Source: Vampirovibrio sp. (GTDB taxonomy: Bacteria; Cyanobacteriota; Vampirovibrionia; Vampirovibrionales; JAJTHC01). From it: 64,000 nucleotides of DNA. Location: positions 608,635 through 672,634 of the forward strand of contig CP050876.1 in NCBI GenBank assembly GCA_050916035.1. Direction: 5' to 3'. Below are positions 1-64,000 of the stretch, piece by piece. The notes under the pieces were generated by a model that had not been told where the DNA came from, made no database searches, and worked only from the letters and a program-made list of their open reading frames with translations. Every line of letters starts with the position of its first letter. Positions within the stretch are counted from its first letter, which is position 1. The translations under genes and the position numbers were made by a program.

Positions 1-8908: not shown

Positions 8909-11900
8909 ATGAAAAAAGCCTTTTCTATTGGCGTGATCCGTTTATGGAGGATCTTTTGGCATCTTCCTAAAGGCGTTTTGGTGACTTTGGGAGTCTGGTT
9001 GGGACTGGTGGCTTTTGTGAATGTCGGCTTGCTTTTTTGGGATCCCCTTCCTGTGGCGCTGCCTGTTTTGAATCAATGGTTCGAGCAGAAACATCAGTCT
9101 CATCTTGAACTACAGGGCTTGCGGGTATTTGTTTTGCCGTGGGGAACGGTGTTAACCAAGGCACGGCAGCTAAAATGGCAGTCGACGACTCAGCAGGCCA
9201 AAGTGCCCAACTGGCAGATTCAGGCGGAAGGGGCAACGGTTCCTTTACATGTGTGGCGCTTTTTTTTAGGAGGCCCCACCGCCTTATTGGGGACCTTTCA
9301 CGTCAAGCAGGTCACGGCGAATAGTCAGGGGAATGAGGGGCTCCGCGCCTTTAAGTCGGTCTTAGATACCTTTAAATCCAAGCCTGAATCGAACCCTTCT
9401 CCCTTGGGGGAACATATTAAAGTTCATCTTGATGGGGCGACGGTTACGATTGAAGACTTAGCAGGGAATCGTTTGCTTCGTCCGAATACTTACGAACTGG
9501 GGCTTGAAAAAACGGAGGTCAATTGGCATCGAACGCCTCAACGGCTTCGTGTGGGTATGCAGCATTGGCGGGTGAAGACGCCTGATGCTCAACGGGCTTT
9601 TTCTGTGGGTAAGCCTGCCGTGTTTCGAACCCTTGTATCGGGAACGGCGAAGGGTGACTTGTATTTAGGACCGTGGATTAAAGCGTTTCATGTGGAAGCG
9701 CATCGCCCCCCTGATGCCTCACTTTTTTGGAAGGCCTTACATGAATCAGGTTGGTTGGACGTGTCGCTTAACACGGGGGCGTGGTCTTCTCTCTTCGTTA
9801 AAAAACCGCTTCTTGCATCTCCGTACATTCAGCCTGCTTTACGGATGAGTTGGCGTGGGAGCCCCTTATTTTATGAGTCTGCGTTAGCCATAGAAGGGCA
9901 TTTGATGCCTCAAAAAGAGGCCCATCTACAGGTGCTCGCTCAGTGGATGCCTCCTGCAAAGGGTACGCCTTTAGGGGGATTACAGTTGACCAAAATACAG
10001 TTGACGCACCCTCAAGGGGCCTTGTCTTTAAACGGAAATATAGCGCCACAGTGGACGAATCCAACCCCTTTGAAAGAAGCCTTTAAACGTTTAGCATGGC
10101 AGTTGAGCGGAAATTTTGACTTGCAAGCCCAGTCTACTTTAAACGCTTTGCAGAAGGAATTGGCGCGTCAAGGATTAAGCTGGCAGGCAGGGCATTTGCA
10201 GGCCAAGCTGGATTTAAAAGGCCTTGGGGTACAGGCGTCCACCTCTCAAATGAAGTTTAAAACGGTGGAACCCTTACAGGTTGTTTTTTCAAAAGCCATT
10301 CGTATGGGAACCGTTACCTTTCCTAAGGCCACGCAAGTGCAGGGGTTGGAGGTGGAAGGGGATGTGACGCCTGAGCAGGTGGCGTGGCGTCAGGCGAAAA
10401 CGGATTTACGCGTGGCGATGGATGCTCCCCCTGTTCGATTGAATTCAGAAGGGGTCTTTCATTTTAAAAATCAAACGATTCATCTACAAGCGGATTCTCC
10501 TGTATTGACGGCCCCTCACTTGTCTGCCTTTTTAAGACGCAACCCTCACTTGGTCCCCCCCCCCTACTTTGCCTTATTGGCCCAGCCTTCATGGAAGGGG
10601 GGCGCCTTTCAACCTCATTATCAGCAAGACACGGCAAAAGATACCTTGTTGCTTCATACCGATATTAAAGCGATGTTTCCTCACCCTGAGCGAGGGGAGT
10701 CTTTGCCGTTGAAGCTTGAAGGACACCTTAAACTCTATAATACGCCGCAGGACCACCTTTTAGTGGTTGGGGACTCCCTTAAAGAGCAAATGGCTAAAAT
10801 TCAGGTGGGAAATCAAGCCCCTATAGAAGGCAATTACCTGATTCATCTTTTGAATGAGGCGCAAGAAATACGACTGCACTGTCCTTCCCAAGCCTTAGAA
10901 CCTGTATTGGCATGGGTAAATCACTTAGGGGTCACTTTGCCACAGGTGGCCAAGCCGAAAGATACCCTTGGGGTGAAGCACATCAAGCTCTTTCTAAACA
11001 AGACGACCCCTCGTTTACTGGAATTGAAGGAGGCGGTCTTGAATTTAGGAGAGCTGGGTCAGATGAAGGCCTCCGCCTTGTGTCAGTCGCAATGTGATTG
11101 GCAGAGCGATGGGCACTTGGATTTACCTCAGGTCTTTAAGCGATTAGGGGTATCCGTGCCGAAGGTGAGTGTATTAAAGGGGAAGGCCCATTGGCAGTTG
11201 CACGGTCAAAGCCATGCGCAAAAAGGGACGCTACAGGCCTTGTTGGGGGATCTACAAGTCGATGATCTTCGTTTGCGTTATCTTCAGCATCCGCAATTGA
11301 TTCAAAGTCCGCGAATTGCTTTGCACGCCAAGGGGTCTTCATGGTTGCTGGATCCAAACATCTTAGATTGGGGGCCCTTTCATGCCACTTTTCAAGGACA
11401 AGGCACGCAGGGGATTGGGGCGGGCCACTCGTCTCATTTGTCTTTGCGTTTAAAGTCTTTATTTTTAAAAAATATCTTTTTTACTCCTGGAGATGAAATG
11501 CAATTTGCCTTTCAGGATGCCACTGCGTATGAAACGCAGCAGGCTCAGCGTTGGCAAGCGTGGTGGAAGGGCTTAAAGGTTCAATTGCCTGAACGGGTGA
11601 ATCCAACGGGGCAGATGGATCTGGATCTCAGGCTGGATGACGGCAAGCCGACGGCTCAATTTGCTTTAAATCAGGTGGGGGGGTACTTCCCCACCTTGGC
11701 GCCTGAACCTTTTTCGCGGGTGACGGGCACCTTTGAATATGGTGAAGGCAACCGTATTCGTTTAACTGAAGCGGGTTTGAAGGGGTATTATGGACTGAGT
11801 CCGTGGGATGCGACGAACTTAAAAATGACGGCAACGCCTGCAGGGGTCGTGATAGATGGTCGCTTTGTCTTAGATTTACATCCACGGGAATTGAATCGTT

Positions 11901-13648
11901 TCATGGCGCTTTCCGCACAGACACAAATGACCCATTATAATTTGAGTACGCACGCGGTGATGGATGCTGCTTTGAACTTGCCTCAATGGAATTTGACGCA
12001 TCCCCATAGTTCGGGTAAAGCGCGACTTTCTGTGGATGTTGAACCGATTCAGGAGGCAACACCAGTCCCGCTTGAAGCGCCTGCGCCTTTTTTGAAAAGC
12101 GTGTCTTCTTTACGAATGGATCATGGCGATTGGGAACTGGAACAGGGGGAAATTTACCCCTTAGGCATGAAAAATCCTATTTATATTCAAGCGTCTTTAG
12201 ATGCCCCTGAAGCGATTCGTCACTTGTTTTCATCTCACGCGCGTATTTGGACGCCTCAGCCCTTGCAACTCAAGCAGTTGCAATATAATCAACAGTCTCC
12301 TTATAGCACAGGAGAAGTTTTTACCGATTTGGCGTGGACCTCCGCCAATGGAGCGCCTGTAGGGTCCATTGTGTTTAAAGGCATTGAAAGTCCTCTCTTG
12401 AATGTGGGGGACCTGACGGGGAAAGTCACTTTGGCAGAAGATCATGCGGGCATTCATCTTCAATCCTTTAAAACCCAGCAAGGTTCTACCGTTAACTGGA
12501 AGGCTGAAATGTCGTTACCACAGGCTTTGCCCTTTCAATTTAAAGAAAGTCATGTGCATTCTGCCTATTGGGATTTAAATGATTTAAGCAGTAGTTTAAA
12601 TAAGCAAGTTACGTTTTGGCTCGCCCCCTTCAAGGAAGGGGAAGCGGAAGTCGCCCAGTGGCTCCCTCAGTATCGGGTGACCTATCCCTTTGAATTACGC
12701 AATTCTTTATTGACGTGGGACATGGGCGTTTTTCAAAACATCGCGGTACAAGACGGTCAAGGGCTCATCAATCTTTATCAGAATGGGGTGCTTCAGTTGG
12801 AGGATACCCGTTTTAAAATTGTGGAGGGGGATTTACTCATGGCCTTGACCATGGATCCCTTCAATAATAATGCAACGTCTCTAAAATTGCAGGCGCAGAA
12901 TGTACCCGCCAACCCTGTTTTTTATGGATTAACGGGGGTTCAACAGTTGGTGATTGGTAAATTGAATGGGGGCTTTGAATTAGGGACTTCGGGAAGTACA
13001 CCAGATGATTTTTTGAGAAATGCGAGTGGAAAATCCTCCTTGACCATTTCAGAAGGGCGGATGCCTGAACTAGTGACGGTGGAAAATATCTTGTCTAAGG
13101 TGTCCATTGTACGGGGCGGTTTGCTCAACTTAGATTTGTCTGATGTGGGGACGTTTTTAAAACGGGTGGATAAAAATAGCCCTGCGATTTCAGAAACGTA
13201 TCAAGCCGATGTGCAGGTGGTCAATGGGCTTTTGTTGACCAATTATTTTGTCACGGCAGGGGAGCGTATGAATCTCAACGTCAAAGGCAGTTTGAACTTA
13301 CTGAGTCAGCAGAGCCATATGATGATTCGTGCGGATATCTTGACCAATCAAAAAGGTTTAAGTCCCTCTCAATTGAATATTCGTAAAATTTTACGTTACT
13401 TACCGATTATCGGGCATTTGCCCCATCGATCTTATGGTTTGATTGATTATATTCCTGTGGTGGGGTATATTCCTGCCTTTGGATTTAATACGCAAGACAC
13501 GAATATGTTTTATGTACGTGTGAACGGGAAGCTAGATAATCCCAAAGATTTTGAACTGCCTCAGTGGGTGAATGGCGCGGAGCATTTTAAGAAATGGTCT
13601 TATAACTTAAAGGATCGTCCCTTGTCGCCTGAAGGTTTGCCTAAATAA
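8909..13648 (+). CDS. Giant TamB/AsmA-like outer-membrane biogenesis protein
   Basis: About 1580 aa with an N-terminal signal anchor; long beta-rich sequence; C-terminal region (NLNVKGSLNLL...YVRVNGKLDNP) resembles the TamB DUF490 C-terminus. Confidence 0.6.
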   Translation: MKKAFSIGVIRLWRIFWHLPKGVLVTLGVWLGLVAFVNVGLLFWDPLPVALPVLNQWFEQKHQSHLELQGLRVFVLPWGTVLTKARQLKWQSTTQQAKVPNWQIQAEGATVPLHVWRFFLGGPTALLGTFHVKQVTANSQGNEGLRAFKSVLDTFKSKPESNPSPLGEHIKVHLDGATVTIEDLAGNRLLRPNTYELGLEKTEVNWHRTPQRLRVGMQHWRVKTPDAQRAFSVGKPAVFRTLVSGTAKGDLYLGPWIKAFHVEAHRPPDASLFWKALHESGWLDVSLNTGAWSSLFVKKPLLASPYIQPALRMSWRGSPLFYESALAIEGHLMPQKEAHLQVLAQWMPPAKGTPLGGLQLTKIQLTHPQGALSLNGNIAPQWTNPTPLKEAFKRLAWQLSGNFDLQAQSTLNALQKELARQGLSWQAGHLQAKLDLKGLGVQASTSQMKFKTVEPLQVVFSKAIRMGTVTFPKATQVQGLEVEGDVTPEQVAWRQAKTDLRVAMDAPPVRLNSEGVFHFKNQTIHLQADSPVLTAPHLSAFLRRNPHLVPPPYFALLAQPSWKGGAFQPHYQQDTAKDTLLLHTDIKAMFPHPERGESLPLKLEGHLKLYNTPQDHLLVVGDSLKEQMAKIQVGNQAPIEGNYLIHLLNEAQEIRLHCPSQALEPVLAWVNHLGVTLPQVAKPKDTLGVKHIKLFLNKTTPRLLELKEAVLNLGELGQMKASALCQSQCDWQSDGHLDLPQVFKRLGVSVPKVSVLKGKAHWQLHGQSHAQKGTLQALLGDLQVDDLRLRYLQHPQLIQSPRIALHAKGSSWLLDPNILDWGPFHATFQGQGTQGIGAGHSSHLSLRLKSLFLKNIFFTPGDEMQFAFQDATAYETQQAQRWQAWWKGLKVQLPERVNPTGQMDLDLRLDDGKPTAQFALNQVGGYFPTLAPEPFSRVTGTFEYGEGNRIRLTEAGLKGYYGLSPWDATNLKMTATPAGVVIDGRFVLDLHPRELNRFMALSAQTQMTHYNLSTHAVMDAALNLPQWNLTHPHSSGKARLSVDVEPIQEATPVPLEAPAPFLKSVSSLRMDHGDWELEQGEIYPLGMKNPIYIQASLDAPEAIRHLFSSHARIWTPQPLQLKQLQYNQQSPYSTGEVFTDLAWTSANGAPVGSIVFKGIESPLLNVGDLTGKVTLAEDHAGIHLQSFKTQQGSTVNWKAEMSLPQALPFQFKESHVHSAYWDLNDLSSSLNKQVTFWLAPFKEGEAEVAQWLPQYRVTYPFELRNSLLTWDMGVFQNIAVQDGQGLINLYQNGVLQLEDTRFKIVEGDLLMALTMDPFNNNATSLKLQAQNVPANPVFYGLTGVQQLVIGKLNGGFELGTSGSTPDDFLRNASGKSSLTISEGRMPELVTVENILSKVSIVRGGLLNLDLSDVGTFLKRVDKNSPAISETYQADVQVVNGLLLTNYFVTAGERMNLNVKGSLNLLSQQSHMMIRADILTNQKGLSPSQLNIRKILRYLPIIGHLPHRSYGLIDYIPVVGYIPAFGFNTQDTNMFYVRVNGKLDNPKDFELPQWVNGAEHFKKWSYNLKDRPLSPEGLPK

Positions 13649-13743
13649 ATCCCTCGCTTTTTTCTCCCCCTTATATAGAGGAGCCTCTTGCAGGCTAGTC
13701 CTCCCCTCTTCGAAGGGGGATTCATAGTCTTGAATATCTATAG

Positions 13744-14109
13744 ATGAGGTTTTGTTCTATGCACGCTCAACAAGCTCCTTCTGGTCCCCCTCCCGCGGTC
13801 TTGATTTTTTTAAAGTCTTTGGCCACTCCGTTGGTCTTGTATACGGCCAATACACAGGAAACCTTTCAAGAAATTAAGGAGGCGATGAAGCTTGCGAAGC
13901 CTTCAGCCCCCAAGTTAATTGAAAAAGAAACCTTGGGGCCTTTAAAGATCGTCTTTTTTTGGGACACTGAAATTGCAGGCGCTGCCCTTCAAATGGAAAC
14001 GCCTCCTCCGCCTCCTCCGCCTGGAACGATGTCTGCGTCGTCTCGTTTGCCTTTGAACCCTTCTTTAAAAGCGGGTTTACCTCCGTCTCCCCCCTCCCTC
14101 AAAAAATAG
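13744..14109 (+). CDS. Hypothetical proline-rich protein (PPPPPPPG tract, LKK motifs)
   Basis: 121-aa ORF; coding status uncertain; low complexity. Confidence 0.3.
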   Translation: MRFCSMHAQQAPSGPPPAVLIFLKSLATPLVLYTANTQETFQEIKEAMKLAKPSAPKLIEKETLGPLKIVFFWDTEIAGAALQMETPPPPPPPGTMSASSRLPLNPSLKAGLPPSPPSLKK

Positions 14110-14287
14110 CGCGTTTAAAAATAGAATCTTTTACAATTTTTAAGAGATTTTTAGTATTGGGGAAAGATCGTCTCCATTGAAAAGCGGAACTTTTTTGTTA
14201 CAGTCTTTTCTTTCCTTCAAAAGCAGGCGTACAATAGAGCCATATCGGTGAAGCAGTGTTTCATCTGAACGTGCAAAGGGGCTTTGC

Positions 14288-15169
14288 TTGTCGTCTTTCT
14301 TGCGTTTACAGTCTTTACATTTTTGGAGCGTGGGCTGTCTTTTAAGTCTTCTGTTTTGGGTGACTACGGCGGGGGCTGAAACAGTCGTGCAGACGCCTAC
14401 GGAAGAAATGAAGCATATTTTGGTAAATCTGCATCAACGTTATGCAGAAACGGTGCAGGAAAATGCCAAGTTGTTGTCGCAAGTTCAGGTACTTCAACAA
14501 GAAGGAACTCTAGCCAATACTCCCTCGACCCAAGGCAGTGTCATGGTGGAGACGGCCTTACAGAAACGGCTAACGGAAGCGACTCAAGCCCTTGAAAATG
14601 CCATTCAAACGATTCAAAATCAACAACGTCAAATTGAAACGTTGAGTGACCGTGTCAATACGCTACAGTCTTTACAGATGGAGGGGGTGGTGACACTAAC
14701 GGGCGAAGAAGAAACTCCTTTGCTGCCTCGATTGAATTCCCCCACCCTTCAAACGACTTCTTTTCAAGGAAAGCCTCTGGGAGGAGCCGCCACGATGCAT
14801 ACGCCTTCTCCAGAGGTGACGCGTTGGGTGAATCAAGCCACGACCTTACGGAAAGCGGGGCGCTATGTTCAAGCGGAAGCGTGCTTAGAAAAGGCCTTAC
14901 GGGTGTCGCCTCAAGAGGCCACGATTTATTATAATCTAGGGAATCTGTATGCGGCAGAGCAGGCGCTTTTGAAGGCTAAGAATGCGTATCTCAAGGCGTT
15001 GAATCTTAAACCTGATTTTGTACAAGCTTATTATAATGTGGGTTTAATTTATGACCGTTTAAATGATGCGCCTAATGCACAATGGTATTTAAAAGAATAC
15101 TTGCAACGGGTCCCCAATAGTCCGCATCGGGCGGATATAGACGCTATTTTGTCGAAACGTGTTGAATAA
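14288..15169 (+). CDS. Secreted/periplasmic TPR-repeat protein with an N-terminal coiled coil
   Basis: 293 aa; signal peptide; TPR-like repeats at the C-terminus (YYNLGNLYAAEQ..., YYNVGLIYDRLND). Confidence 0.65.
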   Translation: MSSFLRLQSLHFWSVGCLLSLLFWVTTAGAETVVQTPTEEMKHILVNLHQRYAETVQENAKLLSQVQVLQQEGTLANTPSTQGSVMVETALQKRLTEATQALENAIQTIQNQQRQIETLSDRVNTLQSLQMEGVVTLTGEEETPLLPRLNSPTLQTTSFQGKPLGGAATMHTPSPEVTRWVNQATTLRKAGRYVQAEACLEKALRVSPQEATIYYNLGNLYAAEQALLKAKNAYLKALNLKPDFVQAYYNVGLIYDRLNDAPNAQWYLKEYLQRVPNSPHRADIDAILSKRVE

Positions 15170-17315
15170 GGGACGACGTTGGAAAGGCTTATTTTTGAGT
15201 GAGGGGTTTGTGTTAGCATGTCTGTATACGTGTTCATCGGAGGCTTTTGTTATGACGGGTCCCGCTGTGGATGAAAAGCAAGCGTTTCATCCGACCGATT
15301 TTGTTCAAATGATTGACGCTTGGGCGGGGTATCAGGTTCGGCCTGTACAAATTCGGATGATGCAAGCTGTTGAAGCCGCTCTTCATCATGGGCATCACTT
15401 GATGGTGGAAGCGGGGACGGGAGCGGGGAAATCCTTTGGCTACTTGTTGCCTGCTTTATTACAGGGCAAACGTCCTATTGTGATTTCAACAGGGAGCATT
15501 GCCTTGCAAGAACAATTGCTTTATAAGGATGTCCCCGCCTTAGCGCATCACTTATATGGGAATGAATCTCATTTAAAGGTGAGCTTGGTCAAGGGGCGTG
15601 GGAATTACTTGTGTATCCATAAGCTGGAAGAGGCGCAAGAGGCCTTGGGGCAGATCAGTCCGCGTGAACATTTAGACACCCAACAGGCGCGTTTGACGTT
15701 TCAATCCCTTCGCACTTCAATTTACGAAGGTTGGGAAGGCGATCGGGCAGACTTGGAGCAGGAAGTGCCCGCTAAGCGTTGGAAACAAGTGGCGAGTGAT
15801 GCAGAAGATTGTTTGGGTTGGCAATGTCGTTTTTATGATCAAAATCCGTATCGTTTGGCACGAGAACACGTTGAAAAGGCGGACGTTATTATTACCAATC
15901 ACGCGTTGTATTGTCAAGATCTAATGAGTGGGGGGGCCTTGTTACCGCCTCATGATTTGGTTATTTTTGATGAAGCGCATAGCTTGCAAAGCTACGCCAT
16001 GAATACCTTTTCTACCCGTATTGGTCGTTATCGATCCCAACAACTATTGGGGAAAATTAATAAGCAACTCATGCCACTGCCAGATGATTTAATGTGGGCT
16101 TTGAAGGAAGCGGAAGCCACTTTAATGCATCAATTGTTTCAAAAAGCGAAGCAACAATCAACGATTCGTTTGTATGACGATGAAGCCTTTAATGAAACGA
16201 TACGGATGATTCAAGGGGTTTTGTATGAGGTGTTGCATTGGGTCAATGCGTTAGACGTGTTCAGTCTTCCAGACATGCCTGTGGAGACTAAAAAACAGCA
16301 GTTGAAGGCGCAGCAATTTGAAAAAATAAAAGAACAATTACAATCTTTGATTGAAGCGTGGGGGTTTTTCCAGCATGAATTGGCTGCTGCTGACGCCTTA
16401 GATCGTGTGAATTGGGCAGAGATTGATCATGAGCGTTTGAATTTTCAACTTGTTTCAACCCCTTTGGATTTGGATGTGTTACTCCGTCAACGTATTTGGG
16501 ATCATAAGCAGGCGATTTTAACCAGTGCGACCCTTTCAGTGCGTCAAGGTTTACGGTATTTCAATGATGCTTTGGGACTAAACGCTTCGGGGGTGAATGA
16601 AGCAGGCGTCGTGGATTTGCTTTATACGCAAGAATTGGTTTTACCTTCTGCCTTTGATACTAAGACTCAAATGCTAGGCTATATTCCCACGGTTGACGCT
16701 TTGCCAGAAATGCCACAAGCGCAAGGGTACTGGACGGCCTTGGCGGAGCAAATGAGTTTACTATTGGAAGCAAGCCAAGGGCGCGCGTTTATCCTCTTTA
16801 CGAGTCATTCCGCTATGGACCGGATGGCCCATGAATTAAGTCTACGAACCCCTTTCCCTATTCGTAAGCAGGGGGATTTCCCTCGGCAACGCTTGATTGA
16901 ATGGTTTAAAACGACGCCTCACCCTGTTTTACTGGGGACGTATACCTTTTGGGAAGGCATTGATATCCCTGGGGATCAGTTGTCTTTGGTGATGATTGAT
17001 CGTTTGCCCTTTACCGCGCCTGATGAACCTATTCATCAAGCCACGGTAGAACGCTTCAAAAGGCGTGGTGAAGATTGGTTTCATCATTATGCGTTGCCTC
17101 AAGCCATTATTAAGTTGAAACAAGGGATGGGGCGTTTACTGAGAACGCCTGAAGATCGAGGCGTTTTAGCTTTGCTAGATACCCGTTTACGTAGTAAAGG
17201 CTATGGGCGTTCGATTTTAAGTAGCCTGCCTAAAATATCCGTGGTGGAAACGATAGAAGACGTGCAGGCTTTCTTTCAGCAGGGAGAAAAAGCCCCGTCA
17301 CTTAAGACGAAATAA
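15159..17315 (+). CDS. dinG: ATP-dependent DNA helicase, DinG/Rad3 (XPD) family
   Basis: Walker A GTGAGKS, DEAH box VIFDEAHSL, four Cys typical of the Fe-S domain (CIHK...C...CLGWQC), and a helicase C-terminal domain. The true start may be the internal Met at 15252. Confidence 0.8.
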   Translation: MLNKGRRWKGLFLSEGFVLACLYTCSSEAFVMTGPAVDEKQAFHPTDFVQMIDAWAGYQVRPVQIRMMQAVEAALHHGHHLMVEAGTGAGKSFGYLLPALLQGKRPIVISTGSIALQEQLLYKDVPALAHHLYGNESHLKVSLVKGRGNYLCIHKLEEAQEALGQISPREHLDTQQARLTFQSLRTSIYEGWEGDRADLEQEVPAKRWKQVASDAEDCLGWQCRFYDQNPYRLAREHVEKADVIITNHALYCQDLMSGGALLPPHDLVIFDEAHSLQSYAMNTFSTRIGRYRSQQLLGKINKQLMPLPDDLMWALKEAEATLMHQLFQKAKQQSTIRLYDDEAFNETIRMIQGVLYEVLHWVNALDVFSLPDMPVETKKQQLKAQQFEKIKEQLQSLIEAWGFFQHELAAADALDRVNWAEIDHERLNFQLVSTPLDLDVLLRQRIWDHKQAILTSATLSVRQGLRYFNDALGLNASGVNEAGVVDLLYTQELVLPSAFDTKTQMLGYIPTVDALPEMPQAQGYWTALAEQMSLLLEASQGRAFILFTSHSAMDRMAHELSLRTPFPIRKQGDFPRQRLIEWFKTTPHPVLLGTYTFWEGIDIPGDQLSLVMIDRLPFTAPDEPIHQATVERFKRRGEDWFHHYALPQAIIKLKQGMGRLLRTPEDRGVLALLDTRLRSKGYGRSILSSLPKISVVETIEDVQAFFQQGEKAPSLKTK

Positions 17316-18573
17316 TATCCGTCATTTTACCTTCATCTTCTATGCCTGCAAGAATCAAAGTCGCATATTGACCCGCCTCCCCTTCAGGATCGAGTTCTTG
17401 GGCATAGGCAAAATGTTTTTTAGCGCGATCAATTTTATTTTCTTTGAGTGAAGAGGTGGCCACATTGTTGTGACACCAAGGGTCTGAAGGATCCAGAAGC
17501 AGTTGAACGTGGTATTGCATCAGGGATTTACTCCACAGTCCTTGTGCGCAGTATACGCGTGCCAGTCCATTATGAATGCGAATATCGTTGGGGGCATAGG
17601 GCAGTACCGCTTTTAGAGAGGCTTCCGCTTTAGCGTCTTGCTCCATGGCTTCATAGGCGTGGGTGATATTCATATAGGTTAGCGTGTTACTGGGTTCTAG
17701 GGTGAGCGCTTTTTCCCAATAGCGAATGGCTTTTTCTCGTTCCCCATTCAAGGCCAAGCATCCACCCAGTTCATTGAGAATCTGACTATGGAGGGTGGAC
17801 GGGAAGACGGGACTGGCCAAGGCTTTTTCCAAGGCTTGTATGGCTTCTGTGTAGCGACGATTTAATTTAAGTTGGCGTCCAGCGAGTAAATGTAGCAAGG
17901 CATCGTTGGGATGTTCTTGAATTAGTTCACTGTAGCGTTCTGCACGTTTACTTGCGGTGGGGAGTTTTTCGACTTCACTGAGTTGGGTTAAAACGGCATA
18001 TGGCGTGGCCAACGTAAAGTCGTGGAGTGCTTTGAAATAGAGTGGAGCGTCTTCCGCATTCATAAAGGTGAGCAAGTGGGATGAAATGGTCTTTAAGAGA
18101 TTATCTAACGCCCAATCGACGGGAGAAAAATCATTTTTTTTGTTGTGTAAGGGTTCAAAATGCTTGAGGGGGAATTCACGTTTCAAGACCCATTCTTTTT
18201 CAACCGTGTCATAGAGCAACATTTTTAGAGACAAGTGATCAACTTTGTTGACGTCACTGGTTTGAGGAACCCATTGGACGTGTCCTCCCACCACAAATCG
18301 GGTATGGTGGATCCCTGCCAATTGTTTTAGTAACGCATCACTGTTACGGCCGTCTTCCTCAATGGAACTGTGCCTGTCCCATTTTTCTTGCAGGGTGCGG
18401 GTCAATCCACGAATGCGGTTGTCTGTCGTGTTATTTTGCCACAGGGAACTATAAAAATTCAGGAGAAAATGTAAGACATCCATAAAGTTAGCGAGATGCG
18501 AATCTTCACGGTCGTATGTCCAAGGCAACAGTAAAAGGCGTGTTTCTTCTTGCTGAGGCATGGAAGTATCCAT
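17302..18573 (-). CDS. TPR-repeat protein
   Basis: 423 aa; the C-terminal half carries multiple TPR motifs (AIQALEKALA..., AIRYWEKALTLEP...). Confidence 0.6.
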   Translation of the reverse strand: MDTSMPQQEETRLLLLPWTYDREDSHLANFMDVLHFLLNFYSSLWQNNTTDNRIRGLTRTLQEKWDRHSSIEEDGRNSDALLKQLAGIHHTRFVVGGHVQWVPQTSDVNKVDHLSLKMLLYDTVEKEWVLKREFPLKHFEPLHNKKNDFSPVDWALDNLLKTISSHLLTFMNAEDAPLYFKALHDFTLATPYAVLTQLSEVEKLPTASKRAERYSELIQEHPNDALLHLLAGRQLKLNRRYTEAIQALEKALASPVFPSTLHSQILNELGGCLALNGEREKAIRYWEKALTLEPSNTLTYMNITHAYEAMEQDAKAEASLKAVLPYAPNDIRIHNGLARVYCAQGLWSKSLMQYHVQLLLDPSDPWCHNNVATSSLKENKIDRAKKHFAYAQELDPEGEAGQYATLILAGIEDEGKMTDIISS

Positions 18574-19112
18574 TCTTTTTAATCATTGTAAAGGGTTCAT
18601 TGGTTCTTTAGCTCTATTTTGACAGATGATACTTAAAAAGACTAGTCTTGGTGAAATAGATTCAATCACTTGAGGTATGAGGACTAAGATTTCATACGTT
18701 TTTGTCATACGATCGTCACGGACTCCTCCATTTGTTACAGTTGTGTTACATTTTTTGTTGAAATAGGGGTTCCTATGGTATAGTTATTTACGTACTATCA
18801 ACATAGTGTTTTACTTAAAAACTTTGTAAAAGAGTAGCGAACTATGACTTTTTTACCTTCTTCAGGTCTTTCTAGAAATCAATTGGGTGTCGATACGCCC
18901 ACGTCTAAAAACACGTCGGCGTCTCATCGTAATCCTCAAGGAGTGAAACAACCCGTTGAGGCTCCTTCCGCTTCCGAAGTGAAGATGCTTCAGGCATGGG
19001 TGAATAATGGGTCTATTACTGCGCCTAAAAATGCGGGACGACAACTCGATTTGATGGGCTAACTCTAACCGCTTCAAGAAGGACGGTTCAATGGGGTAAG
19101 CGCAAAGACGTC

Positions 19113-20072
19113 TTAGTGGTGCGTTTCTACAAGTGCCAAGGCTTCTGGCCCTACTTTAAGTCCGAGATCGTGCTTGCTTTGTTGTAAGGCCGTTTCCGCT
19201 TCATTAAGAGAGGTTTTGGCTTCGTTGAGCATGTATTGCATCAGCTGTGTGGCGGTGATGTCTGTATTTGTATTGTTTGTTTGTGTGTTTTTACCTTTTT
19301 CTAGGGCGATTTTGTTTTGGGCCAGTTGGTAAGTGGCCTCTAAAATCTGATATTGACTGGCTTGTAAAGACAGACGATCTTCAGCGGCTTTATAGTTGAG
19401 ATAAAGCGTCAAGAGTTCTTGTTGCAAGGTGTCAACGGCACGCGCGAGAATCACCATGTCTGCATCCGTCACGGGTTTGGTGTTGGAGGTATTACTTTGG
19501 GCAATAATGTCATTGACTAAGGCACCCGACAATAAACCCATAGGGGTGCCTGTCATAATGGAGGTCGCCGCCCCGCCCACTTGTGCCAAACCATTGACGA
19601 CTTGCTTGGTACGACTTTTTTGACGACTCGGCTTGCCGCTGGCATCTTGGCGGCTGAGTTTTTCAATGGCATAGCGAATGGGTTGACTACGATAAACCGC
19701 GGCTTGCCAGAGCATGTTTAAATCTTGATTTTGCGTCTCCGCTGCATCTAAGGTGTTTTCTCGAATCCGTTGAGTGGAGGCCGTCCATTGTTGTTCGTGC
19801 TGAAGGAGCACCCGTTGTTGCGAAGGGGAAAGACTTTCCATAAAGGCGGTGACTTGCTGGTGATAGTGCCGCTCCAAATTCGTATAGGCATTTTCTTGGG
19901 ACGCCTTCTGTGAATCCGTCCATGCCGTATTCTTGGACTTCAACACATCTAATTGTTGGGGGGTCACGGGGGAGGCTTGCATAAGTGGCATGGAGCAAAG
20001 CACGCTGACGCCTAAAAAGAATAGACTCAGAAGAGGCGCCCCATAAAAACGAGGCGTGATGAAAGCGGTCAT
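19113..20072 (-). CDS. Secreted hypothetical protein, paralog B of a tandem pair (coiled coil plus glycine-zipper-like segment)
   Basis: 319 aa; signal peptide. Its core LWQAAVYRSQPIRYAIEKLS...GLAQVGGAATSIMTGTPMGLLSGAL aligns with the upstream paralog. Confidence 0.6.
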   Translation of the reverse strand: MTAFITPRFYGAPLLSLFFLGVSVLCSMPLMQASPVTPQQLDVLKSKNTAWTDSQKASQENAYTNLERHYHQQVTAFMESLSPSQQRVLLQHEQQWTASTQRIRENTLDAAETQNQDLNMLWQAAVYRSQPIRYAIEKLSRQDASGKPSRQKSRTKQVVNGLAQVGGAATSIMTGTPMGLLSGALVNDIIAQSNTSNTKPVTDADMVILARAVDTLQQELLTLYLNYKAAEDRLSLQASQYQILEATYQLAQNKIALEKGKNTQTNNTNTDITATQLMQYMLNEAKTSLNEAETALQQSKHDLGLKVGPEALALVETHH

Positions 20073-21244
20073 AAGGCAGCATCCTCCATTAAGGGGAGTG
20101 CAGGATTTTCCCCATTAGGCTGGCTTTGGGGCGACTTGGGGGGAGTCAAAACGCGAGGGGTTTCACTTTGAAAAACGCGTGATTGCGCGACTTCTTTTTT
20201 CACCACAGGGGTTTCTAGCACCACATGGGACGCGTGAGGACGAATCCCAATGGCGAGTGTGTCAACGGCATTGGCCCCTGCGATACGTTCTAGCTGAATA
20301 CGGGCGTCTTGGGCTTGGGTTTCCACTTTTTGTAACTGCGCGCGAAATTTATAATAACGCTGAATGGCTAAAAAACGCTGCGTGGGGTCATGGTCCGCTT
20401 GAAATTTTTGAAAATGCGCTTCTTCACGGGCTTGTTCATTTTGTAATTGATTCAGCATAATCAGGGCCGCTTGGTAACGGTGGTATTCTTCCACCAAACT
20501 TTCTTTTAAATCGTCAATTAAATAAGACAGTTGAATATGTTCCGTGGGACTTAAGTCACTAATGGGTTTGTTGCGCCCCATCACGAAATTTTGAGCCACT
20601 TGACTGCCGGTCATCACGCCCATGCTTTCATAGCCCCCAATGGGGGCCACGGTGCTGCTGGCCAAGGCGGCTCCTGTAATCAGGACACTCAGCGTTTTTC
20701 GTAAAAATTCGCTGGAATGGGTCATATGCCGTTCAGGAGGCAACGCAATCTTTTCCAAGGCAAAGCGCACGACTTCGTTACGTTCAATGGTGGCTTGCCA
20801 TAAATGCTTTAAATCTGCTTCCGCCACTTCGTTTTGAAGTTGAATTAAGGTGACACTGGCCCCTAAGGCCTCTGCGTCTTTAATGGTTTTAACCGAAAGG
20901 CGGGGAACTAAGGCGATATTGGCTTGGGGCGCACGGCGTAAGGCATCCAAACTTTGAGGGGGGGACACGCCGTCTAGGGTGACGACGTCTTCTTTTTCGG
21001 TGGACGGCCACCCCAATGAGCCAGCAGTGGCTTTTGCGGAGGGGACCACAATTTTGTCATACGGGGTGAGCAAGGCGGGGACAAAGCTTAGGCGCGTTTT
21101 TGGGGGACTTGTGGGTTTGAAGAGGCGTGCTTCTAAAGGTGGGGGAGATAGACTCAAAAGCAGGACAAGGCCAAGCAACACGACAGGCCAAGGCCACGCG
21201 TGAACCGGAAAGACTTCAAAAGCAGGACAACTGATTTTCTTCAT
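20069..21244 (-). CDS. Secreted hypothetical protein, paralog A of a tandem pair
   Basis: 391 aa; signal peptide. Its core LWQATIERNEVVRFALEKIA...ITGAALASSTVAPIGGYESMGVMTGSQV aligns with the downstream paralog. Overlaps that gene by 4 nt. Confidence 0.6.
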   Translation of the reverse strand: MKKISCPAFEVFPVHAWPWPVVLLGLVLLLSLSPPPLEARLFKPTSPPKTRLSFVPALLTPYDKIVVPSAKATAGSLGWPSTEKEDVVTLDGVSPPQSLDALRRAPQANIALVPRLSVKTIKDAEALGASVTLIQLQNEVAEADLKHLWQATIERNEVVRFALEKIALPPERHMTHSSEFLRKTLSVLITGAALASSTVAPIGGYESMGVMTGSQVAQNFVMGRNKPISDLSPTEHIQLSYLIDDLKESLVEEYHRYQAALIMLNQLQNEQAREEAHFQKFQADHDPTQRFLAIQRYYKFRAQLQKVETQAQDARIQLERIAGANAVDTLAIGIRPHASHVVLETPVVKKEVAQSRVFQSETPRVLTPPKSPQSQPNGENPALPLMEDAAL

Positions 21245-21346
21245 AGGCGTCTATTATAGCACGCACCGTGAATAAACCAAGCCTTCCCCCGCCTACAAGT
21301 CCCTCAATAAAGGGACTTGTTTTCAGACGTTTTAAAATTTTTAAGC

Positions 21347-22138
21347 TTACCCCTGCAGGTTTAGGCCTTTCTCAGCGTTCTCACGCTTTATTTCTTCCCT
21401 TATTGGATTCCACCAGTCGTACTGCTCTTGAGCAGTAAGCTTATCTACGCGAGGGGTTTTGTTGTAAGCATTTAGGGTGCTCCAAGCGTCCTCTATTCCT
21501 TGTATATCTTGTTTGGGGTTTCCAGTAAGGGGAACCCCGAAGGAATCTACAATGTGAAGGGTCCCTTTTGGGTGTGTTTCGTATATTTTAGTATCGGTAA
21601 CAAATTTTGATTTTTCTAAAACCCTACTGGGTTCAATTGGCTCTCCATCCTTGTCTTTGGCCACTCGTGTAATGATTTTTTCTAAATTAATCCCTGTGTT
21701 CTTTTCAGAAGCAGATAAAGCACGAGCCTCCTCCAAATCCGTGTGAAGGCCGCCAAAAACGGTTTTAAATTTAAAGCTGGGGAGAAGCTCTTCCCCCGAC
21801 GTGGCGCTTTGTTTAGGATTAAGGATAATCCCTCCCTTGAAGGGGGTCTCTAATCTTGTGATGTAATCGACTTTGTTTTTGAGTGTTATCAAATTTTCAC
21901 CAGTCCATCCATAGAACTTGTTTAATTGCCTCACTACTTTAGCGTAGTCATAGTCAAAAGATCCGTGCAGCAGAACTTCATAGAAATCCGGTTGACCTGG
22001 AAGCGGCATTTTTTTGGGGTGGGGCGTCCGTCCTACCCATTGCATTCCTTCACGCTGATGGTTGGCCTTGGGGGCCATGCGGGGCGTGTTGGACGAGTAG
22101 GAGGAAGCGGGCGAATAGGGCGTTGGGGAGATCGACAT
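21347..22138 (-). CDS. Hypothetical protein with a Ser/Pro/Tyr-rich N-terminus
   Basis: 263-aa ORF; no recognisable family. Adjacent to the IS element. Confidence 0.5.
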   Translation of the reverse strand: MSISPTPYSPASSYSSNTPRMAPKANHQREGMQWVGRTPHPKKMPLPGQPDFYEVLLHGSFDYDYAKVVRQLNKFYGWTGENLITLKNKVDYITRLETPFKGGIILNPKQSATSGEELLPSFKFKTVFGGLHTDLEEARALSASEKNTGINLEKIITRVAKDKDGEPIEPSRVLEKSKFVTDTKIYETHPKGTLHIVDSFGVPLTGNPKQDIQGIEDAWSTLNAYNKTPRVDKLTAQEQYDWWNPIREEIKRENAEKGLNLQG

Positions 22139-22151
22139 GAGTGTTTAGACC

Positions 22152-22727
22152 TTATACGGTAAGTTTTCTCAAATGAAGGATGGCACAACCGAGTTCCCAA
22201 AAGGCTTGCCAATGTTCTCGCTTTCGTTCATAGCGTAAAACTAGCTTCCGAAAACCTTCCAACCAAGCAAAGGTCCGCTCAATGGTCCACCGTCCTTTGT
22301 AAATATCAGGCTTGGGGGTCCTCACTTTTGGCTTGTTTTTGAACTGTCGCTTGGGAATCACAGGCGTTAATTTTTTGTGCCGTAACTGCCGACGAAGCCG
22401 CTTGCAATCATAGCCTTTATCTGCCACAATGTAGCTGTTGGCGGGGATTTCCGCTAAAATGTGACCGAAGGCATGTCGGTCATGCCGATTCCCTTTTTCA
22501 ATATGAATCGCCTCAGGCAAGCCCGCTTCATTGGCAATGAGGCTTACTTTCGTGCCCTTTAATTTTCCTGCTCGTCCAACGCAATCGCCCTTTTTTTGCC
22601 GACTTAATCGTCGCATCGAGATAGTAGATTTCTTTGGTTTTTTCTTGAACTTCTTGCTTTTTTTGTTTGAATTGCTTGAATAATGCTTCAAAAAACCCTT
22701 CTTTTTGCCATACTTTAAACCGGTCAA
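22152..22727 (-). CDS. IS5-family transposase OrfB (DDE catalytic part), probably joined to OrfA by -1 frameshifting
   Basis: Contains ...IVADKGYD...WTIERTFAWLEGFRKL, a DDE_Tnp_1 signature. Overlaps OrfA over 22528-22727. Confidence 0.65.
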   Translation of the reverse strand: MTGLKYGKKKGFLKHYSSNSNKKSKKFKKKPKKSTISMRRLSRQKKGDCVGRAGKLKGTKVSLIANEAGLPEAIHIEKGNRHDRHAFGHILAEIPANSYIVADKGYDCKRLRRQLRHKKLTPVIPKRQFKNKPKVRTPKPDIYKGRWTIERTFAWLEGFRKLVLRYERKREHWQAFWELGCAILHLRKLTV

Positions 22728-22967
22728 ACACCGTCATTTTAGGGGGAAAGCAAGGCGGAAGCTCTTCCCATCTGCAATTGGTGGATAAAACAAAGAGAAT
22801 CGCTTCTAAAATTTCACGGTTTCGGGTTCTTGGTCTTCCCATTTTCTGCTTGGGAATATGGGGTTCAATGAGCGCCCATTGACTGTCAGTTAAGGGTTTA
22901 TAGGCCATTTTCAAAGGTGTCCAAAACAAATAATAACACCCCTTATTTTAACACAAACTTACCGTAT
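22154..22967 (-). mobile_element. IS5-family (IS427/IS1031-group-like) insertion sequence, about 814 bp, with imperfect 13-bp terminal inverted repeats (ATACGGTAAGTTT)
   Basis: Inverted repeats at 22154-22166 and 22955-22967. Two overlapping transposase ORFs with a DDE domain. Confidence 0.7.
22528..22929 (-). CDS. IS5-family transposase OrfA (N-terminal part, upstream of the frameshift)
   Basis: 133 aa with a helix-turn-helix-like N-terminus (WALIEPHIP...NCRWEELP), typical of IS427-group OrfA. Confidence 0.65.
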   Translation of the reverse strand: MFWTPLKMAYKPLTDSQWALIEPHIPKQKMGRPRTRNREILEAILFVLSTNCRWEELPPCFPPKMTVFDRFKVWQKEGFFEALFKQFKQKKQEVQEKTKEIYYLDATIKSAKKGRLRWTSRKIKGHESKPHCQ

Positions 22968-23322
22968 TGGTTCTACCTTTCGGGTGAGTTATGTAGAGGG
23001 AGGAAAAATAGATTACAATAAATCTATTACGTGCATAAAGCCCCCTCAAGCCCAAACGGTGCGCTTGAAAAATAAAGTGTTACAAAATGATACAAGACGC
23101 TTCGTTTTTCAATCAGGAGACCTTATTTCTTTTGCGTGCGCATCTATTATGGACTGAAAGGAGAGATTCACCACGGGGGGACTTGTTTTTTATCGTGCAT
23201 GTAATAGAATCACATTAAGGTGTATGGAGTCTCCTGCTATTTTTAGGAATCGGTAGGAAAAAAGTACATTTTAGTTTTATCCTTTCTGGGCCCAATACTA
23301 AAGGAGATTTGATTTTATGATG

Positions 23323-24537
23323 ATGGCTCGTGAAAAATTTAAGCGTGACAAGCCTCACGTGAACGTTGGAACTATTGGTCACGTTGACCATGGTAAGACC
23401 ACTTCTACGGCTGCTATTACGGCAACCTTGGCAGCAGTCGGTTATGCAGATTTCAAGAAATTTGATGAAATCGATGCGGCGCCTGAAGAAAAAGCACGTG
23501 GAATTACCATTTCCACCGCGCACGTGGAATACGAGACGGATGCACGTCACTATGCTCACGTGGATTGTCCTGGTCACGCCGATTATGTGAAAAACATGAT
23601 TACGGGTGCGGCTCAAATGGACGGCGCGATCTTAGTTGTTGCTGCGACGGATGGGGTTATGCCTCAAACCCGTGAGCACGTCTTGTTGGCTCGTCAGGTT
23701 GGGGTGCCTAATATCGTGGTTTGGTTGAACAAATGCGATATGGTGGAAGATCTTGAGTTGATCGAATTGGTTGACATGGAAGTTCGTGAATTGTTAAGCG
23801 AATACAACTTCGATGGCGACAATGCGAGCATTATTCAAGGTTCTGGTGCGAAGGCGTTAGATGCTTTGGCCGCGAATCCTAAATTAAAGCGTGGCGAAGA
23901 CAAGTGGGTTGACACCATTTGGGCATTGATGGATGCGGTTGACGCAGAAATCCCTACGCCTGAGCGTCCTTTGGATATGCCTTTCTTGATGCCGATTGAA
24001 GATGTATTCTCCATTACGGGTCGCGGTACGGTAGTCACGGGTCGTATTGAGCGTGGTATCGTCAAAGTTGGCGAAGAAGTTGAGATTATCGGCTTGGGTG
24101 ACACCCGTAAATCGGTTGTTACTGGGGTTGAAATGTTCCGTAAGCTCTTGGATCAAGGTCAAGCGGGCGACAACGTTGGCGCCTTGTTGCGTGGTATTGA
24201 CAAAACAACCATTGAACGTGGTATGGTTTTGGCAAAGCCCGGAACAATTACGCCGCACACCAAATTTACGGCAAACGTGTACGTTTTGAAAAAAGAAGAA
24301 GGGGGTCGTCATACGCCATTTTTCTCTAACTACCGTCCACAGTTTTACGTACGTACCACAGACGTAACGGGTTCTATTACCCTTCCTGCGGATACGGAAA
24401 TGGTCATGCCTGGGGACAACGTCATTATGACCGTTGAACTCTTGACACCTGTTGCCATTGAAGCGGGGATGCGTTTCGCTATCCGTGAAGGTGGTCGTAC
24501 CATTGGTGCGGGTGTGGTTGATACCATTATTGAATAG
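23323..24537 (+). CDS. tuf: Translation elongation factor Tu
   Basis: [17 protein letters not shown] and NKCD GTPase motifs; full-length EF-Tu. Confidence 0.95.
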
Positions 24538-24588
24538 TACGAAGCTGTTTTGAAAACGGCGTTAATTTAAGAAGGTTTAAAAGGAATT

Positions 24589-24918
24589 ATGGCTCAAAAG
24601 CAAACAAGTCAAAAACAAAATCGTGTTCGTATACGTTTACAGTCCTATGATCATCGGTTGATTGATACATCGGCCTCTAAAATTGTGGATGTCGTAAAGT
24701 CTTCGGATGCGAAGCTGGTTGGGCCTATTCCTCTTCCTACGCAGCGTCGTATTTTCTGTGTCTTGCGTTCACCTCACGTGAACAAGGATTCACGGGAACA
24801 TTTTGAAATTCGTATTCACAAGCGCTTAATTGATATTATGGATCCTGGTCCAGATTTGGTGAGCCAGCTCAGCAAAGTGGATTTACCAGCAGGGGTTGAT
24901 ATCGAAGTTCGTTTGTAA
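24589..24918 (+). CDS. rpsJ: 30S ribosomal protein S10
   Basis: [13 protein letters not shown] matches the S10 N-terminal consensus; located at the head of the ribosomal-protein run. Confidence 0.9.
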
Positions 24919-24999
24919 TAGATTAATAAGGTCTTCACTGTAGGCACCCTATTGTGTGGACCTTTTTTACACCATGTGAAAGTGAAAGGATAAGTAGTA

Positions 25000-25632
25000 G
25001 TGACTGCTCCTGGATTTTTAGGACAGAAACTCGGTATGACCCAGGTGTTTGATGAAACAGGGTCCGCTATCGCAGTAACTGTGGTTGAAGTGTTTGACAT
25101 GACGGTAACGCAAGTCAAAACAGAAGAAACGGATGGCTATAATGCGATTCAAGTCGGTGTGATTGAGGCAAAGGCCAAGCATTTAACCAAGGCTCGTCAA
25201 GGGCATTTGCTGAAGAATGAACTTCCTTTGTTTCGTACTTTGAAAGAATTCCGAGTGAGTAAGGCGCTTGTGGCGACTTATTCGGTTGGTGACAAGGTAG
25301 ATCTTTCCTTTTTGGAAGCAGAAGGTGTTCTTTTGAATTTGACGGGAACTTCTATTGGTAAGGGAACCATGGGGGGTATTCGTCGTTGGGGTCACCATCG
25401 TGGGCCCATGTCTCACGGATCAAAAAACCATCGTTTGCCTGGTTCTATTGGTGCGGGTACAACACCTGGCCGTGTATATAAAGGTCTCCAGATGTCTGGA
25501 CGTACGGGTAATGCAACGGTCACGGTTCAGAATTTACCTGTGGTTCGTTATATTGCAGAAAAAAACGTGGTGCTGGTTAAGGGATCTGTTCCTGGTGCTG
25601 AAGGTGGCTTGTTGGTCGCCAAAGTCCGTTAG
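25000..25632 (+). CDS. rplC: 50S ribosomal protein L3
   Basis: GQKLGMTQVF plus position in the operon. Confidence 0.85.
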   Translation: MTAPGFLGQKLGMTQVFDETGSAIAVTVVEVFDMTVTQVKTEETDGYNAIQVGVIEAKAKHLTKARQGHLLKNELPLFRTLKEFRVSKALVATYSVGDKVDLSFLEAEGVLLNLTGTSIGKGTMGGIRRWGHHRGPMSHGSKNHRLPGSIGAGTTPGRVYKGLQMSGRTGNATVTVQNLPVVRYIAEKNVVLVKGSVPGAEGGLLVAKVR

Positions 25633-25663
25633 TTACTAAGATTTAAGTTAAGGTCAAATTTTA

Positions 25664-26299
25664 ATGTCGATTCAATTGAAATCTGTTACATTAGAAGGTC
25701 AAGAAAAAGGAACGGTGGACGCATCAGAAGCAGTTTTTGGTGTGGTTTTAAATCGGAATGCCTTGTTTTTGGCTTTGCGTCGTGAGCGTATCAATGCGAT
25801 GCGTGGTACGGCAAACACAAAGACTCGTTCTGAAGTGAGCGGGGGTGGCCGTAAGCCATGGAAGCAAAAAGGAACGGGTCGTGCTCGGGCAGGATCTATT
25901 CGTAGTCCATTATGGCGTGGAGGCGGTGTGACTTTTGGTCCTAAGCCTCGCTCTATTAGTATTGCCTTGAATAAGAAGTTGGTTCGCTTGGCTCATCGTT
26001 CTGCGTTGACGAATGCGCTACCTAAAATCTTTATTCTTCATAGTGTGGTTTTGGATCTACCTAAAACGTCCTCTGTGGTGAAGGGTTTGAAGGCATTGTC
26101 TATTACTTCTTCAGACAAGGTGCTTTTGGTGGTGTCTAATTATGAGTGTTGTCAGAATTTGCTTTTGGCGACTCGTAATATTCCCTATGTGTCGATTCGT
26201 GTGGAATCTGCATTGAGTGTTCATGATATTTTGGCGTCTAGCAAAATCCTGATCGCGGCAGATGCCCTTATTAAAATTCAAGAAAGGCTTGCTGTTTAA
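25664..26299 (+). CDS. rplD: 50S ribosomal protein L4
   Basis: GGGRKPWKQKGTGRARAGS motif. Confidence 0.9.
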   Translation: MSIQLKSVTLEGQEKGTVDASEAVFGVVLNRNALFLALRRERINAMRGTANTKTRSEVSGGGRKPWKQKGTGRARAGSIRSPLWRGGGVTFGPKPRSISIALNKKLVRLAHRSALTNALPKIFILHSVVLDLPKTSSVVKGLKALSITSSDKVLLVVSNYECCQNLLLATRNIPYVSIRVESALSVHDILASSKILIAADALIKIQERLAV

Positions 26300-26592
26300 T
26301 GTCTAAAAAAAGCCTGCACCAAATTATTAAAAGTCCTATTTTGACTGAAAAAGCCTTTAGCTTATCTCAAGTGGGTCAGTATGTGTTCGAGGTTGATGCT
26401 TCGGTGAATAAAATCGAGCTGGCTTCTGCTTTTGAACAATTATTTCCTGCACGTAAGGTTTTAGAAGTGCGTACGATTCGTATTCCTTCTAAAAAGAAAC
26501 GAGCAGGACGTAAGCCGACCTATCGTAAACCTTACACCAAGGCCGTCTTCAAAATTGAAGGCGAACCTATTGAATTAATTCCTGGAGTTTAA
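26299..26592 (+). CDS. rplW: 50S ribosomal protein L23
   Basis: Size and position; KSPILTEKA start. Confidence 0.85.
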
Positions 26593-26596
26593 CACC

Positions 26597-27427
26597 ATGG
26601 CCACAAAACAACTTAAGCCTACTTCAGCGGGTGTTCGGGGAATGTCTAAAATTGACAATTCTGATCTCACTGCTGTGGCTCCTTATCGGCCGTTATTGTC
26701 TGCTTTAAATCAAAGAGCAGGTCGTAATAATAACGGACGCATTACCTGTCGTCATAAAGGATCGGGTCATAAAAAGACCTATCGTATTATTGATTTCAAG
26801 CGTAATAAATTAGATATTCCTGCTCGTGTAGAAACCATTGAGTATGATCCTAATCGTAACTGTCGAATTTCTTTGGTCTGTTATGCAGATGGAGAGCGTC
26901 GATATATTCTTCATCCAGAGGGTTTGAAAGTCGGGGATTCTATTACCAATGGTAAAGACTCTGAAATCAAGGTGGGTAACACTTTGCCACTTCAGAATAT
27001 TCCTTTAGGTTCCGTGGTTCATAATATTGAATTGGTTCCTGGTCGTGGGGGTCAAATAGTACGTAGTGCAGGGACTTCTGCTCAATTGGTGGCCAAAGAA
27101 GGTAAGTACGCGACCTTGCGTTTACCTTCCACTGAAATGCGGAAAATTTTAATTAACTGTGTTGCGACCTTGGGTGTCTTGGACAATGCCGACTTTAAAA
27201 ACATTAATTTAGGTAAAGCGGGCCGTAAGCGTTGGATGGGCGTTCGCCCTACCGTGCGTGGTTCTGTTATGAACCCTTGCGATCACCCACACGGAGGAGG
27301 AGAAGGAAAATCACCTATTGGTCGACCTTCGCCTGTAACCCCTTGGGGTAAGCCAACGCTGGGTAAAAAGACACGAAACAATAAGAAGTCGTCTACGAAA
27401 CTTATTGTGCGTCGTCGTCGTAAATAA
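26597..27427 (+). CDS. rplB: 50S ribosomal protein L2
   Basis: [18 protein letters not shown] motif. Confidence 0.95.
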
Positions 27428-27444
27428 TATAAGGGTTCTATTTT

Positions 27445-27723
27445 ATGGCACGTTCTTTAAAAAAGGGAGTGTATGTTCACCCCAAGCTTCAGAAAAAAAT
27501 TGATTTAGCGAATCGTTCAGGTTCTAAATCAGTTATTCGTACTTGGAGCCGTTCTTCGATGATTACCCCTGATATGTTAGGTCATACGATTGCTGTTCAT
27601 AATGGTCGGGCTCATGTGCCTGTCTTTGTGACGGAGCAAATGGTGGGGCATAAGTTGGGCGAATTTGTCCCTACTCGTACTTACCGTGGTCATGCCGACG
27701 ATAAAAAAGTCAAGAGAAAGTAA
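27445..27723 (+). CDS. rpsS: 30S ribosomal protein S19
   Basis: MARSLKKG...[10 protein letters not shown]. Confidence 0.95.
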
Positions 27724-27727
27724 TGTT

Positions 27728-28072
27728 ATGATGTCTGTTTCACGTCAACGAAATATTGGAATGACACCTCGTAAAATGCGACGTGTTATTGATGAAATAC
27801 GTGGTAAGTCTGTGAATGAAGCGTATGTGCTTTTAAAGACGATGCCTTATCGTGCTTCTGAAGTGGTACTGAAGAAGTTAGTAGAAGCGGTGGCGAGTGC
27901 TCGTCAACAGCTGGATTTGAGTCCTGAGCAATTGGTGGTGAGTCGTGTTTTTGTGGATGAAGGTTCAACCATGAAGCGTTTCAAGCCACGTGCACAAGGT
28001 CGTATGTATCAACGTTTACGTCGTTCATCACATTTGACCCTTGAAGTATCACCCCCGAAAAAAGGAGCTTAA
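27728..28072 (+). CDS. rplV: 50S ribosomal protein L22
   Basis: SPRKMRRVIDEIRG motif; start chosen at the internal Met. Confidence 0.85.
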   Translation: MMSVSRQRNIGMTPRKMRRVIDEIRGKSVNEAYVLLKTMPYRASEVVLKKLVEAVASARQQLDLSPEQLVVSRVFVDEGSTMKRFKPRAQGRMYQRLRRSSHLTLEVSPPKKGA

Positions 28073-28075
28073 CCT

Positions 28076-28825
28076 GTGGGACAAAAAGTACATCCTAGAG
28101 GCTTACGATTAGGTATCATTGAAGATTGGCAGTCTTCTTGGTATGTCAAGTCTTCTCTTGAATTTGCCAAGTATATTAAAGAAGATGAAGTCATCCGTCG
28201 TTTTATCACCAAGAAATTAAAAGCAGCAGCTTTGAGTTCGGTCATGATTCAACGTAAGAGTGAAAAAATTCTAATTTCTATTGTCACGGGTCGCTCTGGT
28301 GTGGTGATTGGTCGCGGTGGTCAGAATTTAGATCTTTTGCGTACGGAACTTTTGACTTTGGTGTCTACCAAAGACCTTCGCTTAGAAGTCTTGGAAGTGG
28401 ACAAAGTTGATGCAGATGCTGAATTGGTGGCACAATCGATTGCTCAGCAGCTAGAGCGTCGCGTGGCGTTTCGTCGGGCGACCAAGCAGGCGATTCAAAA
28501 AGCAATGCGTGCGGGTGCTAAAGGTATTAAGGTTATGGTATCGGGTCGTTTGGCCGGGGCGGATATTGCGCGTTCCGAATGGGCTAAAGAAGGCCGTATT
28601 CCGTTGCATACCTTTAAAGCGGGTATTCAATATGCTCACGCGGAAGCCCATACTCTTTTTGGAGTTATTGGGGTAAAGGTTTGGATTTATGTGGGTGATT
28701 GTGATACCAAAGTCTTGACGTATCATAATATTCGCACCGCAGGATCTAAGCCTCAACAGAATGCCTCTGATCGAGATGGCCAACGTCGTAAGTCGACGCG
28801 TCGTCCTCAACGTAACGCTAAGTAA
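28076..28825 (+). CDS. rpsC: 30S ribosomal protein S3
   Basis: GQKVHPRGLRLG N-terminus and a KH domain; GTG start. Confidence 0.9.
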   Translation: MGQKVHPRGLRLGIIEDWQSSWYVKSSLEFAKYIKEDEVIRRFITKKLKAAALSSVMIQRKSEKILISIVTGRSGVVIGRGGQNLDLLRTELLTLVSTKDLRLEVLEVDKVDADAELVAQSIAQQLERRVAFRRATKQAIQKAMRAGAKGIKVMVSGRLAGADIARSEWAKEGRIPLHTFKAGIQYAHAEAHTLFGVIGVKVWIYVGDCDTKVLTYHNIRTAGSKPQQNASDRDGQRRKSTRRPQRNAK

Positions 28826-28898
28826 CACTTTTTAGTCTTACTTGTGTTTGTAAAATCAGACACTATAATTAAGTTTAAGATGTTTAGGAGTTTTGAAA

Positions 28899-29327
28899 AT
28901 GTTAATGCCAAAACGGTCCAAATATCGTAAACAACATCGTGGTCGTATGACGGGTATTGAAACTCGTGGAACGCAATTAGAATACGGTGATTTTGCGATT
29001 CAGGCCTTAGAGCCTGGTTGGATTACGAGTCGACAAATTGAAGCAGCGAGACGTACGATTGCACGTGCGGTTAAGCGTGGTGGAAAAATATATATTCGTA
29101 TTTTCCCTAATAAGCCTGTCACGAAAAAGCCTTTAGAGGTTCGTATGGGTTCAGGGAAGGGGAGTCCTGAATTTTGGGTAGCGGTGGTTCGTCCTGGCCG
29201 CTTGATGTTTGAGTTGGCAGGTGTTCAAGAAGATCTTTCGACCAAGGCCCTAAAGCTAGCGGCTCAAAAATTTCCTATTAAAGTACGTGTAGTTAAAAGA
29301 GATCAATTGTCGAAAGCGGTGACGTAA
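28899..29327 (+). CDS. rplP: 50S ribosomal protein L16
   Basis: [15 protein letters not shown]. Confidence 0.9.
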
Positions 29328-29330
29328 ATT

Positions 29331-29543
29331 ATGCTTAAGAATGAATTATCCCAAATTCGAGAACTCAGCATAGATGAACTTCGTGCGAAAGAGCTCGATC
29401 TCCAAAAAAAATTGTTTGACTTAAAGATGAAGCAAAAAACAATGCAGCTTAATGATTTGTCTCAGTTCAAGAAGACTCGTCATCAAGTGGCTTTCGTTAA
29501 GATGCTTCTCACACAAAGATCCATTTCGGAGGTTGAGGTTTAA
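29331..29543 (+). CDS. rpmC: 50S ribosomal protein L29
   Basis: 70 aa; position between L16 and S17. Confidence 0.8.
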   Translation: MLKNELSQIRELSIDELRAKELDLQKKLFDLKMKQKTMQLNDLSQFKKTRHQVAFVKMLLTQRSISEVEV

Positions 29544-29794
29544 TGGTTGCTCGTGAATTGCAAGGTGTGGTGTCTTCCGCGAAGTCAGACAAGACAGCAG
29601 TTGTTTTGGTGACGAGTCGTAAGTCTCATGTGAAGTATGGTAAGGTTGTTCAGACCAGTAAGAAGTTTCATGCCCATGATGAATTGAATGAATGTCAAGT
29701 GGGTGATGAAGTGGTTATTGTGGAGTCTCGTCCCATGAGTAAGCTAAAGCGTTGGTCGCTTAAGCAAGTGGTACGTAAAGCAGAAGTGCTGTAG
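29543..29794 (+). CDS. rpsQ: 30S ribosomal protein S17
   Basis: GVVSSAKSDKTAVVLV...ESRPMSKLKRW. Confidence 0.9.
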   Translation: MVARELQGVVSSAKSDKTAVVLVTSRKSHVKYGKVVQTSKKFHAHDELNECQVGDEVVIVESRPMSKLKRWSLKQVVRKAEVL

Positions 29795-29806
29795 TAAGGG
29801 GTTGTT

Positions 29807-30166
29807 ATGATTCAGCCGGAATCTAGAGTGGTGGTTGCCGATAATACAGGCGCTCAGGAACTACTTTGTATACGTGTGTTAAAGCGTAAACGAGCAAGCG
29901 TGGGTGATCGTATTATTGCAACAGTGAAGTCCGCTTCACCAAATATGCCTGTAAAGAAATCTGATGTGGTTATGGCGGTTATCGTTCGTACCAAATCACC
30001 TTTGCAGCGTGCGGATGGTAGTACAGTGTCGTTTGGTGAAAATGCTGCTGTGATTATTAACAAAGAAGGGAATCCTCGTGGTACCCGAGTCTTTGGGCCA
30101 GTTGCACGTGAGTTGAGAGATAATAATTTCATGAAGATTGTTTCTCTTGCTCCTGAAGTGTTATAG
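29807..30166 (+). CDS. rplN: 50S ribosomal protein L14
   Basis: [16 protein letters not shown]. Confidence 0.95.
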
Positions 30167-30179
30167 CTAAGGAAAGATT

Positions 30180-30398
30180 ATGAAGGCTTATAAAAAAAAG
30201 TTAGTGAAAACGCAATTTTCTTTTCATCTGAAGCGTGGCGACAATGTGTTTGTTTTGACTGGTAAGGATAAAGGCAAACAAGGTGTGGTACGTTTGGTTG
30301 ATAGAGAAGTGAATAAAGTCGTTGTGGAAGGCATTAACATTGTTAATGGCAAAGAACGCTTGATTCATATTTCGAATTTGAAGATTGTTACGGAATAG
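30180..30398 (+). CDS. rplX: 50S ribosomal protein L24 (short form, 72 aa)
   Basis: [23 protein letters not shown] motif. The ORF ends about 30 aa earlier than a typical L24. Confidence 0.8.
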
Positions 30399-30410
30399 AT
30401 TAGGTGCTTT

Positions 30411-30962
30411 ATGAAAACGTTAAAAGAAATATATCAAGACGATATTTTTGCTTCGTTGCAGGAAGAATTGAACTTGTCTAATGTTCACGAAGTTCCTTCT
30501 CTTGTGAAAGTAGTCGTCAATGTGGGTTTGGGCGATTCAGCTCAAAATGCAAAGTCATTGGATGAAGCGATTCAACATTTGACTTTGATGACAGGTCAAA
30601 AACCTTTAATTACACGTGCTAAGAAGTCTATTGCAGGCTTTAAGGTTCGTGAAGGTATGCCCATTGGAGCAATGGTAACATTGCGCGGGGATAGAATGTA
30701 TGATTTTATTTCCAAATTGGTGAATGTGGTATTGCCTCGTATTCGTGATTTTAGAGGTCTTAATGATGCAGGATTTGATGGGCGTGGTAACTACAACCTT
30801 GGGTTGAAAGACCAGCTTATATTTCCTGAAATTGATTATGACATGATCACGAAAGTTCGTGGTATGAATATTACGGTGGTGACCTCTTCGTCTTCGGATG
30901 TTGAAGCTCTTTCTTTGTTGAAAAAATTGGGTTTCCCATTTGTCGCAAAAGCAAGTACTTAG
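30411..30962 (+). CDS. rplE: 50S ribosomal protein L5
   Basis: Conserved L5 blocks (ITRAKKSIAGFKVREGMPIG). Confidence 0.9.
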   Translation: MKTLKEIYQDDIFASLQEELNLSNVHEVPSLVKVVVNVGLGDSAQNAKSLDEAIQHLTLMTGQKPLITRAKKSIAGFKVREGMPIGAMVTLRGDRMYDFISKLVNVVLPRIRDFRGLNDAGFDGRGNYNLGLKDQLIFPEIDYDMITKVRGMNITVVTSSSSDVEALSLLKKLGFPFVAKAST

Positions 30963-30974
30963 GAGTCGTGATTC

Positions 30975-31181
30975 ATGGCTAAAGTTTCCATGGTGACCAA
31001 AGAAGCACAACGTGAAATAAAAGTGGCAAAGGGTAAATACCCTAAGACGCGTTTGCAAAATCGTTGTTCAATTTGTGGTCGTCCTCGTTCTTATTATCGT
31101 CAATTTGGTATTTGTCGTGTGTGCTTAAGAAAAATGGCGCATGAAGGCAAATTGCCAGGTGTTACAAAATCAAGTTGGTAG
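30975..31181 (+). CDS. rpsN: 30S ribosomal protein S14, zinc-binding type Z
   Basis: About 61-68 aa with CSICGRP...CRVC (CxxC...CxxC). Confidence 0.85.
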
Positions 31182-31283
31182 TTCAGAAGAGCTCCTTAAG
31201 TTTTTAGATTTAGAGTCTTTTTTAAAATAGCTTTTAAATAAAATACTTTTGGCGTCTTCTTTGTAAATATAGGTCTTACACTT

Positions 31284-31673
31284 ATGTATTCTGATCCTAT
31301 TTCTGATATGCTCACCCGTGTTCGTAACGCACAGCGTGCGGGTCATGTGGAAGTGAGTATTCCTTTGTCTAAATTGAAAGTTGAAATTGCTAAAATTTTG
31401 GTACGTCAAGGCTTTGTCAAAGAGTATCGCATTGATTCGGACCGAACTTTTATGGTTGTTCTGAAGTATAGCCCTAAATCGGGTGAGCCTGTTATTCGTT
31501 GCTTAAAAAAAGTATCTAAATCAGGTTTGCGGGTTTATTCACGTAGTGGTCGTTTGCCCCGTGTCTTAGGAGGTTCTGGTGTTGCAATTATCTCGACAAG
31601 TCGAGGTGTTTTGACGGATCATGAAGCTCGTAAGCTGGGTGTGGGTGGCGAAGTCTTGTGTTACGTTTACTAA
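31284..31673 (+). CDS. rpsH: 30S ribosomal protein S8
   Basis: DPISDMLTRVRNA N-terminus. Confidence 0.9.
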   Translation: MYSDPISDMLTRVRNAQRAGHVEVSIPLSKLKVEIAKILVRQGFVKEYRIDSDRTFMVVLKYSPKSGEPVIRCLKKVSKSGLRVYSRSGRLPRVLGGSGVAIISTSRGVLTDHEARKLGVGGEVLCYVY

Positions 31674-31694
31674 ATTTTCAAGAAGGTATAGATT

Positions 31695-32234
31695 ATGTCT
31701 CGAATTGGTAAAAATCCAATCTTAATACCCTCGGGCGTTACGATTACGATTGATGAAAACTTAGTAACGGTTAAAGGTCCCAAAGGACAGTTGACGCTTC
31801 AAGTTAGGTCTGAAATGGGCCTTCAGCTTGAGGGTAACACCCTTGTGGTTATGCCTAATGGTGAAACTCGCTTACACCGTTCTTTGCATGGATTGACGCG
31901 TACATTGATTGACAATATGGTCATTGGTGTATCCGTTGGTTTTTCCAAAAACTTGGAATTGGTGGGTGTCGGTTACCGTGCTGCTGCTACGTCTTCTATG
32001 TTAACCTTACAACTGGGTTATAGTCACCCTGTTGAAATTGTTTTGCCTGAAGGAATTGAAGCCAAAGTAGAAGCGAATACCAAGCTGTCTATTTCTGGTA
32101 TTGATAAGCAAGCCGTGGGTGACATTGCTGCTTTGGTTCGTTCAAAGCGTCCACCTGAACCTTATAAAGGTAAGGGGGTTCGTTACGCGAATGAAGTGGT
32201 TCGTCGTAAAGCAGGTAAATCTGGTAAGAAGTAA
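31695..32234 (+). CDS. rplF: 50S ribosomal protein L6
   Basis: MSRIGKNPILIPSGV. Confidence 0.9.
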   Translation: MSRIGKNPILIPSGVTITIDENLVTVKGPKGQLTLQVRSEMGLQLEGNTLVVMPNGETRLHRSLHGLTRTLIDNMVIGVSVGFSKNLELVGVGYRAAATSSMLTLQLGYSHPVEIVLPEGIEAKVEANTKLSISGIDKQAVGDIAALVRSKRPPEPYKGKGVRYANEVVRRKAGKSGKK

Positions 32235-32273
32235 TGGATCGTAAGTGATCTTGAAATTTAGGATTATTGTCTC

Positions 32274-32642
32274 ATGTATAAACAAATAAACCGTAAGGAA
32301 ATTTCACGCAAGCGTCATTTACGGGTTCGTAAAAAAGTATCGGGAACGGCAGAATTCCCAAGACTTGCGGTACATCGTAGTGGTAAACATATTTATGTTC
32401 AAGCCATTGATGATATATCAGGCGTGACCTTGGCTGCAGCGAGTTCTTTGGATAAGGAATTGTCTGGCGTCTTAAAATTGGGTGCCAATGTAGAAGCCGC
32501 CAAACAAGTGGGGACTTTAGTCGCCAAACGTTTGCTTGCAATAGGTGTTGAAGCGGTTGTTTTTGATCGTGGTGGATTCCTTTATCATGGTCGTGTCGCG
32601 GCTTTAGCAGAAGCAGCTCGTGCCGAAGGACTTCAGTTTTAG
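32274..32642 (+). CDS. rplR: 50S ribosomal protein L18
   Basis: [13 protein letters not shown]; position after L6. Confidence 0.85.
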
Positions 32643-32726
32643 TCTTTTACGGAGAAGATTTACTTCCCCATATTGAACACGCCTAGTATGCTATATACAG
32701 GCGTGTTTTTTATTGAAAGGGAATTT

Positions 32727-35498
32727 ATGATGTTTCAATGGCGATTATTAGTGGGGCTTATGCTCCTGTTGTCTTCTACGTTGATGCCTCCCTTGCATGC
32801 AGCGAAAGGGCCTGCTTCATTGCCTGTTACGTCTCTACCGTATACGGTGCATACCCTTGACAACGGTTTGACGGTGGTGATCTATCAAGTAAAGGGATCT
32901 CGTCAAGTTGTTTTGGATACATGGTTTGGCGTGGGGAGTGCTTATGAGTTGCCTTTGTATAACGGGATGTCTCATTTCTTGGAGCATGTAATGTTTAAGT
33001 CACCTGTGGGGACGCCTTCCTTTGACCAACAAGTAGAGCAGTATGGCGGCTATACCAATGCAGCGACTTCGAGAGATTTTACCCATTATTTTTATGTGGT
33101 CCCGCATACCCAATTTAAAGACGCCTTAAATTTGCATTTGTCGATGCTTTTTAAACCAAGTTTTCCTACGGAGGCCGTTCAGCAAGAACAAGCGGTGGTG
33201 CAAGAGGAAATTTTTCGTTCCCAAAATGCCGCTTTTAGGCCATTATTTGATGCCGTGTATCGAACACTGTATCAGAATACGCCTCAAATAGCTCAAACCA
33301 TTGCAGGGCCTGCGCCTCAAATTGCGACTTTTGATGCTCAAAAAGTCAGAGCGTATTATCAGCACTATTATTTCCCTAAATCGGCGACTTTGTTTATTGC
33401 CACTCCCGATGAAGAGGCTTCCGTACTTGAAGGGGTGAATGCTTTTTTTAAGAAATCCCCTGTTCCGATGGGAAGCACTATTGCGCCTTTGCATCAGCGT
33501 ATTGATTGGCAGGCTTTAACGCCTAAGGTGACCCCTATTTACGCCTCGACCGTGCCGATGCCTACGGTTTTATGGGCCTTCCCTGAACCGCCTGTTTCTG
33601 CCTCTTTGAAAGAGCGTTTTGCGTTTCAAATTTACCTGTATCTTCTGGCTAATCAGGAAGAAAGTGCCTTAAATGAAGCGGTTTTGCATCAGGCTAAGAA
33701 CCCTGCTTTCGCGGTAGGTGCTTCTTGGACACGGCACGCCTTTGAAGGCTTTACGTATATATATGCCATGACGGCGCTTCCCAATTTGGAGCTGACCACG
33801 CAGCGGATTCAAAATATTTTGGCGGATGAAACGTGGTTGACTGAGGAAAAGCTAGAACGCGCTAAGACAGTTTTACGCTTGGGCTTTACTCAGGAGCGTA
33901 GTCAGCCCACCTCTTATCTTTCAGGCTTGGGTGAAGCATGGATGCAAGGGACTCAAAACGAATGGGAACAACAATTGGATTTGTTGAAATCCTTAACCTT
34001 AGCAGATCTTAAAGCTGCGCAACGGGGGATGCAACAACGTCTCCAGCAAAAAACACTCACCTTTCTGCTTTTGCCTGAAACTGATAAGGGAAAGCCTTTA
34101 CCACCTGTGGCAACGAGCTTGTTGAAATCAGTCCCTGCTTTACCCAAGCCCTTAACGGCGACCTCGCCACCTTCTTCTGCCTATCCTTTGAAAGAGGACC
34201 CTCAGCCCATTAAAATTGGTGCATTTCAAGGGTATCAAAAAGTACTACCGCATGCGGAACTCATTGGGATGGCTTGGCAATGGCCTGTTTCGGCTTTGTC
34301 GCCACGTTTAAAAAAGCAATTAGATGTTTTGGGTGACTTATGGATGCAGGCCCCGCTTGAGCAAAAATCTTCACGAACGGTTAAAAATTATTTGGAAGAT
34401 TTAGGGGTTTCCGTGCAGTATACTTCTCAGGAAGATTGGGTGCAGGTCTATTTTGAAACCACGGCGGATCAAGTTCCCGCTTTGATTCAGGCACAACGGG
34501 TTGTTTTACAGGAAATGCATGCGCTGGATTTTGATGAAAAGGCGTTTGAATCGGAACGAGACAACGCGATTCAATCGGTGGCCATGTTAGCGTCCAATCC
34601 CCAAGCCTTGCTTTTTGCCCATGCCAATCGTTACTTGGCCAAGGGGCTGGGGGCGGGTGTTCAGTTGGACGAGGAGGTGTCCTTACTGAAAGGAATGACT
34701 TGGGCAGAATTAAAAACCACATGGTTAAACGTGTGGGAAAAATCGCCTGTGGCCGTCGTCATGGCGGGTTCGTCGACGGCTTTAAAACAGTTAGAAGACG
34801 GCTTGGCGCTGACCAATCTATTGGAAGGGCATCAGGCGCTTTTGCCTCAAACGGTAACCCCGTCTTTAAACGGGCAAGAGAAGCGCTCACCGACTCCTAC
34901 TATTTTACAGGTGGATAAAGCGGATCAAAGCACGGCTTGGCTCTTGTGGGGGTGGACGCTTCCTTCGGTTCAGGCGGAAGATATGGCTGCTTTACAGTTG
35001 ATTCAAACGTATTTAGGGCAAGGCATGAGTGCTCAACTCTTTCAAGAAGTGCGCGAAAAAAGAGGCTTGGCCTACGAAGTCACCGCCACCATGGAAACGA
35101 CCATAAACCGTAGTATGATGACGTGGTATGCGGGGGTTAAACCTGAAAATCTTGAAAAAACGAAGGCTATTTTTCAGTCGATTTTGACGCAATTGGCGAG
35201 CCAGCCCCTTAGTCAAAAAGACTTAGATGCCTTGGTGGTAAAACGTTTGGGTCGCTTTGATATTGCGTTAAATACCCCCGAACAATGGGTGGCGTTTACG
35301 GGGCGCTTATTGACTCAAGGTTTGCCTTTGAACTATTTGGATTCCTACCCCAAGCGTTTAAAGTCGATTACCCCTGCCGATGTACAACGCGTGGCGAAGC
35401 GTTACCTTGGGACTTCACCGAGCTTGCAACTGATTTTATCCAAGCCTTTAGCCGTGGAAGCCTCTCCATCAAAGCCAGAAGGAAGATCTCATGACTAA
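32727..35498 (+). CDS. Secreted M16-family (pitrilysin-like) zinc metallopeptidase with tandem M16 domains
   Basis: Signal peptide. HFLEHVMF is the inverted HxxEH zinc motif. About 920 aa, consistent with two M16 active/inactive domain pairs. Confidence 0.75.
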   Translation: MMFQWRLLVGLMLLLSSTLMPPLHAAKGPASLPVTSLPYTVHTLDNGLTVVIYQVKGSRQVVLDTWFGVGSAYELPLYNGMSHFLEHVMFKSPVGTPSFDQQVEQYGGYTNAATSRDFTHYFYVVPHTQFKDALNLHLSMLFKPSFPTEAVQQEQAVVQEEIFRSQNAAFRPLFDAVYRTLYQNTPQIAQTIAGPAPQIATFDAQKVRAYYQHYYFPKSATLFIATPDEEASVLEGVNAFFKKSPVPMGSTIAPLHQRIDWQALTPKVTPIYASTVPMPTVLWAFPEPPVSASLKERFAFQIYLYLLANQEESALNEAVLHQAKNPAFAVGASWTRHAFEGFTYIYAMTALPNLELTTQRIQNILADETWLTEEKLERAKTVLRLGFTQERSQPTSYLSGLGEAWMQGTQNEWEQQLDLLKSLTLADLKAAQRGMQQRLQQKTLTFLLLPETDKGKPLPPVATSLLKSVPALPKPLTATSPPSSAYPLKEDPQPIKIGAFQGYQKVLPHAELIGMAWQWPVSALSPRLKKQLDVLGDLWMQAPLEQKSSRTVKNYLEDLGVSVQYTSQEDWVQVYFETTADQVPALIQAQRVVLQEMHALDFDEKAFESERDNAIQSVAMLASNPQALLFAHANRYLAKGLGAGVQLDEEVSLLKGMTWAELKTTWLNVWEKSPVAVVMAGSSTALKQLEDGLALTNLLEGHQALLPQTVTPSLNGQEKRSPTPTILQVDKADQSTAWLLWGWTLPSVQAEDMAALQLIQTYLGQGMSAQLFQEVREKRGLAYEVTATMETTINRSMMTWYAGVKPENLEKTKAIFQSILTQLASQPLSQKDLDALVVKRLGRFDIALNTPEQWVAFTGRLLTQGLPLNYLDSYPKRLKSITPADVQRVAKRYLGTSPSLQLILSKPLAVEASPSKPEGRSHD

Positions 35499-36426
35499 GG
35501 GAACGCTTGTTTCAACGTGTACGGTTCATGTGCCTGCGACATCCGCAAATTTAGGGGTGGGTTTTGATACGTTTGGCTTGGCGCTGGCTTTGTGGAATCG
35601 TTTTGAGATTCAGCGTTTAGCTGAGGGAGAAACTCCTACTTTAAAACCCTTACCCACGTCTCGATTTAGTATTGCGGCCAAATCGGGCTGGGATGCGGTG
35701 GGGACGAATGTGTTTTTTCAAGCCTTACGTTTTTATTATGAGAGGATTCAGCGTCCCTTGCCTGCCTATGCGGTCGCGGTAGAGATTCATATCCCAGTGG
35801 CACGGGGTTTGGGTTCTAGTGCAACAGCGGTGGTGGCGGCTTTATTGGGAGCGAACCATTTGGAAGGCTCTCCTTTGAGTGAGGCGGAGCTCTTGGCGTT
35901 GGCCATTGCGTTTGAGGGGCATCCTGACAATGTTTCTCCTGCACTTAAAGGGGGCTGTGTCTTTGGGGATGAGGCGTCCGTCTATGCGTTGTCATGGCCA
36001 TCGACTTGGCATACCGCCGTGTGGATTCCTGAAGATGCCTTGTTGACGGAAGCCGCTCGTCAAGTGTTGCCCTTGGTGTATCCCAGAACAGACGTGGTGA
36101 GTGCTTTGCGTCACGCGACGATGTTATTGTACGCCATTGAACATACGGATGCCTCTTTATTACAGCGCATTCTACAAGCGGATTGTATTCATGAGCCGTA
36201 TCGAAAATCCTTGATTGAAGGCTTTGAAGCGTTTCGAGCCTATGTGCATGCCCATACGGAGGCTTACGGGGTGGTGATTAGTGGCAGTGGTTCGACCTGC
36301 TTGGTTATTTTTGAGGCGTCTCAAGACACTTTAATGAAGAATGCCCTCACAACATGGCAAAATCAATGGGGAGGCCACGTTCAGTTGCTCCCTATTGAAC
36401 GACGCGGGGCCTATCTTGAAACATAG
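35491..36426 (+). CDS. thrB: Homoserine kinase (GHMP kinase family)
   Basis: PVARGLGSSATAVVAAL GHMP ATP-binding motif; about 310 aa. Confidence 0.7.
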   Translation: MTKGTLVSTCTVHVPATSANLGVGFDTFGLALALWNRFEIQRLAEGETPTLKPLPTSRFSIAAKSGWDAVGTNVFFQALRFYYERIQRPLPAYAVAVEIHIPVARGLGSSATAVVAALLGANHLEGSPLSEAELLALAIAFEGHPDNVSPALKGGCVFGDEASVYALSWPSTWHTAVWIPEDALLTEAARQVLPLVYPRTDVVSALRHATMLLYAIEHTDASLLQRILQADCIHEPYRKSLIEGFEAFRAYVHAHTEAYGVVISGSGSTCLVIFEASQDTLMKNALTTWQNQWGGHVQLLPIERRGAYLET

Positions 36427-36457
36427 CCATTGAGCGTGTTGGAACTTAATAGTAAAA

Positions 36458-36539
36458 CGGATGAGACAGGATTCGAACCTGCAACCCCTCACGGGGCGAC
36501 CGCTTTCGAGACGGCACCCTAACCACCCGGACCTCATCC
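36458..36539 (-). tRNA. tRNA-Ser (anticodon CGA) with a long variable arm
   Basis: Reverse complement GGATGAG...CTCGAAA anticodon loop...GGTTCGAATCC T-loop...CTCATCCG. Cloverleaf folded by eye; no encoded CCA. Confidence 0.7.
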
Positions 36540-36809
36540 GTATTGCTTCATTTTACCGCATCCAGCGGAGATGACAAGCTTCACTCTAGAATATTCTAGT
36601 ATTTTTGCCTAAAACCTGAGACCTTTAATCCTGTGCACCAACCGACGTCAACGCACTAAATGCGAGGCTTCCGAGACATTTTGCGGACGTCGTGGTTGTG
36701 AATGATGCGAGGAGGTGGGGATTGAGGGGGGATTTTCAAGGGGGGACGAAGGGGAGGAGAAACGCAATGCGTCCTACCCCGTCCCCCCTTGAACGGATTT
36801 AGAGGGGTG

Positions 36810-36835
36810 GAGACCTTTTTCCGCGAAAAGGTCTC
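36810..36835. terminator. Perfect 10-bp-stem hairpin (GAGACCTTTT-TCCGCG-AAAAGGTCTC); possible bidirectional terminator downstream of the repeat-protein gene
   Basis: Palindrome seen directly in the sequence. No strong U-tract, so terminator function is uncertain. Confidence 0.35.
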
Positions 36836-36901
36836 TGACGAGCGACCAGCTCAAAACGAAAGCCAGCCCTCCAAAAATTGATCTATCAAACACGATAGAA
36901 A

Positions 36902-38926
36902 TTAGCTGTTCGCCACGGCCTTCATTTGATTAATCCCGTGTTGTGCTTGGGCCATATCTCGTTCATCTTTATTGGTGAGCCCCAGTTGTTTAAAGCCCCA
37001 ATCGGTTATGCCTGAAGTCGCAGGCGTTAAGCCCATGCCAATAATTCCTGCAATGGCCATGGCGGGGAGGGTCCCTACCCCACTGAAAAAGGCTGCGGTG
37101 AGTGCGGTTGCGGCAATTCCCGTGATAACGGTTGTAGCCAGATCCGACGCGGCTTTTCGATGGTTACCATTATCCATATTGGTCTTAAAGTTCCAAGCTT
37201 CTAAGGCGGTGCCCACAATGGCCAAGCCCTTGGTGAATTTACCGCCAATGCCTCCCATATTGCGTGAAACAGAATTTTTCGCTTTAGAGGCAAGCGTGCT
37301 ATCTAAAACGTCTGTGGCAGCTCCTGTAGTAGCTCCTGTAGTAGCTCCTGTAGTAGCTCCTGTAGTAGCTCCTGTAGTAGTTCCTGTAGTAGTTCCTGTG
37401 GTAGCTCCTGTAGTAGCTCCTGTAGTAGCTCCTGTAGTAGCTCCTGTAGTAGCTCCTGTAGTAGCTCCTGTAGTAGCTCCTGTAGTAGTTCCTGTAGTAG
37501 TTCCTGTAGTAGTTCCTGTAGTAGTTCCTGTGGTAGCTCCTGTAGTAGTTCCTGTGGTAGCTCCTGTAGTAGTTCCTGTGGTAGCTCCTGTAGTAGTTCC
37601 TGTGGCAGCTCCTGTAGTAGCTCCTGTGGTTTTATTTAAAGGCCCTGCAATATTTTTGGCGGTGGTGAGGCCTGCGGCTTGAATTTTATTCTGCTCTAAA
37701 ATGTTTTGAATATTTTGACGCAGTACGGCTTCATCTCCTCCACTCAGGGATTGAAGTTGTCTCACTTGTTCGGCGCTTAAGCCTAAGTTTTGAAATTTTT
37801 TGTCAAAGAGCATGGCCGTGGCTTTTTCATCGCTAAACCCATTCCATAATTTTTGCCACCAATTGGGCTTAGTGGTTTTAAGATCACTGACCAATTGATC
37901 CATATTCGCGACTTTATTGGTGTGGGCACTAATGAATTGTGCATTCTTTTTGTTTAAACGGGCAAAGTGTTTTTCTTGTGCGTCTAATAAGCCTTGGTTT
38001 TTAGTCAGGCGTGCTTCTTGTGCGGCAATTTTTTCAGGACTACTACCATTGGCGTTTAAACGGGCAAGTTCCGCTTCGTCTATTTTGACGATGCGCTTCA
38101 TTTGAGCCGTCCCCTTGGCCGATTCTTCTAAGCGAACTTGGTCTAATTCCATATATTGTTTTTGGAGTTCTTGTATTTTTTGAGACAACTGCGCTTTCGT
38201 CGTACTGGGATTCGCTTTTAAGGCGTCTAATTCTTTGACTTTTTTACCATAAATTTCTGCTTGCTGGGTGACGCGTCCTGTGACTTCACGGTCAATGGTG
38301 GAATCTCCAAAGGTGCCTGCTCCACGGTAATGGGTACTACGGTCACTGATGAAATTATGCCATTTGCCTTTTCTTAGGGCATATTGATCCACGAGCCCTT
38401 CCGCGTTGACCGTCGGCAATTCGGTTTTAAAGAGCGGTACATTTTTCCCTAAGGGTGCTTTGCTACTACGTGCTGATATTTCCAAATCTTTAAACGCATT
38501 TTTTTTAGTGGTATACGGCTTGCCGTCTGCGTCGAGTAAAACCCCGCCATTTTTACGCGCCGTTTCTGTCATAATTTGGCGTCCTTTTTGGCCGTCTTTT
38601 GCAAAGAAAAAGGTGTCGTGATCTTTGACGTCCATCCAATTGCCAATGGGTTTAAACGTGCGATGGATGAGATTAGCGGAACGGTCTTGGTCTTGTACAA
38701 TATTTTGCCCTTGTAAAAGAGCCAAGGGAAGGGGCAAGGCACTCATGCCGGCTTCTACTTTTTTGCTATTGAGTGTGTTCAATAAGCCCGTAGCCACCAG
38801 CACGGCGGCTTCTTCTCTCGTAAAGGCAAGGGCTGCGGGCGCTAAGTTAGACCCCATTGATTGTTGGGGTTGCTGGGGTTGTGCTGCCGTATTATAAGGA
38901 GTATTGGATGCTGAAAGACTACTCAT
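36902..38926 (-). CDS. Hypothetical 674-aa protein with about 27 tandem Thr-Thr-Gly-Ala/Thr repeats and a C-terminal bilobed hydrophobic domain
   Basis: The repeat is encoded by a 12-bp unit (CTCCTGTAGTAG on the + strand) over about 37313-37640. N-terminal coiled coils. C-terminus VITGIAATALTAAFFSGVG...LPAMAIAGIIGMGL. Confidence 0.65.
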   Translation of the reverse strand: MSSLSASNTPYNTAAQPQQPQQSMGSNLAPAALAFTREEAAVLVATGLLNTLNSKKVEAGMSALPLPLALLQGQNIVQDQDRSANLIHRTFKPIGNWMDVKDHDTFFFAKDGQKGRQIMTETARKNGGVLLDADGKPYTTKKNAFKDLEISARSSKAPLGKNVPLFKTELPTVNAEGLVDQYALRKGKWHNFISDRSTHYRGAGTFGDSTIDREVTGRVTQQAEIYGKKVKELDALKANPSTTKAQLSQKIQELQKQYMELDQVRLEESAKGTAQMKRIVKIDEAELARLNANGSSPEKIAAQEARLTKNQGLLDAQEKHFARLNKKNAQFISAHTNKVANMDQLVSDLKTTKPNWWQKLWNGFSDEKATAMLFDKKFQNLGLSAEQVRQLQSLSGGDEAVLRQNIQNILEQNKIQAAGLTTAKNIAGPLNKTTGATTGAATGTTTGATTGTTTGATTGTTTGATTGTTTGTTTGTTTGTTTGATTGATTGATTGATTGATTGATTGATTGTTTGTTTGATTGATTGATTGATTGAATDVLDSTLASKAKNSVSRNMGGIGGKFTKGLAIVGTALEAWNFKTNMDNGNHRKAASDLATTVITGIAATALTAAFFSGVGTLPAMAIAGIIGMGLTPATSGITDWGFKQLGLTNKDERDMAQAQHGINQMKAVANS
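37313..37640. repeat. Tandem 12-bp repeat array (about 27 units of CTCCTGTAGTAG/TTCCTGTAGTAG/CTCCTGTGGTAG) inside the CDS
   Basis: Directly visible periodicity. In frame; encodes the (TTGA/TTGT)n region. Confidence 0.9.
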
Positions 38927-39079
38927 ACAGGGGGACCCTAACTTGAATTTTGTGTTGAACCTATGTCACTAAAAAGATGTCGTATCAGCATAAAACCCAA
39001 GTGGCTAAACTTTTGTGCGTGTGAGGAAAGAAACCCCTGAATAAAAAATGCCTTCTCCTGTCAAAAGAGAAGGCATAAA

Positions 39080-39151
39080 CTGGGGTAGAAGGATTCGAAC
39101 CTCCGGATGCCTGGACCAAAACCAGGTGCCTTACCGCTTGGCGATACCCCA
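39080..39151 (-). tRNA. tRNA-Gln (anticodon TTG)
   Basis: Reverse complement TGGGGTATCGCCAAGCGGTAAGGCACCTGGTTTTGGTCCAGGCATCCGGAGGTTCGAATCCTTCTACCCCAG. Near-identical in its 5' half to E. coli tRNA-Gln(UUG). Confidence 0.85.
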
Positions 39152-39330
39152 ACAACTTCTAATGTACGATGAACAGAGCGGGGAGTCAACCCAATTTCGC
39201 ATAAATCCCTTAGTCAAATGAAAGCCCATTGTAACGGATACTTGCAATTTAAATATGTTTAAGGCACACTTTTAAACTGTAAGAGTCGTTAGGCTTTCAA
39301 CATACTCAATATGATATAAGGATTTTATTC

Positions 39331-39627
39331 ATGCCAGTACCTAAGCAACGCGTTGGTAAGTCAGACAAGCGTCATCGTCGTTCCAATTGGAAGGCCTTGC
39401 CCACCGCGGTTACCTTTTGTGTGAATTGTGGTAGCCCTAAATTGACTCATGCGGTTTGTACCGTTTGTGGATTTTACAATGGCCGTATTGTTTCCCCTCG
39501 CTTTGCAAAGAAAAGTGGGTATGATCAAGTTCAGTCTCGTATGGAAGCGCCTTTAGACGGTCTTGAAGATGCTGGGGACAGCGTGATTGATGTTGCGGGA
39601 GAAGTGAAGCGCGAAGACGCTGAATAG
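39331..39627 (+). CDS. rpmF: 50S ribosomal protein L32 with an approximately 40-aa acidic C-terminal extension
   Basis: MPVPKQRVGKSDKRHRRSNW plus CVNCG...CTVCG zinc ribbon; located upstream of plsX. Confidence 0.8.
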   Translation: MPVPKQRVGKSDKRHRRSNWKALPTAVTFCVNCGSPKLTHAVCTVCGFYNGRIVSPRFAKKSGYDQVQSRMEAPLDGLEDAGDSVIDVAGEVKREDAE

Positions 39628-39664
39628 TCCTTTTTCTTGTTTTAGCCGTTTTGGTTTTTCATAA

Positions 39665-40735
39665 GTGAGGAAACGACCTATGCTTGATCGACCTGTCGTC
39701 ATTGCCTTAGATGCAATGGGTGGAGATTACGCACCTGTTGAGACGGTCAAAGGGGCTGTTCAGGGGGCGAGAATCTATGGGGTGTCTGTCGAATTGGTGG
39801 GGCATCCTGACAAAATCAAGGCAGAGCTTCAGAAGTATGATACCCAAGGTTTAGACTTACGTATTGTGGAAGCCTTGGACGAAATAGGTATGGATGAAAC
39901 ACCCGCAGTGGCCTTGCGAAAAAAGAAAAACGCCTCTATTGCGGTGACGGCCCGTCGTGTGAAAGAAGGTCATGCGGATGCGATGGTGGCCGCAGGTTCA
40001 ACAGGGGCAGCCATGGCCGCCGCCTTGTTTAATATGGGGCGCATCAAAGGCGTGGACCGTCCTGCCATTGCAGTGGCGTTGCCTTCACAGCGTACGCCTA
40101 CTTTGATGATCGATGGTGGGGCGAATATGGATTGTCCTCCTGCCTTATTGGTGCAGTTTGCTCGTTTGGGTCGTGCGTATGTGCAAGGGGTTTACGGCAT
40201 TGAAAATCCCAAAGTGGGTTTACTTAATGTGGGGTCTGAAAAAGGGAAAGGCAACGCCTTTTCTAAAGAAGCCTATGCCTTGCTGGAAGACGCGGATGAT
40301 CTAAGTTTTACAGGTAATGCCGAAGGTCGTGATTTTTTCATTAGTGATTTTGACGTCGTGGTTTGTGATGGTTTTGCAGGCAATGTGGCGATGAAATCTG
40401 CAGAAGGGATGGCGACTTTATTTGGTCGCTTAATTAAGCAAGAATTTTCCGTAAATCTTTGGACCAAGCTGGTGGCTTTATTGGCGAAACCTATTTTGCA
40501 AAAAGCCAAGCAACATATTCATCATGAATATATTGGGGGTGCCTTATTGTTGGGGGTGGATGGCATTTGTATTATTGCTCATGGGGGAAGTTCTGCACTA
40601 GCCATAGAAAATGCAATTCGTGTGGCGGTTTCAGGTGTTGAAGGTCGTGTGATGGATAAAATGAGACAAGTGTCTCTTTTGAATCGGAATGTCGTCGTGC
40701 CTAATGAAGTGCTTGAACCCACTTCGTTATCGTAG
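39665..40735 (+). CDS. plsX: Phosphate acyltransferase PlsX
   Basis: IALDAMGGDYAP motif; rpmF-plsX-fabH synteny. Confidence 0.9.
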   Translation: MRKRPMLDRPVVIALDAMGGDYAPVETVKGAVQGARIYGVSVELVGHPDKIKAELQKYDTQGLDLRIVEALDEIGMDETPAVALRKKKNASIAVTARRVKEGHADAMVAAGSTGAAMAAALFNMGRIKGVDRPAIAVALPSQRTPTLMIDGGANMDCPPALLVQFARLGRAYVQGVYGIENPKVGLLNVGSEKGKGNAFSKEAYALLEDADDLSFTGNAEGRDFFISDFDVVVCDGFAGNVAMKSAEGMATLFGRLIKQEFSVNLWTKLVALLAKPILQKAKQHIHHEYIGGALLLGVDGICIIAHGGSSALAIENAIRVAVSGVEGRVMDKMRQVSLLNRNVVVPNEVLEPTSLS

Positions 40736-40760
40736 AGAGATGTAGCGAGGATTTTAGTCG

Positions 40761-41801
40761 GTGAGGAAACAAGGGATACAATGGGGTGTTAAAGTCGTTG
40801 CGGTTGGCGCAGCGGTGCCTCCAACGGTTTTGACCAATGATGATATGTCTAAAATGGTAGACACCACGGATGAGTGGATTCAGACCCGCACGGGAATTCG
40901 TACGCGCCATGTCCTAAGTGGCAATGAAATGCTGACGGATCTTTGTATTGAAGCGTCTCGACAAGCGGTTGCGATGGCGCCTTTTGAAGGAAGCGAAATT
41001 GACTTAATTATTGTGGCTACCACCACGCCAGATGAGCGTTACCCTGCCACTGCGTCTCGCATTCAAACGGCGATTGGAGCCACAAAAGCCTTTGGCTATG
41101 ATTTGGCCTTGGCGTGTACGGGGTTTGTGGCGGCTTTTATTACGGCGGATCAATTTTTACGCTCTGGTCTGTACAAGCGGGCCTTGGTGGTGGGGGCCGA
41201 TGCTCATTCTCGTGTCATGGACTGGACAGACCGTAATACCTGTGTGTTGTTTGGAGATGCGGCGGGTGCGGTTATTTTAGAAGCGAGTGACGTGTTTGAC
41301 GGCATACTGGCTCATGACGGAAATCTCGATGGAAGCAAGGCGGATGAACTGCATGCGGATTATCAGTTGGTGAACTGTCCGATTCTTCCTCAGCCCGATC
41401 CCCGCAGTCCTTATGTGCAGATGAATGGCCGTGAAGTCTTTAAATTTGCAGTAGGCGTGGTGCCTTCTTCCATTCGTCAAACCCTTGAAAATGCCGAATC
41501 CACGCTTGAAGATATTGATGTCTTGATTCTCCATCAAGCCAATATCCGTATTATGGATGCAATGAATGAACGCTTGGGAATCCCTCGTGAAAAAATGGTC
41601 ATTAACTTAGACCGTTATGGGAATACGTCGGCTGCGTCCATTCCTTTGGCCTTGAATGAAGCGGTGCGAAGTGGGCAAGTCCAAAACGGGAGTCGTGTGA
41701 TGCTTTGTGGTTTTGGCGGCGGTCTCGCGTGGGCGTCGAGTTTCTTTGTGTGGTCTGGTCCTTCTTTCAATGGACTGGAAGAAAAAGGAGCGGTCTCATG
41801 A
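40761..41801 (+). CDS. fabH: 3-oxoacyl-ACP synthase III
   Basis: KASIII active-site region (ACTGFV) and C-terminal GFGGGL; synteny. Confidence 0.9.
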   Translation: MRKQGIQWGVKVVAVGAAVPPTVLTNDDMSKMVDTTDEWIQTRTGIRTRHVLSGNEMLTDLCIEASRQAVAMAPFEGSEIDLIIVATTTPDERYPATASRIQTAIGATKAFGYDLALACTGFVAAFITADQFLRSGLYKRALVVGADAHSRVMDWTDRNTCVLFGDAAGAVILEASDVFDGILAHDGNLDGSKADELHADYQLVNCPILPQPDPRSPYVQMNGREVFKFAVGVVPSSIRQTLENAESTLEDIDVLILHQANIRIMDAMNERLGIPREKMVINLDRYGNTSAASIPLALNEAVRSGQVQNGSRVMLCGFGGGLAWASSFFVWSGPSFNGLEEKGAVS

Positions 41802-42769
41802 TGTCTAAAGTGGCGTTTGTATTTCCAGGACAAGGTTCTCAGTACTTGGGGATGGGAGAGGACCTTTATCAACACTTGCCTGAAGCTAAGGCTTTGTTGG
41901 ATCAGGTCAATGCTTTGGTGACTCCCAATGAAGCGGGACAATCTTTATTAGAATTGATGTTTACAGGGCCTGCGGAAGAATTGAACCGTACTATTTATAC
42001 GCAACCTGCTATTTTGGCCGTGTCCTTGGCTTGTTTCTTCGCGTTTCAGGCGCAAGTGTCGCTTCAGCCTGTTGCGGTAGCAGGTCATAGCTTGGGTGAA
42101 TTTTCAGCCTTGGTGGCGTCTAAGGTGTTGACGCTCGCTGAAGTGGTACCGACGGTCGAGCAACGGGCCCGGTTGATGGAATCCGCGCCTCAAGGGACGA
42201 TGGCTGCGGTGTTGGGGCTGTCGGCTTTAGAGGTTCAAACGGTGTTGTCGACTTTGCCTACCTCAGCAGACGCGTGGGCCGTTGTGGCCAATGATAATTC
42301 GCCTGCTCAGGTGGTGATTTCAGGCACGGAAGCGGGGCTTGCCCTTGCGATGCCTGCGTTGAAAACGGCAAAAGCCAAGCGAGTTTTACCTTTACCTGTG
42401 GGAGGAGCCTTCCATTCTCCTTTAATGAAGGGGCCTGCTCAAGCCTTTGCCACGGTTTTAGAAACTTTGGCTTTTCAGTCGGCTCAGGTTCCGGTGATTA
42501 GTAATGTGGATGCAGCGCTTCGACAAGAGGCGACGGCTTTGGCAGAAGCGTCTCAGGCCCAAATGTCGTCCCCCGTTCAATGGACAAAAACGATGCGTCA
42601 GTTGGTTGAAACTTGCAAGGTGGATGCCATCATTGAGTTTGGGCCAGGGAAGGTGTTGTCTGGATTGATGAAAAAGACCTATCCAGATGTTTTGGTATAC
42701 AATATATATGATTTAAATTCGCTCGCCGAAGTGGTGCATGTTTTTCAGGCGTGCCCTGCCAATGTTTAA
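41798..42769 (+). CDS. fabD: Malonyl CoA-ACP transacylase
   Basis: FVFPGQGSQYLGMG and GHSLGE motifs. ATGA overlap with fabH. Confidence 0.9.
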   Translation: MMSKVAFVFPGQGSQYLGMGEDLYQHLPEAKALLDQVNALVTPNEAGQSLLELMFTGPAEELNRTIYTQPAILAVSLACFFAFQAQVSLQPVAVAGHSLGEFSALVASKVLTLAEVVPTVEQRARLMESAPQGTMAAVLGLSALEVQTVLSTLPTSADAWAVVANDNSPAQVVISGTEAGLALAMPALKTAKAKRVLPLPVGGAFHSPLMKGPAQAFATVLETLAFQSAQVPVISNVDAALRQEATALAEASQAQMSSPVQWTKTMRQLVETCKVDAIIEFGPGKVLSGLMKKTYPDVLVYNIYDLNSLAEVVHVFQACPANV

Positions 42770-42782
42770 AAAGGAATGAAGG

Positions 42783-43520
42783 ATGACAGAGTCTAAAAAA
42801 GTAGTTTTAATTACGGGCGGTAGTCGTGGTATTGGCAAGGCTTGTGTGGAATTGACGGCACGATCAGGCTTTGATGTCGCGTTTAGCTATTATTCGAGTC
42901 AAGAAAAGGCGCAAGCGATTGTTGAAGCCTTGACGACTGAAACAGGCCGTCGTGTTAAGGCGTATGCGTCGGATGCTGGAGATACGAAGGCCTGTCAAGC
43001 GCTGGTGGATGCCGTAGTCGCTGATTTTGGATCTTTAGACGTCTTGGTGAACAATGCAGGGATTACTCGCGATACGCTCATGATTCGGATGAAAGATGAA
43101 GATTGGGATGCCGTCTTACAAACCAATTTAACGGGTGTTTTTCACACCACGCGTGCAGCGGGGAAAGTGATGATGAAGCAACGCCAAGGCTGTATTATCA
43201 ATATATCCAGTGTGGTGGGTGTGTATGGGAATGCAGGTCAAGTCAATTATGCCTCGGCAAAAGCGGGTGTGATTGGCCTTACCAAAACGGTTGCCAAAGA
43301 ATTAGGGGCCCGTGGTGTGACTTGTAATGCGATTGCTCCTGGTTTTATTGAAACGGATATGACAGGCGACTTGCCTCATAAGGAACAACTGCTCAATGCG
43401 GTTCCCTTAAAGCGTTTTGGTCGACCTGAAGATATTGCAGAAACGGTTTTATTTTTGGCCACAAAGGGAGCCTATATCACCGGTCAAGTCATTGGTGTGG
43501 ATGGTGGGCTTGTATTTTAA
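42783..43520 (+). CDS. fabG: 3-oxoacyl-ACP reductase (SDR family)
   Basis: TGGSRGIG Rossmann motif and YASAK catalytic motif; synteny. Confidence 0.9.
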   Translation: MTESKKVVLITGGSRGIGKACVELTARSGFDVAFSYYSSQEKAQAIVEALTTETGRRVKAYASDAGDTKACQALVDAVVADFGSLDVLVNNAGITRDTLMIRMKDEDWDAVLQTNLTGVFHTTRAAGKVMMKQRQGCIINISSVVGVYGNAGQVNYASAKAGVIGLTKTVAKELGARGVTCNAIAPGFIETDMTGDLPHKEQLLNAVPLKRFGRPEDIAETVLFLATKGAYITGQVIGVDGGLVF

Positions 43521-43583
43521 GCTTTTTTAGTCATTATAGTAAGTGGGCAGGTGCCCTTAATTTAATTGGAGAATGAAAAATTT

Positions 43584-43817
43584 ATGTCTAGCATAATGGA
43601 ACGTGTCAAAAAAGTCGTGATTGAACAGTTGAATGTAGAAGAAGATCAAATTAGACCTGAAGCGAGTTTTCAGCAAGATTTAGGTGCGGATTCTTTGGAT
43701 ACCGTTGAATTGGTCATGGCTTTGGAAGAAGAATTCGGTTGTGAAATTCCTGATGAAGATGCTGAAAAAATTACGACCATTCAAGATGCCGTGAATTATG
43801 TGGAACGTAATCAATAA
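43584..43817 (+). CDS. acpP: Acyl carrier protein
   Basis: [17 protein letters not shown] phosphopantetheine attachment site. Confidence 0.95.
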
Positions 43818-43899
43818 GTATCATTACTATTGAAGAGGTAGTTCTTTTTGAATTACCTCAACTCTTTTTACGTCATAATTAAACGAGAGTGAGTTTTGG

Positions 43900-45150
43900 A
43901 TGATGACTTTAAAACGCGTTGTGGTAACAGGTATGGGCAGTGTTTCTCCTATGGGGAAGAACAATGCGGAACTGTGGACAAATGTAGAAGCGGGGCGTAG
44001 TGGCATTCGCTTTATTGAAGTCATTCCTGAAGGACGGCGGACTTGCCGAGTCGCGGGGGAAATTGTTGATTTTGATCCAGAAACTTACATCGACAAGAAA
44101 AAAGCACGTCGTATGGACCGCTTCACTCAGCTGGGTTTAACCGCTGCCTTGCAAGCGTATGAAGATTCAGGCATTGAAGGCCATGTGGAAAAGCACCGTA
44201 TGGGTGTGGTCGTGGGCACGGGTTCGGGTGGTTTAATTACCATGGAAGAAACCGTGATTGCGAGCCTTGAAAAAGGGTATCATCGGACTTCTCCGTTTTT
44301 AGTGCCGATGATGATTCCTGACATGGCTTGTGGGCGTATTTCTATTGAACTGGGTATTACCGGTCCTAACTTTGCTTTGGTGACGGCCTGTGCCACGGGC
44401 ACCGATTGTATTGGGCAAGCAGTAAAAATGATTCAAACCGGTGAATGTGACGCGGTGGTGGCAGGGGGTGCGGAAGCACCGATTACGGCGGTTGCTGTGG
44501 CGGGCTTTAATAATATGAAGGCTTTAACAGGCCGTAATGATGATCCTCAGCGGGCGAGCCGTCCCTTTGACAAGGACCGTGATGGCTTTGTGATTTCCGA
44601 AGGCGCCGGCATTTTAATTCTAGAAGATTATGAAATTGCCAAAGCCCGTGGGGCTAAAATTTACGCAGAAATTGTGGGCTATGGTCGCTCTTCGGATGCA
44701 TTTGATATTGTGATGCCTCATAGCGAAGGCTTGGGGGCCTCTCGTGCGATGGTCGCGGCCTTGCGCTCAGCGGAGCTGGAGCCTGAACAACTCAACTATA
44801 TTAACGCCCACGGCACCTCGACGCCTTTGGGAGACGTTGCGGAAACGATTGCCATTAAACGCGTGTTTGGGGATTATGCTAAAAATGGCTTATTGGTGTC
44901 TTCCACCAAGAGTATGCATGGTCACATGTTAGGGGCGACAGGGGCCATTGAAGCGATTATTTGTATTCAAGCCTTGTTGCATCAAACCGTTCCGCCTACC
45001 ATTAATTTGGATAATCCCGATGAGGCTTGTGATTTGGATTATGTGCCTCACACGGCGCGTCAGGTGAATGACTTCAACTATGCCATGTCCAACTCCTTTG
45101 GCTTTGGGGGGCATAACAGCTCTTTAATCCTCAAGCGTTTTCAAGACTAA
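43900..45150 (+). CDS. fabF: 3-oxoacyl-ACP synthase II
   Basis: KASII-like with active-site Cys region (ACATG) and C-terminal NSFGFGGHN. Confidence 0.9.
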   Translation: MMTLKRVVVTGMGSVSPMGKNNAELWTNVEAGRSGIRFIEVIPEGRRTCRVAGEIVDFDPETYIDKKKARRMDRFTQLGLTAALQAYEDSGIEGHVEKHRMGVVVGTGSGGLITMEETVIASLEKGYHRTSPFLVPMMIPDMACGRISIELGITGPNFALVTACATGTDCIGQAVKMIQTGECDAVVAGGAEAPITAVAVAGFNNMKALTGRNDDPQRASRPFDKDRDGFVISEGAGILILEDYEIAKARGAKIYAEIVGYGRSSDAFDIVMPHSEGLGASRAMVAALRSAELEPEQLNYINAHGTSTPLGDVAETIAIKRVFGDYAKNGLLVSSTKSMHGHMLGATGAIEAIICIQALLHQTVPPTINLDNPDEACDLDYVPHTARQVNDFNYAMSNSFGFGGHNSSLILKRFQD

Positions 45151-45213
45151 ACTTAGGTCTCACAAATTTTAAAGGATTAACTGTCTTTAAATCAGTTCAT
45201 TAAGGAGTCGCTC

Positions 45214-46266
45214 GTGTCTTTCAATATCAGGACTCTTTTTTCATCTAAGGTTTTGCTTAGTGGGTTTCTTTTATGTAGTTTAGGACTTCAAGCACTTTCT
45301 CTTACTGCTCAAGCGGGAGAGAAGAGCTGCCAAGATGGTTATTTTTCACTTGATCCAGCACCTATAGTCAATCAAACTCAAACATGGGATAGTATAGGCA
45401 CTATAGACATTAAAACGTTGCCGATGATCAATAAGCCACCTCTTGAAAAAAACAGTGTGTCAAAATTTTTAGAGTATTATCACGACGTACGCTTTACCCC
45501 TGATCCCATTCTTTTTGACTTCACTGGTCATGTAACACAATATGGTGATAACAGACATACGCCGAATCTATCAATAAAAATTACCAATGATGAAGAGTAT
45601 AAAAAATACGTAGCACGACTTCGTAAAAAAACGGGAGCAGGTCAACGCTTTAAAAATGGGATGAAGACATTTGGAACATCGCTTGTAAGCGTACCTTACA
45701 GCTTAAACATATTAATCGGTAGTATTAAGTCTTTTGGAATTGCCGCACCATTAATGGTAGCACCATTGATAGTACAAGGGTTGTGGACGGATGGCTGGGA
45801 ACGTAAATATATATTAAATCGAAATACAGAACTGCTACGTTGTTTAGAACCACCCCAAGCGGCGGCAGATATTTTACCTCGTTTACAAAAAGTGAATGTT
45901 TTACAACAAGACTACTCAGACTTTTTAAAAAATAAACGTTTATCTACGTATCATGTCTTGCCTTGGATCCCAAGTATCGAAAGTGATGGACAAAAATCCT
46001 ATAGTTCTGATGGAATACTACGTTTTGAATTACCCCTGAAAAAAGCAATACCCCTGCAAGCCTTTGAAGAGTTGGTCGCCAAAGAATTCACACGTAGTCC
46101 CAAAAATACGTTTTATGCTTTTCCTAAGAAGGGAACGTATCCTACAAACTTACCAATGCCCTCTCTTTTGGGTCAAGACTATATAACGACCTGTACACTG
46201 ATCATCAATAAAAATTTCAACTCTTTTGACTTGGTTTGTTATGGCGACAAACACCGTAATGAGTAA
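45214..46266 (+). CDS. Hypothetical secreted protein encoded in a locally AT-rich segment
   Basis: 350 aa; signal peptide. Composition differs from its neighbours. No family recognised. Confidence 0.55.
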   Translation: MSFNIRTLFSSKVLLSGFLLCSLGLQALSLTAQAGEKSCQDGYFSLDPAPIVNQTQTWDSIGTIDIKTLPMINKPPLEKNSVSKFLEYYHDVRFTPDPILFDFTGHVTQYGDNRHTPNLSIKITNDEEYKKYVARLRKKTGAGQRFKNGMKTFGTSLVSVPYSLNILIGSIKSFGIAAPLMVAPLIVQGLWTDGWERKYILNRNTELLRCLEPPQAAADILPRLQKVNVLQQDYSDFLKNKRLSTYHVLPWIPSIESDGQKSYSSDGILRFELPLKKAIPLQAFEELVAKEFTRSPKNTFYAFPKKGTYPTNLPMPSLLGQDYITTCTLIINKNFNSFDLVCYGDKHRNE

Positions 46267-46368
46267 AGCAAGCTGAAAAAGATGAGGCTTCTGTGTTCTA
46301 AGGTTCTTTGTGCTATACTTTGGCTTTAGCGTGTGGATGAGTCTTAAAAAGTAGGCAAAGGGTTTCTT

Positions 46369-49248
46369 ATGGCTTTGGATACCAATACTCTTGAACCATG
46401 CGCAGGCCCCAAAATATCTTCATGGGTCGCGGCGGACTGTATTGAAATTCGTGGGGCGGCGGAACATAACCTTAAGCATTTAAATGTGAATATTCCCCTG
46501 CATCAACTCACCGTTATTACAGGGCCTTCAGGCTGTGGGAAGTCGTCTTTGGCGTTTGACACGCTCTATGCTGAAGGGAAACGGCGCTTTATGGAGTCTT
46601 TGTCGGCGTACGCGCGACAATTTTTAGAACAAGCGCAAAAGGCCAAAGTCGAAGAACTTCGCCATATTCCCCCTGCCGTGGGGCTGAATCAACATAATGC
46701 CGTGACCAATGCCCGTGCCACGGTGGGAGCGAATATCGAAGCGGTGGACGCCTTGGCCCAGCTTTTTTATGAGCGGGGTGAAAAAACGTGTCCTCATTGC
46801 CAGTCCTCTCGACTCGTGCAAGACGTGGCGCGTCAGGTGCCTTTCTTTTTATGTGAAACGCTATCGCCGTCTACGGCGGTGTATTTGAGTTTACAGGTGC
46901 CTAAAAAAATGTTGAAACAGCTCTATGCCTTGCTCTTTGGCTTGGGCTTAGACCGTATTTTAGACCGCGAATTAAAGCCTCACTTACTGACTGAAGCCTT
47001 ACCCACGTGGAAGACCGCTTGGGTGCATGACGGACAGACGGTCTGCTTTTTATTGGATCGTTTTAAGTATAAGGGAGTCTTGGATGACCCTTTAGTGCAA
47101 CGTTTTCAGGAGGTATTGAATCGGGTACAGGCCAGTTTGGATCGTTTGGGGCGAGAAGAAGGGCTGCAATGGGTGGCTCATCTTCAGGAAGGCGATTCCA
47201 TTACACGGCAGATTTTACCGACGACGACGGCATGTTTTGATTGTGGTGAAGCCCTTCCTTTGTGGACGCCGCATCATTTTCACTACATGCATCCGCAGGG
47301 GGCGTGTACGACTTGTGAAGGCTATGGCCGTGTGATGGGATTGGATGAAAGTCGTATCATCCCTAATCCGCAGGAAACGTTGGCCAATGGTGCCATTCAT
47401 GCGTTTCAAACCCCTACGTACCAACCGTTACAAGCGACTTTGGAAAGTGAGGCCCTTCGTCATGGGATTCCTCTGCATAGTCCTTATCAGGCCTTAAAAG
47501 AAGCGGATCAAACCCGTATTTGGGAAGGCTTTGGTGCCTTTGTGGGGATTCGTCCTTTTTTTGCCTACTTGCAAGACAAGCGTTACAAAATGCATGTGCG
47601 TATGCACTTGGCCAAGTATCGCGGGTATTTTGAATGTCAGGCCTGTGGGGGGACTCGTTTGATTCCCTTGGCGCGTCATAGTACGCTTTTGGGGATGTCT
47701 TATGAAGATTGTTTACAGACGCCTATTCATGTCTTGAAACCGCTTTGGCTTGAGGCTCAAGGGTTTGTGAGTTCAGAAGAATGGTCCAAACGTAGTCAGG
47801 ATGCGTGGGAGTCTTTGCTTCAACGTTTAAACTGGTTGGAGGCTGTGGGCTTGGGCTATTTACCCTTGTTACGTCCCTTACGAAGCTTGTCTTCAGGGGA
47901 GGCTCATCGCTTACAGTTGATTGCGTCAATTGGCAGTGAACTGACGGAAACCTTGTATGTGTTGGATGAACCGACGGTGGGTCTGCATCCTCGAGATACT
48001 CTGCAATTGATGAATGTGCTCCATCAATTGAAAAATTTAGGCAATACGGTGGTATTGGTTGAACATGACCCTGATGTAATGAAGCAGGCGGATCTCATTA
48101 TTGATATGGGACCCCATAGTGGTAGACAAGGGGGAGAGATTCTTTTTCAAGGCTCTTATAAGGGATTGTTGCGCGCTCAGACGAAAACGGCTGTAGGCCT
48201 TTTAAGTCCGCAGGGTTTAAAGCCCGCTCAAGAGGCTCCACCTACTGCATGGGTGACGATTTATGGGGCGACTGGTTATAATCTTAAAAATGTGACGGTT
48301 CGTTTCCCGTTGGAGCGTTTGTCTTGTGTCACGGGGGTCAGTGGTGCGGGAAAATCTAGCTTAGTGGTGCAAACTTTATATGGTGAAGTCTTAAAGCGAA
48401 AAGGAGAACTCCCCCCTTTTGAGGCCTTACCTTGTGTGGGGATTGAAGGGCTAGACCAGTTTTCAGGCGGAGTGCTGTGGGTGGATCAATCCTTGCCGTC
48501 TCGCTCATCGCGTTCTAATCCCGCCACCGTGGTGAAAGCGTATGATGAAATTCGTAAACTTTTTTCGGAATCGCTGACGGCCAAGGCGTTAGGTTTAACC
48601 GCGGGACATTTTTCATTTAACAGTAAAGGCGGACGCTGTGAAACGTGTGAAGGCTTAGGGGAAGTCACCATTGACATGCAATTTATGGCGAATGTGACCA
48701 TGCCTTGTAGTGATTGTCACGGCAAGCGCTTTCAAGACCATGTCTTGTCCATTCACTTATTTGGCCGTACGATTTATGATGTTTTATGTATGACGGTTGA
48801 AGAAGCCAGTCAATTTTTCAAAACCGCGCCTAAAATCAGAACGCGTTTACAATGTTTATTGGATTTGGGCTTGGGCTATCTCCCCATGGGACAGTCGACG
48901 GCAACGCTTTCAGGGGGCGAAGCCCAGCGTCTAAAATTGGCCCCTTATTTACCCGTGACACACAAAGCGACCAGTAAGCCTAGCCTCTTTTTGTTTGATG
49001 AACCGACGAGAGGCCTGCATGTGACGGATGTGCCTATCCTGGTTCAAGCCTTAGAACGCTTGGTGAAAGTGGGGCATACGGTGATTGTGATTGAACATCA
49101 TTTAGGGTTTATCACCCAAGCGGCGGACTGGATTGTAGATATGGGGCCAGAAGCGGATCGTGAAGGGGGGCAAGTGGTTTATGAAGGACCGCTGTCTGAT
49201 TTCCTCCGTGCGAAGGGAAGTATCACAGCATCTTATTTAGGGGTTTGA
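46369..49248 (+). CDS. UvrA-family ABC ATPase (excinuclease ABC subunit A-like), divergent
   Basis: Two ABC modules (Walker A GPSGCGKSS and GVSGAGKSS; signature LSGGE twice) and zinc-finger Cys pairs. Some usually invariant UvrA blocks have diverged. Confidence 0.75.
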   Translation: MALDTNTLEPCAGPKISSWVAADCIEIRGAAEHNLKHLNVNIPLHQLTVITGPSGCGKSSLAFDTLYAEGKRRFMESLSAYARQFLEQAQKAKVEELRHIPPAVGLNQHNAVTNARATVGANIEAVDALAQLFYERGEKTCPHCQSSRLVQDVARQVPFFLCETLSPSTAVYLSLQVPKKMLKQLYALLFGLGLDRILDRELKPHLLTEALPTWKTAWVHDGQTVCFLLDRFKYKGVLDDPLVQRFQEVLNRVQASLDRLGREEGLQWVAHLQEGDSITRQILPTTTACFDCGEALPLWTPHHFHYMHPQGACTTCEGYGRVMGLDESRIIPNPQETLANGAIHAFQTPTYQPLQATLESEALRHGIPLHSPYQALKEADQTRIWEGFGAFVGIRPFFAYLQDKRYKMHVRMHLAKYRGYFECQACGGTRLIPLARHSTLLGMSYEDCLQTPIHVLKPLWLEAQGFVSSEEWSKRSQDAWESLLQRLNWLEAVGLGYLPLLRPLRSLSSGEAHRLQLIASIGSELTETLYVLDEPTVGLHPRDTLQLMNVLHQLKNLGNTVVLVEHDPDVMKQADLIIDMGPHSGRQGGEILFQGSYKGLLRAQTKTAVGLLSPQGLKPAQEAPPTAWVTIYGATGYNLKNVTVRFPLERLSCVTGVSGAGKSSLVVQTLYGEVLKRKGELPPFEALPCVGIEGLDQFSGGVLWVDQSLPSRSSRSNPATVVKAYDEIRKLFSESLTAKALGLTAGHFSFNSKGGRCETCEGLGEVTIDMQFMANVTMPCSDCHGKRFQDHVLSIHLFGRTIYDVLCMTVEEASQFFKTAPKIRTRLQCLLDLGLGYLPMGQSTATLSGGEAQRLKLAPYLPVTHKATSKPSLFLFDEPTRGLHVTDVPILVQALERLVKVGHTVIVIEHHLGFITQAADWIVDMGPEADREGGQVVYEGPLSDFLRAKGSITASYLGV

Positions 49249-49349
49249 AACTACTTGAATTGGGACAGGCTTGGCAAGGCTTTTCAAATTTGTTAGACTG
49301 ACAAAGTGAATCGGTGTGGAGAGAAAACAGTCCCGATAAGGGGCTCTAA

Positions 49350-49565
49350 TTGGAAAGGGTTTTTCTAATCATGAGTAAATCCCATATGAAGCACGTACGT
49401 TTGTACGATAAATATGCCTTCAAACATAAGCGTTTATATGATGAAGAATACCCTAGACGTTTGGGGCGTAATTCGACGCATAAGTGGGAAATTTTACTCA
49501 ATGAAGAATTTGCAGACGAACTCGCGTTGGTGTCGACTCCTTTTCGCTTGGAGTTTCATTTTTAA
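49350..49565 (+). CDS. Small hypothetical protein (71 aa), basic
   Basis: ORF only; coding status uncertain. Confidence 0.25.
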   Translation: MERVFLIMSKSHMKHVRLYDKYAFKHKRLYDEEYPRRLGRNSTHKWEILLNEEFADELALVSTPFRLEFHF

Positions 49566-49703
49566 TGCACGCGAGGGGGTCTTTTAGGCATCCCACCTGA
49601 GCACATCAGTTTTGACCTATACGCGTTGCGGTATGGATTGTGTACGACTAACGTTTATTAGATAATGGCAACACGATTTATGTTTTAAAAGGATCTGGTC
49701 GAT

Positions 49704-50747
49704 ATGCCTATTTCTAAAGATGCGTTGGCGACAATGATTAGTCAATTTTCTCAAACGTCGCATGTGGTGCTCGGTGACATGGTAATTGATGAAATGGTCT
49801 ACGGACAGGTGGATCGTCTCAGTCGAGAAGCCCCTGTGATTATTCTACGTCATCATAAAACAGACGTGATCATGGGTGGTGGTGCGAATGCCGTACATAA
49901 TGTGGCGGCCTATGGGGCAAAAACACATGCTTTAGGAGTATGGGGGGATGATTATTATGCGCCTCAACTCAAAGCGGTGATGGAGGCTGCGGGGATTCAT
50001 ACGGAAGCGATGTTGACGGATGCGACACGCCCGACTACGACCAAAACACGCTTGTCTGGAATGGTTAATTTTTCAGTGACTCAGCAAATGTTGCGTTTGG
50101 ATAGAGAATCTCGGGAACCTTTGCGGCCTGCTTTAAATCATCAATTACTCACGGCTTTTCAAGCCTTAGTTCCAGAGGTATCTGGGGTTTTATTGTCTGA
50201 TTATGCCCTAGGGGTCGTCAATCCTACTGTGATTAAAGGGGTTTTAACCCAAGCTTCGGCGCGAAACATCCCTGTGGCGGTGGATAGCCAAAACGATTTA
50301 AGTCAGTTTCAAGGCGCGACGATTTTAACACCGAATCAGCCAGAAGCTGAAAAAAATGTCGGTTTTGCTTTAGATTCAAGGGAATCGATTTTACGCGCGG
50401 GTCAATGCTTGCTTGAAAAATCTCAAGCGCGTTATGTGTTAATCACCTTAGGGCAAGAGGGTATGGCCTTATTTGATTCGCAAAAGCGTTGTGTTCATTT
50501 TATTCCTGTTTTCAATAAGCGAGATGTCTTTGATGTCACGGGGGCGGGAGATACGGTAGTGGCGACTTGGTTGGTGGCCTATGCCAGTGGTGCCAGTGCT
50601 TTAGAAGCGGCGGTATTGGGAAATTTGGCAGCTAGTTTGGTGGTGCGAGTTTTTGGCTCAGCGGTCACGTCGCAGAAGGCTTTGTTGGAAAGTTTAACGT
50701 ATTTGGATGATGCTTTCTTGCAGATGATTGAAACGCTCACGTTTTAG
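49704..50747 (+). CDS. PfkB-family carbohydrate kinase resembling the kinase domain of RfaE/HldE (D-glycero-beta-D-manno-heptose 7-phosphate kinase)
   Basis: LGDMVIDEMVYGQVDRLSREAPV N-terminus and C-terminal DVTGAGDT PfkB motif; standalone at 347 aa. Confidence 0.7.
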   Translation: MPISKDALATMISQFSQTSHVVLGDMVIDEMVYGQVDRLSREAPVIILRHHKTDVIMGGGANAVHNVAAYGAKTHALGVWGDDYYAPQLKAVMEAAGIHTEAMLTDATRPTTTKTRLSGMVNFSVTQQMLRLDRESREPLRPALNHQLLTAFQALVPEVSGVLLSDYALGVVNPTVIKGVLTQASARNIPVAVDSQNDLSQFQGATILTPNQPEAEKNVGFALDSRESILRAGQCLLEKSQARYVLITLGQEGMALFDSQKRCVHFIPVFNKRDVFDVTGAGDTVVATWLVAYASGASALEAAVLGNLAASLVVRVFGSAVTSQKALLESLTYLDDAFLQMIETLTF

Positions 50748-50856
50748 GAACGTTTTAGAGGGGATAAGCGTTCCATTCACGGTAGGACATAAAACACAAA
50801 GGGATGTCTTTTTTGAAAAGACATCCCTTTAAAACTAAGCTATGAAGCGTGGAGAA

Positions 50857-51261
50857 CTACCAGCGACCACCGCCGCCACCACCGCCGTAACCGCCGCCGC
50901 CAGAGCGACCGCCACCACCACCGCCGCCGTAACCGCCGCCGCCACCAGAGCGACCGCCGCCACCGCCGCCGCCGCCACGGTAGCCACCGCCACCGCCACC
51001 GCCGCCAACTGGGCGAGCTTCACGAGGGCGAGCTTCGTTTACACGTAAGACTTTACCATTCATGTCAAAACCATCTAAACGCTCAATGGCAACTTTGGCT
51101 TCTTCGTCATTGTCCATTTCGACAAAGGCGAATCCACGCGAACGTCCTGTTTCACGATCGATAACAATACGGCAGGATTGAACCTCACCAGCATCTACAA
51201 ATAAGGCCAACAATTCATCATCGCTCGCAGAAAAAGGCACGTTGCCCACATATAATTTCAT
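50857..51261 (-). CDS. Glycine-rich RNA-binding protein (single RRM plus GGY/RGG tail)
   Basis: RNP-2 LYVGNV and RNP-1 RGFAFVEM; C-terminal GGGGGGYRGGGGGG repeats. Confidence 0.85.
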   Translation of the reverse strand: MKLYVGNVPFSASDDELLALFVDAGEVQSCRIVIDRETGRSRGFAFVEMDNDEEAKVAIERLDGFDMNGKVLRVNEARPREARPVGGGGGGGGYRGGGGGGGGRSGGGGGYGGGGGGGRSGGGGYGGGGGGGRW

Positions 51262-51545
51262 AATCAAAAGTTCCTAAATAATAAAGTCTCGCCAACAGAG
51301 TAAAACATTTTTTCGCGACTGGCGAAATTATCGCAAAAAAATGGGAAGCTTTTAAAAAATCAAAACGTCGAAACCGAAAACTTCTGAACTCTTTACTACC
51401 AAAAATGCGAGGCATCTTTATCACAAACACTGAATAGGAACATCGAAGGTTCTTCAAAAAAGGGCTTTGGAAAGATCAAAACACTGGTATTTCGAGGCAA
51501 GGGTCAAAGCGAAAACACGTCTGATTTACTCGTTCATACGATGTA

Positions 51546-51989
51546 AGCTTCCCCTTAAAAAATGGTGGAGTCGGAGGGAATCGAACCCTCGTCCAAAACG
51601 ATTGCCTCCAAGCTTCTACGAGCGTAGGTCTCTTCAAATTTTCGTTTCACTGTAGTCATGTACCCTGATTCACAGTGAACTTTAACCCGTTTTACGTCCG
51701 TGTTCAGACGTATAGACGATACACTGTACAGAAAAAGTCTATAAGTCTTTCTGCATGGTCATGCGAATTAACAAGCCCACCTTAGCAGCATGATAGCTTG
51801 TGTGGGGGATAAAGTTACTTAACTGGTAAGGAACTAAGCAGCTAGCTGCTTACGACCAAATAATTGAACAACATTATCAGCAGTTTGAGTTTCTGCATTT
51901 ATTGTTTTGCTCAGGATTAACGAGGATTAAGCGTCCTCGGCTCGCCACTCAGTCACAAGAATTCGTCCTGTCAAGTCCAGAACGACCCC
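51546..51989 (-). ncRNA. ssrA: tmRNA (SsrA), one-piece; predicted tag AETQTADNVVQLFGRKQLAA
   Basis: On the minus strand. The 5' end GGGGTCGTTCTGGACTTGACAGG resembles the canonical GGGGCTGATTCTGGATTCGACGGG. The 3' end is GGACGAGGGTTCGATTCCCTCCGACTCCACCA. The tag reading frame runs GCAGAAACT...AAGCAGCTAGCTGCTTAG. Boundaries are approximate. Confidence 0.8.
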
Positions 51990-52167
51990 GTATTCACAAG
52001 AATAATTCATAAGGAATAGCAACACTGGTTCTTAACGAAGAACCCAGCGCACCACCTTTGAGCGGAAGTTTACATCAATATGAAAATTTCAAAGAACTAA
52101 GTAAAGTGATTATGAACGACTTTGTTCTAAAATGCAAGTCCTTAATTCTTAATTTTTTTCAGCGCCT

Positions 52168-53379
52168 TTAAACGTGCAATAGTTGTAACAATAAGTGGGC
52201 GATGTCATGGGTAGCTCTGGGTTTGGCCAATTGGCTTAAGGCTTTTTTCATTTGAGCCCTTTGGGCTTGATTCTGGCGTAGACTTTGAAGCGTGGCCACC
52301 AAGCGAGTGGCGCTTAAATCCTCTTCAGCCAAGAGGATCCCCGCCCCTTGTGCTTCCACAAAGCGCGCATTGGCGTCTTGATGGTTTTGAGCCGCATAGG
52401 GAAAAGGAACTAAAATGGCGGGGGTTTGGCTACTAAACAGTTCAGACAAGGTCATGGAACCCGCCCGACAGACTGCGACATCCGCAAGGGCCCACAGCGC
52501 AGGCATTTGCTCCACAAAGGGAAGGCAGACATAAGACGCGGGAAAGGGTGATTCTGTGGCGTATCGAGCCAATAACGCCGATTTCATCGTGGCGTGATGC
52601 TTCACCCCACATTGATGCACGATTTTAAAGCCCGCTTCTACCAAAGGGCTTAAGGCATCTACCATGGTTTCATTGAGCCTTAAAGCGCCTTGAGACCCCC
52701 CAATGACCACGAGGATTTCATCGCTCGCGCTCCAGCCCATGGGTAAAATAGGTCCCAATGCCTCCAAGGACTCTGTTTTGCTGATCGACCCCATGCGGTG
52801 GTCGACGGGGTTACCCGTGTGATAAAAGCGAGCTTCGGCGACGTTTAGGGCTCGGCCTATTTCAGGGAATGCCCCTGTGACTTTGGTGGCTTTGGGCGCC
52901 ATGAGACGGTTGACGAGGCCTGGGGTGGCGTCACTTTCATGCACTATAAAGGGAATTTTTAAGATAAAGGCCGCTAGTAAGACGGGGCCTGCCACATAGC
53001 CCCCTGTACCTAAAACCGCTTTGGCGTCTAGACTTTTGAGGTAACGCATGGCCAGAATGGTGGCTTGAAACATTTCAACGGCCCAGCGCATCAGCACAAT
53101 CGGGTTTTTGCGCCGAGGCATCCCATGGCTGACCAAGGGTAAAAAGGGGATGCCTCTGGTGGGGACTTTTTGAGCCTCTAGACTATCTTCATTGCCAATA
53201 TAGGTAATTTGCTGGAGTGAAATGCCAAATTCACGCACCAATGCATCCGCCACGGCCAAGGCAGGGTAAAGATGCCCCCCTGTGCCTCCCCCTGTTAGAA
53301 CAATTGAAGCGTTCGCGTGTTTCACATGGCAATCCTTATCTTTCAGCGATGCGCTTATCGCCCCATCGCCAAACGGCAT
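52168..53379 (-). CDS. murG: UDP-N-acetylglucosamine--N-acetylmuramyl-(pentapeptide) pyrophosphoryl-undecaprenol N-acetylglucosamine transferase
   Basis: VLTGGGTGGHLYPALAVADAL N-terminal motif; GT28 fold, about 360-400 aa. Confidence 0.85.
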   Translation of the reverse strand: MPFGDGAISASLKDKDCHVKHANASIVLTGGGTGGHLYPALAVADALVREFGISLQQITYIGNEDSLEAQKVPTRGIPFLPLVSHGMPRRKNPIVLMRWAVEMFQATILAMRYLKSLDAKAVLGTGGYVAGPVLLAAFILKIPFIVHESDATPGLVNRLMAPKATKVTGAFPEIGRALNVAEARFYHTGNPVDHRMGSISKTESLEALGPILPMGWSASDEILVVIGGSQGALRLNETMVDALSPLVEAGFKIVHQCGVKHHATMKSALLARYATESPFPASYVCLPFVEQMPALWALADVAVCRAGSMTLSELFSSQTPAILVPFPYAAQNHQDANARFVEAQGAGILLAEEDLSATRLVATLQSLRQNQAQRAQMKKALSQLAKPRATHDIAHLLLQLLHV

Positions 53380-53446
53380 ATCGTTTAGTATAAGAGATGC
53401 CGTCGACTTAGGCTAGCTTGTCTGATTCTTTTTTTTGGGAAAAAGT

Positions 53447-55546
53447 TTAGTCTTCTAAATTAATAGAGGCCACGGCTTGCACCTTCACATCGGGGATGAG
53501 TTCACTATAGGCCAAGACCACCGTGTGGGGCAGGTGGCGATCTAGCAATTCAAAGAGCGGTAAACGAATGCGTGGGGAACATAAAATGACAGGGGGCTTG
53601 CCGTAATGCTGTTGAACCATGCGAGTGGTGTCACTAATGGCTTGAATCAGTTGTTGGACTTGCATAGGGTTCAATAAAAACATGACCCCTAATTCGGTGC
53701 GTTGGCAGGCTTCATCCAAAACCGTTTCCCATTCATTCGACAAAGTCGCCGCCAGTAACTGCTTGTTTTTATCGGCATGAGAAATACAGATTTGACGCCC
53801 CATGGCCGCGCGTAGGCGTTCAGACAGCGTGTCGGATTCTCGGCTAAAGCGGGCGTAGTCACTCAGGCGTTCAAAAATAAATTGAATGTCTTTAATCGAG
53901 ACTTTTTCTCGAATGAGGTTGACGAAAATTTTACGTAAGTCGTTGGGCGTCAGCATATTGGGGACAAGTTCTTGAATGACGCTGGGGTCACTGCCTCGCA
54001 TCAGTTCCATGAGTTTAAGCACGTCAATTTTGGTCATGACGTCATCCACATATTTAATCACGATGCTTTGTAAGTGAGTAATGACGGCATCGGTGGATTC
54101 AACGGCAACCGTTTGTAGTTGTTCTGGAATATCGGGTTGTGCCACCCATAAGGCGGGTACATTTAAGGTGGCATCCGTGCCTTGAATCACTTGGGCAGGG
54201 GGTGCGACGCTATAGGTGTCAAAATAACTTTGTAGAATCATGTAATAGCCTGGGTAGACTTTCCCTGTGGCCACGGGGTTCCCTCGAATAGAAACGAGGT
54301 ATTCATAGGGTTCAATATCGGAGGAATCCATAATACGGATATTGGGGAGAATAAAGCCGAGTTCATCGGTCAATCGGGTCCGTAAGCCTGCGATTTTACC
54401 CAAAAGCTGGCCGTCTTGTTCAGGGTCTGCAATCTGAAGGAGGCTCGCGCCCACTTGAAGACTGAGGACATCCACACCCATGCGTTCATACATGCGATTG
54501 GGGTCAATCATTTGTTGCATGTTTTCTTGTACTTCTTGTAATTCACCCATTTGTTGTTGAACGTCAGTGGTAATGAAGACGCTAAAGGCCATGCCGCCTA
54601 AAATTAAGGCAAATAAAACAAAGGGCCACCAGCTGAGTCCTGTAATGGAAGAGGTCACGGCGATAAACATTAAAAATAAGGCGGCAAAAATAAGGCCATA
54701 GGGTTTGCCTCTAAACTGAGTGAAGAAATCTTTAGCAAGACTATCAGACACACTGGTGGTACGGGTCAGGGTGATCCCAATGGCCACGGACATAATGAGC
54801 GCGGGAATTTGAGAGGCCAGTCCATCCCCGATCGTCAGAATCGTATACTTGTTGACGGCTTCCATAATGGGTAGGCCCTTCATTAAGACCCCAATGGCAA
54901 TCCCTCCGACAATGTTGATAATGGTGATGATGATCGCGGCAATGGAGTCCCCTTTGACGAACTTCATCGCACCGTCCATCGAACCGAGCAGGGACATTTC
55001 TCGCTGTAAGTTTTCGCGCAGTTGACGGGCTTGATCTGGCCCAATAAACCCTGCGTTTAAGTCTCCATCAATTTGCATTTGTCGCCCCCCCAAGGAGTCC
55101 AAGGCAAATCGGGCCCCTACTTCGGCCACCCGTTCCGACCCTTTGGTAATAACCATAAAGTTCACCACCAGAATGATTAAAAACAAAATAACCCCAACCA
55201 CCATATTACCCCCTGTAACGAAGACCCCAAAGGCTTCAACCATGGCCCCTGCATGACCATTGGCCAAAACAGCACGCGTGGTGGCAATCCCTAGGGACAA
55301 ACGAAACAAGGTGGACACCAAAATCAAAGACGGAATAGCCGCTAAATCTAAGGGCTGTTTGACGTAAAGGGACATCATGAGTAGGACAACGGCCAGACTA
55401 ATGTTAAAGGCGATAGAGGCGTCAATAAACCAGTCGGGCAACGGCACCAAAATAATTAAGATGAGCAATAAGACCCCAAAAACGAGTAAAATCTCACTAA
55501 TGGGCGGAATGGCAAAGGCATTGTTAGCAGGGGCGGCCATCATCAT
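53447..55546 (-). CDS. flhA: Flagellar-type III secretion export gate FlhA (FHIPEP family)
   Basis: Near-collinear similarity to E. coli FlhA across the TM and FHIPEP region (NFMVITKGSERVAEVGARFALD, DADLNAG, SMDGA.KFV.GD, LTIGDGL.SQIPAL). Confidence 0.85.
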   Translation of the reverse strand: MMMAAPANNAFAIPPISEILLVFGVLLLILIILVPLPDWFIDASIAFNISLAVVLLMMSLYVKQPLDLAAIPSLILVSTLFRLSLGIATTRAVLANGHAGAMVEAFGVFVTGGNMVVGVILFLIILVVNFMVITKGSERVAEVGARFALDSLGGRQMQIDGDLNAGFIGPDQARQLRENLQREMSLLGSMDGAMKFVKGDSIAAIIITIINIVGGIAIGVLMKGLPIMEAVNKYTILTIGDGLASQIPALIMSVAIGITLTRTTSVSDSLAKDFFTQFRGKPYGLIFAALFLMFIAVTSSITGLSWWPFVLFALILGGMAFSVFITTDVQQQMGELQEVQENMQQMIDPNRMYERMGVDVLSLQVGASLLQIADPEQDGQLLGKIAGLRTRLTDELGFILPNIRIMDSSDIEPYEYLVSIRGNPVATGKVYPGYYMILQSYFDTYSVAPPAQVIQGTDATLNVPALWVAQPDIPEQLQTVAVESTDAVITHLQSIVIKYVDDVMTKIDVLKLMELMRGSDPSVIQELVPNMLTPNDLRKIFVNLIREKVSIKDIQFIFERLSDYARFSRESDTLSERLRAAMGRQICISHADKNKQLLAATLSNEWETVLDEACQRTELGVMFLLNPMQVQQLIQAISDTTRMVQQHYGKPPVILCSPRIRLPLFELLDRHLPHTVVLAYSELIPDVKVQAVASINLED

Positions 55547-55624
55547 GGGGGTAGGGGGCTCTTTCTGGGGGAGGGGCGTTCTGGTCGTGTTAGATAGGGA
55601 ATAAACAGGGGGGCTTCGGTGTCT

Positions 55625-56569
55625 TTAGGGGGCATCAAAGGCGGGTGCTTCCCACGCGTCTGTCGGGGCATGTTCTCCTTCGAGTAGGTGGTCAAACTCC
55701 GCTTTGGCGTTGGATTGTGACGCAATGGCCACGTTTGGTAATCCTAGAATTTTTCGTATCATATGCAGTTGAGTATGAAAGCTTGCATCAATCTGTCCAC
55801 CAGAGGTTTCGACAATGCAGCTGCCTTCATCCACGTCGGCATCACCCACCACTATTATATGCCGTTGGACTTCGCCTTGCCACGTTTCTTCATGGTCTTT
55901 GATGTGTTGACGCAACAGTTTTACATCATGTGGATGAACTTTAAAGACGACTTCTTTTTGGGTGCGGTCGACTTTTCCTAAAACATCTAAGGCAATGCCG
56001 ACCACTAAGGCGCGATCACAAGACACTTCTACCTTAATGAGTCGTTGTGCAATGGCCATGGCCATGGGAACGATGTCTTGTACCGATTTTTCTAAGACTT
56101 GGTTTTTAATGGTTTCTAACTGATCCAAAATCTGCCAAATTTCTTCAGAGGCTTGATGGGCTTCCTTCATGCCTTCTGCATGCCCCGCTTCATAGCCGTG
56201 TTGATACCCTTCGCTTTGCGCTTGAGTAAAGCCTTCTTGTCTTCCCGCTTGTATGCCTTGGGCATGGCCTTCTTCATAGGCTTGCTGGAAAATGGCTTGT
56301 GGGTCCACGGGAGGTTCATGATCACTACGCCGCCGCTTCGGTTCCCCGCCTTCTGCTGTGGTAGGTGGAGTCGTGTGAGGTGCTTCCGTCCAAATGAGTT
56401 GGTTGACAAAATCATCTTGCCCGTCCTGAGCCAAGGGGGAGGGATGAGGATGCTGTCCGCCTCCCGTGATGTGTTCAAGCCAAGGGGGCAGGGCTTGGCC
56501 GTCCTGAGTGTTGGGGCGAGCAGTTGGGGTCGCGGGTTTTCGTGAACGAACGTTTTTAATGAGGGGCAT
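55625..56569 (-). CDS. fliH: FliH-like flagellar export ATPase regulator (FliH/SctL family)
   Basis: N-terminal GxxxG repeat region (AYEEGHAQGIQAGRQEGFTQAQSEGYQHGYEAGHAEG). C-terminus GSCIVETSGGQIDASFHTQL matches the FliH C-terminal GGCxxET..G.IDAS motif. Confidence 0.7.
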   Translation of the reverse strand: MPLIKNVRSRKPATPTARPNTQDGQALPPWLEHITGGGQHPHPSPLAQDGQDDFVNQLIWTEAPHTTPPTTAEGGEPKRRRSDHEPPVDPQAIFQQAYEEGHAQGIQAGRQEGFTQAQSEGYQHGYEAGHAEGMKEAHQASEEIWQILDQLETIKNQVLEKSVQDIVPMAMAIAQRLIKVEVSCDRALVVGIALDVLGKVDRTQKEVVFKVHPHDVKLLRQHIKDHEETWQGEVQRHIIVVGDADVDEGSCIVETSGGQIDASFHTQLHMIRKILGLPNVAIASQSNAKAEFDHLLEGEHAPTDAWEAPAFDAP

Positions 56570-56627
56570 AGCAATGGCCTTGTGATTTTAGATACTTTTA
56601 GGTACTTCGTGTTTAAGTGCTTAGCAT

Positions 56628-57821
56628 TTAAATAAGTAGAATCTTTTGATAATAGCTTAGCATTGCTTCTTCCAAAGGAGTAGGCCATTGGGGAAGCTGT
56701 TCGTAGGCTTGGGGATGATTTTGGAGGCGGCCAGCGGTTTTAAAGAACCGCTGAAGCTTGGAGCGTTCTCCTGTGATTAAAGCTTCGAGTCTGTGGCGAT
56801 AGTCAGGGTTTGTAAAAATTTCAGTCATGGCGTTTCGTGTTCGTTGTTGTTGGGAGGCAGGGTCTTGTGCCACGTGTTGAATGGTTTGCTTAAAGGTGTT
56901 CAACTGGGCGAGAACAGCTTGCATCGGCAGTTCATTTGCGACATGGTCCACATCCATATAATATATAATTTGGTGAACCATTTCAGCAGGGAATTGTTGA
57001 AACCATTCTGCTTGAACCGCTTCGGATTGCGTACTTAAAAAAAGTCCGAGTGCGGCAAGTTTTAGGCGTATCCTTTCATGGTGAGGCGCTTCGTTTGATG
57101 AAAGGGTGTGTGCAGGGGCCAAGTCCACAGGGGGAAAGTCTTGCGAATGGGGGGTAGGATGAACCCTAGGCGCTAGGTCAGGGCTTTGATGAAGCACAGG
57201 GTCTTGTGTCGTCGTGTTGAGTGCGGGGGTATCCGTATGAGGGGCCTTATTTTGAAAGCGATTGCTTGGTGCTTCATGCGGTAGGGCTTCTGGTTCTATG
57301 GGTCCATGTAATTGTTCGTATTCGCCTAGGTAGTGATGCAAAGCACTGGCGACCATTTGTTCCATCCAGCCTTGCAGTTGCGCGTCACTAAATTGGACAT
57401 CGGGGGTTTCTTCTTGGCCCACAGTAGCAGAAACCAATTGCTTGGCATGGGCAAAGGCGTCTTGCGCCAAGCCTTGTAAAATAACCGATTTAGGTTCCCC
57501 TGTCACGCCTAAGGCTTGGGCTTTGATGCTGGCAAAAATAATGGCATGGGTAAAAAGGCCTAATACCTTATAACAATGATGAACATTAAAGGCTAAATAG
57601 ATCGCTTTAGGGTCATGCTGGGGTTGAAAACCGGGTTCCTGCTGAAGTAAGCTGACGGCAACTGCAATAAAATGTGCGGTAATATCGGTAGAGCGTTTAA
57701 TTTCATCTATTTTGAGTCCCGCTTGACTCAGGGCGTCGGTTACTTTTTCGGCAAATTCCACCGAAAGGGCTTCGGCGTTCATGTTAATAATAGCAGGATC
57801 AACAGGGGGGCGTTTAGCCAT
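56628..57821 (-). CDS. Hypothetical protein occupying the FliG position in the operon; only weak FliG middle-domain resemblance
   Basis: 397 aa. The segment PAEMVHQIIYYMDVDHVANEL is loosely similar to the FliG EHPQ block ([22 protein letters not shown]). Confidence 0.35.
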   Translation of the reverse strand: MAKRPPVDPAIINMNAEALSVEFAEKVTDALSQAGLKIDEIKRSTDITAHFIAVAVSLLQQEPGFQPQHDPKAIYLAFNVHHCYKVLGLFTHAIIFASIKAQALGVTGEPKSVILQGLAQDAFAHAKQLVSATVGQEETPDVQFSDAQLQGWMEQMVASALHHYLGEYEQLHGPIEPEALPHEAPSNRFQNKAPHTDTPALNTTTQDPVLHQSPDLAPRVHPTPHSQDFPPVDLAPAHTLSSNEAPHHERIRLKLAALGLFLSTQSEAVQAEWFQQFPAEMVHQIIYYMDVDHVANELPMQAVLAQLNTFKQTIQHVAQDPASQQQRTRNAMTEIFTNPDYRHRLEALITGERSKLQRFFKTAGRLQNHPQAYEQLPQWPTPLEEAMLSYYQKILLI

Positions 57822-57842
57822 GAGACAAGTTCCTTCAATGGC

Positions 57843-59600
57843 TTAGTCTGGCGCACTGAGCCATTGATTCAGGTTGATATCACGTGGACGAAGGGCAGGG
57901 CTTGCGTTTGAAGAAGGCTTCAGACTTTGATTAAGATCTTTTAAGGCGTCTTTTAATTTTTGCGCATTTTGTTGTTGTGTGCGCTCCAAGACTTGATGTT
58001 GTGCTTCTTGGGCTTGCATCAATTGTTGATTTAATTGTTGTTGATACTGTAAGTGGGTTTGCGTTTCTTCCGCATGCTGCCGTAATTGTTGAAGTTCACT
58101 AATCGCTGAATCTAAGGTTTCAGCCGTATTTTGGACTTTCCCACTACTGCCCATGAGCAGCATTAAGGCGACGGCCCCAATCACGGTAATGGCCATCCAA
58201 GGCAGCCATGTCATCACGCCTGCGGCGGCTTCAGGGCTTAAGCCGGGCATGAAAAAATTGGCGCTATTGACGGGGGCTTCAGGCAAGGGGTCTTCCCCTT
58301 CTAGCGGTTTAGGGTTTTCAAAATCCGTACGGGCCAAGCTCACGTGTTCAGGGTCTACTCGTGGACTAGCCGCACGAGCCACCAAGACTTGTAAATCTTC
58401 AGGAGGAATATTGGGATAAAATTCATCGTCAATGGTCACCGCAATGGACACGGCTTCTACCATGCCAGGGACACTGGTTTCTACCCATTGGGTATGGCCG
58501 TTTTGATAACTCACTTCCGTGCCTTCACGGACGTAGCCATCTTCTTCCTGACTTTGCGTCATTTGGCCAAGCCCTTCGACCGCTTGGCCAATGGCGACTT
58601 TACTGTCGAGTTCAGGGGGTAAAAAGCCTGAAACGGCTCCTCCTGATTTCATCCCTGAAGTCCCTGAATGACTGGCACCGCCTAAACTTTCTTGAAAGCG
58701 TTGTTTAGAGGCCACAACAGACTTACTGGGGTCATAATTTTGGACCATGGTTTCTTTGGGGGATTCTCTCAAAAAGGTTGAAACCGTCACCACATAATGG
58801 CCTTCTCCAATGAGTTTGTCTAATTGCGCTGAAATTTTTTGCTTCATATAAAAATCTTGATCGGCGGCCTTGTCTTGCAGTTCTAAGGCGGAGTCTAGCA
58901 CACTATTATAGGTATTGCCATTGGTGTCTGAAAGGGCCACATGCTTGGCTTCAAGTCCTTGTATCCCCCCTACCATCAGGTTAATAATGGCGCGGACCTT
59001 GTCGCGAGTGAGCCGTTCCCCTGGGGGCAAGGTCACTTGTACAGCGGCAGACGGGGGACGACGATCACTGGCAAACAGAGTGGGGTCGGGGACTGAAATT
59101 TTGACATGGGCATCTTCTACAGGAGGCATTTTTCGGATGATGCGGGCCAAATCGCCTTCTTGTCCTCGAATCAGTTTGATTTGCTTTTCTTCACGGCTGG
59201 CCATCATATCGCTGTTATCAAAGGCTTCCATCCCGAGTTTTCCATCCATTAACCCCGATTGAGCCAAGGTTAAAAGGGCTTGATCCCGATCATTTAAGGT
59301 CGCATCTTCCGCAAACATCAAGGAGACCTTCCCCCCTGTACCTGCTAAGGTATCGAGCCGAATATCCTGCCGAGAGAGTAAGGCTCTAATTTCAACGGCT
59401 TTGCCTGCGGCAATATCGGTGGCCAAGGGCAGCTGTTCTTCGGTCAGCACTTTCGCGCCTTCATCCACTTTGACTTCTTTTCCATTGCCACTGCCTGCGA
59501 CGGCCACGACAATAATGAGCACGATGAGCAGGACGACCCCTCCAATGACGGCATAGAGCATTTTTTTATTGTCGAGCAATGCTTGTAACTGTGGGGGCAC
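57843..59600 (-). CDS. fliF: Flagellar MS-ring protein FliF-like (YscJ/FliF family)
   Basis: 585 aa; N-terminal TM (LYAVIGGVVLLIVLIIVVAV), a YscJ/FliF-type periplasmic domain, a second TM near residue 470 and a C-terminal coiled coil. Confidence 0.7.
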   Translation of the reverse strand: MPPQLQALLDNKKMLYAVIGGVVLLIVLIIVVAVAGSGNGKEVKVDEGAKVLTEEQLPLATDIAAGKAVEIRALLSRQDIRLDTLAGTGGKVSLMFAEDATLNDRDQALLTLAQSGLMDGKLGMEAFDNSDMMASREEKQIKLIRGQEGDLARIIRKMPPVEDAHVKISVPDPTLFASDRRPPSAAVQVTLPPGERLTRDKVRAIINLMVGGIQGLEAKHVALSDTNGNTYNSVLDSALELQDKAADQDFYMKQKISAQLDKLIGEGHYVVTVSTFLRESPKETMVQNYDPSKSVVASKQRFQESLGGASHSGTSGMKSGGAVSGFLPPELDSKVAIGQAVEGLGQMTQSQEEDGYVREGTEVSYQNGHTQWVETSVPGMVEAVSIAVTIDDEFYPNIPPEDLQVLVARAASPRVDPEHVSLARTDFENPKPLEGEDPLPEAPVNSANFFMPGLSPEAAAGVMTWLPWMAITVIGAVALMLLMGSSGKVQNTAETLDSAISELQQLRQHAEETQTHLQYQQQLNQQLMQAQEAQHQVLERTQQQNAQKLKDALKDLNQSLKPSSNASPALRPRDINLNQWLSAPD

Positions 59601-59820
59601 GTGCAGTAAGTTCCTGATTTTTTTTGATGAGCAGAAGATGTTTATTCTAGTTTAACAAGTTCTATATCGACGTTTCAGTAATCTTGAAGGGCTTCCACCG
59701 TTTGACGGACGCGTGCAGGGGTTGATCAATTTTAGTCTTTTGTGGATTTTCTTTTAAAAAGGGTGGACTCCGTAGTATGATACTTCTAGTTTTCTTCTTT
59801 ATATTTGGAGTATTGAGTGC

Positions 59821-60819
59821 ATGCCTAGTTCGCGAATTGTTTTTATGGGGACGCCTTCTTTTTCAGTCCCTTGTCTAGACACCTTATGTCATAGCTCTGG
59901 TTTTGAGGTGGTGGCGGTGGTGACTCAGCCCGATCGCCCTGCAGGACGAGGCAAGCAATTCACGCCTTCCCCCGTGAAGGTCTTTGCCACAGAAAAAGGC
60001 ATTCCTGTCTTTACGCCTGAACGCTTGCGTCAGGATGAAGCGTTGATTGACGCCATCGCGGCTTTGGCCCCTGATTTCATCGTGACCATCGCCTTTGGTC
60101 AAATTCTTCCCACACGAGTCTTGGAAATTCCTAAAGGAGGGGTCGTCAATGTACATGCGTCTTTATTGCCCGCTTATCGAGGCGCCAACCCCATTCAATG
60201 GGCTATTTTAGACGGGCAATCTGAAACGGGACTCACCACCATGTTGAGCGATGAAGGCGTCGATACGGGCGCGATGCTTTTAAAACAGGTGCTGCCCATT
60301 GATGCGGAGGATACGACAGGGAGTTTATCTATTAAATTGGCCGAGGTCGCAGGGGGGCTTTTACTAGACACCTTGAACGCTTTAAAAGAAGGGCGACTCA
60401 CCCCTGAACTTCAGGATGATACGTTGGCAACACAGGCACCAAAGCTTAAAAAGGAATCGCTTGCGGTGGATTGGTCTCGTTCGGCGCGTCAGGTCAAGCA
60501 GTATATTCAAGCCTTGACTCCTGCCCCTGGAGCGAAAGTCTATTTAAAACGAGGAGACACAACGGAAGACAGTCCCATTAAAATCGGCAAAATTTCCGTG
60601 CGGGAAGATTCTACAGAAGTTTACGAAACAACACAGGGCCTTGTCTTTGGTCAAATAGTGGCGTTAGATCACGCAGGTATTCACGTCCAAACGGGCGATG
60701 GCCACTTGTGTATTGAAACCCTCCAACCGGCGGGAAAAGGTATGATGAAGGCTTCCGATTGGGGACGGAATCGCTTGTCTTTGACGGGAGATTCTACAGA
60801 ACGCGTGTGTTTTGTTTAA
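59821..60819 (+). CDS. fmt: Methionyl-tRNA formyltransferase
   Basis: RIVFMGTPSFSVP N-terminus, NVHASLLPAYRGANPI formyltransferase motif and a C-terminal domain. Confidence 0.9.
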   Translation: MPSSRIVFMGTPSFSVPCLDTLCHSSGFEVVAVVTQPDRPAGRGKQFTPSPVKVFATEKGIPVFTPERLRQDEALIDAIAALAPDFIVTIAFGQILPTRVLEIPKGGVVNVHASLLPAYRGANPIQWAILDGQSETGLTTMLSDEGVDTGAMLLKQVLPIDAEDTTGSLSIKLAEVAGGLLLDTLNALKEGRLTPELQDDTLATQAPKLKKESLAVDWSRSARQVKQYIQALTPAPGAKVYLKRGDTTEDSPIKIGKISVREDSTEVYETTQGLVFGQIVALDHAGIHVQTGDGHLCIETLQPAGKGMMKASDWGRNRLSLTGDSTERVCFV

Positions 60820-60874
60820 ATATTTGCTAGAATACTTATATTGATGAATCTTGAGGGGGAGGCGAGAAAATCGT

Positions 60875-62152
60875 ATGATGATGATGTCACAACATCCGAT
60901 GAAAGAATTTTATAATGACACGTTTTATATGGCGCAACAACAGTTGGATGCAGTAGCGGAATCCATGAATTTGGATGCGGGGATTCATGAACGCTTGCGC
61001 TTTCCTCGTAAATCATTGATTGTGTCCGTCCCCATTAAGCTGGATAACGGCAGTACTAAATTGTTTATGGGCTACCGTGTTCAGCATGATCAGACGCTTG
61101 GGCCATCCAAGGGGGGGGTTCGCTTTCACCATGACGTACAGCTTGGGGAAGTGGCGGCCTTGGCCATGTGGATGACGTGGAAATGTTCCTTGTTGAATTT
61201 GCCCTACGGTGGCGCCAAAGGCGGGATTTGTTGCTTCCCTGAAGAAATGAGCGAAAATGAACTCGAACGCTTAACACGGCGATATACGACGGAAATTTTA
61301 TCCATGATTGGCCCTGAAAAAGATATTCCCGCGCCAGACATGTATACCAATGAAAAAATTATGGCGTGGATGATGGATACCTATTCCAACTTTATTGGGT
61401 ATGCCGTCCCTGGCGTGGTGACAGGTAAACCGGTTAGTGTAGGGGGAACTTTGGGACGTGTGGAAGCCACAGGTCGTGGGGTGGCCTTGACGGTTGATTT
61501 GGCCGTTCAGCGTTTGGGGATTAAGGCTGAGCATCCGACCGTTGCGGTTCAAGGGTTTGGGAATGTGGGAAGTATTACCGCAAAATTTTTACACCAAAAA
61601 GGCTATAAAATTGTCGCTATTACGGATGTTAAAGGCGGTATCTACGACCCTTCGGGCATTGATGTGCCGAAGCTTCAAGCCTACGTGCGAGAACAGGGTT
61701 CTGTGGAGGGGTATCAACCGGGGGAGTCGCTGGATTTAAAGGCGATCTTTGAGTTGGAGGTGGATGTCTTGGTGCCTGCGGCCGTGGCCAATTGTATTAC
61801 GGCAGAAAATGCAGATCGGGTGCGCGCGAAGATTGTGGCGGAAGGGGCCAATGGTCCTGTCACAACGGAGGCTGACCATATTTTGGATGAAAAAGGCATT
61901 TATGTGATTCCTGGTATTTTAGCCAATGCAGGGGGTGTGGTGGTGTCTTACTTTGAATGGGTACAAGACATTCAACACCTGTTTTGGACCGAAGGCGAAG
62001 TCACCGATAAATTAACTTTTTTAATGACCAAAGCCTTTGACGAAGTGTTTCATACGGCGTTGGAAAAAAAGGTGTCGCCTCGAACCGCAGCCATGATGAT
62101 TGGTGTGGGCCGTGTCGCAGAAGCCAAGAAACTTCGGGGGCTTTATCCTTAG
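60875..62152 (+). CDS. Glutamate dehydrogenase (Glu/Leu/Phe/Val dehydrogenase family)
   Basis: GPSKGGVRFHHDV...PYGGAKGGI catalytic motifs. Confidence 0.85.
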   Translation: MMMMSQHPMKEFYNDTFYMAQQQLDAVAESMNLDAGIHERLRFPRKSLIVSVPIKLDNGSTKLFMGYRVQHDQTLGPSKGGVRFHHDVQLGEVAALAMWMTWKCSLLNLPYGGAKGGICCFPEEMSENELERLTRRYTTEILSMIGPEKDIPAPDMYTNEKIMAWMMDTYSNFIGYAVPGVVTGKPVSVGGTLGRVEATGRGVALTVDLAVQRLGIKAEHPTVAVQGFGNVGSITAKFLHQKGYKIVAITDVKGGIYDPSGIDVPKLQAYVREQGSVEGYQPGESLDLKAIFELEVDVLVPAAVANCITAENADRVRAKIVAEGANGPVTTEADHILDEKGIYVIPGILANAGGVVVSYFEWVQDIQHLFWTEGEVTDKLTFLMTKAFDEVFHTALEKKVSPRTAAMMIGVGRVAEAKKLRGLYP

Positions 62153-62213
62153 TCTTCATCGTCTTCCAAGGGCTGAGGTCTCAAAAATTTGAGTAAGGGC
62201 CTATAAAGAGGGC

Positions 62214-63566
62214 TTATAAAATTTCGTATAAATCCCCGAGCTGATAAAGAGATCCTGCCACGACGGTGAGGGGAGGATGGGGCTTTCGTGTGTCAGAGGC
62301 CTGCCCTTTCATCAGACGCTCTAGCATCCACCACGCCGTTTGCGGGTCACTGCTGGCCCAAATGGGTTGATGTGCTAAGGCAGGGAGCTTATTTCGTAAC
62401 TGTTGTCGTAACACTTGGGGGGCATGAAATAAGTGGGGATTTTCGTGACGGGGGCACGTGATGAGGATGGCTTGCGTGCGGTGGGCAAATTTTTCTAATA
62501 ATTTAATCAATAGGGAAATAGGTCTGTTTTGACGTAGGGCAAGCATCCAATATAAATGCTGAGTGGGGAAGGTTTCTGCCAAGCCTTGGGCGATGGCGTT
62601 GAAGCCATCTTCGTTATGCCCTCCATCTAGCAGTAAGTCCAGCGTAGGGCGATATTCAAAACGTCCCTTCCATGTACACTGGGCTAAAGCCTCGCGAAAG
62701 GCGGCCGTGTCACTGACGATTTGCTGGCGTTGTAAAACGCTTAAAATCCCTAAAACGGTCGCTAAGTTCTGGACTTGATACCCGCCTAAAAGCCCCAGTT
62801 CGATCCGTTCTCCACTGACCATATTACGGATCCGTTGGGTGTGCTTAGCCGTTAAGGCGGATTCAACCGTCAATACCTCGTGGGTGGTTTCAATAATGGA
62901 TTCCACATGCGTTTGCGTGGCGACTTGATGAATCACGTTGAGGGCGTCTTCAGGAATGGCGGGCCCGAGTACCAAGGGGGTTCCTGCACGTAAAATGCCC
63001 GCTTTTTCAAAGGCAATGGCTTCTAGGCTGTCCCCGAGACGATCCATGTGGTCGTAACCAATGCTGGTAATCACGGTTAAAATGGGTTGAGAGACCACAT
63101 TGCTGGCGTCTAAACGCCCCCCGAGTCCTGTTTCAAGCACGGTAATATCCACGTGTTCGGCTTTGAAGACGACAAAGGCCAAAATGACCATGAATTCAAA
63201 ATAAGTCGGCCATTCCGATGCTTCGTTTTGGAAGGGACCTAAGCATTGTGTTAAACGCGTCCATAAGCCATGGCCATAGCGGTTAAAGGCCTCTTCAGAA
63301 AGGGGTTCATTGTTCAGGCAAATGCGTTCACGCGGGTGAACGAGGTGCGGACTATGGATGCTTCCCACTTTTAAGCCTTGGCTGAGTAGCCCTGCGGTCG
63401 TCATATGGGTGACGCTTCCCTTGCCGTTGGTTCCCGCAATATGGATGGTGGGGGTGATTTCTTGCGGATAGCCCAAAAGTTCTAAAATATTTAAAACATT
63501 TTCAGTCCCCAAACGTAAGCGTTCAATGTTGAGGCGATTGAGTTGCTCTAGAAAAGAAATCGTCAC
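62214..63566 (-). CDS. folC: Bifunctional folylpolyglutamate synthase / dihydrofolate synthase (Mur ligase family)
   Basis: IHIAGTNGKGSV P-loop and Mur-ligase middle/C domains; about 450 aa. Confidence 0.8.
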   Translation of the reverse strand: MTISFLEQLNRLNIERLRLGTENVLNILELLGYPQEITPTIHIAGTNGKGSVTHMTTAGLLSQGLKVGSIHSPHLVHPRERICLNNEPLSEEAFNRYGHGLWTRLTQCLGPFQNEASEWPTYFEFMVILAFVVFKAEHVDITVLETGLGGRLDASNVVSQPILTVITSIGYDHMDRLGDSLEAIAFEKAGILRAGTPLVLGPAIPEDALNVIHQVATQTHVESIIETTHEVLTVESALTAKHTQRIRNMVSGERIELGLLGGYQVQNLATVLGILSVLQRQQIVSDTAAFREALAQCTWKGRFEYRPTLDLLLDGGHNEDGFNAIAQGLAETFPTQHLYWMLALRQNRPISLLIKLLEKFAHRTQAILITCPRHENPHLFHAPQVLRQQLRNKLPALAHQPIWASSDPQTAWWMLERLMKGQASDTRKPHPPLTVVAGSLYQLGDLYEIL

Positions 63567-63725
63567 GAGAGGCTCCTTTTATCATGGGGTTAGCCTCCTT
63601 AGTTTAAAGGAGACTTTTTGTTTTGGCACGCCCTTTTTTAAGTCTTTGACTTGAACTGTGATATACTGATTTCAACTCTACAGGCTTTGCGCTTCAATAA
63701 TAGACAGAGAAGAAATGGAAATATT

Positions 63726-64000
63726 ATGCTTGCCACGGATGCTTCTACAGATATGCAAAAAATAAAATTAATCTTGGTGGAAGATCACCAAATGACGCGT
63801 TTGGGACTTCGTTTGATGCTTGAGCAAGAACCCCATTATACCGTGATTGCTGAAGCTGAAACAGGGCAAGAGGCCTTGAAAGTGGTGAATCAATACCAAG
63901 GCAAATGTGATTTAATTTTGATGGATATTGGCTTGCCTGATATGGACGGCATTGAAGCCACACAGCAGATTAAGCTTCAGTTTCCGCAGGTACCTGTCAT
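63726..64000 (+). CDS. Response regulator receiver domain (NarL/LuxR-type likely), partial; continues past the window end
   Basis: IKLILVEDHQMTRLGLRLML...CDLILMDIGLPDMDGIE receiver motifs with a phospho-accepting Asp context. Confidence 0.7.
   Translation, partial: MLATDASTDMQKIKLILVEDHQMTRLGLRLMLEQEPHYTVIAEAETGQEALKVVNQYQGKCDLILMDIGLPDMDGIEATQQIKLQFPQVPV

Follow-up and report, generated by a model that had tools for sequence, protein, structure and literature searches.

A 674-residue open reading frame (ORF) set between two RNA genes in a Vampirovibrionales MAG, from a non-photosynthetic cyanobacterial lineage, poses two questions: how the gene came to lie there, and what its product does. 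We analysed it within a window of 64,000 nucleotides, meaning the whole stretch of DNA. A sequence-only reading had proposed a helical body, a flexible Thr/Gly spacer and a two-lobed hydrophobic tail, encoded by a tRNA-flanked, horizontally acquired islet. All three parts of that architecture were borne out, and the origin proposed for the gene was not. Apart from shadows of the coding sequence, no other ORF of at least 60 amino acids lies between the RNA genes, and this is the single credible one; a 236-amino-acid ORF on the + strand (36972-37682) was rejected as a gene, being a mere shadow of the repeat. The ORF is a real chromosomal gene for an uncharacterised protein (Table 1), and its neighbours in the window are thrB, a tRNA-like sequence, tRNA-Gln and rpmF-plsX.

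Table 1. Features of the locus, in window coordinates
Feature	Position	Strand	Description and basis
Coding sequence	36902..38926	-	674 aa; member of an orphan Vampirovibrionales protein family; ORF list, homologues, alignments
N-terminal body	37628..38926	-	aa 1-433; alignments, AlphaFold model, composition
12-bp array	37316..37627	-	26 in-frame units encoding a 104-aa Thr/Gly/Ala spacer (57% T, 25% G, 18% A)
Conserved C-terminal module	36905..37315	-	aa 538-674; alignments, HMMER search
Two-lobed hydrophobic hairpin	36992..37150	-	aa 593-645, ~50 aa: LATTVITGIAATALTAAFFSGVG - TLP - AMAIAGIIGMGLTPATSGI; hydropathy
Bipartite upstream element	38986..39018	-	GCACAA-N15-GGTTTTATGCTG, about 60 nt 5' of the start codon
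tRNA-Gln(TTG)	39079..39152	-	ARAGORN; Rfam 60.5 bits; upper edge of the formerly proposed islet
Aberrant tRNA-like sequence	36458..36539	-	Rfam, ARAGORN; lower edge of the formerly proposed islet
Perfect hairpin	36809..36837	-	GAGACCTTTTCGCGGAAAAAGGTCTC; core of a ~78-bp element just downstream of the gene
Terminator-like hairpin	39048..39076	-	12-bp stem and T-run; 3' of tRNA-Gln

The two RNA genes differ in quality. The tRNA-Gln(TTG) upstream of the gene is solid, and a terminator-like hairpin on its 3' side would separate its transcript from the 674-residue gene. The sequence at the lower edge, formerly called tRNA-Ser(CGA), is an aberrant type-II tRNA-like sequence and not a confident tRNA-Ser. 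It does have the anticodon loop CU-CGA-AA and the long variable arm that lead to the type-II assignment, but its Rfam tRNA score is borderline (29.5 bits against a cut-off of 29) and ARAGORN misses it at default, -ps and -ps90 settings, returning a misfolded form at -ps80. The tRNA-Sec model gives 34.1 bits, below its cut-off of 47. Its acceptor and T arms can be drawn as 7/5 or 8/4, the D-stem has at most 2-3 pairs, and there is one connector nucleotide. The ~78-bp element just downstream of the gene, present once in the window and as three tandem copies in the sister population L011 (657-886, period 78, 3.0 copies), may have a transcript-end or REP-like role.

These flanks bear directly on the proposal that the locus is an acquired islet carrying an accessory gene. 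It draws on the tRNA and the tRNA-like sequence that flank the gene, on a genomic position that differs between lineages, and on tRNA genes that adjoin the gene in several of them, including one (L007) in which a prophage uses the neighbouring tRNA-Cys. Set against this, the composition of the gene is native: GC content (0.460 versus 0.485 +/- 0.028 for window genes), GC3 (0.443 versus 0.469 +/- 0.049) and codon distance (0.230 versus 0.199 +/- 0.044) all fall within 1 SD of the window genes. No integrase or recombinase ORF lies between the RNA genes, as the sequence-only reading had noted. Nor did a search for partial tRNA direct repeats find an att-type repeat; the sole repeat common to both edges, the 13-nt AGGATTCGAACCT, is the T-arm (T-loop) consensus of two different tRNA(-like) genes.

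Comparison with relatives points the same way. In the one close relative that covers the site (L005; PlsX 98%) the gene adjoins tRNA-Gln as in the window, and no empty tRNA-like/tRNA-Gln site was seen in the two related genomes compared. More distant genomes carry the gene at other positions among housekeeping genes, with pheT, murJ, glyQ, tRNA-Cys and ahpC as neighbours and tRNA-Cys, the gene and pheT as the common order. Plasmid, phage and viral collections contained no family matches. The L007 homologue adjoins its prophage but lies outside it, across the tRNA-Cys, and carriage of the family as phage cargo was rejected, L010 and L015 having the same tRNA-gene pair without a prophage. Because the gene occupies housekeeping contexts, recurs in the tRNA-Cys, gene, pheT order and keeps a conserved upstream element across lineages, we conclude that it is inherited vertically within the lineage; the acquired islet is largely refuted and now scarcely credible.

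The upstream element takes the family form GCACA(A/G)-N15-GGTTTTATGCTG. It precedes the family gene at all 15 loci that have one, with a degenerate form at L017, and about 0.04 chance occurrences of its exact 12-mer are expected in the 314 kb compared. Such conservation suggests dedicated regulation, and the element is probably a promoter or regulator site of the family. A sigma-28 (FliA) promoter was rejected as its identity, since conservation does not fall on the TAAA and CGATAA positions. The SigF-type promoter of Synechocystis reads TAGGC...GGGTAAG (PMC2532724); this assignment too was unsupported, with TGGTAAG in only four lineages and the -32 box not conserved. Other small membrane-hairpin ORFs have the same element upstream (2036-2323 and 607-2001 in the window, 313-945 in L006), and they combine a P/Y/G-rich N-terminus with hydrophobic segments.

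Full-length homology searches were swamped by Thr/Gly low-complexity matches and were therefore redone with the N-domain alone and with a repeat-free family alignment. These define an orphan family of 9 clusters (E <= 1e-3) among 1.84 billion representatives, known to date solely from relatives of Vampirovibrio, a predator of algae. Every locus examined has one family gene copy per contig, and two metagenome contig scans yielded just L017 as a new contig. The family has no significant match in Pfam, NCBIfam, PDB sequences, PHROG or PADLOC, and Foldseek against the PDB gave nothing below E = 1, the best hits (E 1.4) being generic helical bundles. All members are annotated as hypothetical except P0038, whose label, 'response regulator of citrate/malate metabolism', is an evident misannotation. 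Selection on the gene is purifying but relaxed: omega is 0.34-0.36 against 0.06 for plsX, and dN is about 11-fold higher. Evolution of the gene, which includes in-frame indels, is about 10 times as fast as that of its neighbours.

The family comprises four parts: a polar N-terminus, a helical body of ~400 residues, a variable low-complexity linker and a C-terminal module of ~140 residues. In all full-length members the N-domain is helical and the C-terminal hairpin module strongly conserved; the linker that joins them varies and is often rich in Thr. The first 30 residues of the window protein are polar and uncharged. Across the family, this stretch is 53-73% S/T/N/Q/P/G/Y in 11 of 12 members (37% in P0028) and has 0-3 charges in most, with 6 in three. 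Neither hydropathy nor the Hessa scale indicated a signal peptide or N-terminal transmembrane (TM) segment. The body also contains the conserved motif (F/V)A(F/L)xxxEAxVL. Given a 14-sequence alignment, AlphaFold produced a usable N-domain and a C-terminal module with pLDDT below 50; with 3 sequences the model was useless (pLDDT 35). The usable model has low-confidence, polar residues at 1-90, mixed alpha/beta structure at 90-190 and long helices at about 217-431 (pLDDT 70-92), which include RLTKNQ..L..Q..HF and TKPNWWQKLWNG. The earlier description of a coiled-coil-rich N-terminal half is only partly borne out, long helices being modelled for that last stretch alone.

Between body and tail lies by far the strongest tandem array of the 64 kb. 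Tandem Repeats Finder (TRF) reports a 12-bp period, 25.8 copies, 92% matches, no indels and a score of 513. We count 26 in-frame units of ACAGGA[G/A]CT[A/G]C[T/C], where about 27 had been noted before, encoding TGAT, TGTT or TGAA over residues 434-537; the size of this near-perfect 312-bp array may be wrong if the window is a short-read assembly. With near-perfect units, a period divisible by three and a position inside the coding sequence, the array has the repeat structure of an in-frame VNTR. The prediction that it varies linker length between strains agrees with the L011 array, in which 6 units of 15 bp and 9 of 12 bp make 198 bp, giving a spacer of (TGTTT)6(TGAT)9, or 66 residues against 104, although this is one comparison, the L011 contig begins 15 bp before the array, and both lengths may be assembly-limited. 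The 15-bp unit type is missing from the window array, and the L011 flanks are 88% identical in amino acids to the window protein. Within the family the Thr-Gly array is confined to the window lineage; distant homologues align a non-repetitive linker at the equivalent position. Three members have Thr-rich linkers, and the linker is TPTT-rich in P0028 and contains ATSSTSPTP in P0026.

Several database matches proved to be products of this array. The glycine-zipper families PF13441 and PF13436 scored 17.8 and 16.2 bits (Pfam cut-offs 28.9 and 27) and were rejected, because the matches fall on the array at residues 435-513, not on the hairpin, and vanish once the array is removed. FliH and serine-rich NCBIfam matches are artefacts of the same kind. 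Among known repeats, the streptococcal alpha C/Rib and mycoplasma Vlp proteins change length without frameshift, by slippage or recombination of near-identical units divisible by three like those seen here, but they are surface-exposed antigens with much longer units, whereas the unit here is just 4 residues. The length-polymorphic Thr-Gly run of Drosophila period is alike in composition only.

The C-terminal module is the best-conserved portion of the family, and the best stretches of most HMMER matches lie within it. In order it comprises amphipathic helices, the motif NMxNG(D/N)HRKAxxDLTT, the hairpin, DxG(F/I)K...GLTN(K/Q)xERD and a helical tail; K566, L575, E576, N583, G587, R590, K591, D595, L596, T598, D642, N652 and R656 are invariant in the alignments. 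The two hydrophobic C-terminal segments of the sequence-only reading are real: GVGTLP splits the hairpin into two lobes, and the bilobed domain is kept in every full-length homologue. It is the sole long stretch at or above 1.0 on the 19-residue Kyte-Doolittle scale (window starts 591-624), three isolated windows near residues 28-59 just attaining 1.0-1.26. The hairpin is only marginally hydrophobic and falls below most true TM helices from the same organisms. In the window protein the summed Hessa-scale dG is +0.75 kcal/mol for lobe 1 and +3.9 for lobe 2; family members with lobe 2 resolved range from +1.6 to +3.9 for this lobe, and the median of 26 bona fide TM helices from these organisms is +0.7. 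Conserved basic residues flank it on both sides, HRK before and, in the family consensus, K.K...K.ERD..K after.

Our preferred reading, at a probability of roughly 45%, is that the hairpin anchors the protein in the cell's own membrane and that the spacer is evolvable. This reading follows from the lack of a signal peptide together with the conserved basic residues on both flanks. The hairpin would insert into the cytoplasmic membrane in a re-entrant, tail-anchor-like manner, leaving both ends in the cytoplasm, and the helical body would be an arm tethered through the flexible, unstructured spacer. Spacer length would set the arm's reach, and replication slippage or unequal recombination could alter it without ever breaking the frame. 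Since invariant polar residues surround the hairpin, the alignments further suggest that the tail is more than a passive anchor and either oligomerises or binds a partner in the membrane. A globular or helical domain held at the membrane by a flexible low-complexity spacer is also found in ZipA, TolA/TonB and ElaB/YqjD, and ElaB/YqjD-type proteins have a C-terminal anchor without a signal peptide. Those anchors are, however, single helices (mostly N-terminal in ZipA, TolA and TonB) and show no homology, and their linkers are P/Q- or P/E/K-rich and, unlike this spacer, lack near-perfect DNA tandem repeats. Several observations count against an own-membrane protein: the marginal hydrophobicity of the hairpin, as reported for exported membrane-inserting effectors; first residues that resemble unstructured export signals in being polar and low in charge; and fast evolution with in-frame indels, common in surface and host-interaction proteins. 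The low pLDDT of the C-terminal module and the possible assembly distortion of the array lengths also weigh on it.

The same features invite an alternative in which the protein is exported as a membrane-inserting predation factor, like Inc proteins, LegC effectors or T3SS translocators. Here the polar N-terminus would be a Sec-independent export signal, and the hairpin would insert into an algal or bacterial prey membrane with the helical body facing the prey cytosol; spacer length would tune reach or evade recognition. Chlamydial Inc proteins combine a bilobed hydrophobic domain of ~40-60 residues with helical or coiled-coil regions and lack a Sec signal. Their genes are chromosomal, evolve fast, are restricted to a lineage and lie dispersed between housekeeping genes; the window protein resembles them in all of this. 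The Inc hairpin, however, is usually near the N-terminus and this one is near the C-terminus, and Inc proteins are secreted by the non-flagellar T3SS of Chlamydiae, whereas in this cyanobacterial relative the window shows only flagellar FlhA, FliH and FliF. Neither IncA nor another Inc family is among the Pfam matches at E <= 1 for the query and 9 members. Translocators of the YopB/IpaB/SseC type have no Pfam, NCBIfam, PDB-sequence or fold similarity to it, and a match to the Legionella Dot/Icm effectors LegC2/LegC7 (NF043058), over a coiled-coil stretch, was rejected at 15.4 bits against a cut-off of 350.

Beyond the absent signal peptide, the nearly uncharged N-terminus, the weak hairpin and the rapid evolution with in-frame indels, export draws on the Thr-rich linkers of three members, the flagellar type III export genes in the window and the similar make-up of the other ORFs under the upstream element. 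Moreover, the only order in which the family has been seen to date has a single cultured member, an obligate predator that possesses a T4SS (PMC4451040). Sequence and fold searches nevertheless found no homology to any effector or translocator family; the six contexts seen have no adjacent chaperone or secretion genes, nor does a small TPR class II chaperone or an injectisome operon adjoin the gene in the window or at homologue loci; no T4SS and no non-flagellar T3SS was seen in the sequence examined for the organism; the gene is present in single copy, in synteny with housekeeping genes; and base rates favour an own-membrane protein. We regard export as unlikely. At L001-L004 a large TPR protein (542-658 residues), which is not a class II chaperone, lies two genes away. 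A broader proposal, that the family, the upstream element and S/T/N/Q/P/Y/G-rich N-termini mark a co-regulated set of Sec-independent exported membrane-inserting proteins, is more doubtful still.

A membrane protein of the cell could also be oriented with its helical body and Thr/Gly spacer outside the cytoplasm, in the periplasm or at the cell surface. It would then be an analogue of the cyanobacterial septal protein SepJ and could, for example, contribute to an attachment or envelope structure. Linkers that are Thr-rich and vary in length typify spacers outside the cytoplasm more than tethers inside it, a point against the arrangement we prefer. SepJ (FraG), from the same phylum, has a coiled-coil N-domain, a Pro/Ser/Thr-rich linker varying in length between species and a C-terminal membrane domain; the three-part order recurs here, and the linker is also the variable site within the family. 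SepJ, though, ends in a multi-spanning permease-like domain rather than a single hairpin, its domains have no sequence similarity to ours, and to our knowledge Vampirovibrionales are unicellular, unlike the filamentous hosts of SepJ. No signal peptide or N-terminal TM segment would translocate the roughly 590 N-terminal residues, and the basic residues flank the hairpin on both sides, so that we consider this orientation improbable. A pore-forming toxin, bacteriocin or holin-like protein, whose hairpin forms a colicin-like channel and whose N-terminal part is used for targeting, would also be compatible with an Ala/Gly-rich helical hairpin that is set among amphipathic helices and preceded by a long helical region. 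Nine members, however, gave no Pfam match to colicins or other toxins, no context has a small conserved neighbouring (immunity) gene, and the family is absent from plasmid and phage collections, the L007 gene lying outside the adjoining prophage; such an activity is very improbable.

The lineage-specific proteins of Vampirovibrionales, which are non-photosynthetic predators related to cyanobacteria, are almost entirely uncharacterised. What is now defined is an orphan, order-restricted family with a conserved membrane-hairpin module, a strongly conserved upstream element and, in one lineage, a probably hypermutable in-frame spacer. In complete genomes the upstream element offers a concrete route to defining a regulon; in lake metagenomes sampled as time series, the array could be used to tell strains apart. 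If the protein resides in the cell's own membrane, the family would offer an experiment of nature on what a change in spacer length does to a tethered domain. If it is exported, it would open an initial way into how prey membranes are manipulated by these predators; and were the co-regulated set to be exported as a whole, a cyanobacterial lineage would possess an 'Inc-like' effector repertoire at the predator-prey interface, in which the Thr-Gly array would supply fast-evolving variation in length or antigenicity.

The locus between 36458 and 39152 holds one credible open reading frame, in agreement with the single gene that the sequence-only reading had placed there; a 236-aa frame on the opposite strand is a mirror image of the repeat and was rejected as a gene. 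The repeat is by far the strongest tandem array of the 64-kb window (Tandem Repeats Finder score 513); its 12-bp period recurs 25.8 times, free of indels and with 92% matches. Its 26 units, ACAGGA[G/A]CT[A/G]C[T/C], are translated in frame as TGAT, TGTT or TGAA across residues 434–537 (Thr 57%, Gly 25%, Ala 18%), so the proposed Thr-Gly array is real. The two-part hydrophobic feature reported for the C terminus is equally real, with the lobes separated by GVGTLP. When the 674-aa protein is scanned in 19-residue windows, Kyte–Doolittle values of at least 1.0 persist over a long stretch only there (window starts 591–624), and three isolated windows near residues 28–59 barely reach 1.0–1.26. Hydrophobicity of the lobes is marginal, at +0.75 to +3.9 kcal/mol summed on the Hessa scale; the 26 genuine transmembrane helices used as reference (from FlhA, FliF, MurJ, YidC, NuoH and DagK of these organisms) span −4.4 to +2.2 kcal/mol, with the median at +0.7. 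Neither hydropathy nor the Hessa scale revealed a signal peptide-like hydrophobic N terminus in the family protein. Basic residues are conserved on either flank of the hairpin in the family alignment.

Table. Features of the window discussed in the text.
Feature	Position	Strand	Remarks
Family gene	36902–38926	−	674 aa; ORF calling
236-aa ORF	36972–37682	+	rejected
tRNA-Gln(TTG)	39079–39152		solid call
tRNA-like element	36458–36539	−	CGA anticodon loop
~78-bp element	36790–36880		just downstream of family gene
Hairpin in ~78-bp element	36809–36837		perfect 10-bp stem
14-nt inverted repeat	36735–36793		TTCAAGGGGGGACG / CGTCCCCCCTTGAA; perfect, 31-nt loop
464-aa ORF	607–2001	−	orphan
95-aa ORF	2036–2323	−	P/G/Y-rich, C-terminal hydrophobic tail
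Second upstream element	about 2399–2430	−	GCACAA-N15-GGTTTTATGCTG
386-aa ORF	2605–3765	+	no Pfam match
Large ORF	6269–7474	−	no Pfam match
1603-aa ORF	8837–13648	+	no Pfam match
Large ORF	19113–21244	−	no Pfam match
Second coding tandem repeat	50862–51006		within 136-aa ORF
136-aa ORF	50857–51267	−	probably Gly-rich
tmRNA	51563–51989		tag AETQTADNVVQLFGRKQLAA
Flagellar export/basal-body genes	52168–59600	−	FlhA, FliH, unassigned 397-aa ORF in FliG position, FliF; adjoin murG

The second coding tandem repeat of the window is more degenerate, with periods of 3/12/33/42, and is GGC/GGT-rich on the coding strand. Among the large frames without a Pfam match, the 386-aa ORF contains an acidic repeat as well as a hydrophobic segment rich in Gly, and its tail is rich in Thr and Pro; these features echo the low-complexity style of the family protein.

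Searches with the full-length protein were swamped by matches to the Thr-Gly array, and sub-threshold matches to glycine-zipper, serine-rich and FliH families fell on the array and were dismissed as artefacts. The N-domain alone retrieved two 704-aa homologues, one from the same Vampirovibrionales metagenome-assembled genome (MAG) as contig L006. Scanning 1.84 billion cluster representatives exhaustively with HMMER and a profile of three sequences yielded only nine proteins at E ≤ 1e-3; a few more members came from cluster look-ups and from searching a word index. The exact window protein is absent from that collection. All members are annotated as hypothetical except P0038, an evident misannotation. 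No significant match was obtained in Pfam for any member, in NCBIfam for the window protein or among PDB sequences for the family profile, and PHROGs and PADLOC were negative.

Alignments show that the members share one architecture: a polar, mostly uncharged N terminus, a motif, an alpha/beta stretch, helices, a linker and a C-terminal module. The first 30 residues are 53–73% S/T/N/Q/P/G/Y in 11 of 12 members; the corresponding figure for ten housekeeping proteins of the window is 27–47%. After the N terminus come the conserved motif (F/V)A(F/L)xxxEAxVL, the alpha/beta stretch and a long-helix region of about 200 residues with conserved RLTKNQ..L..Q..HF, TKPNWWQK and HGFSKxQLKxIQ. The linker beyond the helices varies in length and composition; it is non-repetitive in most members, Thr-rich in several (TPTTPTTTTTT in P0028, ATSSTSPTP in P0026) and, among family members, a Thr-Gly array in the window lineage only. 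Best conserved is the C-terminal module of about 140 residues, which comprises, in order, RNxLGxxGKxTKGLAIVGTALExLNFxxNMxNG(D/N)HRKAxxDLTT, the hairpin of about 45–50 residues, DKGxKxxTGLTNKNERD and a helical tail. An AlphaFold model built on a 14-sequence alignment (pTM 0.54) has pLDDT of 70–92 over much of residues 90–430, with long helices at 217–238, 244–292 and 297–336 and further helices to 423; pLDDT is below 50 for the first 90 residues, for the array and for the C-terminal module. The fold is not assignable, because Foldseek against the PDB returned only generic helical bundles (best E = 1.4).

PlsX, encoded 0.7 kb from the family gene, is 98% identical to its counterpart on L005, from a Lake Mendota Vampirovibrionales MAG, and 82% identical to that on L006, from another Vampirovibrionales MAG. 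Above the gene lies rpmF-plsX-fabH-fabD-fabG-fabF; below it are ribosomal proteins L5, S8, L6 and L18, an M16 peptidase and a GHMP kinase that we take to be thrB. Genes for FlhA, FliH and FliF lie 15–20 kb away, and because of this export and basal-body cluster the organism is probably flagellated.

The sequence-only reading had interpreted the gene between its two tRNAs as a horizontally acquired islet. It rightly stated that no integrase is present at 36458–39152, and the acquisition itself is highly improbable: GC (0.460 against 0.485 ± 0.028) and GC3 (0.443 against 0.469 ± 0.049) are native, codon-usage distance is within 1 s.d., the two edges share no att-type repeat, only a 13-nt stretch of T-arm consensus that belongs to both tRNA(-like) genes, and L005 has the same tRNA-Gln/gene arrangement. 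No relatives of the family were found in plasmid, phage and viral collections.

The homologues point the same way, being single-copy genes common to lineages and set amid core genes. Their contexts are tRNA-Cys(−), gene(+), pheT(−) for P0033 (L007/L008); helicase, tRNA-Cys, gene for P0032 (L010); glyQ, tRNA-Cys, gene, pheT for P0025 (L015/L016); murJ, gene, pheT for P0041 (L012–L014); suf operon, ahpC, gene, hypothetical, TPR protein, nuo operon for P0021/P0022 (L001–L004); and gene, tetR, RND efflux for P0030 (L017). The MAG supplying P0022 has a sigma factor and acs upstream of rpmF instead. The ancestral position likely adjoins tRNA-Cys and pheT, with moves in some lineages. On L007 a prophage with an integrase occupies the far side of tRNA-Cys: a prophage-like block at 1–9562 (T7-type terminase, amidase, tyrosine integrase) abuts tRNA-Cys at 9736–9808. 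As L010 and L015 have the tRNA–gene pair without a prophage, tRNA-Cys is an integration site in the L007 lineage. The nuo operon at about 13–20 kb on L001–L004 reads nuoA-B-C-D-H-I-J-K-L with no E, F or G, the 11-subunit cyanobacterial-type arrangement, and fits the taxonomic assignment. On L010 a run of N at about 3000–3100 (masked or a scaffold gap) separates the upstream element from the homologue start; the flanking sequence is duplicated, an assembly artefact.

Of the two tRNAs that had been named, tRNA-Gln(TTG) is secure. The tRNA-Ser(CGA) call holds for the CGA anticodon loop, long variable arm and good T-arm, and falters on a defective D-arm and a borderline score: 29.5 bits with the Rfam tRNA model (cut-off 29) and a higher 34.1 bits with the tRNA-Sec model, below its cut-off of 47. 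ARAGORN reported nothing there, even at 90% of its thresholds. With a GNRA loop on the long variable arm and acceptor/T arms drawable as 8/4, the element could represent either a degenerate tRNA-Ser or something akin to an allo-tRNA. The ~78-bp element between it and the family gene occurs once in the window, with no further copy within the 64 kb, whereas the sister population has it three times in tandem (L011 657–886). The 14-nt inverted repeat lies in a G-rich intergenic stretch; only its first arm is visible on L011, which ends within the equivalent stretch.

L011, a 932-bp JGI metagenome contig reached through the fragment P0027, spans the array and C-terminal module, and its flanking coding sequence has 88% amino-acid identity to the window (dS 0.21). 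Its array is (TGTTT)6(TGAT)9, six 15-bp and nine 12-bp units (66 aa); that of the window is 26 × 12 bp (104 aa) and lacks the 15-bp type. The array therefore appears to have changed in unit type and length since the split, although either length may be assembly-limited; the L011 contig starts only 15 bp ahead of its array. All units being multiples of three, slippage would alter length, as the sequence-only reading had proposed, and never reading frame. The N-domain compared with L005 gives dN 0.070, dS 0.19 and omega 0.36, with three in-frame indels of 21, 39 and 9 nt; the C-terminal module compared with L011 gives 0.072, 0.21 and 0.34, and plsX compared with L005 gives 0.006, 0.11 and 0.056. 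The family gene is under purifying selection, but its protein sequence evolves about 10 times faster than its neighbours.

We propose that the hairpin would enter and leave the membrane on the same side, as a re-entrant pair of helices, and that a disordered spacer, its length evolving through slippage, would tether the helical body. Our favoured location for the hairpin, at a probability of roughly 0.45, is the cytoplasmic membrane of the cell itself, with the arm in the cytoplasm; base rates speak for it, as do the gene's behaviour as a single-copy core gene and the absence of secretion or chaperone genes next to it. The same features leave export and insertion into a prey membrane unlikely, even though the polar N terminus, Thr-rich linkers, low hydrophobicity of the lobes and fast evolution favour it, as does the predatory lifestyle of the only cultured member of the Vampirovibrionales (PMC4451040). 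An own-membrane protein with its arm facing outwards is more doubtful still, and a pore-forming toxin is, like the acquired islet, less likely than these other readings. The closest analogues in function are chlamydial Inc proteins, which pair a bilobed hairpin with a coiled coil and lack a Sec signal; SepJ of filamentous cyanobacteria, in which a P/S/T linker of variable make-up joins a coiled coil to a membrane domain; and tethers with a disordered spacer, such as ZipA. In-frame VNTR proteins are the analogue for the array.

A terminator with a 12-bp stem follows tRNA-Gln, and the family gene must therefore have its own promoter. About 60–90 nt before the start codon, lineages whose proteins are 22–38% identical share GCACA(A/G)-N15-GGTTTTATGCTG. 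The exact 12-mer occurs once, in the upstream position, in each of the 15 loci with the family gene other than L017, which has a degenerate version; about 0.04 occurrences are expected by chance in the 314 kb compared. A sigma-28 promoter was rejected because the consensus does not fit, and resemblance to the Synechocystis SigF −12 box, GGGTAAG (PMC2532724), is confined to four lineages. We read the element as a putative promoter or regulator site; it is a strong argument that the family has a common origin and a regulation of its own. Further instances precede the 95-aa and 464-aa ORFs of the window and, at ~1008 (−) on L006, a 210-aa ORF (313–945, −) with a P/Y-rich N terminus and hydrophobic segments. 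Since the protein failed the membership test for every named family testable by sequence or fold, we rate it as a helical protein anchored by a hairpin and carrying a spacer encoded by repeats, of an orphan family so far found in Vampirovibrionales only. Both the family and the element upstream of it are new and clearly delimited. Together with the unrelated orphan ORFs behind the second element instances, with their P/Y/G/S-rich N termini and hydrophobic tail or hairpin segments, the family may form a small co-regulated set.

Follow-up and report, generated by a model that had tools for sequence, protein, structure and literature searches.

Does an isolated group of flagellar genes mark a reduced export machine that has taken on another task, or the core of an ordinary flagellar-type apparatus whose other genes lie elsewhere? 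The question is raised by four genes in a 64,000-nt stretch (the window, below) of the chromosome of a Vampirovibrio sp. MAG, a member of the Melainabacteria, which are kin to the cyanobacteria but not photosynthetic. These are fliF (57843..59600; 585 aa, GTG start), for the MS-ring protein; a gene in the fliG position, here called X (56628..57821; 397 aa), for a lineage-specific protein; fliH (55625..56569; 314 aa), for the export ATPase regulator and stator; and flhA (53447..55546; 699 aa), for the export-gate protein. All four ORFs are intact at these coordinates, on the minus strand, with gaps of 21, 58 and 78 nt between fliF and X, X and fliH, and fliH and flhA, respectively. The flanks are those named in a sequence-only reading of the locus: murG (52168-53379) begins 67 nt past flhA, and fmt (59821-60819) is divergent upstream of fliF.

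The divergent region between fliF and fmt (59601..59820) holds a candidate promoter-like site for the operon, the consensus-scan match TTTAAA-18-TAAAAT at 59758-59729 on the minus strand. Terminator-like sites are absent from the minus strand between the four genes and ahead of murG, with a terminator count equal to the shuffle expectation, and co-transcription is therefore plausible. X corresponds to HEQ32_03315 (cluster P0121) and FlhA to XVJ51148.1 (cluster P0269), both on the 2,037,776-bp Vampirovibrio sp. contig; this FlhA is 100% identical to the FlhA of a Lake Mendota Vampirovibrionales MAG. Horizontal acquisition of the cluster was considered and rejected, since its GC content (0.48-0.49) is within the range of the window (0.40-0.49) and the cluster has been conserved by vertical descent. 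The idea that murG or fmt is functionally linked to it was rejected as well, given that the neighbours are different in every relative.

The assignments of FliF, FliH and FlhA made from the letters alone are borne out by profile searches. FliF has the Pfam domains YscJ_FliF (8e-32) and YscJ_FliF_C (4e-10), both above threshold, and transmembrane segments at its N- and C-terminus. Its cytoplasmic tail ends in ...LNQWLSAPD, and the C-terminal motif (I/L)xxW(I/L)(E/S) is conserved in all melainabacterial orthologues. This tryptophan-containing tail resembles the motif by which canonical FliF binds FliG. FliH matches Pfam FliH at 5e-19 (69 bits versus a cutoff of 24) and has a long low-complexity N-terminus; the GxxxG repeats and IDAS motif noted earlier are both present in its translation, as an AxxxG/GxxxG run EEGHAQGIQAGRQEGFTQAQSEGYQHGYEAGHAEG and QIDAS. 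FlhA matches Pfam FHIPEP at 1.7e-201. The equivalents of R147, R154, D158 and D208 are conserved in it, as are the chaperone-dimple residues D456 and T490, while F459 is replaced by L.

SctJ, SctL and SctV of injectisomes belong to the same protein superfamilies as these three proteins, and two observations could be taken to mean that the locus encodes a non-flagellar type III secretion system mistaken for a flagellar one: the PGAP name of FlhA is 'FHIPEP family type III secretion protein', and the NCBIfam flagellar models all score below their own cutoffs for these proteins. The scores relative to the Sct models, however, effectively refute this reading. For FliF, TIGR00206 gives 111 bits (cutoff 129.75), and among PDB entries Salmonella FliF scores best, with 84 bits versus 22 bits for EscJ; the protein is of the long type with the FliF_C domain. 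NCBIfam FliH models match FliH down to E 5e-30 and SctL models down to 4e-17, all of them under their cutoffs. FlhA scores 634 bits with TIGR01398 (FlhA) and 551 bits with TIGR01399 (SctV); in PDB, full-length Salmonella FlhA (408 bits) outscores the best SctV (352 bits). The two types are furthest apart in the cytoplasmic domain (182 bits for B. subtilis FlhA_C versus at most 98 bits for SctV_C). All three proteins score higher with flagellar than with Sct models, and the profile scores clearly place FlhA and FliF with the flagellar type, not the injectisome type. In addition, the window has no needle genes, a Pfam search of its 30 other large ORFs found no secretin SctC and no SctD, and the cluster of the relatives is embedded in flgB/C/F/G, fliE, fliK and flgE.

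The gene called a divergent FliG-position gene in the sequence-only reading indeed holds the fliG position, and the label is accurate to that extent only. X has no Pfam or NCBIfam match, and none of the FliG rotor and switch domains, FliG_N, FliG_M and FliG_C, is found in it above threshold. Its residues 1-175 form an N-terminal helical domain, which a disordered Pro-rich linker (178-245) joins to a second helical domain at the C-terminus (245-397); the latter has a weak FliG_N/MgtE_N-like similarity. Among 50 members of the X family there are sub-threshold matches to MgtE_N (24), FliG_N (5) and FliG_M (5), the best FliG_N score being 23.8 bits versus a cutoff of 25, and no match to FliG_C. 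An AF2 model built from an alignment of 15 homologues has a pLDDT of 74, and fold searches found no FliG. The full-length X profile has no match in PDB; the C-terminal domain reaches FliG (3hjl) only at E = 0.2. The Gastranaerophilales gene at the corresponding position is a homologue of X (hhalign probability 99%, E 5e-18), and a search of 1.84 billion representative proteins yielded only 112 relatives. Weak X-profile matches of 314-346 aa, considered as true FliG proteins bridging both families, were rejected; they are Gastranaerophilales X proteins. By these comparisons X belongs not to FliG but to a Melainabacteria-restricted family in which only the C-terminal domain is FliG_N/MgtE_N-like. 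X may be an adaptor that binds the FliF tail. None of the melainabacterial modules has a canonical FliG linked to it, which counts against the core-module reading given below.

As had been noted from the sequence, the window contains no other flagellar gene. Searches by tblastn with FlgF/G/B/C, FliE, FliI, FliJ, FliK and FlgE of relatives gave no match elsewhere in the 64 kb; FlhB, FliP/Q/R and rod, hook, filament and stator genes are likewise absent from the window. The Pfam domains found in the 30 other large ORFs are of housekeeping functions only. Eight of the 30 have no domain at E<=0.001 and a ninth has only a sub-threshold match to DUF6449; the 'many effector-like hypothetical proteins' of the sequence-only reading thus amount to ORFs that simply lack a Pfam domain, and the description is unsupported.

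What the missing partners mean is best judged from the relatives. The order fliF-X-fliH-flhA occurs in >50 melainabacterial loci. A full cluster, flgF-flgG-flgB-flgC-SLT-fliE-fliF-X-fliH-flhA-fliI-fliJ-fliK-flgE, is present in Gastranaerophilales (locus L020), and in 13 Gastranaerophilales loci fliI is directly 3' of flhA (tblastn). In V. chlorellavorus, which is motile and swims with a polar flagellum (PMC4451040), rod genes and fliE are upstream of fliF. The four-gene cluster also stands isolated at loci L083 (MAG GCA_024998755.1; FlhA 77% identical to that of the window) and L084, each with different neighbours. At L085 and L082 fliF-X-fliH is separated from flhA; at L086 a lone flhA is near fliS and fliI, and at L087 a lone flhA is near flgF. 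FliI is an unlinked singleton in GCA_024998755.1, in the Lake Mendota contigs and in V. chlorellavorus, and in the first and last of these it sits among housekeeping genes. A pattern search of 83 loci found no FliP or FlhB near any melainabacterial flhA. The published melainabacterial clusters (ACD20 and gut Gastranaerophilales, Di Rienzi et al. 2013, PMC3787301; V. chlorellavorus, Soo et al. 2015, PMC4451040) share with this module both its orthologous genes and their order, fliF-(unannotated gene)-fliH-flhA, with FlhA 58-65% identical and X homologous across the class. Here, in contrast, the module is cut off from the upstream rod genes and from the downstream fliI-fliJ-fliK-flgE and is placed between fmt and murG; an extra 170-aa ORF found between fliF and X in other Vampirovibrionales is absent. 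Synteny thus indicates that the order is lineage-typical for Melainabacteria and that the locus is ordinary for its group. The partners look missing mainly because Vampirovibrionales scatter these genes around the chromosome, so that the window alone is a poor guide to which genes the genome lacks.

The gene set had been called unusual, which is correct against textbook operons, with a non-FliG protein in the fliG slot and flhA in the fliI slot, and incorrect within Melainabacteria. As in the Salmonella fliE/fliFGHIJK operon or the B. subtilis fla/che operon, FliF is followed by a cytoplasmic adaptor, here the putative adaptor X, and then by FliH, and FliF, FliH and FlhA carry their defining Pfam domains. 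The differences from these operons are that the protein in the fliG slot has no detectable FliG_M or FliG_C, that flhA and not fliI comes after fliH, and that fliI is unlinked.

We consider it likely that the four genes are a module conserved among Melainabacteria, the core of their flagellar-type export apparatus and basal body, with partners dispersed elsewhere on the chromosome. FliF would form the inner-membrane MS ring, the FliG_N-like C-terminal domain of X would probably dock on the conserved tryptophan-containing tail of FliF, FliH would tether and regulate the FliI ATPase, and FlhA would be the nonameric export gate. The ancestral module would have been within one long operon with the gene order of the full Gastranaerophilales cluster. 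In Vampirovibrionales this operon would have been split into pieces that now lie apart among housekeeping genes, which would be why only fliF-X-fliH-flhA are still together here; the position beside fmt and murG would be an accident of rearrangement. The genes fliI, flhB, fliPQR and those of the rod are expected elsewhere on the 2.04-Mb chromosome.

The same missing partners had been taken from sequence to imply a reduction like that of endosymbionts and Chlamydiae. That argument fails in view of the lineage-typical order, the scattered genes and the singleton FliI of relatives. The reduced sets of Buchnera and the FliF/FliH/FliI/FlhA paralogues of Chlamydiaceae, for which a secretion role was proposed, do resemble the module in having few export and basal-body genes and no linked filament genes. 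They are, however, defined by genome-wide absence of the remainder, whereas 64 kb were examined here; the chlamydial models match very weakly (PRK05910, 207 bits versus a cutoff of 670; PRK05934, 20 bits), and the state of the module would be inherited from a flagellated ancestor in a free-living or predatory clade.

A loss of the filament, hook, motor and perhaps rod genes, leaving a minimal machine of MS ring and export gate that exports proteins without motility, has nevertheless other points to recommend it, and we regard it as a serious though unlikely alternative. The lineage has a small genome of 2.04 Mb, parallels were proposed for Buchnera and for non-flagellated Gastranaerophilales, and a similar subset is kept by non-flagellated Melainabacteria (PMC3787301, PMC4040986, bioRxiv 10.64898/2026.04.24.720558). 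X is without FliG_M and FliG_C, the domains that bind FliM and the stator. In the window's group, FlhA and FliF show a modestly higher rate of evolution than in other Vampirovibrionales (FlhA identity to the outgroup ∼60% versus 64-65%). The genome's own fliI was not found among the best 120 FliI clusters or the cluster members listed, a set apart from 17 members of P0146 and four two-member clusters, while a regression of FliI on FlhA identity places the expected FliI within those best 120. A scan of metagenomes for FlgF, with fixed patterns from three sequences and hence insensitive, gave no match from close relatives of the window. Both negative searches are indirect, made over best-ranked matches instead of the genome itself. 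FliI is present in the nearest MAG examined (GCA_024998755.1), and FliH, which has no known role without FliI, is under purifying selection. The conserved chaperone-binding residues of FlhA_C, together with fliS adjoining flhA in a 70%-identity relative, a possible sign of filament export in the wider clade, also speak against the loss.

Selection bears as well on the idea that these are functionless leftovers of a flagellum on the way to being lost, as unlinked partners and an order unstable among close relatives might suggest. All four genes are under purifying selection: dN/dS is ∼0.08 for FliF in comparison with locus L084, ∼0.11 for X, ∼0.11 for FliH and ∼0.03 for FlhA, and FlhA is 95% identical to its L084 counterpart despite saturated synonymous sites. 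With the ORFs intact and the same genes kept across the whole class, decay is very improbable.

A further possibility concerns which machine the core module belongs to. The module could be part of a second, FliG-less flagellar-type system universal in Melainabacteria, paralogous to and independent of the motility flagellum; we hold this as a tentative proposal, some way short of an even chance. Such a system may comprise rod proteins, FliE, FliF, X, FliH, FlhA, FliI, FliJ, a FliK-like protein, a short FlgE-like protein, FlhB and FliPQR. The IMG annotation of V. chlorellavorus lists a separate flgB-flgC-fliE-fliF-fliG-fliH-fliI operon and a second fliPQR-flhB-flhA, and the FliI orthologous to the module-linked FliI is the unlinked singleton of that genome; judging from these annotations, V. 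chlorellavorus appears to carry both systems. About 75% of Gastranaerophilales reportedly keep a flagellar subset only, with flhB, fliI and flgG as named examples (bioRxiv 10.64898/2026.04.24.720558), and this subset matches the gene set of the system of the fliF-X-fliH-flhA module. Published gene tables thus suggest that the module is a second flagellar-type set retained even in non-flagellated relatives. If so, the small genome studied here may have only that system, a non-rotating, rod-building export machine with X replacing the rotor protein. In the literature on Vampirovibrio we found nothing specific on a second flagellar or type III secretion system.

The finding as first posed mostly dissolves: an isolated fliF-X-fliH-flhA cluster is expected in Vampirovibrionales, and for this reason local context alone does not justify reporting it as a new secretion system. 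What the locus does bring forward is a class-restricted protein, not recognisable as FliG, that occupies the fliG slot in all melainabacterial clusters, which raises the question of how, or whether, the apparatus couples to a stator. If V. chlorellavorus is confirmed to have two flagellar-type systems, the one kept in non-flagellated relatives would be a naturally occurring machine that derives from the flagellum and serves another function.

The four genes of the module lie head-to-tail on the minus strand: fliF (57843-59600; 585 aa; YscJ_FliF, 8e-32, and YscJ_FliF_C, 4e-10), X (56628-57821; 397 aa), fliH (55625-56569; 314 aa; FliH domain, 5e-19, with a visible AxxxG/GxxxG run and 'QIDAS') and flhA (53447-55546; 699 aa; full-length FHIPEP, 1.7e-201). 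The ORFs and the Pfam domains of FliF, FliH and FlhA confirm this layout as the sequence-only reading had given it. That reading also placed a 'FliG-position gene' second; the position holds, the FliG identity does not, as X has no Pfam or NCBIfam match. The internal spacers are 21, 58 and 78 nt long, murG starts 67 nt past flhA, and fmt lies divergently upstream of fliF. Motif scans, which are weak evidence, placed one promoter-like site in the fmt-fliF spacer and found no terminator-like site between the four genes. Between murG and the gene for an RRM-type RNA-binding protein whose tail is long and Gly-rich (GGGGYRGGGG; 50857-51267, minus strand) sits a tmRNA gene (51563-51989, minus strand; tag peptide AETQTADNVVQLFGRKQLAA). 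Homologues of the RNA-binding protein occur in a Lake Mendota MAG contig (L001, 4339-4707) and beside flhA in L086 (9339-9719), a relative at 70% identity.

Elsewhere in the window, tblastn with relatives' rod, FliE, FliI, FliJ, FliK and FlgE proteins gave no match, and Pfam searches of 30 other ORFs returned EF-Tu, the S10 ribosomal operon, plsX-fabHDGF, UvrA, an M16 peptidase, Fur, GH8, a transposase and similar assignments; both bear out the earlier statement that the window carries no further flagellar gene. The 'effector-like' hypothetical proteins proposed alongside found no support, since eight of these 30 ORFs simply lack a domain at E<=0.001. Directly upstream of tuf and the S10 operon, an IS-type DDE transposase (22152-22727) adjoins three consecutive Pfam-less ORFs (319, 391 and 263 aa); the whole stretch (19113-22727, minus strand) may be an insertion. 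The sole match of a 1603-aa ORF (8837-13648, plus strand) is a weak AsmA-family one near its C-terminus. The fabH and fabD ORFs (40761-42769, plus strand) overlap by ∼97 nt (41705-41801), probably because the mechanical ORF call placed the start of fabD at an upstream TTG.

At 100% identity, flhA matches a contig from a Lake Mendota Vampirovibrionales MAG, and X (HEQ32_03315) and FlhA (XVJ51148.1) have identical NCBI entries on a 2,037,776-bp MAG contig labelled 'Vampirovibrio sp.'; the window therefore comes from a non-photosynthetic cyanobacterial relative (Melainabacteria/Vampirovibrionia). FlhA identity to other Vampirovibrionales and Gastranaerophilales is 57–65%. Compared with Gastranaerophilales, FlhA of the window's group is ∼60% identical vs 64–65% for other Vampirovibrionales; the group evolves somewhat faster than its sister groups. 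Against L084, the closest relative with the cluster, synonymous changes have reached saturation, yet amino-acid identity is 95% (FlhA), 83% (FliF), 71% (FliH) and 62% (X) and dN/dS ∼0.03–0.11; selection therefore maintains the four genes.

The locus is unlike an injectisome, FlhA and FliF both scoring nearer to flagellar proteins. FlhA scores 634 bits to FlhA vs 551 bits to SctV in NCBIfam, and against PDB 408 vs 352 bits at full length and 182 vs at most 98 bits for the cytoplasmic domain; the structure matched by FliF is Salmonella FliF, not EscJ. Conserved charged residues of the transmembrane/FHIPEP region are present in FlhA, as are D456 and T490, which in Salmonella FlhA belong to the chaperone dimple; F459 is replaced by L. 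The suggested likeness to Chlamydiae and their flagellar paralogues is only remote by model scores.

Could X nevertheless be a divergent FliG? We rejected this candidate given its lack of a family match: the best FliG_N score in the X family, 23.8 bits, is below the gathering cutoff of 25. A profile search found only 112 relatives among 1.84 billion representative proteins, and none of the ten weakest matches tested was a canonical FliG. X is homologous over its full length to the 320–345-aa Gastranaerophilales protein of the same slot (hhalign probability 99%, E 5e-18). Sub-threshold matches in 50 members were to MgtE_N (24), FliG_N (five) and FliG_M (five), all in the C-terminal ∼150 residues, and a profile of the C-terminal domain matched FliG of Aquifex in PDB with an E-value of 0.2. 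In the AlphaFold2 model (pLDDT 74), a disordered proline-rich linker connects two helical domains. Every orthologous FliF has a conserved (I/L)xxW(I/L)(E/S) motif at its end, presumably akin to the tail through which canonical FliF binds FliG_N. We infer that X is an adaptor whose FliG_N-like domain would bind the FliF tail; it lacks the domains with which FliG contacts FliM and the stator.

In >50 melainabacterial loci, fliF, an unannotated gene, fliH and flhA follow one another in this order. A full Gastranaerophilales cluster (L020) reads flgF, flgG, flgB, flgC, SLT, fliE, fliF, X, fliH, flhA, fliI, fliJ, fliK-like, flgE-like, an order matched by the published ACD20 cluster (PMC3787301), and fliI directly follows flhA in 13 Gastranaerophilales loci. 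The cluster of V. chlorellavorus, which is motile with a polar flagellum (PMC4451040), reads flgF-flgG-flgB-RDD-flgC-SLT-fliE-fliF-(170 aa)-X-fliH-flhA. The extra ∼170-aa ORF between fliF and X, found in several Vampirovibrionales (L081, 7521-8033; L004, 7555-8076; L006, 7443-7931) and absent from the window's clade and Gastranaerophilales, has a very weak T3SS_CopN_3rd match only.

Comparison of relatives' loci shows progressive cluster fragmentation within Vampirovibrionales. The same isolated four genes occur with different neighbours in L083 (FlhA 77% identical) and L084 (95%), so that adjacency to murG and fmt is accidental. In one metagenome (JGI sample 3300079870; L082, L085), flhA and fliF-X-fliH occupy different contigs, dnaX coming after fliF-X-fliH; flhA stands apart likewise in L002, and since FlhA of these relatives is ∼90% identical, gene order must shift fast in the window's clade. 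In 70–71% relatives flhA is solitary, near fliS with fliI 5 kb away (L086) or near flgF (L087). The L086 gene for FliS, the flagellin chaperone (8382-8879), lies 1 kb upstream of flhA, a hint that part of the clade has kept filament export. In the 71% relative (L087/L088, 1309-4850) a glutamate dehydrogenase gene divergently adjoins flhA; the window has the same gene at 60851-62152, with fmt and fliF-X-fliH between it and flhA (53447-62152). This residual synteny fits a relocation of the three upstream genes.

The L086 FliI shares 74% identity with the FliI that is linked to flhA in L020, making it this module's orthologue, and it served as query in relatives. In GCA_024998755.1, the MAG whose other contig carries the L083 cluster, fliI stands by itself, flanked by rpsP/HHH_3, hypothetical genes and rplKA; Lake Mendota contigs share this rpsP/HHH_3-rplKA context, and the V. 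chlorellavorus orthologue is a singleton with Fic, integrase and pantothenate-kinase genes as neighbours (L171). Unlinked fliI is thus normal in the order, even in a motile member. For the window's own genome, no FliI appeared among representatives of the top 120 clusters or the members listed, a weak negative from a search that did not reach 17 members of a single cluster or four clusters of two members each; by FlhA-FliI identity regression it should be ∼79–82% identical to the query, which would place it within the list. A pattern-limited metagenome scan likewise yielded no FlgF from the window's group, again a weak negative. Weak as they are, these results mean that the system may truly be reduced. 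Local context nonetheless does not justify calling the system reduced and repurposed, since partners are dispersed in relatives; nor should 64 kb be equated with Buchnera-type reduction, which is defined on a whole genome.

The best-supported reading is a lineage-typical core module with dispersed partners, another member of the described melainabacterial flagellar gene cluster. Flagellar genes have been known in Melainabacteria since 2013 (PMC3787301, PMC4040986, PMC4451040), and subsets are already reported as common (PMC3787301, PMC4040986, bioRxiv 10.64898/2026.04.24.720558): genes for the filament, cap, junction and L/P ring are absent from MEL.A1 (PMC3787301), the set is partial in six of nine Gastranaerophilales genomes (PMC4040986), and ∼75% of gut Gastranaerophilales genomes keep genes including flhB, fliI and flgG, with a 'postulated' secretion role (bioRxiv 10.64898/2026.04.24.720558).

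IMG annotation (Soo et al. 2015, Table S3) gives V. chlorellavorus most core flagellar genes in duplicate (fliF, fliH, flhA, flhB, fliPQR, flgB/C, fliE, flgE, fliJ, motAB). Set 1 comprises a canonical flgB-flgC-fliE-fliF-fliG-fliH-fliI operon, fliPQR-flhB-flhA as another operon, and ring, junction, cap and switch genes, and canonical fliG occurs in one set only (PMC4451040). We found set 2 to be orthologous to the window's module. This double set, the singleton FliI and the pair of flhA genes in ACD20 (PMC3787301) prompt the speculative and rather improbable idea of a second, FliG-less flagellar-type system, class-wide and perhaps the one kept by non-flagellated members; the literature searched contained no statement of it. 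As a lineage-typical module the locus is of modest interest, slightly raised by the non-FliG adaptor family and by the possible two-system architecture.
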